DNA of 64,000 bases from an uncultured Methylomirabilota bacterium (GTDB lineage Bacteria > Methylomirabilota > Methylomirabilia > Methylomirabilales > 2-02-FULL-66-22): NCBI GenBank assembly GCA_963705305.1, contig OY970067.1:4928001-4992000 (forward strand). The letters run 5' to 3'. Shown piece after piece: positions 1 through 64,000 of the stretch (the stretch's first letter is position 1; the number at the start of each line of letters is the position of its first letter). The position numbers and the translations under genes were made by a program. The notes under the pieces are model-generated. The model was not told the origin of the DNA, did not search any database, and saw nothing but the letters and a program-made list of their open reading frames with translations.

Positions 1-318
1 GAAGTGGCGCAGGCAGTGCGAGAGGCGGCCGCGGGACGGCGATATCTGGGTCAGCCACTGTCGGCGCGTGCGATCGAGGCCTATGCCGAGAAGGCCCAGG
101 CCGCCCCCCTGGACCTCTACGAGACGCTCACGACCCGGGAGCGGGAGATTCTGCAGTTAGCCGCGGAGGGCTTTAGCAGCACCGAAATGGCCGCCAGACT
201 CGGCATCAGTCCCCGGACAGCGGACACCCACCGGGCCAACATCATGCGAAAGCTCGGTCTTCAAGGCCAAACTGACTTGGTTCGCTACGCCTTGCGGCGG
301 GGGATCTTGCCCCCGTAG
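1..318 (+). CDS. NarL/LuxR-family response regulator, C-terminal part (5' truncated by window)
   Basis: LTTREREILQLAAEGFSSTEMAARLGISPRTADTHRANIMRKL is a LuxR HTH. Confidence 0.9.
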   Translation, partial: EVAQAVREAAAGRRYLGQPLSARAIEAYAEKAQAAPLDLYETLTTREREILQLAAEGFSSTEMAARLGISPRTADTHRANIMRKLGLQGQTDLVRYALRRGILPP

Positions 319-642
319 GACCGGGCCAGAGAACGAACCGAACATCCCGAAAGGGACTGTCTTCCATCTGGTCGTTCGCTTGCCTGATGTCACCTGCCTC
401 CCCCTTATCCGCAGTTAGTTCTGCCCCGAAAATTTTCGCTTCCAGCGCACGTGATCCTAGAGAGCGGCGTTCCCGTGGGCGAAGTAGGAATGCCTGGGCC
501 ATGCCTGCCAAAAATGCGAAAAGTTTGCGCGAGAAATACGTTGATCTACGGATGGACAAGCCGGATGGAAAGGAGCACATTGCGTGTCACAGACACCCAA
601 AGTCCTTATCCAACACAAGGCAATCAGGGTCGCGGAGGGTAA

Positions 643-1062
643 TTGGCCCAAATCTCAGTCCTCCTGGTGGACGATAACCCTGGCTTCCTCCGCACCCTGG
701 CCAGCTTTCTGGAGAGGTCTGCCCAGGGTGAGCTCGTTATCGCCGGCACCGCCCTGGGGGGGAAGGAAGCCCTGACAAAAGTCCAAAGCCTCCGGCCGCA
801 GGTCATCCTCATTGATCTCGCCATGCCGGATCTCCATGGCTTGGAAGCCATTCCCCAGTTGCGAAGCATGCTGCCCGATGCGGGAATCGTTGCTCTAACC
901 TTCCTTGATTCAGAATGTTACCGGCAGGCGGCTCTAGAAGCGGGCGCGAACGACTTCGTCTCGAAGACCAGATTGGATACCGAGCTCCTGCCGGCCATCT
1001 GGAAGCTCGGAGAGGGTAGCCGCCCCCGGCAAGGGCGGCGGAACGATCCTGGACCGGCATAG
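643..1062 (+). CDS. Single-domain response regulator (REC only, NarL-like)
   Basis: VLLVDD, ILIDLAMP, T and FVSK receiver motifs; GGAGGG before TTG start. Confidence 0.85.
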   Translation: MAQISVLLVDDNPGFLRTLASFLERSAQGELVIAGTALGGKEALTKVQSLRPQVILIDLAMPDLHGLEAIPQLRSMLPDAGIVALTFLDSECYRQAALEAGANDFVSKTRLDTELLPAIWKLGEGSRPRQGRRNDPGPA

Positions 1063-1303
1063 CTCTAATCGACAACAACCTTCGATGCCCCTGTCTCGCC
1101 TTGGGGCTTTGGCGGAGGATGATGTCGGATGAGCGTAGATGTGAGGGCGGGGGCGAAGATGGGTGCGCAAATCTTGGAAGGTTCTGGGGCGGGGGGAGCC
1201 TTCCGGACGCTGACAGCACCATTTGACCGGGAGCGTGAACGAACAACTCGGCGCTAGGGTAAGCGCAGGCTGGCACACCCTCCTACGAGAGAGGGAGCAG
1301 AAG

Positions 1304-1582
1304 ATGGCGACCATTGTTGAGTACACCGACCAGAAGCCTCCTACGAACCAGTACCCGGCTCGCATCATCTCCCCCCTGCGCTCGGGCCCGTGCTGCTTCA
1401 CCAAGATGGAGGAAATCGGGACCCCCGAGCAGGACTGTCGTTGGCTTTTCCAGTACAGGCGCTGCAAGGAGTGTGGGTTTGCGGTGCGGGTGATCGTGCG
1501 GGAGCTTCCGGATGAGGCCCTGGCGGCCGAGCTGAGGAAGACTCTTGAGACTGCCTTCACCCGCAACGATCCGGATTTCTAA
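1304..1582 (+). CDS. Small Cys-containing protein, possible zinc ribbon (92 aa)
   Basis: GAGGGAG RBS and ATG at 1304; GPCC and RRCKECG motifs. Confidence 0.7.
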   Translation: MATIVEYTDQKPPTNQYPARIISPLRSGPCCFTKMEEIGTPEQDCRWLFQYRRCKECGFAVRVIVRELPDEALAAELRKTLETAFTRNDPDF

Positions 1583-2386
1583 GACTCATCGTCTGCTGCC
1601 GTGTCGCACACAAGGGGCGCTCCTGGCGTCGGCCTTTGCGCAGTTCGATGAGAATCACCGCCAGCCCGATGCGAGCGAACCGACGTTGTTGCACAGGGGC
1701 CAGGCGCGAACGGTTGCCTCTAGCAGGCCAAATGGGACACCAACCTGGTCTCTGTCATCCGGCGACTCGGCGAGGGCACCGCTCTCTGGCCAGGGCGACC
1801 GAAGGCTCCTGAGCCGGGGTAGCCCAGAACCGGGGACAACCGTCGGGGCCGCTGGCTGGTCTCGGCACCTTAATGGGGGAGGATGCCGGACGAGGAGAGG
1901 GGGGACGGCGCAGCGGCAAGGGGGTGAGCGCATCCTGGAAGACTCTCGAGGGGCTTTCCGGGGGGCTCGCATCGCCAGAGGAGCCCCTCGCACGTGCGAG
2001 ACCATTGGGGAATTGCTCCAGGCGAGGACATCTCGGACCGAGGGACGCCATACGCAAAGGGGCGTTCCGGAGGGGCCAAAGGGGCGATCTCGTTTCTACC
2101 ACGGAGAATATGCAGGATAGAATCAACGGGAATGGACCAGGGGGCAAGCCCCGGGCCCCCGTTCCGCGGCGAGCCGCGGGGTATCGACCCTCATCGAATC
2201 AAGGCCTTTCGGATGCCGGCCTTCTGTCTTGGGTGGAGGGGTGACGTCGGAATGGGGGATGCAGTCAAGAGCTCGCAGGGGACGGGTGCGGCCTCGCGGA
2301 GCCCGCGTCCCCGTCTCGGCGCCGGGGGGGTCGGTGAAATCGCCCCCCAGGAAGGGTGTGCCGCGCGGAACCAAACGGAGGATGCC

Positions 2387-2803
2387 ATGAGGGATTGCGG
2401 AGGGGATCCCCAACGTCTCTTAGTCATCGATGATGACCCCGGATGCCGATGTACCTTCGGTTGCCTGCTCCGGAAGCTCGGACACACCGTGGAGGAGGCA
2501 GAGAGTGGTTCGGTGGGTCTCGCGATGCTTCGGCAGATTCCGGTGGACCTAGTCCTCACGGATCTCAACATGCCGGGACTCACCGGGTGGGAGGTGGCCC
2601 GTCTCGCGAAAGCCATGCACCCGGGCCTACCGGTGATCCTCATGACCGGGGGCGCGGCCACAATTCCCCCCGACAAACCCGAGCGCACCTGGGTAGACGC
2701 GATCCTCGCGAAACCCTGCGGGGTGGCGGAGATGCAGCGGGCGATTGGCCGGCTGACGCGGGACCTCGCCGACGCCGTGGTCCCGGCGGCCTCGGGAGTG
2801 TGA
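2387..2803 (+). CDS. Single-domain response regulator (CheY-like REC)
   Basis: GGAGG RBS; LLVIDDD, VLTDLNMP, ILMTG, LAKP motifs. Confidence 0.85.
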   Translation: MRDCGGDPQRLLVIDDDPGCRCTFGCLLRKLGHTVEEAESGSVGLAMLRQIPVDLVLTDLNMPGLTGWEVARLAKAMHPGLPVILMTGGAATIPPDKPERTWVDAILAKPCGVAEMQRAIGRLTRDLADAVVPAASGV

Positions 2804-3326
2804 GACCCGGGACGGAGCTGGGGCTCCATGACCCCAGTGGTGCGGCTTTCGTGCCTCCTAGGAGCCACGGGAGACACACGATCTGCCCTGAACATGCACG
2901 GCTCCCCAAAGCGCGCGAGCGCTCCCCGAGGGGGCAGGCACCCGTCGTATCGGAGAGGGCCCAGTCCATGGCCACGAACCTCGATTACAGGGATCGGAAC
3001 AGCCCCCAGGACCTGTATCCAAGGCGAATCACCTCCCCCGGTCGTCCCCAGCGTCGCTGCCATTCGGCTGGATGTGACCCGACGTAGAGGGCGGAAACGC
3101 GGAGGGCAGTGCGCAGCGGGACAGAACCCCGGCCGGCACTCGCCACCCAGACGACCGCCGCGCCGAGGCGTTTCAAGGTCCACCGATTCTGATGACGGAC
3201 CAATGGGCGCAGGCAATCAGCCTTGGGGAGCTTTCTTGGAGGGCAGGACTTCGTGGCCTCTGCCACCGGCAGAAGCCGGGACCTCTGAGGGTGGGCAAGC
3301 GACGCTGAAGAAAAAAGAGGCATGCC

Positions 3327-3665
3327 ATGGGGAGCATCCGCGGTTTTCGGTGCGAGTGGTGTCACGCCGAGGTGCTGGCGACCTCAACACGGGCGGGGAT
3401 CGGTCGCCCAGACTGGACACCGCCGGTCCTCTGCTGCGGCCAGCCTCTTCGCCCGCTGGAGACCGGGCACCTGCTGGCCGGATGGGTACCCCCGCGGCGT
3501 CTGGCCCGGTGCGTCCGGTGTGGACTCGAGTTGTACATCATCGTGCACCCCGTGGAGCCCCTGGTCTGCGCCATCTGCCAAGCCGAGTTTGTGGTCGACG
3601 GTCCGGAGACTGGCGCTCTCCTGTCAGGCCGAGGAATGAGTCCCGGGCGGGCTTCGGGCCGATGA
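3327..3665 (+). CDS. Small Cys-rich protein, putative double zinc ribbon
   Basis: AAAGAGG RBS; CEWC, CCGQPL, CVRC and CAIC motifs. Confidence 0.6.
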   Translation: MGSIRGFRCEWCHAEVLATSTRAGIGRPDWTPPVLCCGQPLRPLETGHLLAGWVPPRRLARCVRCGLELYIIVHPVEPLVCAICQAEFVVDGPETGALLSGRGMSPGRASGR

Positions 3666-4096
3666 TCTCGAGTCGAGAGCGCGCGTGGGCCCAGCTTGAT
3701 CGGAAGCCGCCGGCCCGCGCATTGCCGGAGACTGGAGCCGGCGAGATCCACAAGGCCAAGTGGGTGTGCAGAACGCACAGGAAAGTCCATGGATCCCGAG
3801 CATCGAGGAGTACCGGGAGTCCTGCACGACCTTTCACTTCGCCCAATGCGCTTGGCTCACAGGGGAGGGTGAGACCGGCGGATCGGTCGAGGCCGAGGAG
3901 AAGGTCTCTCGGCCGTGCGGAAAAATAGCTCCCCCGGGGGTGCGGTCACCGACTCTTGGCGATACCCGCCGACGGGCATGGTAGCCACCAGGGAACGCAC
4001 GCTTCCATTGACGTTGACCCATTCCTGCATAGACCCGTCAACCTGTTTCTCTCTTGCGGCAGCCAGGCAGGCTCATCCGCTTTGCGCCAGCCGCCC

Positions 4097-7060
4097 CTAG
4101 CTCTTCCTCTGAGGTTCGCCGCGGTCCCGAATGGCTGCTAACAGCGCATCCACGGATCCACTCTTAGCCAGGTAGGCCACCGCTCCCGCCTCCCGCATAG
4201 CTATGACCTGCGCGCTCTCCTCGTGCACGGAAAGGCCGATCACGCGGACGGTGGGACACGCCGCATGGATGCACTGCGTCGCCTCGATGCCGTTCATCCC
4301 CGGCAGGTCGATGTCGATGGTCACCACGTCCGGTACCAGTTGGCGCGTCAGGGCCACGGCGGTCCGGCCATCCGAAGCCTCACCCACTACTTCGATGTCC
4401 GGCTCTTCTTTGAGGAGCCGAACGAAGCCCTGTCGCACCACGAGGTGGTCGTCCACCACGAGGACCCGGATCCTCCTTTCGCCCCGCCCCGACGGAGCTG
4501 TCCCTGCCCTTTCGACGGCTCCCGATAACTCCTCCGCCCCCACCGGAATGGTCGCGGGTCCGGCTTCGGCCCTCGCATGCCGGGCGGGGATCCATAACGT
4601 GAAGCGGCTGCCCTGGCCGGGGACGCTCTCGATCTCCATCCGCCCCCCGAGCAGTTCCAACCGCTCGTGAATGCTGAAGAGGCCAAAGCCACCCGCGGTG
4701 CCGCCCGCCACCCGGAGCTGCGCCGGGTCGAAGCCCACCCCCGCGTCGGAGACGATGACTTGCACCTGGTCCTCGTGGCGGGTAAGCTCGACCTGGGCGG
4801 TCTCCACCTTTGCATGCTTCACGGCGTTGAGGAGCAGTTCCCGAATGGCCTGGAAGACCAGAGCGGCCGTTTCCTCGGTCTCCACCACGGTTGCCCCGTT
4901 CACCCGTAGAATGACAGCCAGGTTGTGCTTCTCCCCCATCCAGCGGGCCAACCATCCCAGGGCGGAGAGTAGGTTGCCTCGGTGCAGGATGGGCGGACTG
5001 AGTTCCTCGGTGAGCGACCGCGACGCCTGAATGGCCTGGAGGATCAGCTCCGTGGCCTCCTGACAGGTCTGGCGCACCGCAGGGTCGGCCGCTTGCGTTA
5101 GCGGGCCCACGAGCAGCTTCGCCCCCACAAGCAACTGCTGGAGGTCCCCGTGCAGCACCTCGGCCACCCGTCGGCGTTCCCGCTGCTCGGCCAGCGTCAG
5201 CTCCGCGGCCAGGGCCCGCAATTGGTCGTGGCTGTCGCGCAAGGCTGCGCGCGTCCGGACCGCCGTCATGGCGAGGACCAGGGTCTCCGCCAGTTCGCTG
5301 AGGGCCTGGATCTCGGGCGCCTGGAAGGCGTAGGGGTCCGGGGCGTAGATGGTCAGCGCCCCGAGGACCGTCTCCCCCTGGCGCAAGGGCAGCGCGATGG
5401 ATGACCGGTAGCCGCGCGCGAGGGCCTCCGCCCGCCACGGCGCCAGGCGCGGCTCGGTAAGGAAGTTCCCCCCGACCTGCGGCTCACCCCGGCGGATGGC
5501 CGCGCCGGTGGGCCCCTGGCCGCGCTCGGTGTCGGCCCAGCTGATCTGCGCGGCTTCGAGGTAGCCGTCGGCGACTCCCGCGGCAGCGGCCGGGACGACG
5601 CTCTGGCCGGCGTCATCGTGGGCCAGGCCCACCCAGGCCATCCGGTAGCCGCCGACCTCCACGGCGATGCGGCAGATCTCCTGCATCAGGCGCGGCTCGT
5701 CGTCGATGCGGGCGACCGCCTCATTGCAGGCGCTGAGCATGCGCAGGAGCTGGTTGGCCTGCCGGAGGTGGGCCTCGGTCTGTCGCCGCTGCACCGCTTC
5801 GTCTTGGAGGCTCGCCACCGTGTCGCGGAGCTCGGCGGTGCGCTCGCCCACCGTCCGCTCCAGCACGGCGTGGGCGTGCTCCAGGGCGGCCTGGGCCTTC
5901 TTGATCCCAGTGATGTCTGCCCCGGTCGTGATGAAGTAGTCCCCGAGCGGAACGCTGGTAAACCGGAAGTACTTGTCCAAATGGGGAAAGTAGTCCTCGA
6001 AGGACTCCGGCTCGCCGGTGGCCAGGATCTTCTCCACGACCGGCCGGTAGTGCGCGGCCGCGCCGGGGCCGAAGATCTCATCCGTGGTCTTCCCCCGGAT
6101 GGCGTCGAGCGGTTTGCCCCAGGTCGTGAGGGCGGGGGGGTTGGCGTCCACCAGGCGCCAGGTCATGATCCGCCCAGCCGCATCGCGGACGACCTCCCAG
6201 AAATGCACCTCCTCAGCCATGTGCTCAAACAGGGTTCGATACTTCGCCTCGCTCTCCCGCAGCGCCGCCTGGGCGCGCCGCCTTTCGGTGACGTCGTGGA
6301 ACACGATCACGACGCCTGCGATCGCGCCGGCCGCGTCCCGAATCGGGGCCGCGCTGTCTTCGATCAGGATCTCGTGCCCGTCGCGGGTCACGAGCGCGGC
6401 GTCGTTGGCCAACCGGACGGTCGTCCCCTCGCGCCGGACGCGGGCGGCGAGGTCCTCGGCTGGGCGACGGGTGCGCGCGTTGACGATTCGGAAGACCTCG
6501 GGGACCGGCTGCCCTGCCGCCTCGGCCTGGCGCCAGCTAGTCAGCCGCTCGGCCTCGCCGTTCAGGAACGTGACGTCGCCGTGGGGATCGGTCGCGATCA
6601 CCGCGTCGCCGATGCTGGCCAAGGTCACCGCCAGCAGTTGCCGTTGGCGCGCGATCTCGGCCGCCCCGCGGGCCTGTTCCACCTGCACCGCCAGGTCCTG
6701 GGCGTAGGTCGCCGCCCGCTGCCGGGCACGGTGATACTGCTCGGCAATGAGGCTCATGCCCCCGCCCAGGAGAACGAACAGCGTGAGCCCTACGGCATCC
6801 ACCCGGCCCGCAATCATGAACTGCCCCACGGGCGGCAGCACCCAGTAGTCGGCCAGCAGCGCCGACGCCGCTGTGGCCACCAGGCCCGCCCCCCACCCCC
6901 AGAGCGTAGCCGCGAGCATCACCGCGGGGTAGAAGGTGATGTATGACGGGAGGCCGGCGCCGAGGACGCCGGTCAGCCCGAAGCGCACGAGCAGCGCCGC
7001 CCCGCTTACCAGGACAGCAAGCCCGTACCGGGCCATCGGTCGCGTGCTGAAGGGCGTCAT
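4097..7060 (-). CDS. Membrane hybrid sensor histidine kinase (DUF4118-like TM, PAS, PAS, GAF, HisKA_3, HATPase, REC)
   Basis: N-terminal TM helices; SIGDAVIATD PAS; GAF; AEVLHGDLQQ H-box; NAVKHA/DAGVGF/GFGL ATPase boxes; C-terminal receiver. Confidence 0.92.
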   Translation of the reverse strand: MTPFSTRPMARYGLAVLVSGAALLVRFGLTGVLGAGLPSYITFYPAVMLAATLWGWGAGLVATAASALLADYWVLPPVGQFMIAGRVDAVGLTLFVLLGGGMSLIAEQYHRARQRAATYAQDLAVQVEQARGAAEIARQRQLLAVTLASIGDAVIATDPHGDVTFLNGEAERLTSWRQAEAAGQPVPEVFRIVNARTRRPAEDLAARVRREGTTVRLANDAALVTRDGHEILIEDSAAPIRDAAGAIAGVVIVFHDVTERRRAQAALRESEAKYRTLFEHMAEEVHFWEVVRDAAGRIMTWRLVDANPPALTTWGKPLDAIRGKTTDEIFGPGAAAHYRPVVEKILATGEPESFEDYFPHLDKYFRFTSVPLGDYFITTGADITGIKKAQAALEHAHAVLERTVGERTAELRDTVASLQDEAVQRRQTEAHLRQANQLLRMLSACNEAVARIDDEPRLMQEICRIAVEVGGYRMAWVGLAHDDAGQSVVPAAAAGVADGYLEAAQISWADTERGQGPTGAAIRRGEPQVGGNFLTEPRLAPWRAEALARGYRSSIALPLRQGETVLGALTIYAPDPYAFQAPEIQALSELAETLVLAMTAVRTRAALRDSHDQLRALAAELTLAEQRERRRVAEVLHGDLQQLLVGAKLLVGPLTQAADPAVRQTCQEATELILQAIQASRSLTEELSPPILHRGNLLSALGWLARWMGEKHNLAVILRVNGATVVETEETAALVFQAIRELLLNAVKHAKVETAQVELTRHEDQVQVIVSDAGVGFDPAQLRVAGGTAGGFGLFSIHERLELLGGRMEIESVPGQGSRFTLWIPARHARAEAGPATIPVGAEELSGAVERAGTAPSGRGERRIRVLVVDDHLVVRQGFVRLLKEEPDIEVVGEASDGRTAVALTRQLVPDVVTIDIDLPGMNGIEATQCIHAACPTVRVIGLSVHEESAQVIAMREAGAVAYLAKSGSVDALLAAIRDRGEPQRKS

Positions 7061-7706
7061 GACACGCTCCTGTCTGGGGCCGTCGGGCTCCGGCCGGAGG
7101 CCGGCCCAGCGCCGGACGGGGGCGAGGCGCCGGGCCGGGACCTCCGCGTTGATTGGGAGGAGTGCCTCGGAGACTATCGCCGGCCGATTCCGGCGTCAAG
7201 GTGGGGGCGGAGCGTGGGTGGGAGAGCAGACGACGCAGACTGGGTGGCGTCCATCGACAGGGCGGAGGGAGAGCGGCCGAGACACATCCTGGTCCTGACC
7301 ACCGGTGTTCTGGCAGACCATGGCTAGATCCGGGGATGGTTGGAATCGTGGTGGCCGCGGACGAAAGGAGGATGCTCCTGGCCAGCCGGATGGGGCCCTG
7401 GGGGGGTGAGCGGAACCGCAGTCCCCTCTGAGTCCAGTTGACGGCCCGGAGCTTGCCCTCGCTGCGGCCATCCAGGATGTGTCAGACCCCGATGCGGTGC
7501 CGTGGCCTCGCCGGCGGGGCCGCGCCCGGACCTCCGGTCTGTACCGGCAACAAGAGGTTCGCCCGGGGGCCCAGATCGGTATATACTCTATGCCTAGGGG
7601 AAGCCCTCGCCGGAGGGCAGCGGGGACTCATCCGGCACTGGAACGGGCGATCAGAAGTGTCAGTGGGCCTGCCGCGGCGGCGCGGAGGTCGAAGGGGAGG
7701 CAGCCC

Positions 7707-8627
7707 ATGCGACGGGGGAGTGTCGCGGCATTCGTGGTGACGACGGCGCTCGGCCTCGGCCTGGCCGGGATCGGGTTTGCAGAGCGGGGCGATATGTGGC
7801 ATCCACGGGGTGCCCCGCCGCCCGCGCCCTCTCGGAGCATATCATCGCCCGCCCCTTCAGAGGGTATACCGCCGCTCCCGTCCTCGGGGGATCCCCCGCT
7901 GCCTGCCTGGCATCGGGGCCTCCACAGCCCCCCGGCGGTCCGGGAGCCGGTGATCGTCGGCCCCAGCATTTGGTGGGGGGAGCCCTGGTGGGGGGAGCCG
8001 AATTACTTTGACTATCCCTACGAGGCCCCGCCGGTGCTCGTCCAGGAGGCTCCGCCCGTCTTCCTCGTGCAGGAGGCCCCCGCGCCGCAGGTTTCGTATT
8101 GGTACTACTGCCCGAATCCCCCCGGCTATTACCCCTACGTTCGAACCTGCCCGGCTGGCTGGATGAAGGTCGTCCCGTCCCCCGCGGCCAGCCCGCCGGG
8201 GGCACCGGCCGCGCGGCCCAGCGTCTCGACCTACGAGGGCTCGCTCACCACCCTCATCCTGGCCCATCCCCCGGAGCTGGGGCTGACGCCCGAGCAGCTC
8301 GAGAAACTCCAGGCCTTGCGGGCCAGCTTCGAGCAGGCGGCGGCTCCGCGGGGCGCGGCCATCCAGGCGGCGGAGACCGATCTCCAGACGGAGCTGGCCA
8401 AGGAGCACTGGGATCTGCCCGCGATCGACGCCCTGGTCCGGCAGCTCGCCACCCTGCAGGGGGGGCTCCGCATGGAGCGGCTCAAGACGCTGGCCGCCGC
8501 GCAGGCCCTCCTCACGCCCGAGCAGCTGCAGAAGCTGCAGGCGATCGCGGGGGGGACGGCCCCCGCGGGCGCCCCGGGAGTGCCAGCCCCAAGCGCCCCG
8601 GGCGCACCGCCGCCCCCGCCGCAGTAG
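7707..8627 (+). CDS. Exported Pro-rich protein with C-terminal Spy/CpxP (LTxxQ)-like domain
   Basis: GGAGG RBS, signal peptide, YWYYC..YYPYV..C motif, two LTPEQ motifs. Confidence 0.75.
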   Translation: MRRGSVAAFVVTTALGLGLAGIGFAERGDMWHPRGAPPPAPSRSISSPAPSEGIPPLPSSGDPPLPAWHRGLHSPPAVREPVIVGPSIWWGEPWWGEPNYFDYPYEAPPVLVQEAPPVFLVQEAPAPQVSYWYYCPNPPGYYPYVRTCPAGWMKVVPSPAASPPGAPAARPSVSTYEGSLTTLILAHPPELGLTPEQLEKLQALRASFEQAAAPRGAAIQAAETDLQTELAKEHWDLPAIDALVRQLATLQGGLRMERLKTLAAAQALLTPEQLQKLQAIAGGTAPAGAPGVPAPSAPGAPPPPPQ

Positions 8628-8649
8628 GCCGCGCCTGACCGAAAACGAG

Positions 8650-8668
8650 TTTTTCAGCAGCCTGTTAG
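8650..8668. repeat. Isolated right end of the GCTGCTGAAAAA repeat family
   Basis: TTTTTCAGCAGCCTGTTAG is identical to 43930-43948. Confidence 0.7.
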
Positions 8669-9110
8669 GCCCTCGCGGCCACTCACACCGCTGGGTCTAC
8701 CGGTGAGGATTGCCGCCGGGCCAGCGTCCGCCGCCCGGCTGATACCGTTGCGGGGCCTGGAAGGCCTTTGCTACAGTCATTCGAGCTTCCGGCTTCACTC
8801 CGGCCAGGGGGAGCAGATGTGCGCCTGCCGATCCTGGCGGCCGAGCCGGATTGTGACTCCCATCTTGTCCTGCGAGTTCCCACCGTAGTTCATCCGGTCT
8901 CCTTTTCCGGTTGCGCGGGGGCTGTGTCTTTGTGCATCGGTGTGCAATGTTCTGCCGGCCTTGTCCCTCTATGCTCCCGTCCTTTCAGCCCCATTTTGCA
9001 AGATGCCGCTTGACCTCTCCGTAACGGCGTGCTACAGGAGACGCGCATCTATGAGCGAAGACAGGGTCTTCGCGAATAATCCGGGCTAAGAGGCGGGAGG
9101 AGGATCTCTC

Positions 9111-9938
9111 ATGACCACCGACGACATCATGGAAGTGGCCCTGGATCTGGCGCAGCTCAAGGAGGTTCCGAGCGATTCCGGGGTGCACGTCCCCAGCGAC
9201 AACATCAAGAGGCTTTTTGCCACCATCGACTGCGACGTGGCCGACCTGCTCCTCGCGCGGGAGCTCAAGTGCGACGCGGTATTGACCCACCACCCCGAGG
9301 GGACGGCCTCCCTGAACGGCTGGATGGAGATCCGGCGCCAGATCGAGCAGATGGAGGAGTACGGCGTCCCGGTGACTTGGGCCGAGGCGGCCATCCAGCG
9401 GCGGATGCGGGCGGTGGAAATCGGCAGCCACACCCGGAATTACGGGCGGGTGGTGCAAGCCGCCCAGCTCCTGAAGATGCCCCTGCTGAACGTCCATCTG
9501 CCCTGTGATATTATCACGCGCCGGATGTTGACAGAAAAGATGGGCCCCTTCACCCTCCCCCAGAACAACGCCAAAGTGGCCGACGTTGTGGCCACCCTCC
9601 AGGAGTTTCCCGAGCTGAAGCAGGCCGCCACGCGGCCCAAGGTCTGCCTCGGCGCCCCGGAGCATCTGGCCGGACGGGTGGCCGTTGCCATGGCCGGCTA
9701 CACCAACGGCGGGGTGGATGTCCTCAAGGCCTACTTCGAGGCGGGCATCGGGACCGTCCTCATGATGCACTTCCCCGATGCAGACCTGCGCGAGGCCCGC
9801 GAGCAAAAGCTGGCCGGCAACCTGGTCATCACCGGTCATATGGCCACCGACTCGATCGGCCTGAATATCTTCTTGGACGAGCTGGAGCGCCATGGCTTGA
9901 AGATGGTCCGGGCTGGCGGCATCATCTCCGCCCGCTAA
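9111..9938 (+). CDS. Nif3-like dinuclear metal-centre protein
   Basis: AGGAGG RBS; ID..DLLLA..DAVLTHHP, NVHLPCD and GHMATDSIGLN motifs. Confidence 0.75.
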   Translation: MTTDDIMEVALDLAQLKEVPSDSGVHVPSDNIKRLFATIDCDVADLLLARELKCDAVLTHHPEGTASLNGWMEIRRQIEQMEEYGVPVTWAEAAIQRRMRAVEIGSHTRNYGRVVQAAQLLKMPLLNVHLPCDIITRRMLTEKMGPFTLPQNNAKVADVVATLQEFPELKQAATRPKVCLGAPEHLAGRVAVAMAGYTNGGVDVLKAYFEAGIGTVLMMHFPDADLREAREQKLAGNLVITGHMATDSIGLNIFLDELERHGLKMVRAGGIISAR

Positions 9939-10107
9939 TTCAGCATCTTGCTGGTCCTCCGTCCCCGAAGTTCGCGTGATGATTCGCCGCCCCAACGGCC
10001 ACTCCTCCCGGCCCCGGGACCACATCCACCCGTTTGGGTGGGTATCCGGCGCTGTTCGGCCTGCGTCCGGTCTCCGGCTGGGCACCCGAGACTCCCGCTA
10101 TTCTCCT

Positions 10108-10136
10108 TTGACCTGACGAACCTATTGCGCTAGAGT
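10108..10136 (+). promoter_or_regulatory. sigma70-type promoter candidate
   Basis: TTGACC-17 bp-TAGAGT upstream of the M20 gene. Confidence 0.5.
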
Positions 10137-10188
10137 CTCGCCTCGTCGAGTCCCCGTCCCTCTACTCCCCCTTTGCCTGGAGGACCCT

Positions 10189-11565
10189 ATGCACCCGGCG
10201 ATCGGTTACATCCAGGAGCGGCGCGAGGCCTTTCTCGAAGAGCTGAAGGTCTTCCTCCGCATCCCCAGCGTCAGCACCACCCCCGAGCACAAGCCGGACG
10301 TCCAGCGGGCGGCCGAATGGTTGTGCGACCACATGCGGGCCATCGGCCTCGAGCATGTCCAGATCTTCCCGACTGCCGGCCACCCGGTGGTGTACGCGGA
10401 CTGGCTGCACGCCCCCGGGAAGCCCACCGCCCTCGTCTACGGCCATTACGACGTGCAGCCCGCCGAACCCCTCGACCTCTGGCTCACCGGCCCCTTCGAC
10501 CCCACCATCCGCAAGGGAGAGCTGTACGCCCGGGGGGCCGTGGACGATAAGGGGCAGGTGTTCATGCACCTCAAGGCGTTGGAGGCACACCTCAAGACGC
10601 GAGCGAGCCTGCCGGTGAACGTGAAGCTCCTCATCGAGGGGGAAGAGGAGATCGGCAGCCCCAACCTGGATCCCTTCATCCAGGCGCGCCAAGCCCTTCT
10701 CAAGACCGACGTGATCGTGGTCTCCGATTCGAGCATGATCGCCAAGGGCGTTCCCGGCATCACCCACGGTCTGCGGGGATTGATCTATTTCCAGATCGAT
10801 GTCGAGGGAACCAAGAGCGATCTGCACTCCGGCGGATTCGGGGGCGCGGTGATCAACCCCGCGTATGCCCTGGCCCAGATCCTGTCCCAGCTCAAGGACA
10901 AGAACGGTCGCATCACCGTCCCGGGATTCTACGACAGCGTGCGACGGCTGACCCCCGCCGAGCGGCGGGCCCTGGCCCGGCTTCCCTTCAACGAGCGGAA
11001 GTTCCAGAAAGAGCTCGGCGCCCCGGCCCTCTTCGGCGAGAAGGGCTTCACCACGTTGGAGCGCATCTGGACCCGCCCCACGATGGAGATCAACGGCATG
11101 CTCAGCGGCTTCACCGGCGAAGGGTCCAAAACGGTGCTCCCGGCCCGCGCCATGGCCAAGGTCAGCATGCGGCTGGTTCCCGACCAGGATCCCAAGAAGA
11201 TCGCCCGGCTCTTCACGCAGCATGTCGTGCGGCTGAGCCCCAAGAGCGTGCGCGTCACAGTGCGGGAGATCTCCGGCCGCGGGACCCCCTGGCTGGCCCC
11301 CACCGACGACCCCGCCGTGCAGGCGCTGGCGCGGGCCATCCAGAAGGGCTTCGGCAAGAAGCCGGTCTACACGAGGATGGGCGGCACCATCCCGATCGTC
11401 CCCACGCTGGCCCGGGTTCTCAAGGCTTCCTGCCTGCTCATGGGCATCGGCCTCCCCGACGAGAACGCCCACGCCCCCAACGAGAAGCTGAACCTGGACA
11501 ACCTCCACCACGGGATGCTGTCCGCCGTTCACCTCTTGGACGAGCTGGCCACCGCGTCGCTGTAG
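10189..11565 (+). CDS. M20-family dipeptidase
   Basis: YGHYDVQP, RGAVDDKG, EGEEEIGS, HSG and HAPNE motifs. Confidence 0.93.
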   Translation: MHPAIGYIQERREAFLEELKVFLRIPSVSTTPEHKPDVQRAAEWLCDHMRAIGLEHVQIFPTAGHPVVYADWLHAPGKPTALVYGHYDVQPAEPLDLWLTGPFDPTIRKGELYARGAVDDKGQVFMHLKALEAHLKTRASLPVNVKLLIEGEEEIGSPNLDPFIQARQALLKTDVIVVSDSSMIAKGVPGITHGLRGLIYFQIDVEGTKSDLHSGGFGGAVINPAYALAQILSQLKDKNGRITVPGFYDSVRRLTPAERRALARLPFNERKFQKELGAPALFGEKGFTTLERIWTRPTMEINGMLSGFTGEGSKTVLPARAMAKVSMRLVPDQDPKKIARLFTQHVVRLSPKSVRVTVREISGRGTPWLAPTDDPAVQALARAIQKGFGKKPVYTRMGGTIPIVPTLARVLKASCLLMGIGLPDENAHAPNEKLNLDNLHHGMLSAVHLLDELATASL

Positions 11566-11704
11566 GCGGCTCGCGCCCCTCGTGTTCACACATCGACGGC
11601 CCGGAGGGATCCCCCCTTCGGGCCGTTGGCGTCTCCGGGAAAGGAAAGGAGCATCGCCCGGGCAGGCCCTGCCGAGCCGAGCACCACAGCACCTGGCGGT
11701 CGGG

Positions 11705-12637
11705 TTACTGCCGGAGGCGGGGGTCCAGGGTGTCGCGCAGGCCGTCGCCGAAGAGGTTGAAGCCGACCACCACGACCATGATGGCCAGGCCGGGGATGGT
11801 GGCCACGTGGGGGGCCACGATCAGGTAGCTGCGGGCGTTGGACAGCATGGCGCCCCACTCCGGCGTAGGAGGCTGCACGCCGAGCCCGAGGAAGCTAAGG
11901 CCCGCGGCTGTGAGGAGGACCGTGGCCATGCGGAGGGTGGCCTGCACGATCAGAGGCGCCAGGCTGTTGGGCAGCAGGTGCCGGAACAGGATGCGCCCGC
12001 TCCTGCTCCCCAGCGCCAGGGCCGCTTCCACGAACTCCCGCTCCTTGAGCTGCAGGATGGAGCCGCGGACGATGCGGGCGAAGGCCGGGATGGTGCTGAT
12101 GCCCGCCGCCAGCATGAGGTTGAAGAGCCCGGTTCCCAGGGCCGCGATAATCGCCAAAGCGAGGAAGATGCTGGGAAAGGCCAGGAGGACGTCCATGGCC
12201 CGCATGATGAGGTTGTCCACCTGGCCGCCCAGGTACGCGCCCACGGCCCCCAGCGTGACCCCGATCAGCAGCGACAGAGACACCGCCACGATCTGGATCT
12301 GGAGCGAGATGCGGGCCCCGTAGATGATGCGGCTGAACAGGTCCCGGCCCAGCTCGTCCGTCCCGAACCAGTGGGCGAGGCTGGGTGTCTGGAGCCGATC
12401 CTGGAGCCGGCCCTGGAGCGGATCATAAGGAACGAGCAGGGGAGCGAAGATCGCCAGGAGGACAAAGACGGCGACGACGGCGGCCCCCACAACGGCGGCC
12501 CGGTTGCGCCGCAGGCGCCGCCACAGCTCGGCCAGCTCCCCGCGACGGTGCGCCATTCTCGAGGCCTGCTCCGCTCCGGTCCGAGCCGCGGCATTCCCCG
12601 CCGCCGTCTCGCCCGCCCCCTCGTCGTGTTCACTCAT
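11705..12637 (-). CDS. Peptide/nickel ABC transporter permease (DppC/OppC-like)
   Basis: HWFGTDELGRD, EAA loop, NLFGDGLRD. Confidence 0.92.
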   Translation of the reverse strand: MSEHDEGAGETAAGNAAARTGAEQASRMAHRRGELAELWRRLRRNRAAVVGAAVVAVFVLLAIFAPLLVPYDPLQGRLQDRLQTPSLAHWFGTDELGRDLFSRIIYGARISLQIQIVAVSLSLLIGVTLGAVGAYLGGQVDNLIMRAMDVLLAFPSIFLALAIIAALGTGLFNLMLAAGISTIPAFARIVRGSILQLKEREFVEAALALGSRSGRILFRHLLPNSLAPLIVQATLRMATVLLTAAGLSFLGLGVQPPTPEWGAMLSNARSYLIVAPHVATIPGLAIMVVVVGFNLFGDGLRDTLDPRLRQ

Positions 12638-13550
12638 ACCGGATCCGTGGATCAAAGAAGGCGTAGGTCAAGTCGGTCAGGAGGTTCACCAGGACAAAGG
12701 TCGCGGCCACCACCATCATGGCCCCCTGGACCACCTGGTAGTCCCGGGCGAAGATCCCTTCGACCAGAAGCCGCCCGATCCCCGGCAGGGAGAAGACCGT
12801 CTCGGTGAGGACCGCCCCCCCCAGCATCTGCCCGAACTCCAGCCCAAACACGGTCAGGATCGGGATCATGGCGTTCTTCAGCGCGTGGCGGAAGATGACC
12901 ACCGCCTCCCGGTAGCCCGTCGCCCGCGCCGTCCGAATATAGTCCTGGCGGGTCACCTCGAGCATGGAGGCTCGGGTCATGCGGGCGATCACCGCCGCCG
13001 AGGCGCTCCCCAGGGCCACGGCGGGCAGGATGAGATGGCCGAGGCCGCCGGTCCCTCCTGCGGGGAACCAGTGCAGCCTCACCGAGAAGACCAGGATCAG
13101 CAGGAGCGCCAGCCAGAAGATCGGCATCGAGATGCCGAAGAGGGCGCCCAGCATGCTGGCGGTGTCGAACAGGGAGTACTGGCGGATGGAGGAGATGATC
13201 CCGGCCAGCAACCCGATGAGCGAGGCCACCAGGATGCTGACCAGGGAGAGCTGCAGGGTGAAGGACAGGCGCTGCAGCAGGAGCTCCTTCACCGGGTGGC
13301 GGGTCTCGATGGAGATCCCCAGGTCCCCGTGCGCCGTGTTCCACACGAACCGGCCGAACTGCACGACCAGCGGCTTGTCCAGGCCGTACTCGTGTCGGAT
13401 CCGCGCGATATCCTGCGCCGTGGCCTCCTGTCCCCCCAGAATCTCGGCCGGATCCCCCGGCACGAGATGCAGCAGGGAGAACGAGACGAGGGCCACCCCG
13501 AACAGGACAGGGATCAACATGAAGATGCGTCGCAGGATATAGGCAGCCAT
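12630..13550 (-). CDS. Peptide/nickel ABC transporter permease (DppB/OppB-like)
   Basis: VPGDPA, YIRTARA.G, RHALKNA, DPRI. Confidence 0.92.
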   Translation of the reverse strand: MAAYILRRIFMLIPVLFGVALVSFSLLHLVPGDPAEILGGQEATAQDIARIRHEYGLDKPLVVQFGRFVWNTAHGDLGISIETRHPVKELLLQRLSFTLQLSLVSILVASLIGLLAGIISSIRQYSLFDTASMLGALFGISMPIFWLALLLILVFSVRLHWFPAGGTGGLGHLILPAVALGSASAAVIARMTRASMLEVTRQDYIRTARATGYREAVVIFRHALKNAMIPILTVFGLEFGQMLGGAVLTETVFSLPGIGRLLVEGIFARDYQVVQGAMMVVAATFVLVNLLTDLTYAFFDPRIRYE

Positions 13551-13675
13551 GAGCGCGGGGGTCCGGAATCACGGCTCAAGGTTCGGATGAGGACGAGGTG
13601 GGATGGAGGGTGGGCCCCCCGACACCCGGAGCCCACCCTCACGATCCGAACCCGGAATGATGCTCGTGAGCGGAG

Positions 13676-15232
13676 CTACTTCTCCTTCCAGGTATCCTTG
13701 GTGGCGTACACCAGCTCCAAGGGGGAGTTCACGATGTCGTGGACTTTCAGGGACATCCCCACGGTCTCCTTGGTCGCCAGCAGGTAGATCCCCTCCGGGT
13801 CCTTGACCAGGATCTCCTGGGCCTCCCTCAGGTACTTGTCCCGCTGCTGCATGGTGGTGGAGGCCACCGCCCTGGCGATATCTTCGTCCATCTGTTTGTT
13901 GCAGTAGAAGGAGTCGTTCGAGCCCTGGGGGCGCCACTGGTCGCAGGAGGCGATGGGGTAGATCCCCCAGCGGACCTCCCCCGTGGATGGCGCCCAGCCG
14001 ATCAGGTACAGCTCCTGCTTGGCCTCATCCTTCGGCTTGCGCATGATCGCCATGTAGTTCCCCCACTCGAATGTCTCCAGCTTGGCCTTGACGCCGACCG
14101 CCGCCAGTTGCTGCTGGACGGCCTGGGCCAACTCGTAGTCCTTCAGGTACCGACCCTTGGGGGTCCACAGGCTGATCTCGAACCCGTTGGGATAGCCCGC
14201 CTCGGCCAAGAGCTCCTTGGCCTTGGCCGGGTCATAGGGGTAGCCCTTCACGGGGGCGTACCCGGTCACCAGGGGGCCCACCAGGGTGGGGACCACCGCC
14301 GCCATCCCCTGGTAGATGTTGTCCACGATGGACTGCTTGTTCACCGCGTAGTTCAACGCCTGGCGCACCCGGACATCATCCAGGGGCTTCTTGGTCACGT
14401 TGAAGGCGATCCGCAGGGCGCGGTTGCTCTGCTCGGCGTAGATCCGGACCTTCCCCTCGCGCATCAGCCGCGGCACCTCCTCCGGCGGGATGCGGACGAT
14501 CAGGTCGTAGTCCCCGGCCTCCAGGCCCAGCACCCGGGCGGAGTCCTCGCGGACCGTCTTCACGATGATTTTCTCCAACAGCGGCTTCCCTGCGTAGTAG
14601 TCGTCGTTCCGCACCAAGGTGACGTGATCGCCGCGTACCCACTCCACGAATTTGAACGGGCCGGTCCCCACCGGATGCAAGGTAAGGTCTTTACCCCATT
14701 TCTTGTGGGCCGTCGGGCTGACAATCCCCGACGCGCTGTGGGCCAGGTTGTTCAGGAAAAAGGCGTAGGGGACCTTCAAGTTGAAGCGCACCGTGTACTC
14801 GTCCACCACGTCCACCGACTTGATGATGGGATCGTGGAGACCGGACTTGAGAGGCTTCTCCGGCCCCAGGAAGCGGTCGAAGTTGTACTTGACCGCCTCC
14901 GCGTTGAACGGCGTGCCGTCGTGGAATTTGACGCCCTTCCGCAGCTTGAAGGTCCAGGTGAGCCCGTCCTTCGACTGGGTCCATTCCGTCGCCAGGTCGG
15001 GATGGATCTTCACCTTGGCGTCGAAGGCCACCAGGTAGTTGTACATCATGTGGCCGAAGGCTTCCCCGGTATTGCTGTCCGTGTTGGCCGGGTCCAGGCT
15101 GTCGGGGTCGGCCCCGGCAGCGTAGATCAGCGTGCCGCCGCTCTGCGGCTGCATCGCCGCCCAGGCGGCCGGCGAGAGCGCCAGCGCCCCCACCAGGACT
15201 GCGGACAGAAACCACCATTCTGCGCGTCGCAT
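13676..15232 (-). CDS. Family 5 ABC solute-binding protein (DppA/GsiB-like)
   Basis: Signal peptide; LRKGVKFHDG, PVGTGPF, VRQALNYA; AGAGGAGG RBS. Confidence 0.93.
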   Translation of the reverse strand: MRRAEWWFLSAVLVGALALSPAAWAAMQPQSGGTLIYAAGADPDSLDPANTDSNTGEAFGHMMYNYLVAFDAKVKIHPDLATEWTQSKDGLTWTFKLRKGVKFHDGTPFNAEAVKYNFDRFLGPEKPLKSGLHDPIIKSVDVVDEYTVRFNLKVPYAFFLNNLAHSASGIVSPTAHKKWGKDLTLHPVGTGPFKFVEWVRGDHVTLVRNDDYYAGKPLLEKIIVKTVREDSARVLGLEAGDYDLIVRIPPEEVPRLMREGKVRIYAEQSNRALRIAFNVTKKPLDDVRVRQALNYAVNKQSIVDNIYQGMAAVVPTLVGPLVTGYAPVKGYPYDPAKAKELLAEAGYPNGFEISLWTPKGRYLKDYELAQAVQQQLAAVGVKAKLETFEWGNYMAIMRKPKDEAKQELYLIGWAPSTGEVRWGIYPIASCDQWRPQGSNDSFYCNKQMDEDIARAVASTTMQQRDKYLREAQEILVKDPEGIYLLATKETVGMSLKVHDIVNSPLELVYATKDTWKEK

Positions 15233-15428
15233 CAGCACATCCTCCTCTCTTCGTGTCGGGCCCGCCGTGGGGTCCTCGATCCGTGCGAGAGCGATAGGGA
15301 GACGGAGCATATCAGACACGTCACGGGACAGGCAAGCACCTTGTGGGCCAGCATCCCGGCGGCGGGGCGGACGCGGCGCGAGGCCCGGCAGCCCGCCCGG
15401 CATCCCGGGCCTCGCAGGCCGGATACGC

Positions 15429-16337
15429 TTACACCTTGGCCCAGGCGTCCATCAGGGTTCGCTTGGCGTTGGCGATGACCACGCCAGACGTCTCGTCGCC
15501 GTAGGGCTTCACCTCGAAGGCCACCACGGGCCGGCGCCCCCTGGCCAGGTACTCGATCTCGAAGAGGGCCTTCAAATACTCGACCAGCTGGGGCACGTCG
15601 TTCTCGCCCCCGGGCGTACCGAAGCGGGGGTGCAGGTCGCCGTACAGGGAGTGCCCCTGCTGCTTCACGGCGTTCCCGATGTGGATGTGGGCGATGTTGG
15701 ATTTCTTGAGGGTGCCGAAGACCTTCTTGGGACTCTCGTCCTGGATGGGCAGGTGGCTCAGGTCGATCATGATCCCGAAGTCGGGGAACTCCTTGCGCAC
15801 GGCCTGCGCCAGCTTCAGGGCGTCCCTGGCGGGGCCGATCAGGCATTTCTTGTCGTACTTCGAATCGAAGCTCTCCACGATGAAGCGGAGCCCCCGCGCC
15901 TTGCTGTAGGCGCACAGCTCCTTGACCGTGTCGATGAAGATCTTCATGGCCTCGTCGCGCCGCTCGCCCGGATCCACGCCGCTCAGGACCGCCAGCGCCG
16001 AGGCCCCCACCTCGGCCGCCTCGTCGGCGCACGCCTTCACCTGGTCCACCGCCCGCTTCCGCTCGGTCGCGTCGAAGCTGTTCAGGTTCAGCTTCTGGGA
16101 CAGCAGACACGGCTGCGCCCCGTAGCCAACGGTCATGTGGCTGGCGGCCAGCAGCTTCTTGACGCGCTGGCGCTCGGCCGTGTCCTTGATCCAGGTGATC
16201 TCCACCGCCGAAAAGAATTCGTCCTCCACGATCCTCGTGAGCGTGTCGTAGACGGGCCCCTCGCCCTTCGTGCACTCGGGAAACGCCATGAAGTGAACGA
16301 TGCCGACCTGCATGTAGCTCTGGAGCGAATCGCGCAT
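15429..16337 (-). CDS. Sugar phosphate isomerase/epimerase (xylose-isomerase-like TIM barrel)
   Basis: GAGGAGG RBS; DLSH, HIHIGN, DLHPRFG, FEVKP. Confidence 0.8.
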   Translation of the reverse strand: MRDSLQSYMQVGIVHFMAFPECTKGEGPVYDTLTRIVEDEFFSAVEITWIKDTAERQRVKKLLAASHMTVGYGAQPCLLSQKLNLNSFDATERKRAVDQVKACADEAAEVGASALAVLSGVDPGERRDEAMKIFIDTVKELCAYSKARGLRFIVESFDSKYDKKCLIGPARDALKLAQAVRKEFPDFGIMIDLSHLPIQDESPKKVFGTLKKSNIAHIHIGNAVKQQGHSLYGDLHPRFGTPGGENDVPQLVEYLKALFEIEYLARGRRPVVAFEVKPYGDETSGVVIANAKRTLMDAWAKV

Positions 16338-16489
16338 GGGGTATTCCTCCTCGTGCAGAGAAAGAGACCGAACACGCCGAAGCCGATCCGCGGGCGGCTT
16401 CCGTATGCGACCTCCCGTCCGCCTGGACCGCGGAGGGCGCCCTCTCCGTGCGGCACCCTCTGGACCGGCCCGGCCTCCCGGGAGGGGAA

Positions 16490-17170
16490 TTAGCGCTCCC
16501 CGTCGCGGGCCGCCTCCAGGAGCCGGACCGCCCGGGTCGGGTTGAAGATCCCGCAGGAGCAGAAGCGGGCCAGGGTGGCGGCGGCGGCGGCCGGGGACCG
16601 GCGCCCCTCTTTCACCCAGTCGCACATCTTCTGGGCCAGGGCATGGCTGACCATGCCGTGGCCGCACATGCTGGACAGCGCCAGGACGGTCGGCGGAGGC
16701 AGCTGGCCGAGGTCCCCCCGGAAGCCCAGGGAGTACTCCACGCTGTGCCGGGGGCACCCGACCTGCTGGGCGCACGCCTGCACCGGGGCGGTGAGACCGC
16801 TCACGTTGATCGAGAGGCCGAGGTCGGCGGCCTTCAGGTCGGCCAGGCAGGCCCGCACGGCGGCCAGGTTGTCGAAGACGGCGGCGACCACGGAGGGGCT
16901 GTCGATGCTCGCGAGGACCGCCTGGGGGTCGCGCTCGTCCAGGCGATGCCAATGGATCCCGGGGGTGAGGGAAGGACTCGGGTGGTACAGCCCCCCCTTC
17001 ACGCCGTTCCCGACGTTCACGGGGCGATGTCCTAGGGCGCACGCCAGGAAGGCCCGAAGCTTGGCGGGGGCGTCGGCGTCATCGTTCAGCCCCCGGGCGG
17101 GCATGGCGAAGACGATATAGTCGTCTTGGAAGCTCGCCGGGGGCCCGGCGCGGTGCAAGGTGTTGGTCAT
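16490..17170 (-). CDS. Conserved hypothetical Cys-motif protein (MCGHG, CSCGIFN)
   Basis: ATG at 17170 overlaps the stop of the upstream Fe-S gene; GGAGG RBS. Confidence 0.75.
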   Translation of the reverse strand: MTNTLHRAGPPASFQDDYIVFAMPARGLNDDADAPAKLRAFLACALGHRPVNVGNGVKGGLYHPSPSLTPGIHWHRLDERDPQAVLASIDSPSVVAAVFDNLAAVRACLADLKAADLGLSINVSGLTAPVQACAQQVGCPRHSVEYSLGFRGDLGQLPPPTVLALSSMCGHGMVSHALAQKMCDWVKEGRRSPAAAAATLARFCSCGIFNPTRAVRLLEAARDGER

Positions 17171-17985
17171 GGGGTCGCCTCCGGGGGCCGGGTCCGGCGC
17201 CCCAAGCCGAGGTTGGTCTTCCCGCGGACGACGGCGTAGCCCTCCCGCGTGAGAAGGGGAGCCAAAGCGTCGCTCCCGTCGGCCTCGCAGCGGGCGGCCA
17301 CCCCCACCGCCACAACCGTCTCCAGGGTAGCCGCCACTTCTTCCACACGTCGGAGGACGGCGGGAAGGTGGCCCAGCGAGGTCTTCAGCTCCACGATGGC
17401 CGAGAGGACTTTTTCGTCCAAGATATCGGGCCGGATGGTGCCGGCGACCGGGTCGTCCAGCAGGCTGAAGACGGGGTTCTTGGGCTCGAAGGTGATGGGG
17501 AGGGCGGCCAGGGCACGAGTCATGGTCTGGACGTCGCGGAAGCGAACTCCCACTCCGGGGCGGCCGAATTCCACGGTGAGGCCCGCCTCCCCCTGTTGGA
17601 CGCGGCCGGTGACGTCGTTGGTCTTGACCTCCTCGGTCCCCCGGCCGTGGACCCCGGTGGACTCGTGGGGGACCAACGGGTCGCTGAAGGCCCGCCGGAT
17701 GATTCGGGGCCACGTCAGCTCCTGGGGGGTGAGGGCGTCGGTGGGGCAGACATCGGGCTCCGGCTCGAAGCGGAAGCGGGCCGCTTTTGCGAGGGCCCGG
17801 AGCGCTCGGACCAGGGGCGGCCATAGGTGCTCCTTACTCATCCCCCGGTAGCAGGTGTAGCACTCCACACAGGCGTCCTCCACCACCGTGGCCCGGCGGG
17901 TCTCCGGATCGATGTGAATGGCGCCCATGGGGCAGATGGGCACACAGTTCGCACAGGCCACGCACTTGAAGTGGTCGATGCGCAT
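17167..17985 (-). CDS. 4Fe-4S dicluster protein with C-terminal extension
   Basis: CVACANCVPICP, and CVECYTC with the fourth Cys in CP after a long insertion. Confidence 0.85.
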   Translation of the reverse strand: MRIDHFKCVACANCVPICPMGAIHIDPETRRATVVEDACVECYTCYRGMSKEHLWPPLVRALRALAKAARFRFEPEPDVCPTDALTPQELTWPRIIRRAFSDPLVPHESTGVHGRGTEEVKTNDVTGRVQQGEAGLTVEFGRPGVGVRFRDVQTMTRALAALPITFEPKNPVFSLLDDPVAGTIRPDILDEKVLSAIVELKTSLGHLPAVLRRVEEVAATLETVVAVGVAARCEADGSDALAPLLTREGYAVVRGKTNLGLGRRTRPPEATP

Positions 17986-18064
17986 GTAGGAACCCCTTCT
18001 AACGGCTTGCGCCGATTGAGATCGAGACAGAGAAGGCGCATGTTGCTGGTTCCAACCAGCGCTC

Positions 18065-18094
18065 ATCATACTCAGCGGGCGAAGGCAGTGTCAA
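18065..18094 (-). promoter_or_regulatory. sigma70-type promoter candidate for the Fe-S/isomerase/dpp cluster
   Basis: TTGACA-18 bp-TATGAT on minus strand. Confidence 0.55.
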
Positions 18095-18245
18095 GCCTAG
18101 CAGCCCGCACGAAAGGCGATCCGCACATCCGCTGTCTGTCGATATGAGCCGTCTATTTCGTCCCCCGAGAAGGCGGTCCGCCCTGCCTCCAGTCCATGAG
18201 CGTGCCGGCATACTCCGGGAGGTCTCCGGCGGGCCAGAATCCCGC

Positions 18246-18275
18246 TTGACAGGCCCCGGACGCCGGGCCTAATGT
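18246..18275 (+). promoter_or_regulatory. sigma70-type promoter candidate for the sugar ABC operon
   Basis: TTGACA-18 bp-TAATGT. Confidence 0.5.
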
Positions 18276-18393
18276 CATATATCCGCTCTCTTCCACCTAC
18301 CGGGCGCCTTGAACGGGTGCCGCCACGGACCCGGCCGCAGGCCGACGGCGGGTCTGGAACTTCCCCTCGGCCAATCGAACCAGGAGGTAGCAC

Positions 18394-19737
18394 ATGAAGA
18401 AACAGTCATCCTGGGAGATGGATCGGCGGGAATTCCTGAAGGCCACAGGGGTGGGACTCGTCGGCGCGAGCTTGGCCGGCGCAGGTGTCCCGACCATCGC
18501 GGGCGCTGCCGAGGTCAAGCCCCCCCACATCGTCCCCGAGAAAGGCGCCTCCCTCAAACTCCTCCGCTGGTCGGGCTTTGTGAAAAGCGACGAGGAGAGC
18601 TGGAACGCCAACACCAAGAAATGGGAGCAGGCGACCGGGTGCAAGATGGAGGTCGAGTACATTGGCTGGGAGGACGTCCGGCCCAAGGCGGCCATGGCGG
18701 CCTCCGTGGGGGCCGGGCCGGACATCGTGCTGGGGTGGTATGACGACCCCCACCTCTACCCCAACAAGCTCATCGACGTCACCGACATCTGCGAATATCT
18801 GGGGAAGAAGTACGGAGGATGGTACCCGGTCTTCCATGACTACGGGTGGAGCCCCACCCTCAAGCACTGGGTCGGCATCCCCATCGGTACGCCGGCCGGC
18901 GTCCAGAACTACCGGGTGAGCTGGCTCAAGGAAGCGGGCTACGAGAAGCCGCCGGAAAAGATGGGCGAGCTTCTCGCCTGCTGCAAGAAGCTGAAGGCCA
19001 TCGGGCATCCCGCCGGGTACAGCTTCGGCCACGCTGTGGGCGATGGAAACGGCGTGTGCTACTGGATCCTGTTCTCTTTCGGGGGCAAGACGGTGGAGAA
19101 GGACAACAGGACCATCGCTATCAACCGCCAGCCGACCTGGGACGCATTGGAATTCGGCCGGGAGTTCTACGAGCAGCTGGTCCCCGGGGTCATTGGCTGG
19201 CAGGACCCCGACAACAACAAGGCGTTCCTGGCCAGCCAGATCTCCCTGACCCGGAATGCCGTGAGTATCTACTACGTCGCCCTGGACCAATTCCCCGACG
19301 TGGCCAAAGATATGGACCATGCCAATTTGGCCGTCGGCCCGCTGGGGCGCCCGTCGCAGATCGACAATGTGACTTTGGGGTTCATCTTCAAGCACACCCG
19401 GTTCCCCAATGCCGCCAGACACTACCTCCTTTACATGATGGAGCAGGAGCAGTACGGGCCGTGGGTCACTGCCATGAAGGGGTATCTGGTTCAGACCCTG
19501 AAAGCGTACGAGAAGCTCCCCATCTGGACCAGCGACCCCAAGCTCACGATCTTCCGGGAGCAGCCCCCGCGGATGTTCCCCCATTTCTATGCCGGACAGC
19601 CGGGGCCGCAGTCGGCCGCGGCGCTGGCCGAGTACATTGTCGTGGACATGTTCCAGGATGTGGTCACCGGCCGCAAGACGGCCAAGGAGGCGGCCCGGAC
19701 GGCCGAGCAGCGCCTGGCCAGGATCTACCACGCTTAA
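18394..19737 (+). CDS. Carbohydrate-type (CUT1) ABC solute-binding protein, Tat-exported
   Basis: DRREFLK Tat motif; AGGAGG RBS; SBP family 1-like motifs (GPDIV, NNKAFLASQIS). Confidence 0.92.
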   Translation: MKKQSSWEMDRREFLKATGVGLVGASLAGAGVPTIAGAAEVKPPHIVPEKGASLKLLRWSGFVKSDEESWNANTKKWEQATGCKMEVEYIGWEDVRPKAAMAASVGAGPDIVLGWYDDPHLYPNKLIDVTDICEYLGKKYGGWYPVFHDYGWSPTLKHWVGIPIGTPAGVQNYRVSWLKEAGYEKPPEKMGELLACCKKLKAIGHPAGYSFGHAVGDGNGVCYWILFSFGGKTVEKDNRTIAINRQPTWDALEFGREFYEQLVPGVIGWQDPDNNKAFLASQISLTRNAVSIYYVALDQFPDVAKDMDHANLAVGPLGRPSQIDNVTLGFIFKHTRFPNAARHYLLYMMEQEQYGPWVTAMKGYLVQTLKAYEKLPIWTSDPKLTIFREQPPRMFPHFYAGQPGPQSAAALAEYIVVDMFQDVVTGRKTAKEAARTAEQRLARIYHA

Positions 19738-19960
19738 GCTGAAGGCTAAGGGCTATCCGGTCGGGTACACCTTCGGTCACGGCGTGGGCGACGGCAACGG
19801 CGTCTGTTACTGGCTGCTGTTCCAGTTCGGCGGCAAGATCGTCGAGGCCAACAGCAAGGCCTTCCTATCCGGCCAGATCTCGGCGACCTACAACGGGATC
19901 AGCATCTACTACGCTGCCAAGGAGGCCGCGCGGCGACTCGTCAACATTTACGGCGGCTGA
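19736..19960 (+). pseudogene. Collapsed remnant of a paralogous solute-binding protein gene
   Basis: Translation matches four non-contiguous segments of 18394-19737; first segment 29/37 aa identical; no start of its own. Confidence 0.85.
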
Positions 19961-19977
19961 TCTGCCCTAGCCTCCAA

Positions 19978-20015
19978 GTTGCCTCTGGGGGGCCGCCTGG
20001 CCCCCCAGAGGCAAC
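19978..20015 (+). other. Perfect 17-bp intercistronic hairpin
   Basis: GTTGCCTCTGGGGGGCC-gcct-GGCCCCCCAGAGGCAAC between SBP and permease. Confidence 0.7.
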
Positions 20016-20044
20016 CCGCGCTCCGCCGAACGAGAGGGAATCGC

Positions 20045-20971
20045 GTGGCAGAATCCACCGTAGCGGCAGCCAATCGAACGCACCCGCACCGGCCGCTCGC
20101 GAATATCCTTGAGAACCGACAGTTTCTGGGGATCGCGCTCGTCATCCCGGCGGTCCTGATCCTGGGGATATTCCTGGCGTACCCGTTCATCCTGGGCCTG
20201 TGGCTGAGCGTGACGGATACGATCCTGGGAAGCACGGCCGGCCATTTTGTCGGGTTCACGAACTACCTCCAGCTATTCGAGGACTCCGTTTTCCGGTTAG
20301 CCACCTTCAATACCATCCTTTATACGGTGGTGGCCGTCTGGTTCAAGCTTGTGTTCGGCCTGATTCTCGCGCTGGTCCTCAACTGGGAGTTCCGCTTCAA
20401 GGGCCTCGTTCGCGCCACCATCCTCCTGCCCTGGATCGTTCCCACAGCCTTCAGCGCCTTGGTCTTCTGGTGGATGTTCGATCCCACCTTCAGCCCCTTC
20501 AATTGGCTGCTCGTCAACGCGGGTCTGATCCATATTCGGATCGACTACCTGGGAGACCCGAACCTGGCGCGGGCATGCGTCATTGCCGCGAACGTCTGGC
20601 GCGGCACCCCCTTCTTTGCCATCGGCTTCCTGGCGGGCCTGCAGACCATCAACCCCAGCCTGTACGAGGCGGCCGCCGTGGATGGCGCCACCGAATGGCG
20701 CCAGTTCTGGCACCTCACGCTCCCGCTCCTGGGGCCTCTGCTGGCCATCATCACCACGTTCTCCACTATCTGGACCTTCGGCGACTTCCAGCTGGTGTGG
20801 ATCATGACCCGCGGCGGCCCAGCCAATGCCACCCAGATCTACGGGACCATGGCGTACCAGCGGGCCATCCTGGGTGGGGCCTTCGGTCAGGGGGCAGCCA
20901 TCTCCATGTGCATTCTTCCCGTGCTCGTCATCAGCGTCACGATCTGCGTCCTCTACCTCCGGCGGGAGTAG
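20045..20971 (+). CDS. Carbohydrate ABC transporter permease
   Basis: LYEAAAVDGA EAA motif; TM helices; GTG start with GAGAGGG RBS. Confidence 0.9.
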   Translation: MAESTVAAANRTHPHRPLANILENRQFLGIALVIPAVLILGIFLAYPFILGLWLSVTDTILGSTAGHFVGFTNYLQLFEDSVFRLATFNTILYTVVAVWFKLVFGLILALVLNWEFRFKGLVRATILLPWIVPTAFSALVFWWMFDPTFSPFNWLLVNAGLIHIRIDYLGDPNLARACVIAANVWRGTPFFAIGFLAGLQTINPSLYEAAAVDGATEWRQFWHLTLPLLGPLLAIITTFSTIWTFGDFQLVWIMTRGGPANATQIYGTMAYQRAILGGAFGQGAAISMCILPVLVISVTICVLYLRRE

Positions 20972-20974
20972 CCC

Positions 20975-21817
20975 ATGCTGTCGGGATCCAGGCTGCTGAA
21001 GCGAATCGCCCTCTTCAACATCCCGCTCGGGGTGGCGATGATCCTTCTGTTGTTCCCCTTCTACTGGATGCTCATCACCTCCTTCAAGCCCAATCCCGAG
21101 CTGTACAACGTGAGGCTGGATCCCCTCCTCATCCAGCATCCCACCCTGGCCCACCTCCGGCAACTGCTCTGGGCCACGCCCTATTTGCGCTGGCTGTACA
21201 ACACCATGTTTATCGCCGTGGCCGCCACCACCATCTCCCTCGCGGCCAGTCTGCTGGCCGCGTACGGCATCCAGCGGCTCCAGTTCCGCGGGTCGGGCGC
21301 CCTGGGGGTGGCCATCTTCCTGAGCTACCTCGTGCCCCCGACGATCCTCTTCATCCCCCTGGCCCATGTCGTCTTCCGGCTGCACATCTACGACTCGCCC
21401 TGGTCGCTCATCCTGGTGTACCCGACGTTTCTCATCCCCTTCTGCACCTGGCTCCTCATGGGATACTTCAAGACCCTCCCCAAAGAGCTGGAGGAGTGCG
21501 CCATGATTGACGGCGCCACCCGGCTCGGCGTCTTGATCCGCATCGTGATCCCGATCTCTGTGCCTGGGATTCTCTCCTGTGGGATCTTCTGCTTTACCCT
21601 GTCCTGGAACGAGTACCTGTACGCCCTGGTCTTCCTATCCTCGACCCTGCAGAAGACCGTTCCCATTGGAGTGGTCACAGAGCTGATCCGCGGGGACGTG
21701 TATTCCTGGGGGCCCCTCATGGCCGGGGCCCTGCTGGGCTCGGTGCCTGTGGCGCTGGTGTACTCGTTCTTCGTCGAGTATTATGTGGCCGGCATGACCG
21801 GCGCCCTGAAGGAGTAG
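20975..21817 (+). CDS. Carbohydrate ABC transporter permease
   Basis: PKELEECAMIDGA, SWNEYLYA. Confidence 0.9.
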   Translation: MLSGSRLLKRIALFNIPLGVAMILLLFPFYWMLITSFKPNPELYNVRLDPLLIQHPTLAHLRQLLWATPYLRWLYNTMFIAVAATTISLAASLLAAYGIQRLQFRGSGALGVAIFLSYLVPPTILFIPLAHVVFRLHIYDSPWSLILVYPTFLIPFCTWLLMGYFKTLPKELEECAMIDGATRLGVLIRIVIPISVPGILSCGIFCFTLSWNEYLYALVFLSSTLQKTVPIGVVTELIRGDVYSWGPLMAGALLGSVPVALVYSFFVEYYVAGMTGALKE

Positions 21818-21846
21818 CCAACCCGCACACGCCTCCAAGACCGCAG

Positions 21847-22680
21847 ATGCCTATACACATCACGATTGCCCACAGTCCCGACGCCGACGACGCCTTCATG
21901 TTCTACGCCCTGGCGCGAGGAAAGGTGTTGGACCCGGCGTTCGAGTTCGAGCACGTCCTGGAGGATATCCAGTCGCTCAACGAGCGTGCGTCCCGCGGCG
22001 AGTACGAGGTCACCGCCGTCTCCTTCCACGCCTATGCCTACCTCACCGACCGCTATGCCCTGCTTCCGCACGGGGCCAGCATGGGGGACGGCTACGGACC
22101 CATGGTAGTGGCCCGCCGGCCGTACCGGGCGGACGACCTGGGGGGCAAACGGATCGCCGTTCCCGGGACCCTGACGACCGCGGTCCTGGCCCTGCGCCTC
22201 TGGAAGACCGGCCTGGACCAGGTGGTCATCCCGTTCGACCGGATCCTGGAAGCGGTGCGCACGGGCGAGGTGGACGCCGGTCTGATCATCCACGAGGGCC
22301 AGGTGACTTACGCCGACCACGGATTTCACAAAGTGGTGGATCTGGGTGAGTGGTGGGGCCGGCAAACGGGGCTCCCGCTTCCCCTGGGCGGAAACGTCAT
22401 CCGGAAGGACCTGGGTCCCGCCGTGATGCGGCGGGTCTCGAATCTGCTCTACCAGAGCATCCAGTATGCCCTCACACATCGCGAAGAGGCTCTGGCCTAT
22501 GCGATGCAGTACGGCCGCGACCTGGACCGGCCGCTGGCCGACCGGTTCGTCGGGATGTACGTCAACGACCTTACGCTGGATTACGGCGCGCGGGGACGCG
22601 CCGCGGTGGAGCGGCTGCTGGCCGCGGCCTACGAGCAGGGTCTGCTTCCCCGTCGCGTGACGCCCGAGTTCGTCGAATAG
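21847..22680 (+). CDS. mqnD: 1,4-dihydroxy-6-naphthoate synthase (MqnD family)
   Basis: HSPDADDAFMFYA, GYGP, IIHEG, LPLPLGG, MYVN. Confidence 0.8.
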   Translation: MPIHITIAHSPDADDAFMFYALARGKVLDPAFEFEHVLEDIQSLNERASRGEYEVTAVSFHAYAYLTDRYALLPHGASMGDGYGPMVVARRPYRADDLGGKRIAVPGTLTTAVLALRLWKTGLDQVVIPFDRILEAVRTGEVDAGLIIHEGQVTYADHGFHKVVDLGEWWGRQTGLPLPLGGNVIRKDLGPAVMRRVSNLLYQSIQYALTHREEALAYAMQYGRDLDRPLADRFVGMYVNDLTLDYGARGRAAVERLLAAAYEQGLLPRRVTPEFVE

Positions 22681-22800
22681 GCGAGCGGCGCGGCGGACGG
22701 CCGCCGCCCTCGACGCGACCGCGGATGGCCTTGCCGGGGCGTCGGCCCCACATTCGGCCGCCCGGGTTGCGCGGGCGAGCGGGGAGGGAGGCATTCCGCG

Positions 22801-23835
22801 ATGAAGGCGATGATCTTGAGCCGACTCTCCCGCTTGGCGGACGAGCCCGCCCCGTTGCGGCTGGTCGACGATCTGCCGGAGCCGGTCCCCGGGGCCGGCG
22901 AGCTCTTGATCGGGGTCTCCGCCTGCGGGATCTGCCATACCGACATCGACGAGATCGAAGGCCGCACACCCCCCCCGCGCCTTCCTGCGATCCTCGGGCA
23001 CCAGATCGTCGGGAGGGTGCGGCGCGCAGGGGGCGATGCCGGCCGATTCGAGGTGGGGGACCGGGTAGGAGTCGCCTGGATCCACTCCGCCTGCGGCCGG
23101 TGCGCGTTCTGCCGGGAGGGCCGGGAAAACCTCTGCCCCGAGTTCGCGGCCACCGGCCGAGACGCCCCCGGCGGCTATTGCCAGCAGACCGTCGTGGCCG
23201 AGGAGTTCGCCTACAGGATTCCCGACGTCTTCTCCGACGCCGAGGCGGCCCCGCTCCTGTGCGCCGGCGCCGTCGGGTACCGCGCCCTGCGGCTGGCCGG
23301 CATGGAAAACGGGCGCACGCTCGGCCTCGCCGGCTTCGGCGCCTCGGCCCATTTGGTGATCCAGGCCGCCCGGCACGCGTATCCCGATGCCGCGATCTTC
23401 GTGTTCAGCCGAAGCGAGGGCGAGCGGCGCTTCGCCAGAGAGCTGGGGGCCGACTGGGCCGGCGCGATCGACGAGAGGGCGCCCGCGCCCATGGATTGCG
23501 CCATCGACACGACCCCGGTCTGGCTGCCGATCGTGCATATGCTGGCCGGGCTGGCCCCCGGGGGCCGGCTGGTCGTCAACGCCATCCGGAAGGAGGACGC
23601 CGACAAGGCATCGCTCCTCCACCTCGACTATTCCCGACACCTCTGGCTAGAGAAGGAAGTGATCAGTGTGGCCAACGTGACCCGGAAGGATGTGAGCGAA
23701 TTCCTCCGGCTGGCCGCCGAGATCCCCCTGAAGCCCCGCGTGCAGGAGTACGAGCTGGAGCAGGCCAACGAGGCGCTCCAGGAGATCCGGCAGCGGAAGA
23801 TCCGGGGCGGCAAGGTGCTCCGGATCGCATCATAG
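22801..23835 (+). CDS. Zinc-dependent alcohol dehydrogenase family protein
   Basis: CGICHTD, GHQ, CGRCAFC..ENLC, PLLCAG, GFGASA. Confidence 0.92.
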   Translation: MKAMILSRLSRLADEPAPLRLVDDLPEPVPGAGELLIGVSACGICHTDIDEIEGRTPPPRLPAILGHQIVGRVRRAGGDAGRFEVGDRVGVAWIHSACGRCAFCREGRENLCPEFAATGRDAPGGYCQQTVVAEEFAYRIPDVFSDAEAAPLLCAGAVGYRALRLAGMENGRTLGLAGFGASAHLVIQAARHAYPDAAIFVFSRSEGERRFARELGADWAGAIDERAPAPMDCAIDTTPVWLPIVHMLAGLAPGGRLVVNAIRKEDADKASLLHLDYSRHLWLEKEVISVANVTRKDVSEFLRLAAEIPLKPRVQEYELEQANEALQEIRQRKIRGGKVLRIAS

Positions 23836-23840
23836 CGCCA

Positions 23841-23918
23841 GCCGGATCGCTGGCGGCGCAGATCCTGGGGGTGTACTATTCGGCCCAGATCCTGTTTCTG
23901 GGCGCCGAGGTCTCTCAG
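23841..23918 (+). pseudogene. Fragment resembling the C-terminal TM segment of YihY/BrkB-family proteins
   Basis: AGSLAAQILGVYYSAQILFLGAEVSQ resembles the family motif AGSL..LLWVYYSAQI.FLGAE. Confidence 0.6.
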
Positions 23919-24001
23919 GGATCCGGCATCCGGCCGGGCTGGCGGTGATGATGCCCCCGGCCGCGACCCGCCCGGGGTCACGTTTCGGAGGAGCCTGAAG
24001 G

Positions 24002-25129
24002 GTGTTGGCCCTCTTTTCCGATCACTATGTGATCGACCTGCCGCCCAACCACAGCTTCCCCATCCAGAAATACCGGCTACCCGCTACACAAAGGTGTTGA
24101 AGATTCGCTTGTCAATAGGCGCGATTCCTCTGTGGTTACAGCGCATTCCGTCCTTTTCGGATTGAGCTGACATCGAGGAAGATTTCTTCCCCGACAAGGC
24201 GTTCCGATTCGGTCAACCAATTCATGCCGTTACTAGCGAAACGCCGACCGTTATCAACACCTTTGTGTAACGGCTAGAAATACCGGCTGATCCGGGAGCA
24301 ACTTCTCGCCGAGGGAACCCTGGCTCCCGACGAGCTCCTCGAACCCGGCCTCATCGAGCCGCCCGACGTCCGTCTGGTCCACACCCCGGCCTACTGGGAG
24401 CAGCTCGCTACGGGGAGCCTTTCCCCCGCCGCCGCCCGCCGCATGGGGCTGCCCTGGTCGGAATCCCTGCTGCGCCGCGCCCGGGCCTCGGTGCAGGGCA
24501 CGCTCACGGCCGGGCGCATCGCCATCCGGGAGCGCGTGGCCGTCAACCTCGCCGAGGGCACACACCACGCCTTTCCCGACCGGGGCGAGGGGTATTGCGT
24601 CCTCAACGACATCGCCATTGCCATCCGCTGTCTGCAATATGACGCCTGGATGCAGCGCATGGCCGTCATCGATTGCGACGTGCACCAGGGTAACGGCACT
24701 GCCGCCGTCTTCGCCGTCGAGCCCGATGTCTTCACCTTCTCCATCCACGGCGCCAACAACTACCCGTTGGTGAAGGTGCCGGGCAGCCTGGACATCCCCC
24801 TGCCCGACGGCACGGGGGACGCGGAGTACCTGACCCGCCTGGAGTCGGCGCTGCCGGAGATCCTGGAGGGGTTCCGGCCCGGACTGGTCTTCTACCTGGC
24901 CGGGGTCGATCCCCACGAGGGCGACCGCATGGGCCGGCTCCGCCTCACCCATGCAGGTCTGCGCCGGCGCGACGAGCTGGTCCTGACCGCCTGCCGGGAT
25001 GCCGGCATCCCGGTGGCCATCGCCCTGGGCGGGGGGTATGGAAAGGAGCTGCGGGGCACCGTCGAGGCCCACTGCAACACGGTCCGCGCCGCCCGGGCGG
25101 TGTTCGACGGCACCCCGCCGGCTCCATAG
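24002..25129 (+). pseudogene. Histone-deacetylase-family amidohydrolase disrupted by a 201-bp element
   Basis: GTG 24002 gives MLALFSDHYVIDLPPNHSFPIQKYR; the same frame resumes after the insert with GTHHA, G.CVLND, DCDVHQGNGT, GGGY; in-frame TGA at 24098. Confidence 0.9.
24077..24277. mobile_element. 201-bp MITE, copy 1 (24-bp TIRs, 9-bp TSD AAATACCGG)
   Basis: TIRs 22/24 matched; TSD at 24068-24076 and 24278-24286; identical to 37578-37778. Confidence 0.95.
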
Positions 25130-25217
25130 CCTTCGGCGTGCGACGAACGTCCGTCCTCCCACACCGCCTTCCGTCCACGGTCCCGGCACCGTCGTCTATG
25201 GCGGGCCGGACCGCCGC

Positions 25218-25979
25218 TCACGACTTGCCCGGCGGGGGCGGCGCGAATTCTCCATCGTCCCACAGCCGGTTCCGCTGGGGGTCCGCCCCTCCACAGTGAA
25301 CGATCCCCTGTCGGCAGAGCGCAGAGCGCCACTCGTATTTGATGAAGATCTTCTCCGCTGCCGTGCTCTCCGGGTCGAAGGCCACCACCCGCACCGGAGC
25401 ATACTCCCGCCCGCCAAAGCCCGTGCCGGCACTTTGGCGCTCCGCCTTGGCGGACGGCGCGGTTCGCGAGGGAAAGCCCGAGGAACCCGGGGACAGGCCC
25501 GGGGGGGGCTGGGGCCGCTGCACCTCGGGATAGACGGCCACCGCAATCACCCCCATCGCCGACTCGTCGCCAAAGGCCGCCGCGTAGGAGTCAGCCGCAT
25601 GGGTGAAGTAGAAGCGGTTGATGCTATCCAGACTGGTCCGCCATCCTTTGAACTCTCCCTCCTGGTACGGTTCCAGGATGTACATCCGCTCGTCGCCGGC
25701 CAGCCAGGACTGCCGGCCGGAGATGATGTTCCGCCCGTCCACCGCCACCACCACCCCGATGCGCCGGTTCAGCACATTCCGGACGACGATGCTGTAGTGA
25801 TCCCCGTACACCGCCTCGGCGTACGCCTTGCGATTCGGGAAGCTCGCCGCCGCCGCATACAGCGGCAACATTTGCCCGCTCTCCGACCGGATCTGCACAT
25901 CGACCGCCGTCCCCCCCACTCCGGCCCACGCGCCCGTGGCGATCCCCACCAGGCACACGCACAGCGCCGCGATCTTCAT
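25218..25979 (-). CDS. Exported hypothetical protein
   Basis: AAGGAGG RBS; signal peptide; VAVDGRNIISG, GWR..RFYFT, GVIAVAVY, AGTGFG. Confidence 0.8.
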   Translation of the reverse strand: MKIAALCVCLVGIATGAWAGVGGTAVDVQIRSESGQMLPLYAAAASFPNRKAYAEAVYGDHYSIVVRNVLNRRIGVVVAVDGRNIISGRQSWLAGDERMYILEPYQEGEFKGWRTSLDSINRFYFTHAADSYAAAFGDESAMGVIAVAVYPEVQRPQPPPGLSPGSSGFPSRTAPSAKAERQSAGTGFGGREYAPVRVVAFDPESTAAEKIFIKYEWRSALCRQGIVHCGGADPQRNRLWDDGEFAPPPPGKS

Positions 25980-26290
25980 GCATCCCTCCTTGTCTCGTGG
26001 TTCCAACGGCCTCCTGCCGCCTTGCCCCATTAGACACGCCCCTCCGCCAGAAGTTCCCCGGCAAGAGGGAGCGGGCGGTCCGGGCCTCTCCTGCGCACGG
26101 ATCCCGCCACGGAATCTTCCCGCTTCAGCTGCCGTTTTCAGATGTCAGGCAGAAGCTCGATCAGGGGAAGGTCTTGCTGCGGATCTGAGACGTCACGGAA
26201 GGAAACGAGCGGAACCGATCGGCGGATCGATCGGCGCCGGCCGGTGTATCCGGCGCGACCTTGCGGCAGGCCGGGGTGCGCCCCCGCCGA

Positions 26291-27265
26291 TTACGCCGCG
26301 GCCCGGCAAAGGAAATCGTTCACCGCGGCCCGCTGCTCGGCCGCGGTCCGGAGGTGATTCGCCGCATGGCGGAAGGACGCGGAGTTCGCCAGCCCCCTCG
26401 TGTACCAGCCGATGTGCTTCCGGGCGATGCGCACGCCGGCGTACTCGCCGTAAAAGCGGTAGAGCTCCTCGAGATGGTTGAGCAGCAGGGCGCGGATCTC
26501 GTCCACCGACGGCGGCGCTATCCGCCTCCCGGTCGTCAGGAAATGACCGATCTCGCGAAAAATCCAGGGACGGCCCAGCGCTGCGCGGCCGACCATGATG
26601 CCATCCGCCCCCGTGCGATCGAGCACAGCTTTGGCCTTCTCGGGTCCGTCCACGTCCCCGTTGGCGATGACCGGGATCCCGACCGACGCCTTCACCGCGG
26701 CGATGGTGTCGTACTCGGCCTCCCCGCCGAACATGCAGGCCCGCGTCCGCCCGTGGATGGCCAGCGCCCGGATGCCCGCAGCCTCGGCGATCTGCGCCAC
26801 CCGCAGGGCGTTCTTGTGCCCCCGGTCCCAGCCCGTGCGGATCTTGAGGGTGACGGGCACGTCCACCGCCCCGACCACCGCCTCCAGGATCCGCCCCACC
26901 AGGGCCTCGTCGCGCAAGAGGGCGGAGCCCGCCATCACGCTGCAGACCTTCTTGGCAGGGCAGCCCATGTTGATGTCGATGATCTGGGCCCCCTCCGCCG
27001 CGTTGTGGCGGGCCGCCTCCGCCATGAGGCGGGGGTCCGCGCCGGCGATCTGCACCGAGACGGGCGACGGCTCTCCCTCGTGGTCGGCGCGCCGCCGCGT
27101 CTTGGCCGCCCCGGAAAGGAGGGAGTTGCTGGTCACCATCTCCGAAACCGCCAACCCGGCCCCCAGCGATCGGCAGAGCTTCCGGAACGGACGGTCCGTC
27201 ACGCCGGCCATGGGAGCCAGGATCAGATTGTTGTCGAGCTGGTAGGAACCGATGCGCACCGACAC
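26291..27265 (-). CDS. dusB: tRNA-dihydrouridine synthase B
   Basis: LAPMAGVTD, DINMGCPAKKV, HGRTR, ARKHIGWY; start may be the GTG two codons downstream. Confidence 0.93.
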   Translation of the reverse strand: MSVRIGSYQLDNNLILAPMAGVTDRPFRKLCRSLGAGLAVSEMVTSNSLLSGAAKTRRRADHEGEPSPVSVQIAGADPRLMAEAARHNAAEGAQIIDINMGCPAKKVCSVMAGSALLRDEALVGRILEAVVGAVDVPVTLKIRTGWDRGHKNALRVAQIAEAAGIRALAIHGRTRACMFGGEAEYDTIAAVKASVGIPVIANGDVDGPEKAKAVLDRTGADGIMVGRAALGRPWIFREIGHFLTTGRRIAPPSVDEIRALLLNHLEELYRFYGEYAGVRIARKHIGWYTRGLANSASFRHAANHLRTAAEQRAAVNDFLCRAAA

Positions 27266-27292
27266 ACTCCGCCGGCCAGCCAGCGCCGGCCG

Positions 27293-27826
27293 TCACTCCG
27301 CCAGATACTTGCGGTCGGCGGGGGACCAGGCGCGCTGGTTGAGCAGCTTCGCGCCGCGGCCCATGAACACCGCCCCGGTGCGCGCCTGCTCTTTGATCCC
27401 GAACGGACGCAGCACCTCCAGCAGCTTGTCCAGCTTGTCCGGCTCCCCCGTCGCCTCCAGGATCAGCGTGGTCGTGGAGACATCCACGATGCGGGCCTTG
27501 AACAGGTCGGCGAGGCTGACCACCTCCGGCCGGGTCTTGGCGGTCACCCCCACCTTGACCAGCAGCATCTCGTAGGCCAGCTGGTCGCGGTCGGCCGTCA
27601 CGTCCGCCACCTTGACCGCGCCGATGAGCTTGCGGAACTGCTTGGCCACCTGATCCAGGGCCGTGCTGGGCCCGTCCACCACGATGGTGATCCGGGTCAG
27701 CCCCGGCAGCTCGGACGCCCCGGCAGTGAAGCTCTCCACGTTATACCCGCGCCGGGCGAACAGGTTGCCCATGCGGGCCAGCATGCCCGGCTCGTCCTGC
27801 ACCAATGCCACCAAAACGTGCCTCAT
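27293..27826 (-). CDS. ilvN: Acetolactate synthase regulatory (small) subunit
   Basis: ACT domain DEPGMLAR..LFARRGYNVES; ARTG; ATG overlaps the ilvB stop. Confidence 0.92.
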   Translation of the reverse strand: MRHVLVALVQDEPGMLARMGNLFARRGYNVESFTAGASELPGLTRITIVVDGPSTALDQVAKQFRKLIGAVKVADVTADRDQLAYEMLLVKVGVTAKTRPEVVSLADLFKARIVDVSTTTLILEATGEPDKLDKLLEVLRPFGIKEQARTGAVFMGRGAKLLNQRAWSPADRKYLAE

Positions 27827-29511
27827 CGCTTCGGCGCCCTCCCCCTCGGATCCTCCATGAAATCGGCGTTGCTGGTCCCCGGCTGGACCATGGGGTAGAC
27901 GTTCTCGGCCCCCTCCACCAGGCAGTCCAGGAGGAAGGGGCCGCTGTGCTCCGCTGCGGCGGCGAACGCGGCCGGCAGCTCGCTCGTGGCGGTGACGCGC
28001 CGCGCCGGGATGCCGTAGCTGGCGGCCAACTGGACGTAGTCGGGGCTGCTGATGGGGGTGCCGATGTACCGGGCCCCGTGGAACAGCTCCTGCCACTGCC
28101 GAACCATGCCCAGGTACCCGTTGTTCATGATGACGATCTTGAGCGGCAGCCGCTCCTGGGTCACCGTGGCCAACTCCTGGAGGTTCATCTGGAAGCTTCC
28201 GTCCCCGACGACGACCCAGACCGGCTCGCCGATGCGGGCGGCCTGCACCCCCAGCGCGGCGGGCAGCGAGTACCCCATGGTGCCCAGGCCGCCGGAGGTG
28301 AAGAAGCTGTTGAGGCGCCGGAACTGGTAGAACTGGGCCACCCACATCTGGTGCTGGCCGACATCGCTCACCACGGCGGCCTCCCCCCCCGTGGCCCGGT
28401 GCAGCGCGCGGATAACCTCCTGCGGGGGCAGGGCGCCCTGGCTGTGGACCTCCAACGGGTGGCCCTGCCGGAAGGTCTCGATGTGCGCCAGCCAGTCGCG
28501 GTGGTCCAGCTCGGGTAGCTCCGCCGTCAGCGCCTCCAGCACCAGCTTGACGTCGCCCACCATGGGCAGGGTGGCGGGCACCCGCTTGCCGATCTCGGCG
28601 GGATCGATGTCCACGTGCAGCAGCTTGGCCTTGGGGGCAAAGTGCGGGAGGCTGCCGGTGAACCGGTCGTCCATCCGCATTCCCAGAGCGATGAGCAGGT
28701 CGGCGTCCTGCACGGCCAGGTTGGCCCAGGCCACCCCGTGCATGCCCGCCATCCCGAGGTGGAGCGGGTGGTCCGCCGAGAGGGCGCTCAGCCCCAGCAG
28801 GGTGCTCACCACGGGGGTGGTGGTCCGCTCGGCAAACCGGCGCAGCTCTTCCCAGGCCTTGCCCACGTGGACGCCGTGCCCGGCGATCACGACGGGGCGC
28901 TGAGCATCCGCGATCAGCTCCGCCGCGCGCTTGATCTGGTAGGGGGCGGAGCGCACCACCGGGCGATACCCCGGACGCGCGATCCGCTCCGGCTCTTTGA
29001 GGGCGCAGGGGGCCGTGAGGACGTCCTTGGGGATATCCACCAGCACCGGGCCGGGCCGGCCGGTCCGCGCCAGGAAGAAGGCCTCCCGGAGGACGCGCGC
29101 CAGGTCTTGACCCTGCCGCACCAGGTAGTTGTGCTTGGTGATGGGCAAGGTGATGCCCGTGATGTTGATCTCTTGGAAGGCGTCTGTCCCGATCACCGGA
29201 TCGGCAACCTGCGCCGTGACGGCCAGCATCGGCACGGAGTCCAGCATGGCCGTGGCAATGCCGGTGACCAGATTGGTGGCCCCCGGTCCCGAGGTCGCCA
29301 CGCAGACCCCCACCCGGCCGGTGGCCCGTGCATAGCCGTCGGCCGCGTGGGCGGCGGCCTGCTCGTGCCGCACCAGGACGTGATGGATCTGCGGGTACTT
29401 GCCGAGCGCGTCGAACATGGGGAGGGCGGCCCCGCCAGGATACGCCCAGATGACATCCACCCCCTCACGGACGAGGCATTCCCAGAGCACTTCCCCACCG
29501 GTGTAGCGCAT
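27823..29511 (-). CDS. ilvB: Acetolactate synthase large subunit
   Basis: RHEQ, TSGPGATN, DAFQE, GMHG, DVGQHQMW, GDGSFQMN; AGGAGG RBS. Confidence 0.95.
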   Translation of the reverse strand: MRYTGGEVLWECLVREGVDVIWAYPGGAALPMFDALGKYPQIHHVLVRHEQAAAHAADGYARATGRVGVCVATSGPGATNLVTGIATAMLDSVPMLAVTAQVADPVIGTDAFQEINITGITLPITKHNYLVRQGQDLARVLREAFFLARTGRPGPVLVDIPKDVLTAPCALKEPERIARPGYRPVVRSAPYQIKRAAELIADAQRPVVIAGHGVHVGKAWEELRRFAERTTTPVVSTLLGLSALSADHPLHLGMAGMHGVAWANLAVQDADLLIALGMRMDDRFTGSLPHFAPKAKLLHVDIDPAEIGKRVPATLPMVGDVKLVLEALTAELPELDHRDWLAHIETFRQGHPLEVHSQGALPPQEVIRALHRATGGEAAVVSDVGQHQMWVAQFYQFRRLNSFFTSGGLGTMGYSLPAALGVQAARIGEPVWVVVGDGSFQMNLQELATVTQERLPLKIVIMNNGYLGMVRQWQELFHGARYIGTPISSPDYVQLAASYGIPARRVTATSELPAAFAAAAEHSGPFLLDCLVEGAENVYPMVQPGTSNADFMEDPRGRAPKR

Positions 29512-29674
29512 GGTCGGCTGCCGCCCTCCTCCTGGATTGCCCCCGGCCGGCGCGCGGGCGGGCCGGACAGACGGCAGTTCACATTGATGGGCCGAATCGG
29601 ATCTGCGGACCACCCGAAAGGCGTCCGGGCCAGGACAAGAATCGCAGCCCCCCCTCGCCTCCGGCGTGAGGGGG

Positions 29675-29703
29675 ACCATACCAGCGGCCGCCGCTCCGGT
29701 CAA
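29675..29703 (-). promoter_or_regulatory. sigma70-type promoter candidate for ilvBN-dusB
   Basis: TTGACC-17 bp-TATGGT with extended -10 TG. Confidence 0.55.
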
Positions 29704-29765
29704 GGGCGGAGTGACCCCCGACGGTTCCCGGCACCCTCAGGGCGAGACCGGCTCTCCCCGTTGCT

Positions 29766-30061
29766 CTGGCAGGTTGCTGAAAAGCTCTTTTCGCTGAGGC
29801 TGCTCAAAAAGGCCCAGATGTCCCTCGACTTCGCTCGGGACCGTGAGCGGTTCGACTGTGCTCACCGCCCTGAGCTTGTCGAAGGGCCTGTCGAACGGCA
29901 AGGCGGCCTCACCCATCCAGCGGGATGGGTACCCGGGGCGGGGCACCCGCCACAGGCGGGTCAAGGCGTACTTCCACTACGCCGCAGCGAGTGCCCGAGC
30001 GCGGGGGTACCCATCCGGAGGATGGGTCTCCGCAGATGGGCCTTTTTCAGCAGCCTGCCAG
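29766..30061. repeat. TIR-bounded, hairpin-rich repeat element (long form)
   Basis: 18-bp TIRs 17/18 matched (CTGGCAGGTTGCTGAAAA / TTTTCAGCAGCCTGCCAG); core closely matches 43701-43948. Confidence 0.85.
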
Positions 30062-30835
30062 GAACTCGTCCACCACCCGCCGGGTCTGCTCCAGCGTTTC
30101 CCGGGTGTGCAGCTCCAGCACCCAGAAGTCGCAGCCGGCGGCGACCAGGCCGTCAAGGGCTTCGCGGATGTCCGCCAGGCCCTGGGGGGCAAAGTGGACG
30201 TCGTGTCGCTCCACGAGATACACGTGGCTGGACAAGATGGGCGTGGGAATGCTCCGCAGGAACTCGATGGCCGTCCCCCGCCCCTCCCGCACCCAGGCAC
30301 TTCCCTGGGCGTGACCGAGATCGAAGGTCACCGGCGCCCCCGTGGCCTTGAGCAGCCGGCCGAATGTCTCGGGATCGCTGGTCGGCCCGCCCCGCAAATT
30401 CTCCAGGGTGATGCGGGTGCCCCGCCGTGCGGCATGCTCCGACAGGCGCCCGACATTCTTGAGCAGGGTCTCCCAGGACAGCTCCTCCGGCTCCGGTGCG
30501 AAGGAGCCGACGTGAAGGTTCAAATGATGGACGCCCAGCTCCGCGGCGGCGTCAACGTACGCTTCGAGGACACGGGAGGCCGCCGCCGCGTGATCCGGGT
30601 CCCGGTGGCCGATCTCCAGGTCGGTGTAGGGGGCATGCGCCGAGGAGAGCGGGCTGGCCGTTCGCAGCTCTTCCAGCCGTCGCTCGCGCCGCTTCCGCGG
30701 AACCATCAGCCGCCAGCCGTCCCAGGCCCACTCCACCCCGTCGTAGGCATGCGAGACGGCATATTCCTGAATGGCGCGCAGATCCTTCCCGAACGGGGTC
30801 TGGCAAAACAAGAGATGTGGACGCATGTTCCCCAT
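30047..30835 (-). CDS. Sugar phosphate isomerase/epimerase-family TIM-barrel protein
   Basis: HAPYTDL, NLHVG, TLENL, TFDLGHA, VLEL; stop codon lies in the repeat end. Confidence 0.8.
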   Translation of the reverse strand: MGNMRPHLLFCQTPFGKDLRAIQEYAVSHAYDGVEWAWDGWRLMVPRKRRERRLEELRTASPLSSAHAPYTDLEIGHRDPDHAAAASRVLEAYVDAAAELGVHHLNLHVGSFAPEPEELSWETLLKNVGRLSEHAARRGTRITLENLRGGPTSDPETFGRLLKATGAPVTFDLGHAQGSAWVREGRGTAIEFLRSIPTPILSSHVYLVERHDVHFAPQGLADIREALDGLVAAGCDFWVLELHTRETLEQTRRVVDEFLAGC

Positions 30836-30849
30836 TTCCCCCCCCATGA

Positions 30850-31695
30850 TCACGGCGCCAGGAGGCTGGCGACCACCTCCGAGAGGGGGGGTTGCTGCCC
30901 GGCATCCTTGTAGCCGGCAAGGCGCCGGTACGCCTCCGCCGCCGCCCGCGAGAACCCGTCCGGCAGTCCTGCCGCGGCGAAAGTGTCCGCGCTCTCCTCC
31001 ATCTCGCCCACGAATCGCCAGGCCTTCCGCACGCTCCCGCGCAGGGCGGCTTCGACCCGCGCCGGAAGATCGGGCAGCGACCGTGCCCATTCCTGGAGCA
31101 AGGGTTCGTCCACCCCCTCCTTGACGGCCAGCGCACGGACTGTCAGGAGCAGGGCCGCCGCGCCCTTCGTGTAGGCTGCATAGGCCACCTTCAGGGTCGA
31201 CGCCGCTCCGACTGGACCGTCCAGGACGATCGTCTCCATGGGCCCGGACCCGAAGATGGCGGCGACGCGGCGGGCCTCCGTTCCCGAGAGATAGAGCCGG
31301 GTCGTGCCGGCTGCCTTCGGAGGCGGACCCACGATGCCCCCGTCCACACACCGGGCTCCCACCGATTCCAGTAGGGCTCCGATCGCGCGCGCCGTCGCGG
31401 GCGAGACGGCGTTGGCGTCCAGATACATCCCCGCAAACCCCAGGGCGGCGACCTTGCCGGCGAGGCCGAGCGCCGCCTGCGGCGGACAGACCGAAACGAT
31501 CACCTCGCTCTCCCGGACAATCACCGGAAGCGTGCCGGCGTCGACCAGACCGGCCGCTTCGGCACGGGCGCGGCTCTCGCGGCTCCGCCCCTCTGAGCAC
31601 CAGGACACCTTCGCACCGCCGCTCCGAAGAGCGACCCCTATGATGCTCCCCATTTCTCCCGGGTGCAGCAGACCGACCGCGATCTGACTCATCAT
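30850..31695 (-). CDS. NAD(P)-dependent oxidoreductase (6PGD/HIBADH-like, DUF1932 type)
   Basis: LLHPGEMG, DANAVSP, DGGIVGPP, KAWRFVGEMEE. Confidence 0.88.
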   Translation of the reverse strand: MMSQIAVGLLHPGEMGSIIGVALRSGGAKVSWCSEGRSRESRARAEAAGLVDAGTLPVIVRESEVIVSVCPPQAALGLAGKVAALGFAGMYLDANAVSPATARAIGALLESVGARCVDGGIVGPPPKAAGTTRLYLSGTEARRVAAIFGSGPMETIVLDGPVGAASTLKVAYAAYTKGAAALLLTVRALAVKEGVDEPLLQEWARSLPDLPARVEAALRGSVRKAWRFVGEMEESADTFAAAGLPDGFSRAAAEAYRRLAGYKDAGQQPPLSEVVASLLAP

Positions 31696-31856
31696 TCCCC
31701 TCCGCGTCACGTCCAGGCAATCCTCCGATATCCCCCGCTCGAACCGCATCATAGCGGATGAAGCCCCGGTTGTCGCTCGGAAGTCCTGCCCCCAGAGGAG
31801 CCGGCCCGCCGGACTTCCACATAGCCGGAGCCTGGGGATCCACAGCGACGAACCCC

Positions 31857-31930
31857 CTGACATGATGCTGAAATACCTGCTTTCACCCCGGCTGCTCAAG
31901 CTGTAGATGGGCCTTTTTCAGCAGCCTGCG
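31857..31930. repeat. Minimal, internally deleted member of the GCTGCTGAAAAA repeat family
   Basis: ATGCTGAAA..GGCTGCTCAA..AGATGGGCCTTTTTCAGCAGCCTGC, collinear with the ends of the long copies. Confidence 0.7.
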
Positions 31931-31937
31931 ATCCAGC

Positions 31938-33008
31938 CTACACCTCGATCACAACTTTGCCGATGCTCTCGCCGCTCTGAAGATACCGGAGAGCCGTCGG
32001 TGCGTCTCCGAAGGCGAAGCGCCGGCCGATGAATGGAGGCCTTCGCAGGAGGGGGAGGAACCGCTCGACGGCGTCGAGCAATCGGTCCGCACGGTCCCAC
32101 AGCCAGATCAGGTTGAAGGCCATCACGCTCTTGTTGTCGGCAATCATCCGCAGCGGGTCCAGCCGAGGCCGGCGAAGATATCGGAACACCAGACGGGCAT
32201 AATCCGGCCGGGCTCGTCTCGACATCAAGTCGGCCGCGCCGTACAGGACGTACCGCCCCTCGGGCCGCAGCCGCTCGTACCCGGGCTGAAAGAACGGGCC
32301 GCCCACGGCGTCGAGCACCAGATCGAGCCCGCTCAATCCCAGGGCCGCCAACGCTCGATCGAGCTGCAGCCCGAAATCGCGGCGATCGCGTACGATCACC
32401 CCGTCCGGCGGCAGCCCGCACGGCCCCACCAGGAAATCCCGCTTGGCAGGCCGCCCGACCGTGGCTATCACGCGCGCCCCGGCCGTCCGGAGGATCTCAA
32501 GCGCGTTGAGGCCCACGCCGCCCGCGGCCGAGTGAACGAGGACACCATCGCCGGCCTCCAGGGCCCCCAGCTCCATGAGAGCGTACCAGGCCGTGAGACC
32601 CTGCACCAGACAGGCCGCACCCTCCGCGTAGCTCCACTCCGGCGGCAGCGGCCGGAGGTAGCGCACGTCCACGTTGACCGCCGTCGCATATCCGCCGAAG
32701 CGTATGAGTCCCATGACCCGGTCGCCAGGACGCAGCGGCGGCGGCGCCCCGCCGCCCGATCCCGGGACCGTGACGGCGGGGTCCACCGCCTCCACCGTGC
32801 CCGCGATCTCCAGGCCGGGGATGAAGGACCCCTTCGGGGTGGCGGAATAGAGGCTCAGGCAGGCAAAGACGTCGGCGAAGTTCAGGCCGACGGCCTTGAC
32901 CGCCACCCGCACCTCGCCCGGCCCGGGTACGGCGATCTCATCGCTCTCGCGCTGCAGCCGGTCGAGCGACCCGGCCCGCCGCACGCGCCAGACCTCGCGA
33001 GTCAGCAT
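31938..33008 (-). CDS. MDR-family NADPH:quinone oxidoreductase / VAT-1-like protein
   Basis: GLNFAD, PGLE, HSAAGGVG, FNLIWL, SIGKVV. Confidence 0.88.
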   Translation of the reverse strand: MLTREVWRVRRAGSLDRLQRESDEIAVPGPGEVRVAVKAVGLNFADVFACLSLYSATPKGSFIPGLEIAGTVEAVDPAVTVPGSGGGAPPPLRPGDRVMGLIRFGGYATAVNVDVRYLRPLPPEWSYAEGAACLVQGLTAWYALMELGALEAGDGVLVHSAAGGVGLNALEILRTAGARVIATVGRPAKRDFLVGPCGLPPDGVIVRDRRDFGLQLDRALAALGLSGLDLVLDAVGGPFFQPGYERLRPEGRYVLYGAADLMSRRARPDYARLVFRYLRRPRLDPLRMIADNKSVMAFNLIWLWDRADRLLDAVERFLPLLRRPPFIGRRFAFGDAPTALRYLQSGESIGKVVIEV

Positions 33009-33087
33009 TGGGACGGCCTCTTTTGCCAACGAGGAGCGGCTGGGGAGGTTCAAGCGGCCGCGCCCGGCCTGCGGGATCGACCCTATC

Positions 33088-33789
33088 CTACAGTCGCTTC
33101 AGGCAGCGGGCGATACCGGAGGCGATGGCCGCCGCCGTCCTCTCCCGCCAGCCCGGCTGCTCCACGGCCAGCTCTTCCTGCCGGTTGATGATCACCCCGG
33201 CTTCCAGGAGGACGGCCGGCTCGGTGGCCCGCTTCAGGACGACCAGGTTGTCGAAGTAGTGGACGCCGTTCTTGGCGTCGGCGAACGGCCGGTCCTCTCC
33301 CGGGATCGGCTCTGCGTGGTAGCGGGACGGGGTGCGGCCCGCCGCCCGGAGCGCTTCTCCCATGGCCGAGGCGCAGGCCAGGCTTTGAGCCACATCGGGA
33401 TTGGCTCGCGAGACGAACAGCGAGAAGCCCGCAAAGCGGTCGGAGTACGGGCGGGGCGTCCCGGCGACATCCCAGGTGGCGAGGTACCGGGGCTGGACGG
33501 AGTCGTGGTGGATGGAGAGGAAGAAGTCCGTCCCCGCGGCGGCGGCAGGGCGGGATATGAGATCCGCCACATCCCCCCGCTCGTTGATGAGCCGCACCTC
33601 AATGCCGCGGCCCTCCAGCGCGGCCTTCACCGCCCGCGCCAGGTCCCGGTTGAACTCGAACTCCGGCCGCCCCCGGGCGCTCTCGGCCCCCGGATGGATG
33701 TAGGAGTGCCCCACGTCCACCGCCACGATGGGCGCCCGCCCGGGCGTCGGATGCGCACACGCCCCCAGGAGTCCCAACGCCAGGGTCAC
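33088..33789 (-). CDS. N-acetylmuramoyl-L-alanine amidase (Amidase_3), probable lipoprotein; start uncertain
   Basis: VDVGH, E.EFN, SIHHD, LLEAG motifs; LGAC lipobox. Confidence 0.8.
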   Translation of the reverse strand: MTLALGLLGACAHPTPGRAPIVAVDVGHSYIHPGAESARGRPEFEFNRDLARAVKAALEGRGIEVRLINERGDVADLISRPAAAAGTDFFLSIHHDSVQPRYLATWDVAGTPRPYSDRFAGFSLFVSRANPDVAQSLACASAMGEALRAAGRTPSRYHAEPIPGEDRPFADAKNGVHYFDNLVVLKRATEPAVLLEAGVIINRQEELAVEQPGWRERTAAAIASGIARCLKRL

Positions 33790-33838
33790 GGCGATACGCC
33801 GTTCCCTGCCGGCCAGCGGGGCGGCTGGACACCTCCCC

Positions 33839-34276
33839 CTACTGGCCGACCAGGCGGTAGAAGTAATCGCCCTCCGCCGCGCGGACATGGAACCAGCCCA
33901 CATCCGAGCCCCCCTCGGTCAAATACACGGTGGCGACATCGGCCCGGCGGACCGGGGAGTTCAGGAAGAGCGCGGAAAATGCGGCGGCGGCCTTTTTCAC
34001 GAGGCTATCCCGCCCAGCCGCGCTCAGGCCGTCCCAAGCTTTGGAATTGACTGTGAGATTCCCGAAGGGTTCCGTGGACGGACGCTTCGTCCCCGTCGAC
34101 CGGAAGGGTCCGAAGACTGACGCCAGTTCCGGGTCCTTGGCAACGGCATCGTTGAACTGCTGGGTGAAGGCTTTGAGGTTGGCGCGGGGGATGTTCTTCA
34201 CCTCCGCCCCGTCATTGGACGTCGCACAGGAAGTCAGGCAGACAACAGAAAGCGCCAGCAGACTAAGAAAACGCAT
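33839..34276 (-). CDS. Hypothetical lipoprotein
   Basis: GGAGGT RBS; MRFLSLLALSVVCLTSC lipobox. Confidence 0.7.
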   Translation of the reverse strand: MRFLSLLALSVVCLTSCATSNDGAEVKNIPRANLKAFTQQFNDAVAKDPELASVFGPFRSTGTKRPSTEPFGNLTVNSKAWDGLSAAGRDSLVKKAAAAFSALFLNSPVRRADVATVYLTEGGSDVGWFHVRAAEGDYFYRLVGQ

Positions 34277-34495
34277 CACGACCTCCATGGCTCGAGCGCA
34301 CGAAGCGTTCACCCCTGACCGCTGCTTTCCGAGGGGGAGGTAATCCTATGCCGAAGATGTCTCACCGCCAAGATGTAAAAATTTGGACGGCGGGAATGGG
34401 CAAAATACCAGAGGTCTGGAACCGCGTCGCATCCCCTGGTGGGGCGTTCCCATGTCTTGAATCACAGCCGCGGGGCGCCCTGAAAACTGTAAAGC

Positions 34496-34516
34496 CTTGG
34501 CGTCATGGCGGTTCAA
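34496..34516. repeat. Short dispersed repeat CTTGGCGTCATGGCGGTTCAA
   Basis: 21-bp exact match with 55801-55821. Confidence 0.65.
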
Positions 34517-34994
34517 CAGCTCTTTCGGATCAGGGGCAACTCGCAGGAACACGCGCGGCCAGCGACCCATTGGATCCGGCAGCAACTGGTGCGGGCGAGT
34601 CCTCCCACCAGCCGGGAAGCTTGGAAGCAGAGCCTATGCCTCACGGTCCCCGGTGTCAAGCGGGCCGAGGGCCGGGCCGGATGTTGCTGCGCATGATCTC
34701 AGGAGCATCCAGGCCAAGGGGCGGGAAGCGAAACCGGGCTTGATTGCCACGCCTTACGGTAACAGGAATGCCGTGCATCCATGGCGGCGCGGGAGGGCTT
34801 GGATGATTGTGCGGCAGAACAACCTTGGACCCGGGGGAATGTCGGGATTGACCCGAATGCGAGGGAAATGCTATGAGATTATGGCTTTCCTCGTCTCCGC
34901 ACGGCTCATCACCAAGGCGAGAATCGGCCGAGGCAGTGGACAGGCGGAAGAACGGGCCGCCGGCGGTCCACACCCTTCATTTCCCGGGGGGACA

Positions 34995-35855
34995 GTGTTT
35001 CTACAGCAGGTGATGAACGGCCTCGTTCTGGGCGGGGCCTACGCGCTCATCTCGGTGGGGATGACCATGATCTTCGGGATCATGAACATCTCCAATTTCG
35101 CCCATGGAACGATCTACATGCTGGGGGGCTACTGCATCTATTTCTTCAGCACCGCCCTCGGCCAGCCCTTCTTCCTGGCGGTGGCCCTCTCGATGTTCGT
35201 GGTCGGGCTGGCCGGCATCGCCATGGAGCGGATCGTCTTCCGGCCCGTCTACGGCGGGCCCGTTCTGAACGACCTGCTGATCGCGCTGGGGCTGTCCTTC
35301 TTCCTGGAGAACGGCGCCCTGCTCCTCTGGGGCTCTGAGACCCGGGGCGTCCGGACCCCGTATACGGACGTCGTCCTCCATTTCCTCTCGATCTCGGTGA
35401 CCCTGCAGCGGCTCATCGTCCTGGTGGCCAGCATGGTCCTGATCGCCGCCCTGTACGCCTTCCTCAACCACACGCGATTCGGGAAGGCGATCGTCGCAAC
35501 CTCGCAGAACCCCAAGGGGGCCGCCCTGGTCGGGATCGATCTCGACCGGGTGTACATGGTCACCTTCGCCATCAGCTCCGGCCTGGCGGCCGCCGCGGGT
35601 GCGCTGCTCGCGCCGCTCTTCTACGTGTTTCCCACTATGGGCAGCATGCCGCTCCTGAAGGCGTTCGTCGTGGTGGTACTGGGCGGGATGGGAAACGTCC
35701 AGGGCGCCGTGGTGGGGGGCTTCCTGGTGGGGATCGCGGAAAGCCTGGGCGGCGCCTACATCTCGTCGGATTACAAGAACGTCTTCTCCTTGATCATCCT
35801 GATCGCCGTGCTCCTGATCCGGCCCCAGGGCCTCTTCGGAAGGAGCGAGACATAG
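34995..35855 (+). CDS. livH: Branched-chain amino acid-type ABC permease (LivH-like)
   Basis: NGLVLG..YAL, NFAHG, VVLGGMG, RPQGLFG. Confidence 0.88.
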   Translation: MFLQQVMNGLVLGGAYALISVGMTMIFGIMNISNFAHGTIYMLGGYCIYFFSTALGQPFFLAVALSMFVVGLAGIAMERIVFRPVYGGPVLNDLLIALGLSFFLENGALLLWGSETRGVRTPYTDVVLHFLSISVTLQRLIVLVASMVLIAALYAFLNHTRFGKAIVATSQNPKGAALVGIDLDRVYMVTFAISSGLAAAAGALLAPLFYVFPTMGSMPLLKAFVVVVLGGMGNVQGAVVGGFLVGIAESLGGAYISSDYKNVFSLIILIAVLLIRPQGLFGRSET

Positions 35856-36835
35856 TGGAGAACCGGCTCGCCGCCCTCCTCGGGCTCGTGCTTCTCGGTC
35901 TCGCCCTCGCCTTTCCGGTCCTGGTGACGGATTCCTACTACCAGCATATCATGAACGTCATCTTCCTGTTCGCCATCAGCATCTACGGCTTCAACATCAT
36001 CACCGGCATCGCCGGCCAATTCAACATCGCCCACGCCGGCTTCATCGGGATCGGCGCCTATGCCTCCGCCCTGCTGACGGCCCGGCTTCCGCTGTCGTTC
36101 TGGGAAGCCATGCCGCTGTCCATCCTCGTCACGGCGGTCTTCGGATTCCTCATCGGATATCCGTCCCTCCGCCTCCGGGGGGTCTACTTCGCGCTGACCA
36201 CGCTGGCCTTCGGAGAGATCCTCTCTCTGGTGTTCGAGAACTGGATCTCGGTCACCGGCGGCCCCATGGGCATCACCAAGATTCCGCCACCAACGCCTCT
36301 CCGCCTTCCCGGCGGAGTGCACCTCGCCTTCGACGACAAGTCCGGCTTCTACTACCTCTGCCTGATCTCTCTCCTCGTCGCCATGTACGTCAATCGCCAG
36401 CTCCTGCGATCACGTCTGGGAAGGGCCATGCTGGCCGTCCGGGAGAACGAGGACCTAGCGCAGTCGGTGGGCGTCCCCATCGCCCGGACCAAGATGATTG
36501 CGTTCGTCCTGGCGACCATGTTCCTCGGCCTCACGGGAAGCCTGTACGCCCACTACTTCCGCTTCATCAGCCCGGTGAGCTTTTCGGCCGGAGAGACCTT
36601 CCGCCACGTCACCATGCTCATCGTCGGAGGAAAGGGGACGCTGCTCGGGCCGCTGGTGGGCGCGGCCATCTTCACGGCCCTCCCCGAAGTCCTCCGGGGC
36701 ATCGAAGATTACCAGTGGATCGCGTATGGGGTGATCCTCATGCTGTGTGTCGTCTTCCTGCCCAAGGGGATCGCGGGCTGGCTCCGGGACGTCCGGGGTC
36801 GCCGGGGCAATGGCGCGGCCGCGGAGGATCGGTGA
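35855..36835 (+). CDS. livM: Branched-chain amino acid-type ABC permease (LivM-like)
   Basis: LRLRGVYFALTTLAF, GRAMLAVRENE, PKGI. Confidence 0.88.
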   Translation: MENRLAALLGLVLLGLALAFPVLVTDSYYQHIMNVIFLFAISIYGFNIITGIAGQFNIAHAGFIGIGAYASALLTARLPLSFWEAMPLSILVTAVFGFLIGYPSLRLRGVYFALTTLAFGEILSLVFENWISVTGGPMGITKIPPPTPLRLPGGVHLAFDDKSGFYYLCLISLLVAMYVNRQLLRSRLGRAMLAVRENEDLAQSVGVPIARTKMIAFVLATMFLGLTGSLYAHYFRFISPVSFSAGETFRHVTMLIVGGKGTLLGPLVGAAIFTALPEVLRGIEDYQWIAYGVILMLCVVFLPKGIAGWLRDVRGRRGNGAAAEDR

Positions 36836-37671
36836 GTCTCCTCCTGTGCGAGGCCCTGCAGCGGGACTTCGGCGGCCTGGCGGCGGTCAACCGGGTGAGC
36901 CTCGGGGTGACCGAGGGGGAGATCGTCGGCCTCATCGGCCCGAACGGCGCGGGGAAGACCACGCTCTTCAACCTGATCACCGGCTTCCTCCGCCCGACCT
37001 CCGGCCGGATTGTCTATGCGGGAAAGGACATCACCGGGCTCGAGCCCCACGTGATCGGGGGCCTGGGTCTCGTGCGGACGTTCCAGAAGATCAACGTGTT
37101 CGGGGAGCTGAGCGTCCTGGAGAACGTCCTGATCGGCCGGCACCTGCATGCCCGGGCCGGATTTCTACGGGCGCTCCTCCAGAGCCGGGCCTACCGCCGC
37201 GAGGAGCGCGCGTCCCGGGAGAAGGCCCTGGGCATCCTCGACTTTGTGGGCCTGGCGGGCTGGGAGGATCAGCAGGCCGGGAATTTGCCTTTCGGCCTCC
37301 AGCGCGCGCTCGGCATCGCGACGGCCCTGGCGGCCGGGCCCAGGCTGCTCCTCCTGGACGAGCCCGCCTCGGGGATGCATACGGAAGAGAAGCGGGCGAT
37401 CGTCGAGGTCATCCGCCGGATCCACCGGGCGGGCACGACCCTGCTCCTGGTCGAGCACGATACGAACGTCGTGATGAGCCTCTGCAGCCGCATCGTCGTC
37501 CTGAATTCGGGGAGCGTCCTCATGGAGGGGACCTCCACAGATGTCCAGCACGACCCCAGGGTCATCGAGGTGTATCTCTACCCGCTACACAAAGGTGTTG
37601 AAGATTCGCTTGTCAATAGGCGCGATTCCTCTGTGGTTACAGCGCATTCCGTCCTTTTCGGATTGAGCTGA
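36832..37671 (+). CDS. livG: ABC ATP-binding protein (LivG-like) with C-terminus replaced by MITE sequence
   Basis: GPNGAGKT, RTFQ, LLDEP, VEHD, DPRVIEVYL, then 30 MITE-derived residues; ancestral stop at 37822-37824. Confidence 0.88.
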   Translation: MSLLLCEALQRDFGGLAAVNRVSLGVTEGEIVGLIGPNGAGKTTLFNLITGFLRPTSGRIVYAGKDITGLEPHVIGGLGLVRTFQKINVFGELSVLENVLIGRHLHARAGFLRALLQSRAYRREERASREKALGILDFVGLAGWEDQQAGNLPFGLQRALGIATALAAGPRLLLLDEPASGMHTEEKRAIVEVIRRIHRAGTTLLLVEHDTNVVMSLCSRIVVLNSGSVLMEGTSTDVQHDPRVIEVYLYPLHKGVEDSLVNRRDSSVVTAHSVLFGLS

Positions 37672-37778
37672 CATCGAGGAAGATTTCTTCCCCGACAAGG
37701 CGTTCCGATTCGGTCAACCAATTCATGCCGTTACTAGCGAAACGCCGACCGTTATCAACACCTTTGTGTAACGGCTAG
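37578..37778. mobile_element. 201-bp MITE, copy 2 (9-bp TSD GGTGTATCT)
   Basis: Identical to 24077-24277; TSD at 37569-37577 and 37779-37787. Confidence 0.95.
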
Positions 37779-37804
37779 GGTGTATCTCGGGAAAGGGTAC
37801 CGGC

Positions 37805-38512
37805 GTGCTGCTGGAGCTGAATGACATCGACGCCTACTATGGGCGCGCGCAGGCCCTGCGGGGGGTCTCGCTCCAGGTGGGGCCGGGAGAGGTCGTCGCG
37901 ATCCTGGGCGCCAACGGGGCCGGCAAGTCCACCACGCTCCTGACGATCTCGGGGCTGCTGCGCCCGCGGCAGGGCCGCATCCTGTTCCAGGGAAAGCCGA
38001 TCGGCCGGGAGAAGCCCGGCCGGATTGTCGGGATGGGCATCTCGCACTGCCCGGAGGGGCGGGCGCTCTTTCCCGACATGACCGTGCAGGATAATCTCTC
38101 GCTTGGGGCGTTCCTCCGGCGCGACCGGCCGGGCATCGCCGAGGACCTCGACCGCGTCTATCGGCATTTCCCCCGCCTCCAGGAGCGGAAGGGCCAGCTC
38201 GCCGGCTCGCTCTCCGGGGGAGAGCAGCAGATGCTGGCCATCGGTCGGGCCCTCATGAGCCGGCCGCGACTCCTCCTCCTCGACGAGCCGTCGCTGGGGC
38301 TCTCCCCCATCCTCGTGGAGGAGATGTTTCGCATCATCGAGGGCATCAACCGGGAAGGGACCGCGGTCCTCCTGGTGGAACAGAACGTGGGTGCGGCGCT
38401 GGAGGCCGCGCACCGGGCATACGTGATGGAGACTGGGCGGATCGTCTTCTCGGGCACCAAGGAGGAGCTGCTTCACAACGATCGGGTGCGGCGCGCGTAT
38501 CTCGGAGGCTGA
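37805..38512 (+). CDS. livF: ABC ATP-binding protein (LivF-like)
   Basis: GANGAGKS, PEGR, LSGGEQQM, DEPSLGL, AYLG. Confidence 0.92.
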   Translation: MLLELNDIDAYYGRAQALRGVSLQVGPGEVVAILGANGAGKSTTLLTISGLLRPRQGRILFQGKPIGREKPGRIVGMGISHCPEGRALFPDMTVQDNLSLGAFLRRDRPGIAEDLDRVYRHFPRLQERKGQLAGSLSGGEQQMLAIGRALMSRPRLLLLDEPSLGLSPILVEEMFRIIEGINREGTAVLLVEQNVGAALEAAHRAYVMETGRIVFSGTKEELLHNDRVRRAYLGG

Positions 38513-38576
38513 GGAGCGGTTGGCGAGGGGTCGGAAGGCCAATCCGGCATGGAGGTGAGACATGGGAGGCAGACAC

Positions 38577-39767
38577 ATGGCGACAAGGGCGAATGGCGGT
38601 GTGTGGGGAATCTCGGCGGTCGTGGCGGGCCTGGCCATCCTGCTGTGGACGGTGGGGGCGCAGGCGGGGGAGACCCTGAAGATCGGCGCGAGCTACCCGA
38701 CGAGCGGCGGGGTCGCGGAGGCGGCAAGCTATACGGTCGAGGGCATCAAGATGGCCGTGGACGAGATCAATGCCAAGGGGGGCGTCTCTGTCGGGGGCAA
38801 GAACCTGCCGATCGAGCTGTTCCTCTACGACAGCAAATGCGATCCCACCATCGGGGTGGCCAACGCCGAGAAGATGATCACCCGCGATCAGGTAGTGGCC
38901 ATCACGGGAGACTTCTGCAGCTCGGTCACGCTGGCGCAGAAGGAGGTCTCCGGGCGCGCCAAGGTCCTTCAGGTGACCCCGATCGCGGTGGCCCCCAAGA
39001 TCACGGAGCCGGGCTATCCCTTCATGTTCCGCACCTGCAACACCATCGACATGTACGCGGCGCCGGTGGTAGAGTTCATCGTCGACAAGCTCCCCCAGGT
39101 GAAGACCCTGGGCATCCTGGCGGCGACCGACGATTACGGCCGGGGCGCGGTCAACATCTACACCCAGCTCCTGGCGAAGGTGGGCATCAAGCTGGTCGAT
39201 ACGGAGTACTTCAAGCACGGCGATACCGATTTCTACACCCAGATCACCAAGCTCGTCGCGGCCAAGCCGGACGGCGTCTACATCGTGACCAACGAGGATG
39301 CCCAGAACATCGGCCTCCTGAAGCAGTTGAAGGAGCTGGGGTATAAGGGCGTCCTCTTCGGAGCCAGCACCTACAACACGGACAACATGGTCAAGCTGGG
39401 CGGAAAGGAATTGCTGGAGGGGCTGTACATGGAAGGTCCCGTCTTCGAGCTGGTGAAGGACACGCCTGCGGTCAAGGAATGGCTCGCGCGCTACGCCAAG
39501 CAGTTCGGGCGCGAGGGGAACAATTTCTCCATTCTGGGCTATCAGTCCATTGAGCTTCTGGCCGACGTGTTCAAGCAGGCCAACACGCTGACCGACAAGG
39601 AGAAGATCCGGCAGGCCATGGTTCACGCGGATTTGCGTCAGGCCATGATCGGCTACTCCGGCGACCCCCATTTCGACGCGAACGGGCAGGTTCACCCGTA
39701 TATGGGCGTCACGCAGTATCAGAACGGGAAGCGCGTGGCGGTGTACCAGCAGAAGGGGACGAAATAA
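38577..39767 (+). CDS. LivJ/LivK-type periplasmic binding protein
   Basis: Signal peptide; AVDEINAKGG, DSKCDP, DDYG, TDFYTQITK. Confidence 0.9.
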   Translation: MATRANGGVWGISAVVAGLAILLWTVGAQAGETLKIGASYPTSGGVAEAASYTVEGIKMAVDEINAKGGVSVGGKNLPIELFLYDSKCDPTIGVANAEKMITRDQVVAITGDFCSSVTLAQKEVSGRAKVLQVTPIAVAPKITEPGYPFMFRTCNTIDMYAAPVVEFIVDKLPQVKTLGILAATDDYGRGAVNIYTQLLAKVGIKLVDTEYFKHGDTDFYTQITKLVAAKPDGVYIVTNEDAQNIGLLKQLKELGYKGVLFGASTYNTDNMVKLGGKELLEGLYMEGPVFELVKDTPAVKEWLARYAKQFGREGNNFSILGYQSIELLADVFKQANTLTDKEKIRQAMVHADLRQAMIGYSGDPHFDANGQVHPYMGVTQYQNGKRVAVYQQKGTK

Positions 39768-39978
39768 GCGAGGGCCGCGGGGCTTTTCGGCACGCCCCGT
39801 CGGTCGCTCGGCCGGGCGATCGGACATCGCGCCGGCCCCGACGGGGGCGTGCCGGCGTCGCCATCCGGGTGACGGGTCGCCCCGACCGCGCGGCGCGGTA
39901 GCCTCTTCCGGGGTGACGGCTGCGGCGCCGGTCCGGAGACGGCACGCCTGTCGGGGCATGGAGAAAGGTCGAAAGAGA

Positions 39979-41232
39979 ATGGAGCTCATGGAACGGCTGA
40001 CCAGGCACCTCGACCGCGACGCGTTGGTCCAGGTGCTTCAAAAGCTGGTCCGCATCAACAGCGTGACGGGCGAGGAGGATGCCGCGCAGGAAGAGATGGT
40101 CCGGATCCTGCGAGACCTCGGCGGCGAGGTGGATGCGTGGCGCGTCGACGCGCACGCTCTCAAGGATCATCCCCACTTTCCGGGCGCCAGGATTCTGACC
40201 CCCCGGCTCAATGTGGCGGCGAGCTTCCCCGGCGTCTCAACCGGCCCGGCCCTGGTGCTGAACGGCCACATCGATACCGTCACGGCCGGCGAGGAGGGGC
40301 GCTGGAGGCATCCGCCATTCGGGGGAGAGGTCGCGGACGGCAAGCTGTACGGGCGAGGGGCCGCAGACATGAAGGGGGGCCTGGCGGCCATTCTGGGGGC
40401 ACTGGGGGCGATCCGGAAGGCCGGGCTTCGGCTGCGGGGATCGGTCTGTGTCCAGAGCGTCATCGGTGAGGAAGACGGGGGGCTCGGGACCTTTGCGGCG
40501 CTTGTCCGGGGACACCGCGGCGACGGCGTCATCGTCTGCGAGCCCACCCGGCTCGAGGTGGCCCCCGCGCATGCCGGGGTGACCCTCTTTCGAATCACGG
40601 TCGCCGGTCGCGCCGCCCACGGCGCGGTCCGAGACGAGGGGGTGAGCGCCTTTCATAAGTTCGTCCCGATCCACCAGGCGCTCGCCTCGCTGGAGCAGCG
40701 GCGAAACGAGGCCCTGCGCCATCCCCTCTACGAGGGAATCAGCCTGCCCTGGCCCCTCAGCATCGGCCTCGTGACCGCCGGCACCTGGCCGTCGATCGTT
40801 CCCGAAACCCTCATCGCCGAGGGCCGCATCGGGGTGGCCATCGGAGAGCGCATCGCCGATGTCCGCCGGCAGGTGGAGCAGGTCGTGGCCGAAGCGGCCA
40901 GCCAGGACTCCTGGCTGTCCCGGAATGCACCAAAGGTCGAATGGATCGGCGGGACCTGGGAGCCGACGGTGACGGCGCCCGACCACCCGCTGGTCCGCAC
41001 CCTGAGCGATGCCGTGGCGGGGGTGACCGGACGGGCCGCGTCGGTCCGCGGGGCCACCTACGGCTCGGACCTCCGGCTTTTCACCAACCAGTTCGGGATC
41101 CCCGGAGCCCACTTTGGCCCGGGGGACATCCGCCAGGCCCACTTCACCGACGAGTTCGTGACGCTTGCAGAGGTCGAGACCGCGGCCCTGACATTGGCGG
41201 TCACGGTCGCGCGCTTCTGCGGGACGGTGTGA
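39979..41232 (+). CDS. ArgE/DapE-family M20 deacylase
   Basis: NGHIDTV, GRGAADMKGG, GEEDGG, EPT, AHFTDE. Confidence 0.9.
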   Translation: MELMERLTRHLDRDALVQVLQKLVRINSVTGEEDAAQEEMVRILRDLGGEVDAWRVDAHALKDHPHFPGARILTPRLNVAASFPGVSTGPALVLNGHIDTVTAGEEGRWRHPPFGGEVADGKLYGRGAADMKGGLAAILGALGAIRKAGLRLRGSVCVQSVIGEEDGGLGTFAALVRGHRGDGVIVCEPTRLEVAPAHAGVTLFRITVAGRAAHGAVRDEGVSAFHKFVPIHQALASLEQRRNEALRHPLYEGISLPWPLSIGLVTAGTWPSIVPETLIAEGRIGVAIGERIADVRRQVEQVVAEAASQDSWLSRNAPKVEWIGGTWEPTVTAPDHPLVRTLSDAVAGVTGRAASVRGATYGSDLRLFTNQFGIPGAHFGPGDIRQAHFTDEFVTLAEVETAALTLAVTVARFCGTV

Positions 41233-41235
41233 CGC

Positions 41236-42408
41236 GTGAACACTCTGCCGACACCCGCGGACCGAATGGGCAACCTCCCCGTCTACCTCATGGATGAGGT
41301 CGTTCGCCTGAAGAACCAGGCAGTCGCTCGGGGCATCGACGTGATCGACCTCGGGGTCGGGGACCCGGACTTCCCGACGCCCACGCATATCCGGGAGGCC
41401 GCGCACGCCGCCCTCGAGGACGAGCTGAATCACCACTACTCCTCCTACCGGGGCCTCGCGGAGCTCCGGCACGCGTTCGCCGACTGGTACTCCGGGCGCT
41501 TCGGCGTGTCCCTGGACCCGGAGACCGAGGTCCTCCCCTTGATCGGCTCGAAGGAGGGGATCGGCCACATCCATCTGGCCTACGTGAACCCGGGGGACGA
41601 GGTGCTCATTCCCGACCCAGGCTATCCGACGTACCAGGGCGGAACCATCCTGGCCGGCGGCATCCCCCGGCGCTATGCCCTGTCTGCCGACACCGGATGG
41701 CTTCCGGATCTGGACGCCATCGCAGGCCGGGATCTCCGCCGCGTCACGCTCATGCACCTGAACTTCCCCGGCAATCCCACGGCGGCCACGGCGCCGCTCC
41801 AGTTCTTCGAGCGGGCGGCGGAATTTGCGCTGGCATCCAGGATCGCCCTCTGCCATGACGCCGCCTACTCCGAGCTGTACTTCGACGGGGTCCGGCCGCC
41901 CAGCTTCCTGCAGGCCCGGCATGCGAGGCGGGTTGGGATCGAGTTCCACTCCCTCTCGAAGACGTATCTCATGACCGGCTGGCGGATCGGTGTCGCCGTC
42001 GGCAATCGTGAGATCATCGCGGCCCTCGGGGCGGTGAAGTCCAACTACGAGACGGGGATCTTCCCGGTCGTCCAACGGGCAGGCATTGCCGCGCTGCGCG
42101 GGGACCAGAGTTTTCTGGAGGATATCCGCGGCCACTTCCAGCGACGACGGGATCTCTTCGTGGATGGGCTGACCAGTCTCGGCTTCCCGGTGCAACGGCC
42201 GAAGGCGACCTTCTACGTGTGGGCGGGCATTCCGGGCGGCGAGCCCTCCGAGCGATTCGCCGCGCGGCTGCTGAGCGACGCGGGGATCGTCGTCACGCCG
42301 GGTGCCGGCTTCGGCCCATGCGGCGAGGGATATTTCCGGGCGGCCTTGACGGTCGGTGAAGACCGGTTGCAGGAAGCCCTTGAGCGCATCCGAAAGGTGT
42401 GCGGCTGA
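41236..42408 (+). CDS. Class I PLP aminotransferase (LL-diaminopimelate aminotransferase-like)
   Basis: GSKEG, NFPGNPT, HDAAYSE, SLSKTYLMTGWRIG. Confidence 0.88.
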   Translation: MNTLPTPADRMGNLPVYLMDEVVRLKNQAVARGIDVIDLGVGDPDFPTPTHIREAAHAALEDELNHHYSSYRGLAELRHAFADWYSGRFGVSLDPETEVLPLIGSKEGIGHIHLAYVNPGDEVLIPDPGYPTYQGGTILAGGIPRRYALSADTGWLPDLDAIAGRDLRRVTLMHLNFPGNPTAATAPLQFFERAAEFALASRIALCHDAAYSELYFDGVRPPSFLQARHARRVGIEFHSLSKTYLMTGWRIGVAVGNREIIAALGAVKSNYETGIFPVVQRAGIAALRGDQSFLEDIRGHFQRRRDLFVDGLTSLGFPVQRPKATFYVWAGIPGGEPSERFAARLLSDAGIVVTPGAGFGPCGEGYFRAALTVGEDRLQEALERIRKVCG

Positions 42409-42760
42409 ATCGCCCCTCCGATATCCCGCCGTCCGTCGGGATCACCTGCCCCCGCCCGCGCCGACCCGCCATCCCCAGCTCAGTCCGCGCCCCCTCATGG
42501 AAGAATCCAAACCTGTCTCCAAGGAAACCAAGCAATTAGCGCGCAAAAGGTGTCCGGTACCTTTCGCTCACTGCGAAGGGGCCCCGGAGCACAGCACGGA
42601 GCGGTCTCCCGCGGCGGGACGACATACGTGAGGAGACGCGGTGCCCATGCATCGAGAGGAGGAATTTATGTTGACAGCGCGAAGACGGCCGGGCCCCCTC
42701 TCACCTCGCAGCCTAGGGCCGCCGGCGACTACAAGCGGAAAACCATCGCATTCTCGGAGA

Positions 42761-43513
42761 TCAGACGCGGCGCGGGCCTCTCCGACGGGGGCGCGGGACG
42801 GGGGCTTTGGCAGGGGGGTTGGCGCGATAGGCGGTCGGCGTGCGGCCGGTGGCCCGCGTGAACACCTTGACGAAGGTCGGACTGTCCTGATACCCGACGC
42901 GGTGGGCGATCTGCTCGATGCCGAGCGCCGTGGCACAGAGGAGGTGCGCCGCATGCTCCATCCGAAGCTCGGTGAGGTAGCGACGGGGGGTCGTGCCGGC
43001 CGCCTCGGTGAACCGGCGGTGGAACTGGCGCCCCGAGAGGCCGACCATACGCGCCAGGCTTTCCGTGGTGTGCGCCCGGTCCAGATGCGCGATCATGAGG
43101 CGGCGGGCCGACTCCACCGGATCCTCCGCCAGGCCACCGGGATGGACCAGACGGGCCAGTGCAGATCGCAGGTCAGGGAGGCTCACCGGCTTCTTGAGGT
43201 AGTCGTCGGCCTTGGCGCGGATGGCACGGATGGCCAGCTCTTCGGTACCGTGACCGGTGAGGACCAGGATGGAAGCCTGCGAGAGATCGCGGAAGCGCGC
43301 GATGAGGTCGAGGCCGTGCTCCTCGCCCAGGATGGCGTCCAGGATGATGGCGGCGACGGGTTGCTTCTGGAGGAGGGCGCAGGCCTCCCTCCCGCTGGCG
43401 GCCTGGTGGACCACGTAGCTATTCCCCAGGGCCAAGCCGATGGCCTCGCGGACATTCGGCTCGTCGTCCACGACGAGGATGTGGGGGACCGTGGATCCAG
43501 CGGCAGCAGCCAT
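42761..43513 (-). CDS. Response regulator with AraC-type HTH output domain
   Basis: LVVDDE, ILD, LTG, KKP receiver plus RMEHAAHLL..IEQIAHRVGY..F..TGRTP..YR. Confidence 0.9.
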   Translation of the reverse strand: MAAAAGSTVPHILVVDDEPNVREAIGLALGNSYVVHQAASGREACALLQKQPVAAIILDAILGEEHGLDLIARFRDLSQASILVLTGHGTEELAIRAIRAKADDYLKKPVSLPDLRSALARLVHPGGLAEDPVESARRLMIAHLDRAHTTESLARMVGLSGRQFHRRFTEAAGTTPRRYLTELRMEHAAHLLCATALGIEQIAHRVGYQDSPTFVKVFTRATGRTPTAYRANPPAKAPVPRPRRRGPRRV

Positions 43514-43563
43514 CGCACTTCCCTCCTCGATGGCAAGGTCGGGCACAATCGGCGATGGGCATT

Positions 43564-43593
43564 ACTTTATGGAGGAACGCCGGAAGCTGTCAA
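43564..43593 (-). promoter_or_regulatory. sigma70-type promoter candidate
   Basis: TTGACA-18 bp-TAAAGT. Confidence 0.5.
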
Positions 43594-43700
43594 CAAAAAT
43601 GAGACACACGTCACAGATTTCGCGTGACGTGCGCCACCCAACACTCGCTCTGCTTTTCGGGAGGCCCCGGGAGTCCGCCCATGTCCGACCACCGCGTCCA

Positions 43701-43948
43701 CTGGCAGAATGCTGAAAACTCGATTTCCCCCGGGCTGCTCAAAAAGGTCCAGATGTCCCTCGACATCGCTCGGGACCGTGAGCGGTTCGACTGTGCTCAC
43801 CGCCCTGAGCTTGTCGAAGGGCCTGTCGAACGGCAAGGCGGCCTCCCCCATCCCTCGGGATGGGTACCCGGGACGGGGCACCCACCACAGGTGGGTCAAG
43901 GCGTACTTCCGGTACGCCGCAGATGGGCCTTTTTCAGCAGCCTGTTAG
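43701..43948. repeat. TIR-bounded, hairpin-rich repeat element (medium form)
   Basis: CTGGCAGAATGCTGAAAA ... TTTTCAGCAGCCTGTTAG; core closely matches 29766-30061. Confidence 0.85.
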
Positions 43949-44526
43949 ACCAGGTCGCACGCCTCCGCCGGCATCCAATGCGCATCCTGCCCTTCCCATT
44001 TGACGTTGCAGCCGATGGGATTCGTGAGCGGCGTGCGCACGGGCCGGCCGGCCAGCACGTCCTCCAGGGCCCGCTCCAGATCGTTGACGGTCATGGCGGC
44101 TGAAGTCCGCGGGTTGTCGATCCCCCGCCCAGTGTACACGAGCCGGCGCGCGCGGTCGAACACGTAGAAGTGGGGCGTGCGGAGCGCCCCATACGCCCGG
44201 GCCACCGACTGGGTCTTGTCGCGGGCGTAGACCCAGGGGAACCGGTGCTGCTCCATCCGCGCCACCATGTGGGCGAAGTCGTCCTCGGGATGCGTCTGCT
44301 CGCTGTTGGAGTTGATCCCGATGAACGCCACGCCCCGCGGCTTGAAGCGCTCGACCGTCGCCCGGGTCACCTCATCCGACCCCAGGACGAACGGGCAGTG
44401 GTTGCAGGTGAAAAACACCACCACCGCCTTGGCGTCGATGAAGTCGGCCAGGCGGTAGGTCTTGCCGTCGGTCGCCGGGACCTGAAAGTCCGGGGCCGTC
44501 GAGCCGAGGGGAAGTGTAAAGGCCAT
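43945..44526 (-). CDS. Thioredoxin-fold AhpC/TSA-like (PRX-like) protein
   Basis: [29 protein letters not shown]. Confidence 0.9.
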
Positions 44527-44838
44527 GGGCATCCTCCGTACCCTGCTAGATCGGGGTTGTCGCACATGATCTGGGAGAGGCTCATTCGAGCCTAGAGCCT
44601 TAGCCGATGCGGCGCCAGCAAATTGTTGCGGCGCGGCGCGAGAGAGTCGTGCGGACGCCAGAAGATGGTCCGCTCTGCGGGGATTCTCCGATGCAGGATA
44701 TGGGATGCGGTGCCTCCGCTCTTCCGGGTCGAGCGGTGGGGGGCTGGGCGGCCGGGGCGCACCAGACTGTGGATAGCAGACCGATGGGAGGCGACGGCTC
44801 ACGACAACGGAAATGAGCGGGGCTCGTCTGACTCCTGC

Positions 44839-45538
<700 letters not shown>

Positions 45539-45546
<8 letters not shown>

Positions 45547-46336
45547 TGGCGCTTTTGGCAGCCGCCCCCCATCGCTTTCGGCCGAGGTAGGCCTCGATGA
45601 CGCGCGCGTTCTTCTGGACCTCGACCGGCAGTCCCTCGGCTATCTTTTCCCCATAATCCAGCACCGTCACCCGGTCGGAGACCCCCATCACGACCCGCAT
45701 GTTATGCTCGATGAGCAGGATGGTGAGGTGGTAATCGCCGATGAGCCGCCGCAGAAGGTCCATGAGGCTGTGCGCCTCCCCCTGGGTCATGCCGGCCGTG
45801 GGCTCGTCCAAGAGCAGGAGGCTCGGCTCCGAGCCCAGCGCGCGGGCCAGCTCCAGTCGCCGCCGCTCGCCATAGGGGAGGTTGCGCGCCAGCTCGTTCG
45901 CCTTGGCCGTGAGGCCGACCACCCCGAGCAGCGTCTCCGCCCGGCCCCAGAGGCGGCTCTCTTCCTGGTGAAAGCGCCGGGAGCGCGCGAGGACCTCCGG
46001 CATGGAAAGGGTGATCCGGGCGTGCATCCCGACCAGCACATTCTCCAGCACGGTCATGTTGCTGAAGAGTCGGATGTTCTGGAAGGTGCGACAGATCCCG
46101 CTGGCGGCGATCTGGTCCGGGCGCCGGCCCACCAGGGACTCGCCGTGGAAGCGAACGTCGCCCGAGTCCGGCGTATAGAGACCCGTCAAGACATTAAAGA
46201 GCGTCGTCTTCCCCGCGCCGTTGGGACCGATGATGGAGGCGATTTGCCCCTCCTCCAAATCGAAGTCCACGCTGTTCAGGGCGGTGAGGCCACCGAAGCA
46301 CTTGGTGAGTTGCTGCACCTGGAGGATCGTGGCCAC
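45539..46336 (-). CDS. livG: ABC ATP-binding protein (LivG-like)
   Basis: GPNGAGKT, RTFQNIRLF, LPYG, VIEAYLG. Confidence 0.93.
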
Positions 46337-47611
46337 TTACTTCCCTCGAAGCTCGCGGGTGCGACGCCGCGCCGGCAGGATGCCTTGTGGTCGAAAGATC
46401 ATCATGAGGACGAGGATGGCGCCGAACACCATCCGCTCGTATTTGGCCGGCTCCAGTTGCGTCGGGAGGTTGGCCAAGTTGTATCCGAGGATGACCGTCC
46501 CGGCATTCCGCAGCTCGTTGAGCCAGAGCGAGAGACCCTTGAGGACCTGCAGGTTGAGCACCGTCACCACCGAGGCCCCCAGGATGGCGCCGGGGATGGA
46601 TCCCATCCCGCCCAGGATGACCATGGACAGCACGCCGATGGACTCCAAGAAGGTGAAGGACTCCGGATTGATGAACACCTGCTTGGCGCTGAAGACCGCC
46701 CCCATGGCGCCCGCGAACGAGGCGCCGCAGGCAAAGGCCAGCAGCTTCATTCGCGCCAGCGGGACGCCCATGGCTTGGGCTGCCACTTCGTCCTCGCGGA
46801 TGGCCTCCCAGGCCCGGCCGATGTGGGAATCTTCCAGTCGCCGGTTCACCATGATGACCACGCCCACGATGAGCAGCACCAGGAAATAGAAGTAGAGGGG
46901 ATACAGCGTTATGGGAGACGCCGCGATCCCCACGTGCTCGAGCCATGGCTGAAAGAAGAGGGGCGGCCGCACGATGGGCGTGATCCCCTGGGGCCCGTTG
47001 GTGAAATTGATGGGCTTGTCCAGGTTGTTGGCCAGGACGCGGATCACCTCGCCGAAGCCGAGCGTGACGATGGCGAGGTAGTCGCCGCGCAGGCGCAGGA
47101 CCGGGAGCCCGAGCAGGACCCCCATGCACGCCGCCACGGTCACAGCCAGCAGCAGGAACACGAAGAACCACCACCCGGCCAGCGGGAAGTGCGCCACCGT
47201 TTCGGGGATGAATTTTCCGGCTTGGGACGAGCCGAAGATCGCCCAGGTGTACGCCCCCACCGCATAGAAGGCCACGTACCCGAGATCCAGGAGTCCGGCC
47301 AGCCCCACCACGATGTTGAGGCCCAGCGCCAGGGCCACGAAGATGCCGACCTGCGTCGCCACCTCCAGGTAATAGCCGTTGATCGTTCCCAAGATCGGCA
47401 TCAAGACGCCCAGGGTCAGGCAGCCCAGCGCCATCTTCAGCCAGGGCCTCACCCGGGCGAGGTAGAGCAGGAGGATGGAGGCCTGGAAGAGGAGGAAGAC
47501 GGTGATCGAACGCGGATAATGGGCCACGCCGAAGGATGACGCGCCGATGACGAGGACGACGAGGAACGTCGCCGGCCACGGCCGGTCGAGGAAGGCGCTC
47601 AGAGTCCTCAC
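46337..47611 (-). CDS. livM: Branched-chain amino acid ABC permease (LivM)
   Basis: GLAGLLDLGYVAFY, LRLRGDYLAIVTLGFGE, GRAWEAIREDE. Confidence 0.93.
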   Translation of the reverse strand: MRTLSAFLDRPWPATFLVVLVIGASSFGVAHYPRSITVFLLFQASILLLYLARVRPWLKMALGCLTLGVLMPILGTINGYYLEVATQVGIFVALALGLNIVVGLAGLLDLGYVAFYAVGAYTWAIFGSSQAGKFIPETVAHFPLAGWWFFVFLLLAVTVAACMGVLLGLPVLRLRGDYLAIVTLGFGEVIRVLANNLDKPINFTNGPQGITPIVRPPLFFQPWLEHVGIAASPITLYPLYFYFLVLLIVGVVIMVNRRLEDSHIGRAWEAIREDEVAAQAMGVPLARMKLLAFACGASFAGAMGAVFSAKQVFINPESFTFLESIGVLSMVILGGMGSIPGAILGASVVTVLNLQVLKGLSLWLNELRNAGTVILGYNLANLPTQLEPAKYERMVFGAILVLMMIFRPQGILPARRRTRELRGK

Positions 47612-48583
47612 CTACGCACGCTCCCTCACGATTTCGCCCAGCAGCCCCTTCGGGCGGAAGATCAGGATCAGGATCAGGACCGAGAAGGCGAAGATGTCTT
47701 TGTACTCCGCCCCGAAGGCACCCCCGGTCAGGAGCGAGAGGTATGAGGCGGCGAATGCCTCGAGCAGGCCCAACACCAGGCCGCCCATCATGGCCCCCGG
47801 GATATTGCCGATCCCGCCCAGGACCGCCGCCGTGAAGGCCTTGATTCCCGGGATGAATCCGGTGTAGGGGTTGATCAGGTTGTACTGGACGCCGAAGAGG
47901 ACCCCGGCCGCCCCGCCCATGGCCCCCCCGATCAGGAAGGTCAGGGAGATGATCCGGTTCACATTGACCCCCATCAGGCTGGCCGTGGTCTGGTCCTCGG
48001 CCACCGCCCGCATGGCCTTCCCCACTTTGGTCCGATTGACGATGAGTTGAAGAATCCAGAGCATCAAGAGGGCGGCCCCGATCACCACCAGCGACTTCAC
48101 CGGCACGTCGACGTTCTGGGTGATCGAGAAGCGGTAGTTGAGCTGGTCCATGGTCGGGTAGACCATGTTGAAGGAGTTGTTCCAGAGGCTCTCGGTCAGT
48201 CGGATGGCATCCTGAAGGAAGAAGGAAACCCCGATGGCGGAGATCAAGGGGACGAGGCGCGGCGCGGCGCGCAGCGGCCGGTAGGCCACCCGCTCCACTG
48301 TGACCGCCAAGAGGCCGCTGCCGGCCATCCCCGCCACGAGAAGGAACGCCAGCACCAGGAAGGGGGACAGGCTGCCCAGGATTCCCCATTGCTTGAGGGC
48401 GAGGAGGATTTCGCAGCCGACAAAGGCCCCCAGAACGAAAATCTCGCTGTGGGCAAAGTTGATAAACTCCAGGACGCCGTAGACCATGGTGTAGCCGAGG
48501 GCGATCAGGGCATACATGAAGCCCAGGATGATTCCATCCAGCAGAACCTGGGGGAATATGGCGATGAGGAGAGACCAGTCCAT
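47612..48583 (-). CDS. livH: Branched-chain amino acid ABC permease (LivH)
   Basis: YALIALGYTMVYG..INFAH, KAFTAAVLGGIG. Confidence 0.93.
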   Translation of the reverse strand: MDWSLLIAIFPQVLLDGIILGFMYALIALGYTMVYGVLEFINFAHSEIFVLGAFVGCEILLALKQWGILGSLSPFLVLAFLLVAGMAGSGLLAVTVERVAYRPLRAAPRLVPLISAIGVSFFLQDAIRLTESLWNNSFNMVYPTMDQLNYRFSITQNVDVPVKSLVVIGAALLMLWILQLIVNRTKVGKAMRAVAEDQTTASLMGVNVNRIISLTFLIGGAMGGAAGVLFGVQYNLINPYTGFIPGIKAFTAAVLGGIGNIPGAMMGGLVLGLLEAFAASYLSLLTGGAFGAEYKDIFAFSVLILILIFRPKGLLGEIVRERA

Positions 48584-48615
48584 TGGCCGACCGTGTGCGC
48601 GCAGGGGAGCACACA

Positions 48616-48652
48616 AGAAAGGGGAAGGGCCCTCCCGGCCCCTCCCCTTTCT
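48616..48652 (-). terminator. Intercistronic hairpin / possible intrinsic terminator after livK
   Basis: AGAAAGGGGAGGGGCC..GGCCCTTCCCCTTTCTT on minus strand. Confidence 0.55.
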
Positions 48653-48668
48653 CAGGCGATGCCCCGCC

Positions 48669-49868
48669 CTACTTCTTCAGGGGCGGCGGCGCGATCTCCT
48701 TCCGCTCCAGCAGCTTGTTGTCGTCCCACTTGGCGGGATCCGCGGAGACAACTTGCAGGATGAAGTATCCCGCCTTCAGACGATCGCCCTTCCCGTCGAA
48801 CGCGATGTCCCCGGTGATGCCCGAATACTTGACCTTGCGCACAGCTGACGCCACCGCCTCGCGGGTGGGCATCTTGCCGCCATTGCTCTTGATCACGTTT
48901 TCAATGGCCTTCAGCGCGATCGCCGTTGCGTCATAGGACTCGGCGCCGTACGGCTGCGGCTCTTTCCCGAACCGCGCCTTGTACGACTTCACGAAGTCCT
49001 TGGCCTTGGGGTAGAAGGCTACGGGGCCTGCAGCCGTTGTGTAGTACATCCCGACGACAGCCTCCCCGCCGATCTTCGCCAGGTCCGGAGAGTCCAGCCC
49101 ATCCGGGCCGAGGAAGACGGCCTTGATGCCCTTCTCGCGCGCCTGCTTGAAGAGGGGCGCGGCTTGGGAGTAGATGCCGCCGAAGTATATGAGGTCCGGA
49201 TTCTTGGCCTTGGCCGGCGTCAGGATGGGATCGAAGTTCGACTTCTCCTCGGTCCCTTCGAAGCCGAGGATCTGGATGCCGAGCTTCTTCGCGTCGTCTC
49301 GGAAGAACTCGGCGACGCTCTGCCCGTACGTCGTTTTGTCCTGGATCACGTAGGCGCTCTTGATCTTCAAACCTTTGGCAAACTCGGCCCCGACGGCCCC
49401 CTGGACATCGTCACGGCCGCAGACGCGGTTGACGTTCGGCAGGTTCCGGTCGGTGATCATGGGATTGGTGTTGGCCGGAGAGATCTCGGCCAGATCCACC
49501 TCTTTGTACACCTCCGAGGACGGGATGGCGACGCCCGAGTTGTAGTGGCCGATCACGGCCAGGATCTCTTTATCGGTGATCATGTTCCTGGCGTTGGCCA
49601 CGCCCACGTCGGGTTTTGCCTGGTCATCGAACGGGACCAGCTCCACCTTGAAGCCCAGCTTTTCAATGGGACCCTTCAGCTGCTCGACGGCCAACTGTGC
49701 CGCCAGCTTGATCCCCTCCCCCGGTGCCGACTGGTCGCCGGACAGCGGGCTCTGGGTTGCGATCTTGATCGTCCCCTTGGCCGCGCCCGCGAAGGTGGCG
49801 ACCGGGGCGATCAGGACCAGCACAACGAACGCGATGCCGATCCGCCCCCACGGTAGACCGTGTCTCAT
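48669..49868 (-). CDS. livK: Branched-chain amino acid ABC substrate-binding protein
   Basis: Signal peptide; DDQAKP, GHYNSGVAIP, RDDVQG, DKTTYG. Confidence 0.88.
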   Translation of the reverse strand: MRHGLPWGRIGIAFVVLVLIAPVATFAGAAKGTIKIATQSPLSGDQSAPGEGIKLAAQLAVEQLKGPIEKLGFKVELVPFDDQAKPDVGVANARNMITDKEILAVIGHYNSGVAIPSSEVYKEVDLAEISPANTNPMITDRNLPNVNRVCGRDDVQGAVGAEFAKGLKIKSAYVIQDKTTYGQSVAEFFRDDAKKLGIQILGFEGTEEKSNFDPILTPAKAKNPDLIYFGGIYSQAAPLFKQAREKGIKAVFLGPDGLDSPDLAKIGGEAVVGMYYTTAAGPVAFYPKAKDFVKSYKARFGKEPQPYGAESYDATAIALKAIENVIKSNGGKMPTREAVASAVRKVKYSGITGDIAFDGKGDRLKAGYFILQVVSADPAKWDDNKLLERKEIAPPPLKK

Positions 49869-50024
49869 GGTGTTTTCCTCCCTCCTGACGACGATGTGCA
49901 GGCTGCCTGACCAGTTGCCGACGCGTGAGAGACCCTCTGCAAGGCACCCCCGCTATGCGAGGACGTTCGGTTGGCGTGTTCCCGCGTGGAATTATTCCTG
50001 TCGTGCCGGAGATAACGGCGGGTA

Positions 50025-50053
50025 ATGATAAGCAGGCTGCCTGCGCCTGTCAA
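50025..50053 (-). promoter_or_regulatory. sigma70-type promoter candidate for the liv operon
   Basis: TTGACA-17 bp-TATCAT. Confidence 0.6.
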
Positions 50054-50119
50054 GCGAAGTCGTCATGAGCTTCCCCCTCCCCCCGGCCATCGAAAGCCGC
50101 CGGAAAGATGCGGGCCGCC

Positions 50120-53100
50120 TCAGCCCGGCACCGTCGCGTCCGGAGCCCGCAGCTCTTCAAAAGGCACGAAGCCTCGCCGCATCGTGTTCTCCGTGACGAC
50201 GCGACTGTCCAGGAACTGCAGCAGGTAGTCCGGGCCGCCCGCCTTGGAGCCCACCCCGGACATCTTGAATCCGCCAAAGGGCTGCCGGCCGACGATCGCC
50301 CCCGTGATGCCCCGGTTGATGTAGAGGTTGCCGATGCGGAATGCCCGGCGGCACCGCTCGATATGGCTCGGGGTGCGGCTGAACACACCGCCGGTCAGGG
50401 CGAAGCGGGTGGCATTGGCCCAGGCGAGAGCCTCCTCGAAATCCCGCGCCCGCATCACCGACAGCACCGGTCCGAAGATCTCTTCCTGAGCCAGCCGATG
50501 GTCGGGAGGCACCCCCGTCACGATCGTCAGCGGGACGTAATATCCGTGGGTGTCCGGCACCTGACTGGAGAACTCGACGCGGCCCTCTTGGCGGGCGAGG
50601 GTCGCATACTCCAGGATTTTTTCCTGGGCGGAGCGGTCGATGACCGGCCCCATGAAGTTGGCGGGGTCTTCCGCCGGCCCGATCCGGACAGACCGGGCCA
50701 CGCTGAGGAGGCGCTCCAGGAAGCGCGTGTAGACGGCGTCCACCACGATGGCGCGCGAGCAGGCGGAGCACTTCTGGCCCTGGTAGCCGAAGGCCGAGCG
50801 GACCATCGCCGGCACCGCCTCATCGAGGTCGGCGTCGTCGTCGATGACGATCGCATTCTTGCCCCCCATCTCGGCAATGACCTTCTTCACGGACGACTGG
50901 GTCGGACTGCAATGGGCGGCGCGCTCCAGGATCCGCAGGCCGGCCTCCATGGAACCCGTGAAGGCAATGAGGTTGATCTGCGGATGTTCGACGAGCAGAT
51001 CGCCAATGACCCGGCCGCGCCCGGGGACGTAGTTGAAGACCCCCGCCGGCAGCCCGGCCTCCCGGAAGATCTCTGCCAGCGTGTGCCCGACGATGGGGGT
51101 CAGGCTTGAGGGCTTGTACAGGACGGGGTTCCCGGCGACGAGCGCAGCGGCGCTCATGCCGCAGCTGATCGCCAGCGGGAAATTCCAGGGGGCGATGACG
51201 GCGGCGACCCCCTTGGGCTCGTAGAAATACTCGTTGGACTCGCCCGGCACGTTCCCGAGGTGGCGCGGCTCGCCCAGTCGCACCATCTCCCGCGCATAGT
51301 AGTTGAGAAAGTCGATCGCTTCGGCGACGTCCAGGTAGGCCTCGGTCCACTGTTTGCCCGCCTCCAGCGTCTGCCAGGCTGCCAGCTCGAAGATCCGCCG
51401 CCGTGCCGCCGCGGCCGCTTTAGCCAGAAACGCCGCCCGCGCCTTCGGCGACGTGTCTCGCCAGGCCGGGAACGCCTTCGCGGCGGCGGCGATGGCGGCC
51501 TCCACCTCGGACGGACCCGCTTGACACACAGAGCCGATGATCTCGGCGGGGTTTGCCGGGTTCCGGGAATCGAGTCGATCCGCAGTTCTGACCTCTTCCC
51601 CACCGATCCGGAGGGGATAACTCTGTCCCAGGCATGTCCGGACCCGGGCGAGGGCCGCGAGATAGCTCTGCCTGGCCTCCCGGTCCGTCCAGTCCGGGAA
51701 CGCTTCCTGCCGAAAGCCCGCCTCGACTCCTGTCGGCCCGGAGGTCTCCTTGGCAGCGGTCGAGCCGAGATCGACGTGGCGGCCGTGGGGAGATTCCAGC
51801 AGGTGCTCTCGCTCCACCCCCTCCACGAACGTCTGGCGCAGGAAAGACTCGTTGGCCGTGTTCTCCAGAAGGCGGCGGATCAGGTAGGCCATGCCGGGCA
51901 GCAGCTCCCCGTGTGGGCAGTACAGGCGAACCCGACCCGTCAGCTTGAGCAGCGCCTTCCGGAAGGGCTCGGCCATGCCATAGAGCGCCTGAAACTCGTA
52001 GCGGTCGTCGGGCACCCGCCGGGCGCGGGCAAGCTCTACCACCGCCGAGACGGAGCGGACGTTGTGCGAGGCGCATGCCAGATGGCAGATATCGTGGTTC
52101 GCGAGGACCTTCTCGGCCATCCGCTCGAACGCCGCGTCCGTTTCGGTCTTGACGGAATAGACGGGGACCGGCCAGCCATACTGCCGGGCGACCACCGTCT
52201 CATAATCCCAGTAGGCTCCCTTCACCAGGCGGACCGAGATCGGGAGGCCCTCGCCTCGCGCCCATGCCAAAAGATCGCCCAGATCCCCCTCGCTCTCGTG
52301 CAGATAGGCCTGCATCGCGATCCCCAGGTGGGGATAGCTGCGGAATTCCGGCTCCGCGCGCAGGCGGCGGTACAGATTGATCGTGACGTTCTTGAGCCGC
52401 CGCATCTCCACGTCCAGGCAGAGGAAACCCCGCAACCCGATGATTTTCCGGTAGAGGGGCCGGAGCCTCGCCAGCATGCCCTCCACAGATTCCTCGGGGA
52501 TGACGGGATCGGCCAGCGAGAAGAGGGCCGACGGCTTGACCGAGATGTTGACCCGCGGTGCGTGGCCCCAGTCGAGGCCGCTCATGCCGCCGGCCAGGGC
52601 CGGCCACGTCCGCTGCGCCTCCTCCAGGCCATCGAGGAGCCGCAGGTAGTTCGCGACGTACTCGTCGGCCTCACGCTCGCTGATGGTTGCTTCGCCGAGG
52701 ACGTCCAGGGTGAAGGCGAAGCCCTGGGCTCGCAGACTTTCGAGCCTCTCCAATGTCTCCGGCACCCGGGACCCGACGATGAAGTCCCGTGCCAACATCT
52801 CGAGGTTCTTTCGGATCGCGACAGTCGCGGCCGACCTGGCAAGGCTCCCGCCCCATCCCAGACCTTTGAGCCCCCACCGCAGCGCTGCGGGCAGGCTTTC
52901 CTCCGCCCCGAAGTACTCCTCGAGGTGGCGCCCGAGAGCGTCCGCGGAACCCAAGTACGGCAAAACGTCAATGAATCGGAAGAGCTGCACCTTGAACGAT
53001 TCGTTCTGCATACAGGCGTCAAGGACCTTTCCGGTCCAGGCCGCTTTGTTGAAGAGGGAAGGTCGCTCGCTCCCGATGAGGGCGAAGAACTCCCGACCGC

Positions 53101-53134
53101 GCGCCCGCACTGTTTCTTCAAGATGTTCGCGCAT
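50120..53134 (-). CDS. putA: Bifunctional proline dehydrogenase / P5C dehydrogenase (short PutA, no RHH domain)
   Basis: RLVKGAYWD, EFQALYGM, YLIRRLLEN, then ALDH motifs PWNFP, FTGS, EMGGKN, GQKCSA, EEIFGP. Confidence 0.95.
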   Translation of the reverse strand: MREHLEETVRARGREFFALIGSERPSLFNKAAWTGKVLDACMQNESFKVQLFRFIDVLPYLGSADALGRHLEEYFGAEESLPAALRWGLKGLGWGGSLARSAATVAIRKNLEMLARDFIVGSRVPETLERLESLRAQGFAFTLDVLGEATISEREADEYVANYLRLLDGLEEAQRTWPALAGGMSGLDWGHAPRVNISVKPSALFSLADPVIPEESVEGMLARLRPLYRKIIGLRGFLCLDVEMRRLKNVTINLYRRLRAEPEFRSYPHLGIAMQAYLHESEGDLGDLLAWARGEGLPISVRLVKGAYWDYETVVARQYGWPVPVYSVKTETDAAFERMAEKVLANHDICHLACASHNVRSVSAVVELARARRVPDDRYEFQALYGMAEPFRKALLKLTGRVRLYCPHGELLPGMAYLIRRLLENTANESFLRQTFVEGVEREHLLESPHGRHVDLGSTAAKETSGPTGVEAGFRQEAFPDWTDREARQSYLAALARVRTCLGQSYPLRIGGEEVRTADRLDSRNPANPAEIIGSVCQAGPSEVEAAIAAAAKAFPAWRDTSPKARAAFLAKAAAAARRRIFELAAWQTLEAGKQWTEAYLDVAEAIDFLNYYAREMVRLGEPRHLGNVPGESNEYFYEPKGVAAVIAPWNFPLAISCGMSAAALVAGNPVLYKPSSLTPIVGHTLAEIFREAGLPAGVFNYVPGRGRVIGDLLVEHPQINLIAFTGSMEAGLRILERAAHCSPTQSSVKKVIAEMGGKNAIVIDDDADLDEAVPAMVRSAFGYQGQKCSACSRAIVVDAVYTRFLERLLSVARSVRIGPAEDPANFMGPVIDRSAQEKILEYATLARQEGRVEFSSQVPDTHGYYVPLTIVTGVPPDHRLAQEEIFGPVLSVMRARDFEEALAWANATRFALTGGVFSRTPSHIERCRRAFRIGNLYINRGITGAIVGRQPFGGFKMSGVGSKAGGPDYLLQFLDSRVVTENTMRRGFVPFEELRAPDATVPG

Positions 53135-53880
53135 CACGATCGACGCCTCCTTGCCACCACCACCCGCTCCCCTTTTCCCCGCTCCATCTTCGCGTTGAAA
53201 TATCGGACATGCGCCTGCGCCAGCGAGCGAGCCGCTTCCGTATCCCGCTTCCCGATCGCTTCCAGGATCCGGCAGAGATCCTGGTGGTTTCGCTCCATCA
53301 GGCGCCGGTCCCGCGACAGAAATTGCTCGAAATAGGGGTAGATGTTCTCGTAGATCGTCTGCGCCACCGACTCGAAGATCCGGTTTCGGGTCATCCGCGC
53401 CAGGTGCAGATGGAATCTGTTGTCCTCGGTTATGATGGCTTCCCAGTCGAAATCCGCGCTGGCCAGATGCCCTTCGATGACCCGAAGGAACGAATGCAGG
53501 ATGGACAGGTCCTCGCGCGTCGCCATGCGGGCCGCCTGCGCCGCCACCAGCCCCTCCACGGCCTCCCGGAATTCCGCCAGCTCCCGCAGGCTGATCTTCT
53601 GGTAGCGCATCAAGAGGTCAAGGCTTTCGCTGACGAGCTTCGTATCCACGGAGCGAACGATCGCCCCGCCCCTGACCCCCGTCTTGATGGCGAGCAGCCC
53701 TTTCTGCTCCAGGGTGCGCAGGGCCTCCCGCAGGGTCCCCCGGCTGATTTGGAAGACCTCGCGGAGCTGGCGCTCAGCCGGCAGTTTCGCGCCTGTCTTC
53801 AGCCGGCCCTGGAGAATCGCCTCCTGGATCTGGTGCACGACATCCTCGAAGACCCGGCTCTGCTTGGATGGTCTGAACAT
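53134..53880 (-). CDS. GntR-family (FadR subfamily) transcriptional regulator
   Basis: KLPAERQL..ISRGTLREAL HTH; FCD domain; stop overlaps the putA start. Confidence 0.92.
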   Translation of the reverse strand: MFRPSKQSRVFEDVVHQIQEAILQGRLKTGAKLPAERQLREVFQISRGTLREALRTLEQKGLLAIKTGVRGGAIVRSVDTKLVSESLDLLMRYQKISLRELAEFREAVEGLVAAQAARMATREDLSILHSFLRVIEGHLASADFDWEAIITEDNRFHLHLARMTRNRIFESVAQTIYENIYPYFEQFLSRDRRLMERNHQDLCRILEAIGKRDTEAARSLAQAHVRYFNAKMERGKGERVVVARRRRS

Positions 53881-53916
53881 CGCCCCTTCCATGAAAGGTC
53901 TCTTCAAAAGTTATTA

Positions 53917-53933
53917 TAATGGTTTAACCATTA
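53917..53933. promoter_or_regulatory. Candidate FadR/GntR operator
   Basis: Perfect palindrome TAATGGTT-T-AACCATTA (TGGT-N3-ACCA) overlapping a TTGACT-16 bp-TGTAAT promoter candidate (53930-53957, minus). Confidence 0.75.
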
Positions 53934-54234
53934 CACCGCCTGCGAGTGCGAAGTCAAGAATGATCATAAAGACCTCCGAGGAGTAGGTGGAGCGGCGGTA
54001 GAATGAGGGCACCTGGGCGCAGCATGCCAAGGGCACGGAGCCGCGTCACATCCTTCGGGAGGCAGTCCGGTGGCACGAATCAAGGCTGCCGGGCTCCCCG
54101 GGCTGGGATGCCGGTGCGTCATGGCATTTACACATTTGTGTCGGCCCGAGGGCAATGTTTCGACGCAACCCGGAGAGGACATGACAGGATCTGCCATGCC
54201 TCCCCGCGCAAGGATGGACTCGAGGGAAGACCAT

Positions 54235-54828
54235 TCAAAGGCTGCGCAGGTAACCGAAAAAGCGGTCTAATGTTTCCGGGTTGAGATTTTCGGCGGTGAT
54301 GCTCTTCATCGTCGCCAGGAGAGTCCCATGCTCGCCCTTGAGCTGGTTGAACTCCGCACGGAAGAGCGCCAGAAGGGCTTGCTGCTTTTCGGGCGCAGAA
54401 AAGTAGGAGACGGCCTCCGCATGGTTGTCGGTCAGCAACCGTAGGCTTTCGTCCAACCGGGGCGCGTTGAAATCGGCGTGTTTGAGACCGCCCAGGGAGA
54501 TGGTCCGCAACAGCATGCCGGACTTCGGCTCAACATGGAAGCGAAAGCCAGGCCCCGCCCCCCTCTGGAGAAACAATTTGGCTGTGGGGGGGTACACGAT
54601 CGTCAGAATGCTGCGCCACGCCATATGGTCATCCGGATCGATCCAGGCCCTCTCCTCCACCCCGCCATGATCGCGCCGCATGTATGACCTGCCGATCTTG
54701 AACACTGCGCTTCCGCCCAGCTCCTTCGCCAGCCTCCTGGCAGTCTTGTAGCGACACGATTCGTACGCGTAATAGTAGGCCAGCACGAAAAGCAACAAGG
54801 CGGGGAAAATGAGGTAGGCGATCAGCAT
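54235..54828 (-). CDS. Hypothetical membrane-anchored protein
   Basis: GAGG RBS, N-terminal TM helix, 197 aa ORF. Confidence 0.7.
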   Translation of the reverse strand: MLIAYLIFPALLLFVLAYYYAYESCRYKTARRLAKELGGSAVFKIGRSYMRRDHGGVEERAWIDPDDHMAWRSILTIVYPPTAKLFLQRGAGPGFRFHVEPKSGMLLRTISLGGLKHADFNAPRLDESLRLLTDNHAEAVSYFSAPEKQQALLALFRAEFNQLKGEHGTLLATMKSITAENLNPETLDRFFGYLRSL

Positions 54829-55286
54829 GTGTCATTTCCTCTTCGACAGCGGCCATGAAGGGCGGCGGGTCCGGCCGCCTGCCGCCTTCGCTGGCGCAAC
54901 CGCTCCACAGTGGTGCAATCCGTCATCACAGAACCCCGGCAGGAACACCAGCAGGAGAGTCCTGTCCGTCAAAGGCTCTCCTGCCTGCGGCGTCGACTAT
55001 GGGACGTTCGAGCGCCGGTGTTGCCCCCTCGTGCCGGTGCGGTGCGCACGCTACCATTGTCGAGCAAAAAGTCAAGGTTGCGCCGCGAGGCGCCTTCGGC
55101 TTGACCCCCTGCGTATGGGTCGAAGGAGGAGTACGAATCGAGGCGCCAACTCTCCCTTGACATCTCCAACAGCCCAGTGTATTCACACCCCCGGCTTGCC
55201 CCATCCCCCCCGACCGGTTCGGCTGGGATGCTCGGGCCTTGCTCGGTGCGCGGTGGCAATGACGTTCCCGACATGGAGGCTGACGC

Positions 55287-55775
55287 ATGAGCATGATCGA
55301 GAGTCGTGATCCGGTACCGACGTGGCTGGCCGCCAAGATTCGGCGGGCGGAGTTCTTGGCCGCTCTCCTCGCGTGCGGTCCGGTTGCAGGCCGTCCTTCT
55401 GCTGCTCGCGGCCGTCGAGCTGTTATAGCGGCTCGGAGAGACGGAAAGCCCGTTCGTGCCGCTGTTCTGGAACGGGGTGTTTCTCGTCGTCCTGTATTTC
55501 CTCGGGAAGCCGCTCCTGCGGGCGGCTCACGTCCTGCTGCGCCCCGAAGCGTCCGACGAGGTCGCCTATCTTGCCGGTTCGGCTCCCTGGTGCCGACAGT
55601 GAGGCAGATCGAGAGAGAGCTGGAGCACTCGCCCCATGCCGCCGGGGCCGAGGCGGCACTCACCGACATCTGGCTGGTCGTTTCGCGCCGCAGCCGATTC
55701 GCCGTCCGGCGTCTGGACGACCTCGTGTGGGCATTCGTCCGGACGACGACCGCAAAACTCAACTGGAGTCAAAGC
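55287..55775 (+). pseudogene. Decayed membrane-protein gene
   Basis: Protein-like segments in different frames (PLFWNGVFLVVLYFLGKPLL; RFGSL..VRQIEREL..LTDIWLVV..RLDDLVWAF) with an internal TAG; GGAGG RBS. Confidence 0.5.
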
Positions 55776-55800
55776 CGTCCAATTCCACGGAGTGTGGAAT

Positions 55801-55821
55801 CTTGGCGTCATGGCGGTTCAA
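55801..55821. repeat. Short dispersed repeat CTTGGCGTCATGGCGGTTCAA
   Basis: Exact match with 34496-34516. Confidence 0.65.
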
Positions 55822-55863
55822 GGCTTTTTGCGGCTTAAGGGACATCGGCGAAAGGAGACGGGG

Positions 55864-56550
55864 ATGACGACGCTGTTGACGGCGGAGGCGCTGGCGGAGC
55901 TGCGCCGGATGGATTCGCCCACGGTGGCCAACGCCATCGAGGCGTTCGGCGTGCGAGACGATACGGAGGGCTTCCTGGGAATGGATATCCCCTGCCTCAC
56001 TCCCGAGTTCGGAGTCATGGTGGGGTATGCGGTGACGATCACCGCCGACAGCATGACGCCCGGCAAGGCGCGCGATCGCCGGGGCCTGGTCAGGGTGCTC
56101 GAGGCCGTCGCCGCCTCGCCCCAGCCGGCCGTCCTGGCGGTCCAGGACGTGGGAAGGCGGCGCACGCACGCCTGCTTCCTGGGCGACGTGATCGCGACCC
56201 TCACGCGGCGCCTGGGCGCCGTCGGGATCGTGACCGACGGCGGCGTGCGGGATCTGGACGGGGTGAAGCCGCTGGGCTTCCACGTCTTTGCGCCGGGACT
56301 GGTGGTGGCCCACGGCACGTTCAACTTCCTCGACGCCGGGGTGCCCGTGGAGCTGAGCGGGGTCCGCATCCGGCCCGGCGACCTTCTCCACGGCGACGCC
56401 AACGGGGTGGTGACCGTCCCCCTGGAGATCGCGGACAGGCTGTACGCGGAATGCCTGAAGGTGCGAGATCGCGAGACGGCCCTGAAGGACTATGCCGGCA
56501 GCCGCAAGTTCTCCCTGGAGGGCATACGGACCAGGCTGCTCGGGAAGTAG
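55864..56550 (+). CDS. RraA-family / HMG aldolase-like protein
   Basis: AAGGAG RBS; SPTVANAIE, VGYAVT, VTDGGVRD, PGDLLHGDANGV. Confidence 0.88.
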   Translation: MTTLLTAEALAELRRMDSPTVANAIEAFGVRDDTEGFLGMDIPCLTPEFGVMVGYAVTITADSMTPGKARDRRGLVRVLEAVAASPQPAVLAVQDVGRRRTHACFLGDVIATLTRRLGAVGIVTDGGVRDLDGVKPLGFHVFAPGLVVAHGTFNFLDAGVPVELSGVRIRPGDLLHGDANGVVTVPLEIADRLYAECLKVRDRETALKDYAGSRKFSLEGIRTRLLGK

Positions 56551-56620
56551 CAACGCGCACGCGGGACGCCCGGGGTTGCGCGGGGTGCACCCGCCGCCAT
56601 CGGCCCCGAGACCGCCGGCC

Positions 56621-57301
56621 CTATGGCCTCCCGCCGGGGCCCTTCGGCGGCGGCGCGGCGGCGCCCATGGCCTGCCTGGCCTCGGCGATGAATCGCTCCG
56701 CCGTCTGGTAGTCCTGGCTCCCCGCCCCCACCGACCGCTGGAAGGCCTCCCAGGTCTTGATGGCGGCCGGATAATCCTTCTTCACGCGCTGGAGCAGGCT
56801 GGCCTTGTCCCACAGAGCGTCGATGTAGTCGAGCTGGATGGTTAAGGCCGCCTCGTATTGGCGCAGCGCCGCATCCGCCTGCCCCCGCCCCTGCATGATC
56901 TCCCCCAGGTAGTCGATGGCCTCCACGTTTTTGGGCTCGATGGCCAGCACCCGCTTGTAGAGGGCCTCCGCCTCGCCCGGCTGGTTCTGGGTCAAGTGGG
57001 CATGCGCGATAGCCATGAGCGCCTCCACGTCGCGCGGGTTCTGGAGCAGCCGCGTCTGCCACATGGCCGAGGGATCCGACGCCGGCCGCGCCGCGGAGGG
57101 CGGCGCGGCCGGCGGGGGGCTGGAGGGTCCGGTGAAGCGGTGGGCCAGGTAGCCGCCCGACACCCCGATGACCAGGGCGATCGCCACCAGCGCCACGACC
57201 GATGGAACCGTCAATTGCCCCGCCAGCAGGGAAGGCGCCCGCCGGACCGGCGCCTCGGGCTGCGGGGTCCTCTTCTCCCCTTGCTGCTTCTTCTTTCCCA
57301 T
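56621..57301 (-). CDS. Membrane-anchored TPR protein (CcmH/CycH C-terminus-like)
   Basis: One TM helix, Pro-rich linker, TPR repeats. Confidence 0.8.
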   Translation of the reverse strand: MGKKKQQGEKRTPQPEAPVRRAPSLLAGQLTVPSVVALVAIALVIGVSGGYLAHRFTGPSSPPPAAPPSAARPASDPSAMWQTRLLQNPRDVEALMAIAHAHLTQNQPGEAEALYKRVLAIEPKNVEAIDYLGEIMQGRGQADAALRQYEAALTIQLDYIDALWDKASLLQRVKKDYPAAIKTWEAFQRSVGAGSQDYQTAERFIAEARQAMGAAAPPPKGPGGRP

Positions 57302-57370
57302 CCCATCACCTCGGCCGCCGGAACCGCGAAGCGCCTGCAGCAGAATCCCCCTGCCGGCGCGGCCCGGACA

Positions 57371-58129
57371 TCAGCGGAGAAGTCGCCGCTCGATCTGGAA
57401 GAACCAGTCCGGCGTCAGCGAGAACGCCAGCCGACTGAGCAGCGTGAAGTAGTCGGTCAAGAGCAGGATGCCCAGCAGGATCAGAACCACCCCGCTTCCC
57501 CGCGTCACGACGGGGAAGAAGTGCTTGAACCGGTCGAAGAAGGCCAGGAAGTGGCGGATGGCCAGCGCGCTGGCGAAGAAGGGAATGGCCAGCCCCAGCG
57601 AATATGCCCCCAGCATCAGGACTCCCGTGGAGGCCGTCTGGGCGACCGACGCCAGCGTCAGGATGGCGCCCAGGATGGGGCCGATGCAGGGGGTCCAGCC
57701 TGCGGCGAAGGTGATCCCCGTGGCCACCGCCCCCAGGTAGCCCGCCGGCCGTCCCGCCAGCTCCACCCGCCACTCCCGGGCCAGGACCGGGATGCGCAGC
57801 CAGCCGGCCACGTACAGTCCCATGAGGATGATGAAGATTCCGCCGACTTTCCGGATGACATCCTGGTACTGAAACAGGACCTGTCCCAGAACGGTGGCCC
57901 CGGCCCCCAGCGTGACGAAGACGGCGGAGAACCCCAGGATGAAGCAGGCGGAGTTCAACAGGATGGCCCGCCGCGTCCGCGGGTTGGCCACCGAGCCCTG
58001 GAGCTCTCCGAACGAAACGCCCGCGACGAACGAGATGTACGAGGGGAGCAGCGGCAGGACGCACGGAGAGAGGAAGGACAGGAGGCCCGCCCCCACCGCC
58101 ACCAGAATGTTCAGCTGCGCCCCGGGCAT
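57371..58129 (-). CDS. ccdA: Cytochrome c biogenesis protein CcdA
   Basis: SFLSPCVLPL and WTPCIGPILG. Confidence 0.93.
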   Translation of the reverse strand: MPGAQLNILVAVGAGLLSFLSPCVLPLLPSYISFVAGVSFGELQGSVANPRTRRAILLNSACFILGFSAVFVTLGAGATVLGQVLFQYQDVIRKVGGIFIILMGLYVAGWLRIPVLAREWRVELAGRPAGYLGAVATGITFAAGWTPCIGPILGAILTLASVAQTASTGVLMLGAYSLGLAIPFFASALAIRHFLAFFDRFKHFFPVVTRGSGVVLILLGILLLTDYFTLLSRLAFSLTPDWFFQIERRLLR

Positions 58130-58144
58130 GCCAGTCTCGTCCTC

Positions 58145-58723
58145 TTACCGCGCACCGTTCGCCAGGAGCTGGGAGAAGTAGCGCCGGGCCGGCGGACTGT
58201 CCCAATCCCGCGCGCCATAGGCCCACCACAGGATCCGTCCGTTCCGCCCGATCAGGAAGGTCACCGGGATCCCGCGCAGCCCGTAGTGGTAGGCCGCGGT
58301 CCCGTCTCCATCCAGCAGGGTGGGGAAGGTCAGCTTCAGCTCCCGAATGAAGACCGCCACCACCTCGCGCCCCTCCTGCATGTCCACGGCCAGCACCATC
58401 AGACCCTTGTCGCGGTAGGCTCCGTAGAGCTGCTCCATGGCCGGCATCTCCTCCCGGCAGGGTCCACACCAGGTTGCGAAGAAGTTGAGGAGGACCACCT
58501 TCCCCCGCAGGTCCCTGAGGCTCATTCGCTTCCCGCCCAGGTCCGGCAGGCTGAAGTTGGGTGCGTCGACCCGCTCGGTGGGGGCCTGGAGCACGAACTC
58601 CTCTAGGAAGTCGGCGGAGCCGGCCGCGGCCGCCGCGCCGGGCAGGAGCAGCCACGCCAGGCACATGACCAGCCATGATCGAGCGAGACCCCGAAACAGC
58701 GGACAAGCGGGCAGCGTCGCCAT
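58145..58723 (-). CDS. TlpA/ResA-family thiol-disulfide reductase
   Basis: APNFSL, NFFATWCGPCREEMP, IPVTFLI. Confidence 0.9.
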   Translation of the reverse strand: MATLPACPLFRGLARSWLVMCLAWLLLPGAAAAAGSADFLEEFVLQAPTERVDAPNFSLPDLGGKRMSLRDLRGKVVLLNFFATWCGPCREEMPAMEQLYGAYRDKGLMVLAVDMQEGREVVAVFIRELKLTFPTLLDGDGTAAYHYGLRGIPVTFLIGRNGRILWWAYGARDWDSPPARRYFSQLLANGAR

Positions 58724-58742
58724 CGGAATTCAGTCGGCTCCC

Positions 58743-60074
58743 TTACTCTTTGATCTGCGCCTTCGCCAAATCGGCCACGGCCGACACGACAATCCGGTCG
58801 GGATGCAGGTACTGCTGCGCCACCCGCTGGATGTCCGCGGCGGTCACGGCGTTGATGAAGTCCGCATAGCGGTCCAGATAGTCCGGACCCAGTCCGTAGA
58901 ACTCCACGAAGGCCAGCCAGCGGCTGATCTTGCCGTTGGTATCCAGCCGCAGGGGGAAGCTGCCCGTGAGGTACGCCTTGGCGTCCGCCAGCTCGGTCGC
59001 GCCCACGGGCTGGTCGCGCATGCGGCGCATCTCCTGGAGCACCGCGTCCACCGCCTCGCGGGCGGCCGCGTTCCTGGTCTGCAACGAGACGCTGAAATCC
59101 CCGGCGTACTTCCCGGCGTCGAGGACGCTCCGCACGGAGTAGGCCCAGCCCTTCTCCTGGCGGATCTTCTCTACCAGCCGCGAGGAAAAGCCGCCGCCCA
59201 GGATGTAGTTCATGACCTGGAGGGGATAGTAGTCCGGATCCTCCCGCCGCACCCCCAGGTGGCCCAGGGTGATGTTGGCCTGGGTGACGTCGCGCTGGAT
59301 GGTCCGCACCACCGACGCCGTCAGCGGCGCGGGCGCGGGCGGCACGGGGATCTCGACGTTCCCCCTCTGCCAGCTCCCCAGGCGCGCCTCCAGCCGGCGG
59401 CGGAGATCCGGCAGGCGCACATCCCCCACAACCGCCAGGATGGCGTGGTCGGGCCGATAGTAGGCCTGGTGGAAGCGCACCAGATCGTCCCGGGTAATGG
59501 TCGGAACGGAGGTCTGGCTTCCCTCCACCGGTCTTCCGTAGGGACTGGCCCCATACACTAGGGCGGCGAATGTCTCGGCCGACACGGTGCCCGGATTGTC
59601 GCGCTTGCGCCGGATCCCGGCCAGGACCTCCGCGGCCGTGCGGGCGATCTCGCCAGGACCGAAGGCGGGATGCTGCAGGACGTCGGCCAAGAGGTCCAGC
59701 CCCCGGTCCAGATCCTTGCTGAGGATCGACAGCGAGATCTGGGTGAGGTCGTGCCCTGCATCCACCGAGAGGGCTCCCCCCACGAAGTCGATGGCGTCCT
59801 TGATCTCTATAGCGGAACGGGCGGCCGTCCCCTGCATCAGAAGCTTGGCGGTCAGGTTGGCCACGCCGGGCTTCTCGACCGGGTCCAAGATGGACCCGGC
59901 CTGGATCAACACGGTGACCGTGACGATCGGCACCGCCGGCTTCTCCGCGACCAGGACGACCAGGCCGTTGGGCAGGACCTCGCGCGTCCCGAGCGGGGCA
60001 GCCGGAGCGGGGACGGCCAGCAGGCACAGGACCACGGCCGGCAGCAGCCGGCGGAGCACGCGCAGCGGCCTCAT
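58743..60074 (-). CDS. M16-family peptidase, non-catalytic subunit
   Basis: Signal peptide; LPNGL, SSRL..IR..GWAY; no HxxEH. Confidence 0.88.
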   Translation of the reverse strand: MRPLRVLRRLLPAVVLCLLAVPAPAAPLGTREVLPNGLVVLVAEKPAVPIVTVTVLIQAGSILDPVEKPGVANLTAKLLMQGTAARSAIEIKDAIDFVGGALSVDAGHDLTQISLSILSKDLDRGLDLLADVLQHPAFGPGEIARTAAEVLAGIRRKRDNPGTVSAETFAALVYGASPYGRPVEGSQTSVPTITRDDLVRFHQAYYRPDHAILAVVGDVRLPDLRRRLEARLGSWQRGNVEIPVPPAPAPLTASVVRTIQRDVTQANITLGHLGVRREDPDYYPLQVMNYILGGGFSSRLVEKIRQEKGWAYSVRSVLDAGKYAGDFSVSLQTRNAAAREAVDAVLQEMRRMRDQPVGATELADAKAYLTGSFPLRLDTNGKISRWLAFVEFYGLGPDYLDRYADFINAVTAADIQRVAQQYLHPDRIVVSAVADLAKAQIKE

Positions 60075-61507
60075 CGGACGTCCTCTTTCATCGAGCCCCG
60101 GGGGGCGGATGGCCCCCGTGTGGTCGGCACCAGGATGGCGACCGTCCGGTTATCCGGGACGAGGTACTGCGCGGCCACCCGTTGGACTTCCGCCGCGGTC
60201 ACCGCGCGGATCCCTTCCAGGTAGCCGTCCAGCAGCCGCCAGCTCGCCACCGACTCGTACGTTCCCAGCAGGCCGGCCAGGCGGTGCACCGAGTCCTGAG
60301 CGAAGATGAATTCCGCCTCGATCTGATTCTTCGCCTTGGCCAGCTCGCGCTCCGAGATCGGCTCGCGCTGCACGCACTCGATCTCGGCGAACAGGGCCCG
60401 CTCCAGGTCTTCCATCGACTTCCCGGGCAACGGGGCGGCGCTCAGACTGAAGAGGTAGGGATCCACGGACAGGCCGGAGTAGCTCGCGGACGCGGCGGAG
60501 GCCAATTGCTGCTCGTACACCAGGCGCTGGGGCAGGCGGGCGCTCTCGCCCCCCGCCAGGACATACCCCAGGACCTCCAGGGGAAAACTGTCCGGGTGGG
60601 TGATGGTGGGGGTGTGGTAGGCCGCGGAGAACAGGGGCAGCTCGGCCTCCTTCCTGACCGCGACGCGCCGCTCGCCCTGCTGGAGGGGCTCTACCGTCAC
60701 CACCTTGGGGGGGTCGGGGCCCCGCGGGATCGAGCCGAAGAGCGCCTGGATCTCGGCCAGGACGGCGTCCCTCCGGATGTCGCCGGCCACGATCAGCACG
60801 GCGTTGTTCGGCATATAATACCGCTGGTGGAAGCGCCGCAGGTCCTGGATGGTGTAGGCCTGGATGTCGCTCTCCCAGCCGATCACCGGCCAGCGGTACG
60901 GGTGCGCCAGGAATGCGGTCGCCCGCATGACCTCGCCCAGGACGCCGGCGGGCTGATCGTCGATCCGGAGGCGCCGCTCTTCCAGGACCACTTGGCGCTC
61001 CGGCAAGAACTCCTTCTCGTCCAGAGAGAGATGGGCCATCCGGTCCGCCTCCAGCTCCAGGGCCAGGTTCACCCGGTCGGCGGCAAAATCGATGTAGTAG
61101 GCGGTGTAGTTGGCCGTGGTGTAGGCGTTGTCCTGCCCCCCGTTCCGCTGGACGAGCCGGTCGAATTCCCTGGGGCCGATGCCGGGTGTGCCCTTGAAGA
61201 ACATGTGCTCGAGCATGTGGGTGAGGCCGGTCTTACCGGTCTCCTCGTTGCGGGACCCCACCTTGTAGTAGACCTGGACGCTCACCACCGGCGCCTTGTG
61301 CTCCTCCACCAGGAGGGCGGTGAGGCCGTTGGCGAGCGTGGTCTCGGAGATCCGGTCGGACAGGCTGGCCGCCCCAGCCGATCCGGCGAGCCGCAGCAGG
61401 AGCGCGCCCACGAGCAGGAGGGCGGCCGGGCCCGCCGGCCGCCCGAACGACCGACGAACAACCCGCAGGTCCGCCCCCGCTCGCGGAGGGACCGGCTGAA
61501 CTCCCAT
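60071..61507 (-). CDS. M16-family zinc peptidase, catalytic subunit
   Basis: GSRNE..GLTHMLEHM (HxxEH), NAYT, EERR, HPY; AAGGA RBS before ATG 61507. Confidence 0.9.
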   Translation of the reverse strand: MGVQPVPPRAGADLRVVRRSFGRPAGPAALLLVGALLLRLAGSAGAASLSDRISETTLANGLTALLVEEHKAPVVSVQVYYKVGSRNEETGKTGLTHMLEHMFFKGTPGIGPREFDRLVQRNGGQDNAYTTANYTAYYIDFAADRVNLALELEADRMAHLSLDEKEFLPERQVVLEERRLRIDDQPAGVLGEVMRATAFLAHPYRWPVIGWESDIQAYTIQDLRRFHQRYYMPNNAVLIVAGDIRRDAVLAEIQALFGSIPRGPDPPKVVTVEPLQQGERRVAVRKEAELPLFSAAYHTPTITHPDSFPLEVLGYVLAGGESARLPQRLVYEQQLASAASASYSGLSVDPYLFSLSAAPLPGKSMEDLERALFAEIECVQREPISERELAKAKNQIEAEFIFAQDSVHRLAGLLGTYESVASWRLLDGYLEGIRAVTAAEVQRVAAQYLVPDNRTVAILVPTTRGPSAPRGSMKEDVR

Positions 61508-61629
61508 TCCTTTCACTCCTTCGGGGTGAACGCGTCCCCGGGGGATCGAACGCGGATCAGGGGAGGGCTGGCCGTGGAGAGGGCCGGCGCGATCTGCCGC
61601 GTTCCCCGGAATCCTCTCCGGAAAACGGG

Positions 61630-62103
61630 TCAAGGGAGGTCGGGGCGGACCCGATCGCCGACCCGAATCCGCTCCCGGTCGGTGTAGCCGTCCGGCACCT
61701 CGAGCACCAGGTCCGCCGTGGCCGTGTAGGTCAGCACCGGACCGGCCGGCAATAGCGGTGGGGCGTGTTTCTCGATGTGGACGATGCGACCCTGCCGGAC
61801 CCACAGAATGTCCAGGGGGAATCGCATATCCTTCATCCAGATGGTGACCGGCTGCGGCTGCTCGTAGGGGAAGGCCATCCCCCAGCCCGGCCGCAAACCG
61901 GGCCGGCCGCTCAGTCCGCGGGCCTTCTCCTCCATCGTCCGGCACACCTCGACCGTCAGGTGGACCCGGCCGCCGATGGTCACCCGTCCCTTCGGCAGGG
62001 GCGGGTTCACTTCCACCGCCGCGGCCGGGAGCAGACAGGCCAGCACCAGCAGCAGGACGCTGCCGCTCGCGGTGAGAACGGCCCGGCGCGCTGTCTCCAT
62101 CAT
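61630..62103 (-). CDS. DUF192-family exported protein
   Basis: ARGL..GMAF..IWMKDMRFPLDI..VLEV. Confidence 0.88.
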   Translation of the reverse strand: MMETARRAVLTASGSVLLLVLACLLPAAAVEVNPPLPKGRVTIGGRVHLTVEVCRTMEEKARGLSGRPGLRPGWGMAFPYEQPQPVTIWMKDMRFPLDILWVRQGRIVHIEKHAPPLLPAGPVLTYTATADLVLEVPDGYTDRERIRVGDRVRPDLP

Positions 62104-63227
62104 CCCTCCGGCAGGTCGCCCAGCCGGACGACGATGCTGAGTGGCTTGCCGTCCCGCACCACATCCACCCGCACCTCGTCCCCGGGCTTCTTCTTGTCGT
62201 CCAGGACGGCGGTGAGATCGTCCACGGAGGCGATCTTCTCTCCGTCCACCGCCTGGATGATGTCTCCGCCGACGTTGACCAGGAAGTTGCCCACTCGGAT
62301 GCGTCGCTGCGCCCCGCGCAGGCCGGCCTGAGCCGCCGGTCCGCCGGGCGCCACCTGGGCCACCAGCACCCCCTGATTTACCGGCAGGTTCAGCGCCCGC
62401 GCCACTTCGGGGGTGATGTCCATCCCGCTGACCCCCAGCCAGGCGTGGCTGGCCCGGCCGCGGGCGATCAGCTCGGGCAGCAGCTTCTTGGCCGTGTTCA
62501 CCGGGATGGCAAAGCCGATCCCCACCGAGCCGCCGCTGGGCGTGAAAATGGCCGCGTTGATTCCAATGACCTCACCCCGCGAGTTCAGGAGCGGCCCTCC
62601 GGAATTGCCCGGATTGATGGCGGCGTCCGTCTGGATCACGTTGCGGATCTGCCGACCCGTGTCCGATTTCAGGCTGCGCCCCAGGGCGCTGACGACGCCG
62701 CGCGTGATCGTGCGGTCCAGCCCGAACGGATTGCCGATGGCGATCGCCATCTGCCCGATCTGCACCTGGCGCGAGTCCCCCAGCTTGAGCGGCGTCAGCT
62801 TCTCCTTGGGGGCGTGGATGCGGATGACGGCCAGGTCGCTGTTGGGATCGCGTCCGACGAGCTGCGCCGGAACCGTGCTCTTGTCCGCCAGCGTGACCTC
62901 CAACCGCTCGGCGTTCTCCACGACGTGATTGTTGGTGAGGATATAGCCCCGATCGTCGACGATGAATCCCGATCCGGTCCCCCGTTCGGGAACCACCTGG
63001 AAGAAGAAATCCTGGCTCAGGACGGTGCTGGTGATGTGGACGACGCCGGGACTCGCTGCACGGTACACCCCGATGACGACCTCTTCTTCCGGGGTGAGCT
63101 CCCCGGCGCCGCGGGCCAGCGCCTCGCCGGCGAATGCCGGGGCGATCAGAAATACGATCAACAGCAGGACCCACGGCGCATTCAGCCGCACTCTGGCACG
63201 GAGCGGCGACAGAGCTGGATGCATCAT
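62100..63227 (-). CDS. HtrA/DegP-like serine protease with one PDZ domain
   Basis: GSGF, TNNHVV, DLAV, QTDAAINPGNSGGPL, PDZ; start uncertain. Confidence 0.93.
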   Translation of the reverse strand: MMHPALSPLRARVRLNAPWVLLLIVFLIAPAFAGEALARGAGELTPEEEVVIGVYRAASPGVVHITSTVLSQDFFFQVVPERGTGSGFIVDDRGYILTNNHVVENAERLEVTLADKSTVPAQLVGRDPNSDLAVIRIHAPKEKLTPLKLGDSRQVQIGQMAIAIGNPFGLDRTITRGVVSALGRSLKSDTGRQIRNVIQTDAAINPGNSGGPLLNSRGEVIGINAAIFTPSGGSVGIGFAIPVNTAKKLLPELIARGRASHAWLGVSGMDITPEVARALNLPVNQGVLVAQVAPGGPAAQAGLRGAQRRIRVGNFLVNVGGDIIQAVDGEKIASVDDLTAVLDDKKKPGDEVRVDVVRDGKPLSIVVRLGDLPEG

Positions 63228-63498
63228 GTGCTCACTCTCCGAATCGTGACTGCAGGCCGAGCCTTCGGGCAGTCGCCCGGCGGGGCTCGGGGAGACAGGG
63301 CGCTCCGGACGCATCATAGCGGCCAGGGGCATGCGAACTTCGCCCGCGGCACCGGAAGAATAGCGGAGCTATCGATCAAAGGCAAGCGCCACCTGCCTCG
63401 AGAATTCCGGCCCGTGTTGCCCACCGGGAGACGGGATCGTACAATGGGGAAGCTGCCCCACCGCGGGACCGTCCGCATGCCCCACCGGAGGAGCGGGA

Positions 63499-64000
63499 AT
63501 GGCGTTGACGCGGAAATATCCATGGTACGGCTGGACGGGCGTGGGCATTCTCGTCGCCGGAGAGACGGGGCTGGTCCTGGGAGCCCTGGCGATCCGGGTC
63601 GCATTCTATTTCATCGCCTGGTGGTCCTACATTCTCCTGGTGGACGCCTGGGTATGGAAGCGGCGCGGCTGGTCCCTGCTGCGAGACCGGCCGCGGGAGT
63701 TTTTGGTCCTGGCCTTCTGGTCCGTGCCCGTCTGGAACCTGTTCGAGGCCATCAACTTCCGCCTGCAGAACTGGTTCTATGTCAACGTACCGGCGGGATT
63801 CCCGGATGGATTCCTCCCCAGCTGCCTGGCGTACGCCACCGTCCTGCCGGGCTTGTTCGAGACCTACGACCTCCTGCGGGTCTGGCAAGTCGCCGAGGGG
63901 CTGCGCATGCGGCCCTGGCGCATTCGTCCCCGCGGCCTGGTGCTGTGCGCCGCGCTGGGGGCGAGCATGCTGGCCGCGCCGCTCGCGTGGCCGCGGTACA
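63499..64000 (+). CDS. Trp-rich polytopic membrane protein (3' truncated by window; absent from the ORF track)
   Basis: GGAGGAG RBS; MALTRKYPWYGW..IAWWSYILLVD..WNLFEAINFRLQNWFY, open to the window end. Confidence 0.8.
   Translation, partial: MALTRKYPWYGWTGVGILVAGETGLVLGALAIRVAFYFIAWWSYILLVDAWVWKRRGWSLLRDRPREFLVLAFWSVPVWNLFEAINFRLQNWFYVNVPAGFPDGFLPSCLAYATVLPGLFETYDLLRVWQVAEGLRMRPWRIRPRGLVLCAALGASMLAAPLAWPRY

What the first reader, a model, noticed from the sequence alone, without database searches (positions are those of the whole stretch)
24068..37787. Recently active 201-bp MITE with Tn5/IS50-like ends: two identical copies, both inside genes
Seen: 24077-24277 and 37578-37778 are identical by my base-by-base reading and ~50% GC (101/201) in a much more GC-rich background. 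They have 24-bp TIRs (CTACCCGCTACACAAAGGTGTTGA versus reverse-complemented right end CTAGCCGTTACACAAAGGTGTTGA, 22/24). Each copy has its own 9-bp target duplication (AAATACCGG; GGTGTATCT). Both sit in coding sequence in the same orientation relative to the host gene. Known: IS50/Tn5 (IS4 family) makes 9-bp duplications and its outside end is CTGACTCTTATACACAAGT; the right end here matches it at 12/19 positions. Inference: this is a non-autonomous IS4/IS50-group derivative mobilised in trans, since no transposase lies in the window. Two identical copies 13.5 kb apart suggest a recent burst.
Basis: partly seen in the sequence, partly recalled or inferred. Interest (0 to 1): 0.78.

Follow-up and report, generated by a model that had tools for sequence, protein, structure and literature searches.

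The report
Small non-autonomous transposon interrupting two genes
Two identical copies of a 201-base "hitch-hiker" transposon with no transposase gene have recently jumped into two ordinary genes of an NC10/Methylomirabilis-like bacterium; this is a new example of a well-known kind of mobile DNA.

Summary
Positions 24077-24277 and 37578-37778 are 100% identical over 201 nt. Each copy has 24-nt terminal inverted repeats (22/24), is 50% GC in a ~67-70% GC background, and has its own perfect 9-bp target duplication. Orthologues and an in-window paralogue read straight across both empty sites.

Copy 1 splits an HDAC/AcuC-like gene after codon 25. Copy 2 replaces the last 14 codons of a livG-like ABC ATPase with 30 element-encoded codons and uncouples livF. 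All six frames of the element carry stops, and it matches no Rfam family, protein, plasmid or phage. None of 59 window ORFs is a transposase.

A third copy lies elsewhere on the same 5.6-Mb contig. The same 24-nt end bounds MITEs with unrelated cores and 9-bp duplications in a Methylomirabilales MAG and a Pseudomonadota MAG. It also occurs as a single end beside a contig end in a Desulfomonilaceae MAG.

All seven ends fit the published IS50-subgroup end signature (7 of 7 positions; duplication 8-9 bp). The other eight informative IS4-type signatures fail.

Verdict: a real, recently active MITE, probably IS50-type. No cognate transposase was found, so family membership and a "burst" remain unproven. 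It is ordinary in kind and apparently uncatalogued.

The parts
24002..24076 (+). 5' fragment (25 codons, GTG start) of an HDAC/AcuC-like gene, cut off by copy 1
   Evidence: Translation VLALFSDHYVIDLPPNHSFPIQKYR is colinear with the N-termini of intact orthologues P0001, P0005, P0009 and P0047.
24068..24076 (.). Left target-site duplication of copy 1 (AAATACCGG)
   Evidence: identical to 24278-24286.
24077..24277 (+). MITE copy 1, 201 bp (TIR-L 24077-24100, TIR-R 24254-24277)
   Evidence: Stops in all six frames. Whole-element hairpin z -5.8 and -7.3 for the two strands; core alone z -1.8.
24278..24286 (.). Right target-site duplication of copy 1
24278..25129 (+). 3' fragment of the HDAC/AcuC-like gene (283 codons, then stop)
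   Evidence: Pfam Hist_deacetyl E 5e-55. About 80% identity to 304-307-aa orthologues named NC10/Methylomirabilis. The record's own gene call is a truncated 228-aa ORF from ATG 24443 (P0007).
36832..37671 (+). livG-like ABC ATPase ORF, now ending in a 30-codon MITE-encoded tail
   Evidence: Pfam ABC_tran. P0121 (279 aa) maps to 36832-37668. Tail YPLHKGVEDSLVNRRDSSVVTAHSVLFGLS, then TGA.
37569..37577 (.). Left target-site duplication of copy 2 (GGTGTATCT)
37578..37778 (+). MITE copy 2, 201 bp (TIR-L 37578-37601, TIR-R 37755-37778)
37779..37787 (.). Right target-site duplication of copy 2
37780..37824 (+). Displaced original 3' end of livG (VYLGKGYRRAAGAE, then stop)
   Evidence: The in-window paralogue ends ...VIEAYLGRK..., so the empty site reads ...VIEVYLGKG...
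37805..38512 (+). livF-like ABC ATPase; its GTG start overlapped the original livG end and now lies 134 nt after the new livG stop

Best explanation
[quoted passage not shown] It is a non-coding core of 153 bp between two 24-bp terminal inverted repeats.

Proposed mechanism (inferred): the repeats are the binding and cleavage sites of a DDE transposase encoded elsewhere in the genome. That enzyme excises or copies the element and joins it to target DNA cut with a 9-bp stagger. Repair of the stagger gives the 9-bp duplications.

The ends carry the signature of the IS50 (Tn5-type) subgroup of the IS4 family, so the most likely helper is an IS50-subgroup transposase, which moves DNA by hairpin-mediated cut-and-paste.

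Shown:
- The anatomy, and precise insertion into two genes.
- At least 3 copies on the same 5.6-Mb contig.
- The same 24-bp end bounding unrelated MITE cores in other phyla.
- Copy 1 breaks the HDAC/AcuC-like gene, probably a null allele.
- Copy 2 swaps the last 14 residues of LivG for 30 element-encoded ones and ends the overlap between livG and livF. This is probably tolerated.

Inferred: trans-mobilisation, the family of the helper, and the cut-and-paste chemistry.
For: 1. Structure: identical 201-nt copies, 22/24 TIRs and 9/9 TSDs that differ between copies.

2. Precise insertion:
- Intact orthologues read ...FPIQKYRLIREQL... across the copy 1 site.
- The paralogue and the displaced livG end show ...VIEVYLGKG... 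across the copy 2 site.

3. Non-autonomous:
- Stops in all six frames.
- No homologue for the 52-aa frame.
- No homologue for the 34-aa frame in 1.84 billion representative proteins.
- No hit by tblastn on plasmids.
- 0 of 59 window ORFs has a transposase domain.

4. Multi-copy and recent:
- Its first 234 residues have no match in the window.

5. Family of ends: the genome scan gave 4 loci, 3 of them real and 1 a chance hit.
- L003 (Methylomirabilales MAG): 219 bp, TSD GGCGAATCT.
- L004 (Pseudomonadota MAG): 175 bp, TSD TCCTTCACC.
- L001 (Desulfomonilaceae MAG): one end, 117 nt before the contig end.
- All carry CTAGCCG[T/G]TACACAAAGGT[G/A]TTGA, with unrelated cores.

6. IS50 link:
- All 7 ends match the IS50-subgroup signature CW------Y---CA-A--W- at 7/7 positions.
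- Uniform chance is 4.9e-4, and 101 of 200,000 shuffles of the 20-mer reach 7/7.
- The subgroup's duplication length is 8-9 bp.
- Of the other nine signatures in that table, only the two-letter IS10 one (CT, DR 9) is met.
Against: - No autonomous element and no transposase with these ends was found. The window, the flanks of L001, L003 and L004 (11 ORFs), PLSDB plasmids and phages all gave nothing.
- In the scan of 185,579 species-representative genomes, no locus had two ends about 1.3-1.6 kb apart. That scan needed an exact 19-base core.
- The seven ends are related to one another, so their 7/7 scores are one observation, not seven.
- The signature was chosen from ten candidates after the fact.
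- Nine-bp duplications are also made by IS outside the IS4 family, for example ISAba12 with its MITEAba12.
- The MITE core shows no remnant of a transposase gene.
Confidence: 0.8

Rival explanations
1. It is a MITE, but its helper transposase belongs to a family outside IS4/IS50 that also makes 9-bp duplications. The IS903 group of IS5 is one example (ISAba12 with MITEAba12). IS1 and IS256 types are others that I recall making 8-9 bp duplications.
For: No transposase was seen anywhere. ISAba12 and MITEAba12 give 9-bp TSDs with 16-bp TIRs. The end-signature test was post hoc.
Against: The ends start with CT and meet the IS50-subgroup signature at 7/7. The eight other informative IS4-type signatures fail. 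From recall only, the ends of IS903, IS1 and IS256 types begin with G or GG, not CT; this was not tested with a tool. ISLre2, another family that I recall making 9-bp duplications, is 92% confined to Firmicutes (passage of PMC9208149), and the hosts here are from other phyla.
Confidence: 0.17
2. The two copies are not transposition products. They are an assembly artefact, or a segment spread by recombination or gene conversion.
For: Identical repeats can be mis-placed by assemblers. No reads were available to check.
Against: Each copy has its own perfect 9-bp duplication. Removing the element plus one duplication restores orthologue-colinear proteins at both sites. A third copy exists. The same end-and-TSD architecture occurs in independent assemblies from other lineages.
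Confidence: 0.02
3. The element is kept for a function of its own: an in-frame peptide module like Rickettsia RPEs, a self-splicing or regulatory RNA, or a mobile promoter or terminator.
For: 201 + 9 = 210 bp is a multiple of three. The whole unit folds strongly (z -5.8 and -7.3). Copy 2 leaves most of LivG intact.
Against: Every frame has stops, so neither host gene reads through. There is no Rfam match at E<=1. The core alone folds no better than chance (z -1.8, 5 of 200 shuffles). No promoter-like or terminator-like site was found in either region. Cores are unrelated between lineages.
Confidence: 0.02

Closest known systems
IS50/Tn5 and the IS50 subgroup of the IS4 family (De Palmenaer et al. 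2008, PMC2266710; section 6 with Table 1 and further passages read)
   Same: Ends begin with CT. All seven conserved positions of the subgroup's end signature are present. The 9-bp target duplication lies within the subgroup's 8-9 bp range.
   Different: No transposase gene is present: 201 bp against 1350-1550 bp. The TIRs are 24 bp. No IS50-type protein is linked to these ends.
MITEAba12 of Acinetobacter, with ISAba12 as proposed parent (PMC6382973; outline, sections 8 and 9 read)
   Same: A short non-coding element with imperfect TIRs and 9-bp TSDs. It is richer in AT than its host, is found inside genes (hns), creates premature stops and gene-MITE fusions, has few copies per genome, and is mobilised in trans.
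   Different: MITEAba12 is 113 bp with 16-bp TIRs, and its parent IS is identified in the same genome. Here the element is 201 bp with 24-bp TIRs, the end signature is IS50-type, and the parent is unknown.
IS10 subgroup of IS4 (same Table 1)
   Same: CT ends and 9-bp duplication.
   Different: The published signature is only two letters, so the match carries no information.
Rickettsia palindromic elements and other intragenic MITEs (review PMC10969869; passages read)
   Same: Palindromic small repeats found inside coding sequence.
   Different: RPEs insert in frame and are translated through. This element stops translation in every frame.

Membership tests
Prokaryotic MITE | Small size (tens to a few hundred bp) with terminal inverted repeats | tested here: met
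   201 bp with 24-nt TIRs, 22/24.
Prokaryotic MITE | Flanking target-site duplications that differ between copies | tested here: met
   9/9 TSDs at 4 of 4 complete copies: 2 in the window, plus L003 and L004.
Prokaryotic MITE | No transposase coding capacity | tested here: met
   Stops in all six frames. No homologues for the frames searched: the 52-aa, 34-aa and 42-aa frames.
Prokaryotic MITE | More than one copy per genome | tested here: met
   Two copies in the window plus a third on the same 5,645,311-nt contig, seen through P0122. The whole-genome count was not obtainable.
Prokaryotic MITE | Mobilised in trans by a transposase that recognises the TIRs | not testable with these tools
   No cognate transposase was found. 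This needs the full genome or an assay.
IS4 family, IS50 subgroup (derivative of) | End signature CW------Y---CA-A--W- (Table 1, PMC2266710) | tested here: met
   7/7 positions in all 7 ends. Chance is 4.9e-4, and 101 of 200,000 shuffles reach it.
IS4 family, IS50 subgroup (derivative of) | Direct repeat of 8-9 bp | tested here: met
   9 bp in 4 of 4 copies.
IS4 family, IS50 subgroup (derivative of) | Single-ORF transposase with DDE and Y(2)R(3)E(6)K motifs | not tested
   No transposase is linked to these ends in the window, the loci, plasmids or phages.
IS4 family, IS50 subgroup (derivative of) | An autonomous element of 1350-1550 bp bounded by the same ends | tested here: inconclusive
   The scan of species-representative genomes, which needed an exact 19-base core, found only MITEs and one end at a contig end. 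MAG assemblies often break at IS copies.
IS5 family, IS903 group (ISAba12 type) | 9-bp TSD together with that group's own TIR sequence | not tested
   The TSD length fits. I had no tool-derived ISAba12 or IS903 end to compare, and my recollection that those ends begin with GGC is not a test.
In-frame coding palindromic elements (RPE-like) | The host ORF reads through the insert | tested here: not met
   Host frames stop after 7 codons (copy 1) and 30 codons (copy 2).
Known structured RNA or self-splicing element | Match to an Rfam family | tested here: not met
   0 matches at E<=1 over 23500-38500.

The most novel reading that the evidence does not exclude
The 24-bp end CTAGCCG-K-TACACAAAGGTGTTGA may mark an undescribed, cross-phylum IS50-type transposon lineage. 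It is seen in Methylomirabilota, Pseudomonadota and Desulfobacterota. Its ends are almost invariant, yet its MITEs arise repeatedly with unrelated, host-specific cores. In that case the ends, not a deleted parent, are what is inherited. The autonomous partner was not detectable in 185,579 species-representative genomes at exact-core level. It might be rare, carry divergent ends of its own, or be a chromosomally fixed transposase.
Probability: 0.2. Interest if true: 0.45.

Novelty: new member of a known kind. Interest (0 to 1): 0.3.

Why it matters
- It documents recent transposon activity in the little-studied NC10/Methylomirabilota lineage.
- It explains two odd gene calls: a truncated 228-aa HDAC-like ORF and a LivG with a foreign tail. 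It also explains at least one spurious ORF elsewhere in the genome.
- It gives a 24-bp probe for finding the helper transposase and for tracking insertion polymorphism in populations.
- The sharing of one end sequence across phyla, with unrelated cores, is a small but usable case for studying how MITEs are born.
- It does not change any larger picture.

Tried and rejected
1. Rfam scan of 23500-38500 at E<=1: nothing.

2. blastn of the 201-mer against plasmids and phages: nothing.

3. blastn of the 37-nt end region:
- Plasmids gave 3 records at E=5. Two are homologous Azospirillum plasmids, where the match lies 59 nt outside an IS1595-family element that has its own different TIRs. One lies in a Paracoccus coding region. 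I treat all three as chance.
- Phages gave 4 hits at E 0.5-6. The best lies inside a coding region.

4. The Paenibacillus locus L002 from the genome scan lacks the CTAG terminus and lies in coding sequence. I dropped it as chance; about 4 chance hits were expected for 19 fixed bases.

5. Hunt for the parent through peptides encoded by the MITE core:
- 52-aa frame: 4 word-sharing candidates, none scoring.
- 34-aa frame: 0 hits in 1.84 billion representatives.
- tblastn of the 34-aa and 42-aa frames on plasmids: none.
- The 28-aa ORF at the L001 contig end: only E 5-6 noise.

6. Literature string searches for the TIR core: 0 papers for the 15-mer. Only APOBEC primer coincidences turned up for the 13-mers.

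7. Supplements and papers:
- The IS4-paper supplements hold almost no text and gave no match.
- The supplement of the 2024 MITE census (PMC11602168) is too large to read, so whether that catalogue lists this element is unchecked.
- Two papers were not held.

8. Promoter and terminator scans of both insertion regions: 0 sites.

Full report
**Observation**

The two stretches 24077-24277 and 37578-37778 are a two-copy, 201-nt direct repeat at 100% identity. A script confirmed string identity. GC is 0.5025, against a window mean of 0.669. The local 200-nt GC profile dips to 0.53 and 0.505 only at the two copies.

Each copy begins with CTACCCGCTACACAAAGGTGTTGA. Read on the other strand, each ends with CTAGCCGTTACACAAAGGTGTTGA, which is 22/24. 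This consensus occurs nowhere else in the 64 kb even with 3 mismatches allowed, and 0 matches are expected in shuffles.

Copy 1 is flanked by AAATACCGG on both sides and copy 2 by GGTGTATCT on both sides.

**The insertions are precise**

Copy 1:
- Upstream, a GTG-started frame gives VLALFSDHYVIDLPPNHSFPIQKYR.
- Downstream, the same frame resumes KYRLIREQLLAEG... and runs 283 codons to a stop at 25129.
- The downstream piece is a histone-deacetylase/AcuC-type domain (Pfam E 5e-55).
- Its best relatives are 304-307-aa proteins at about 80% identity. Two carry the names 'candidate division NC10' and 'Candidatus Methylomirabilis'.
- The four that I read begin M[YL]AL[YS]SD..[VL]I[DE]LP..H.FPIQKYRL[IT]RE[QK]L.
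- So element plus one duplication is an exact insert after codon 25.
- The host frame stops 7 codons into the element and again at the element's last codon. The record's own gene call is therefore a 228-aa stub from ATG 24443 (P0007).

Copy 2:
- It lies in a livG-like ABC ATPase of a livH-M-G-F-K cluster.
- The protein reads ...DPRVIEVYL, then 30 element-encoded residues, then TGA.
- After the element the old frame continues VYLGKGYRRAAGAE and stops.
- A livG paralogue in the window ends ...VIEAYLGRK....
- The livF start (GTG 37805) used to overlap the livG end. It now lies 134 nt after the new stop.
- Most of LivG survives, and the stored Pfam calls for P0121 still include the C-terminal BCA_ABC_TP_C motif.
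- I infer that copy 1 is a null allele and that copy 2 is probably tolerated.

**The element is non-autonomous and has no detectable function of its own**

- All six frames carry stops.
- The 52-aa frame found no protein longer than 92 aa.
- The 34-aa frame found nothing among 1.84 billion representatives.
- tblastn against plasmids found nothing.
- Rfam gives no match.
- The strong fold of the whole unit (z -5.8 and -7.3; DNA z -5.5) comes from TIR pairing. The 153-nt core alone scores z -1.8.
- No promoter-like or terminator-like sites were found.
- None of 59 window ORFs scanned (42, 17) has a transposase domain.

**Copy number**

I searched with a 40-aa query made of 10 LivG residues plus the 30-residue tail. 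It returned 2 proteins from 3 candidates.
- One is the window's own LivG fusion (P0121).
- The other is P0122, 264 aa with no Pfam domain and a junk-like composition. It is listed with the same longest-contig length of 5,645,311 nt.
- P0122 ends in the identical 30-residue tail.
- Its first 234 residues have no match in the window.

So a third copy lies elsewhere on that contig. This route only sees copies that a called ORF enters in one of six frames, so three is a floor. A 'burst' is not shown. Two copies 13.5 kb apart fit either many copies genome-wide or local hopping.

**Relatives elsewhere**

- L003 (Methylomirabilales MAG): a 219-bp element at 2997-3215 with the same ends and TSD GGCGAATCT.
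- L004 (Pseudomonadota MAG): a 175-bp, 28.5% GC element at 1467-1641 with TSD TCCTTCACC.
- L001 (Desulfomonilaceae MAG): one end, 117 nt before the contig end.
- L002 (Paenibacillus): lacks the CTAG terminus and lies in coding sequence. I count it as the expected chance hit.

The cores are unrelated. Similarity stops exactly at base 24. Each core is poorer in GC than its host: 0.50 against 0.62, 0.285 against 0.47, and 0.50 against 0.67. No transposase lies in the flanks (11 ORFs).

Oriented after the fact, the four TSDs share G-W-A at positions 4-6. With n=4 this is weak.

**Which transposase?**

Table 1 of De Palmenaer et al. 2008 (PMC2266710, section 6 read) gives end signatures and duplication lengths for seven IS4 subgroups and three related families.
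- All seven ends (window L and R, L003 L and R, L004 L and R, L001) meet the IS50-subgroup signature CW------Y---CA-A--W- at 7/7.
- Uniform chance for this is 4.9e-4, and 101 of 200,000 shuffles reach it.
- All seven ends also meet the two-letter IS10 signature.
- The other eight signatures score between 1/4 and 4/8.
- IS50 and IS10 are the two subgroups with 8-9 or 9 bp duplications.

It rests on DNA ends only. The seven ends are not independent. The signature was picked from ten candidates.

I could not test the defining protein features (DDE plus YREK), because no element carrying a transposase between such ends was found. Nothing turned up in plasmids, in phages or in the genome scan. Families outside IS4 that make 9-bp duplications, such as ISAba12 with MITEAba12, remain possible.

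**Novelty**

Full-text searches for the TIR core found no paper. The 13-mers matched only unrelated primers. A search for MITE and IS papers listed none among its top ten that mentions Methylomirabilis.

ISfinder and the supplement of the 2024 MITE census could not be consulted, so 'uncatalogued' is provisional.

In kind this is a textbook MITE. It is new only as a family member and for its host lineage. I rate it as a new member of a known kind, interest 0.3.

Noticed in passing
window 29766-30064, 43699-43948 and 31892-31929: A second, unrelated repeat family. Two intergenic units are 91% identical over 222 nt and are bounded by inverted GGCTGCTGAAAAAGGCCCA-type ends. Copy a carries about 47 extra nt. 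A minimal hairpin version lies between two minus-strand genes at 31892-31929. The 18-mer occurs 5 times within 3 mismatches, against 0.04 expected. It looks like another MITE or REP-like element.
   Followed up: partly
window 34496-34536, 54112-54152, 55801-55841: A 41-nt motif (CTTGGCGTCATGGCGGTTCAA...) occurs in three copies at 63-78% identity, near gene starts. Its nature is unknown.
   Followed up: no
window 34497-39767 and 44839-49868: Two paralogous liv-type branched-chain amino-acid ABC transporter clusters lie in opposite orientation. They account for inverted repeats I1-I4. Only the + strand cluster carries the MITE.
   Followed up: partly
window 24443-25129; P0122 (outside the window): The MITE distorts gene calling. 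The split HDAC-like gene is on record as a 228-aa stub (P0007). A 264-aa ORF of junk-like composition (R/P/G-rich) that runs into a third MITE copy is on record as a protein.
   Followed up: yes
L005 3001-3021 (Azospirillum sp. TSA2s plasmid p1): A 20/21 match to the TIR core without the CTAG terminus lies 59 nt outside an IS1595-family element that has its own 32-nt TIRs at 3080-3111 and 4250-4281. The same match is in an A. oryzae plasmid. At E=5 it is probably chance, but a decayed solo end is not excluded.
   Followed up: partly
L001 3040-3075: Just inside the Desulfomonilaceae end there is a GC-rich hairpin (AAAATGGGACGGC...GCCGTCCCATTTT) and then a 28-codon ORF open to the contig end. 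This could be the start of a full-length element cut off by the assembly.
   Followed up: partly
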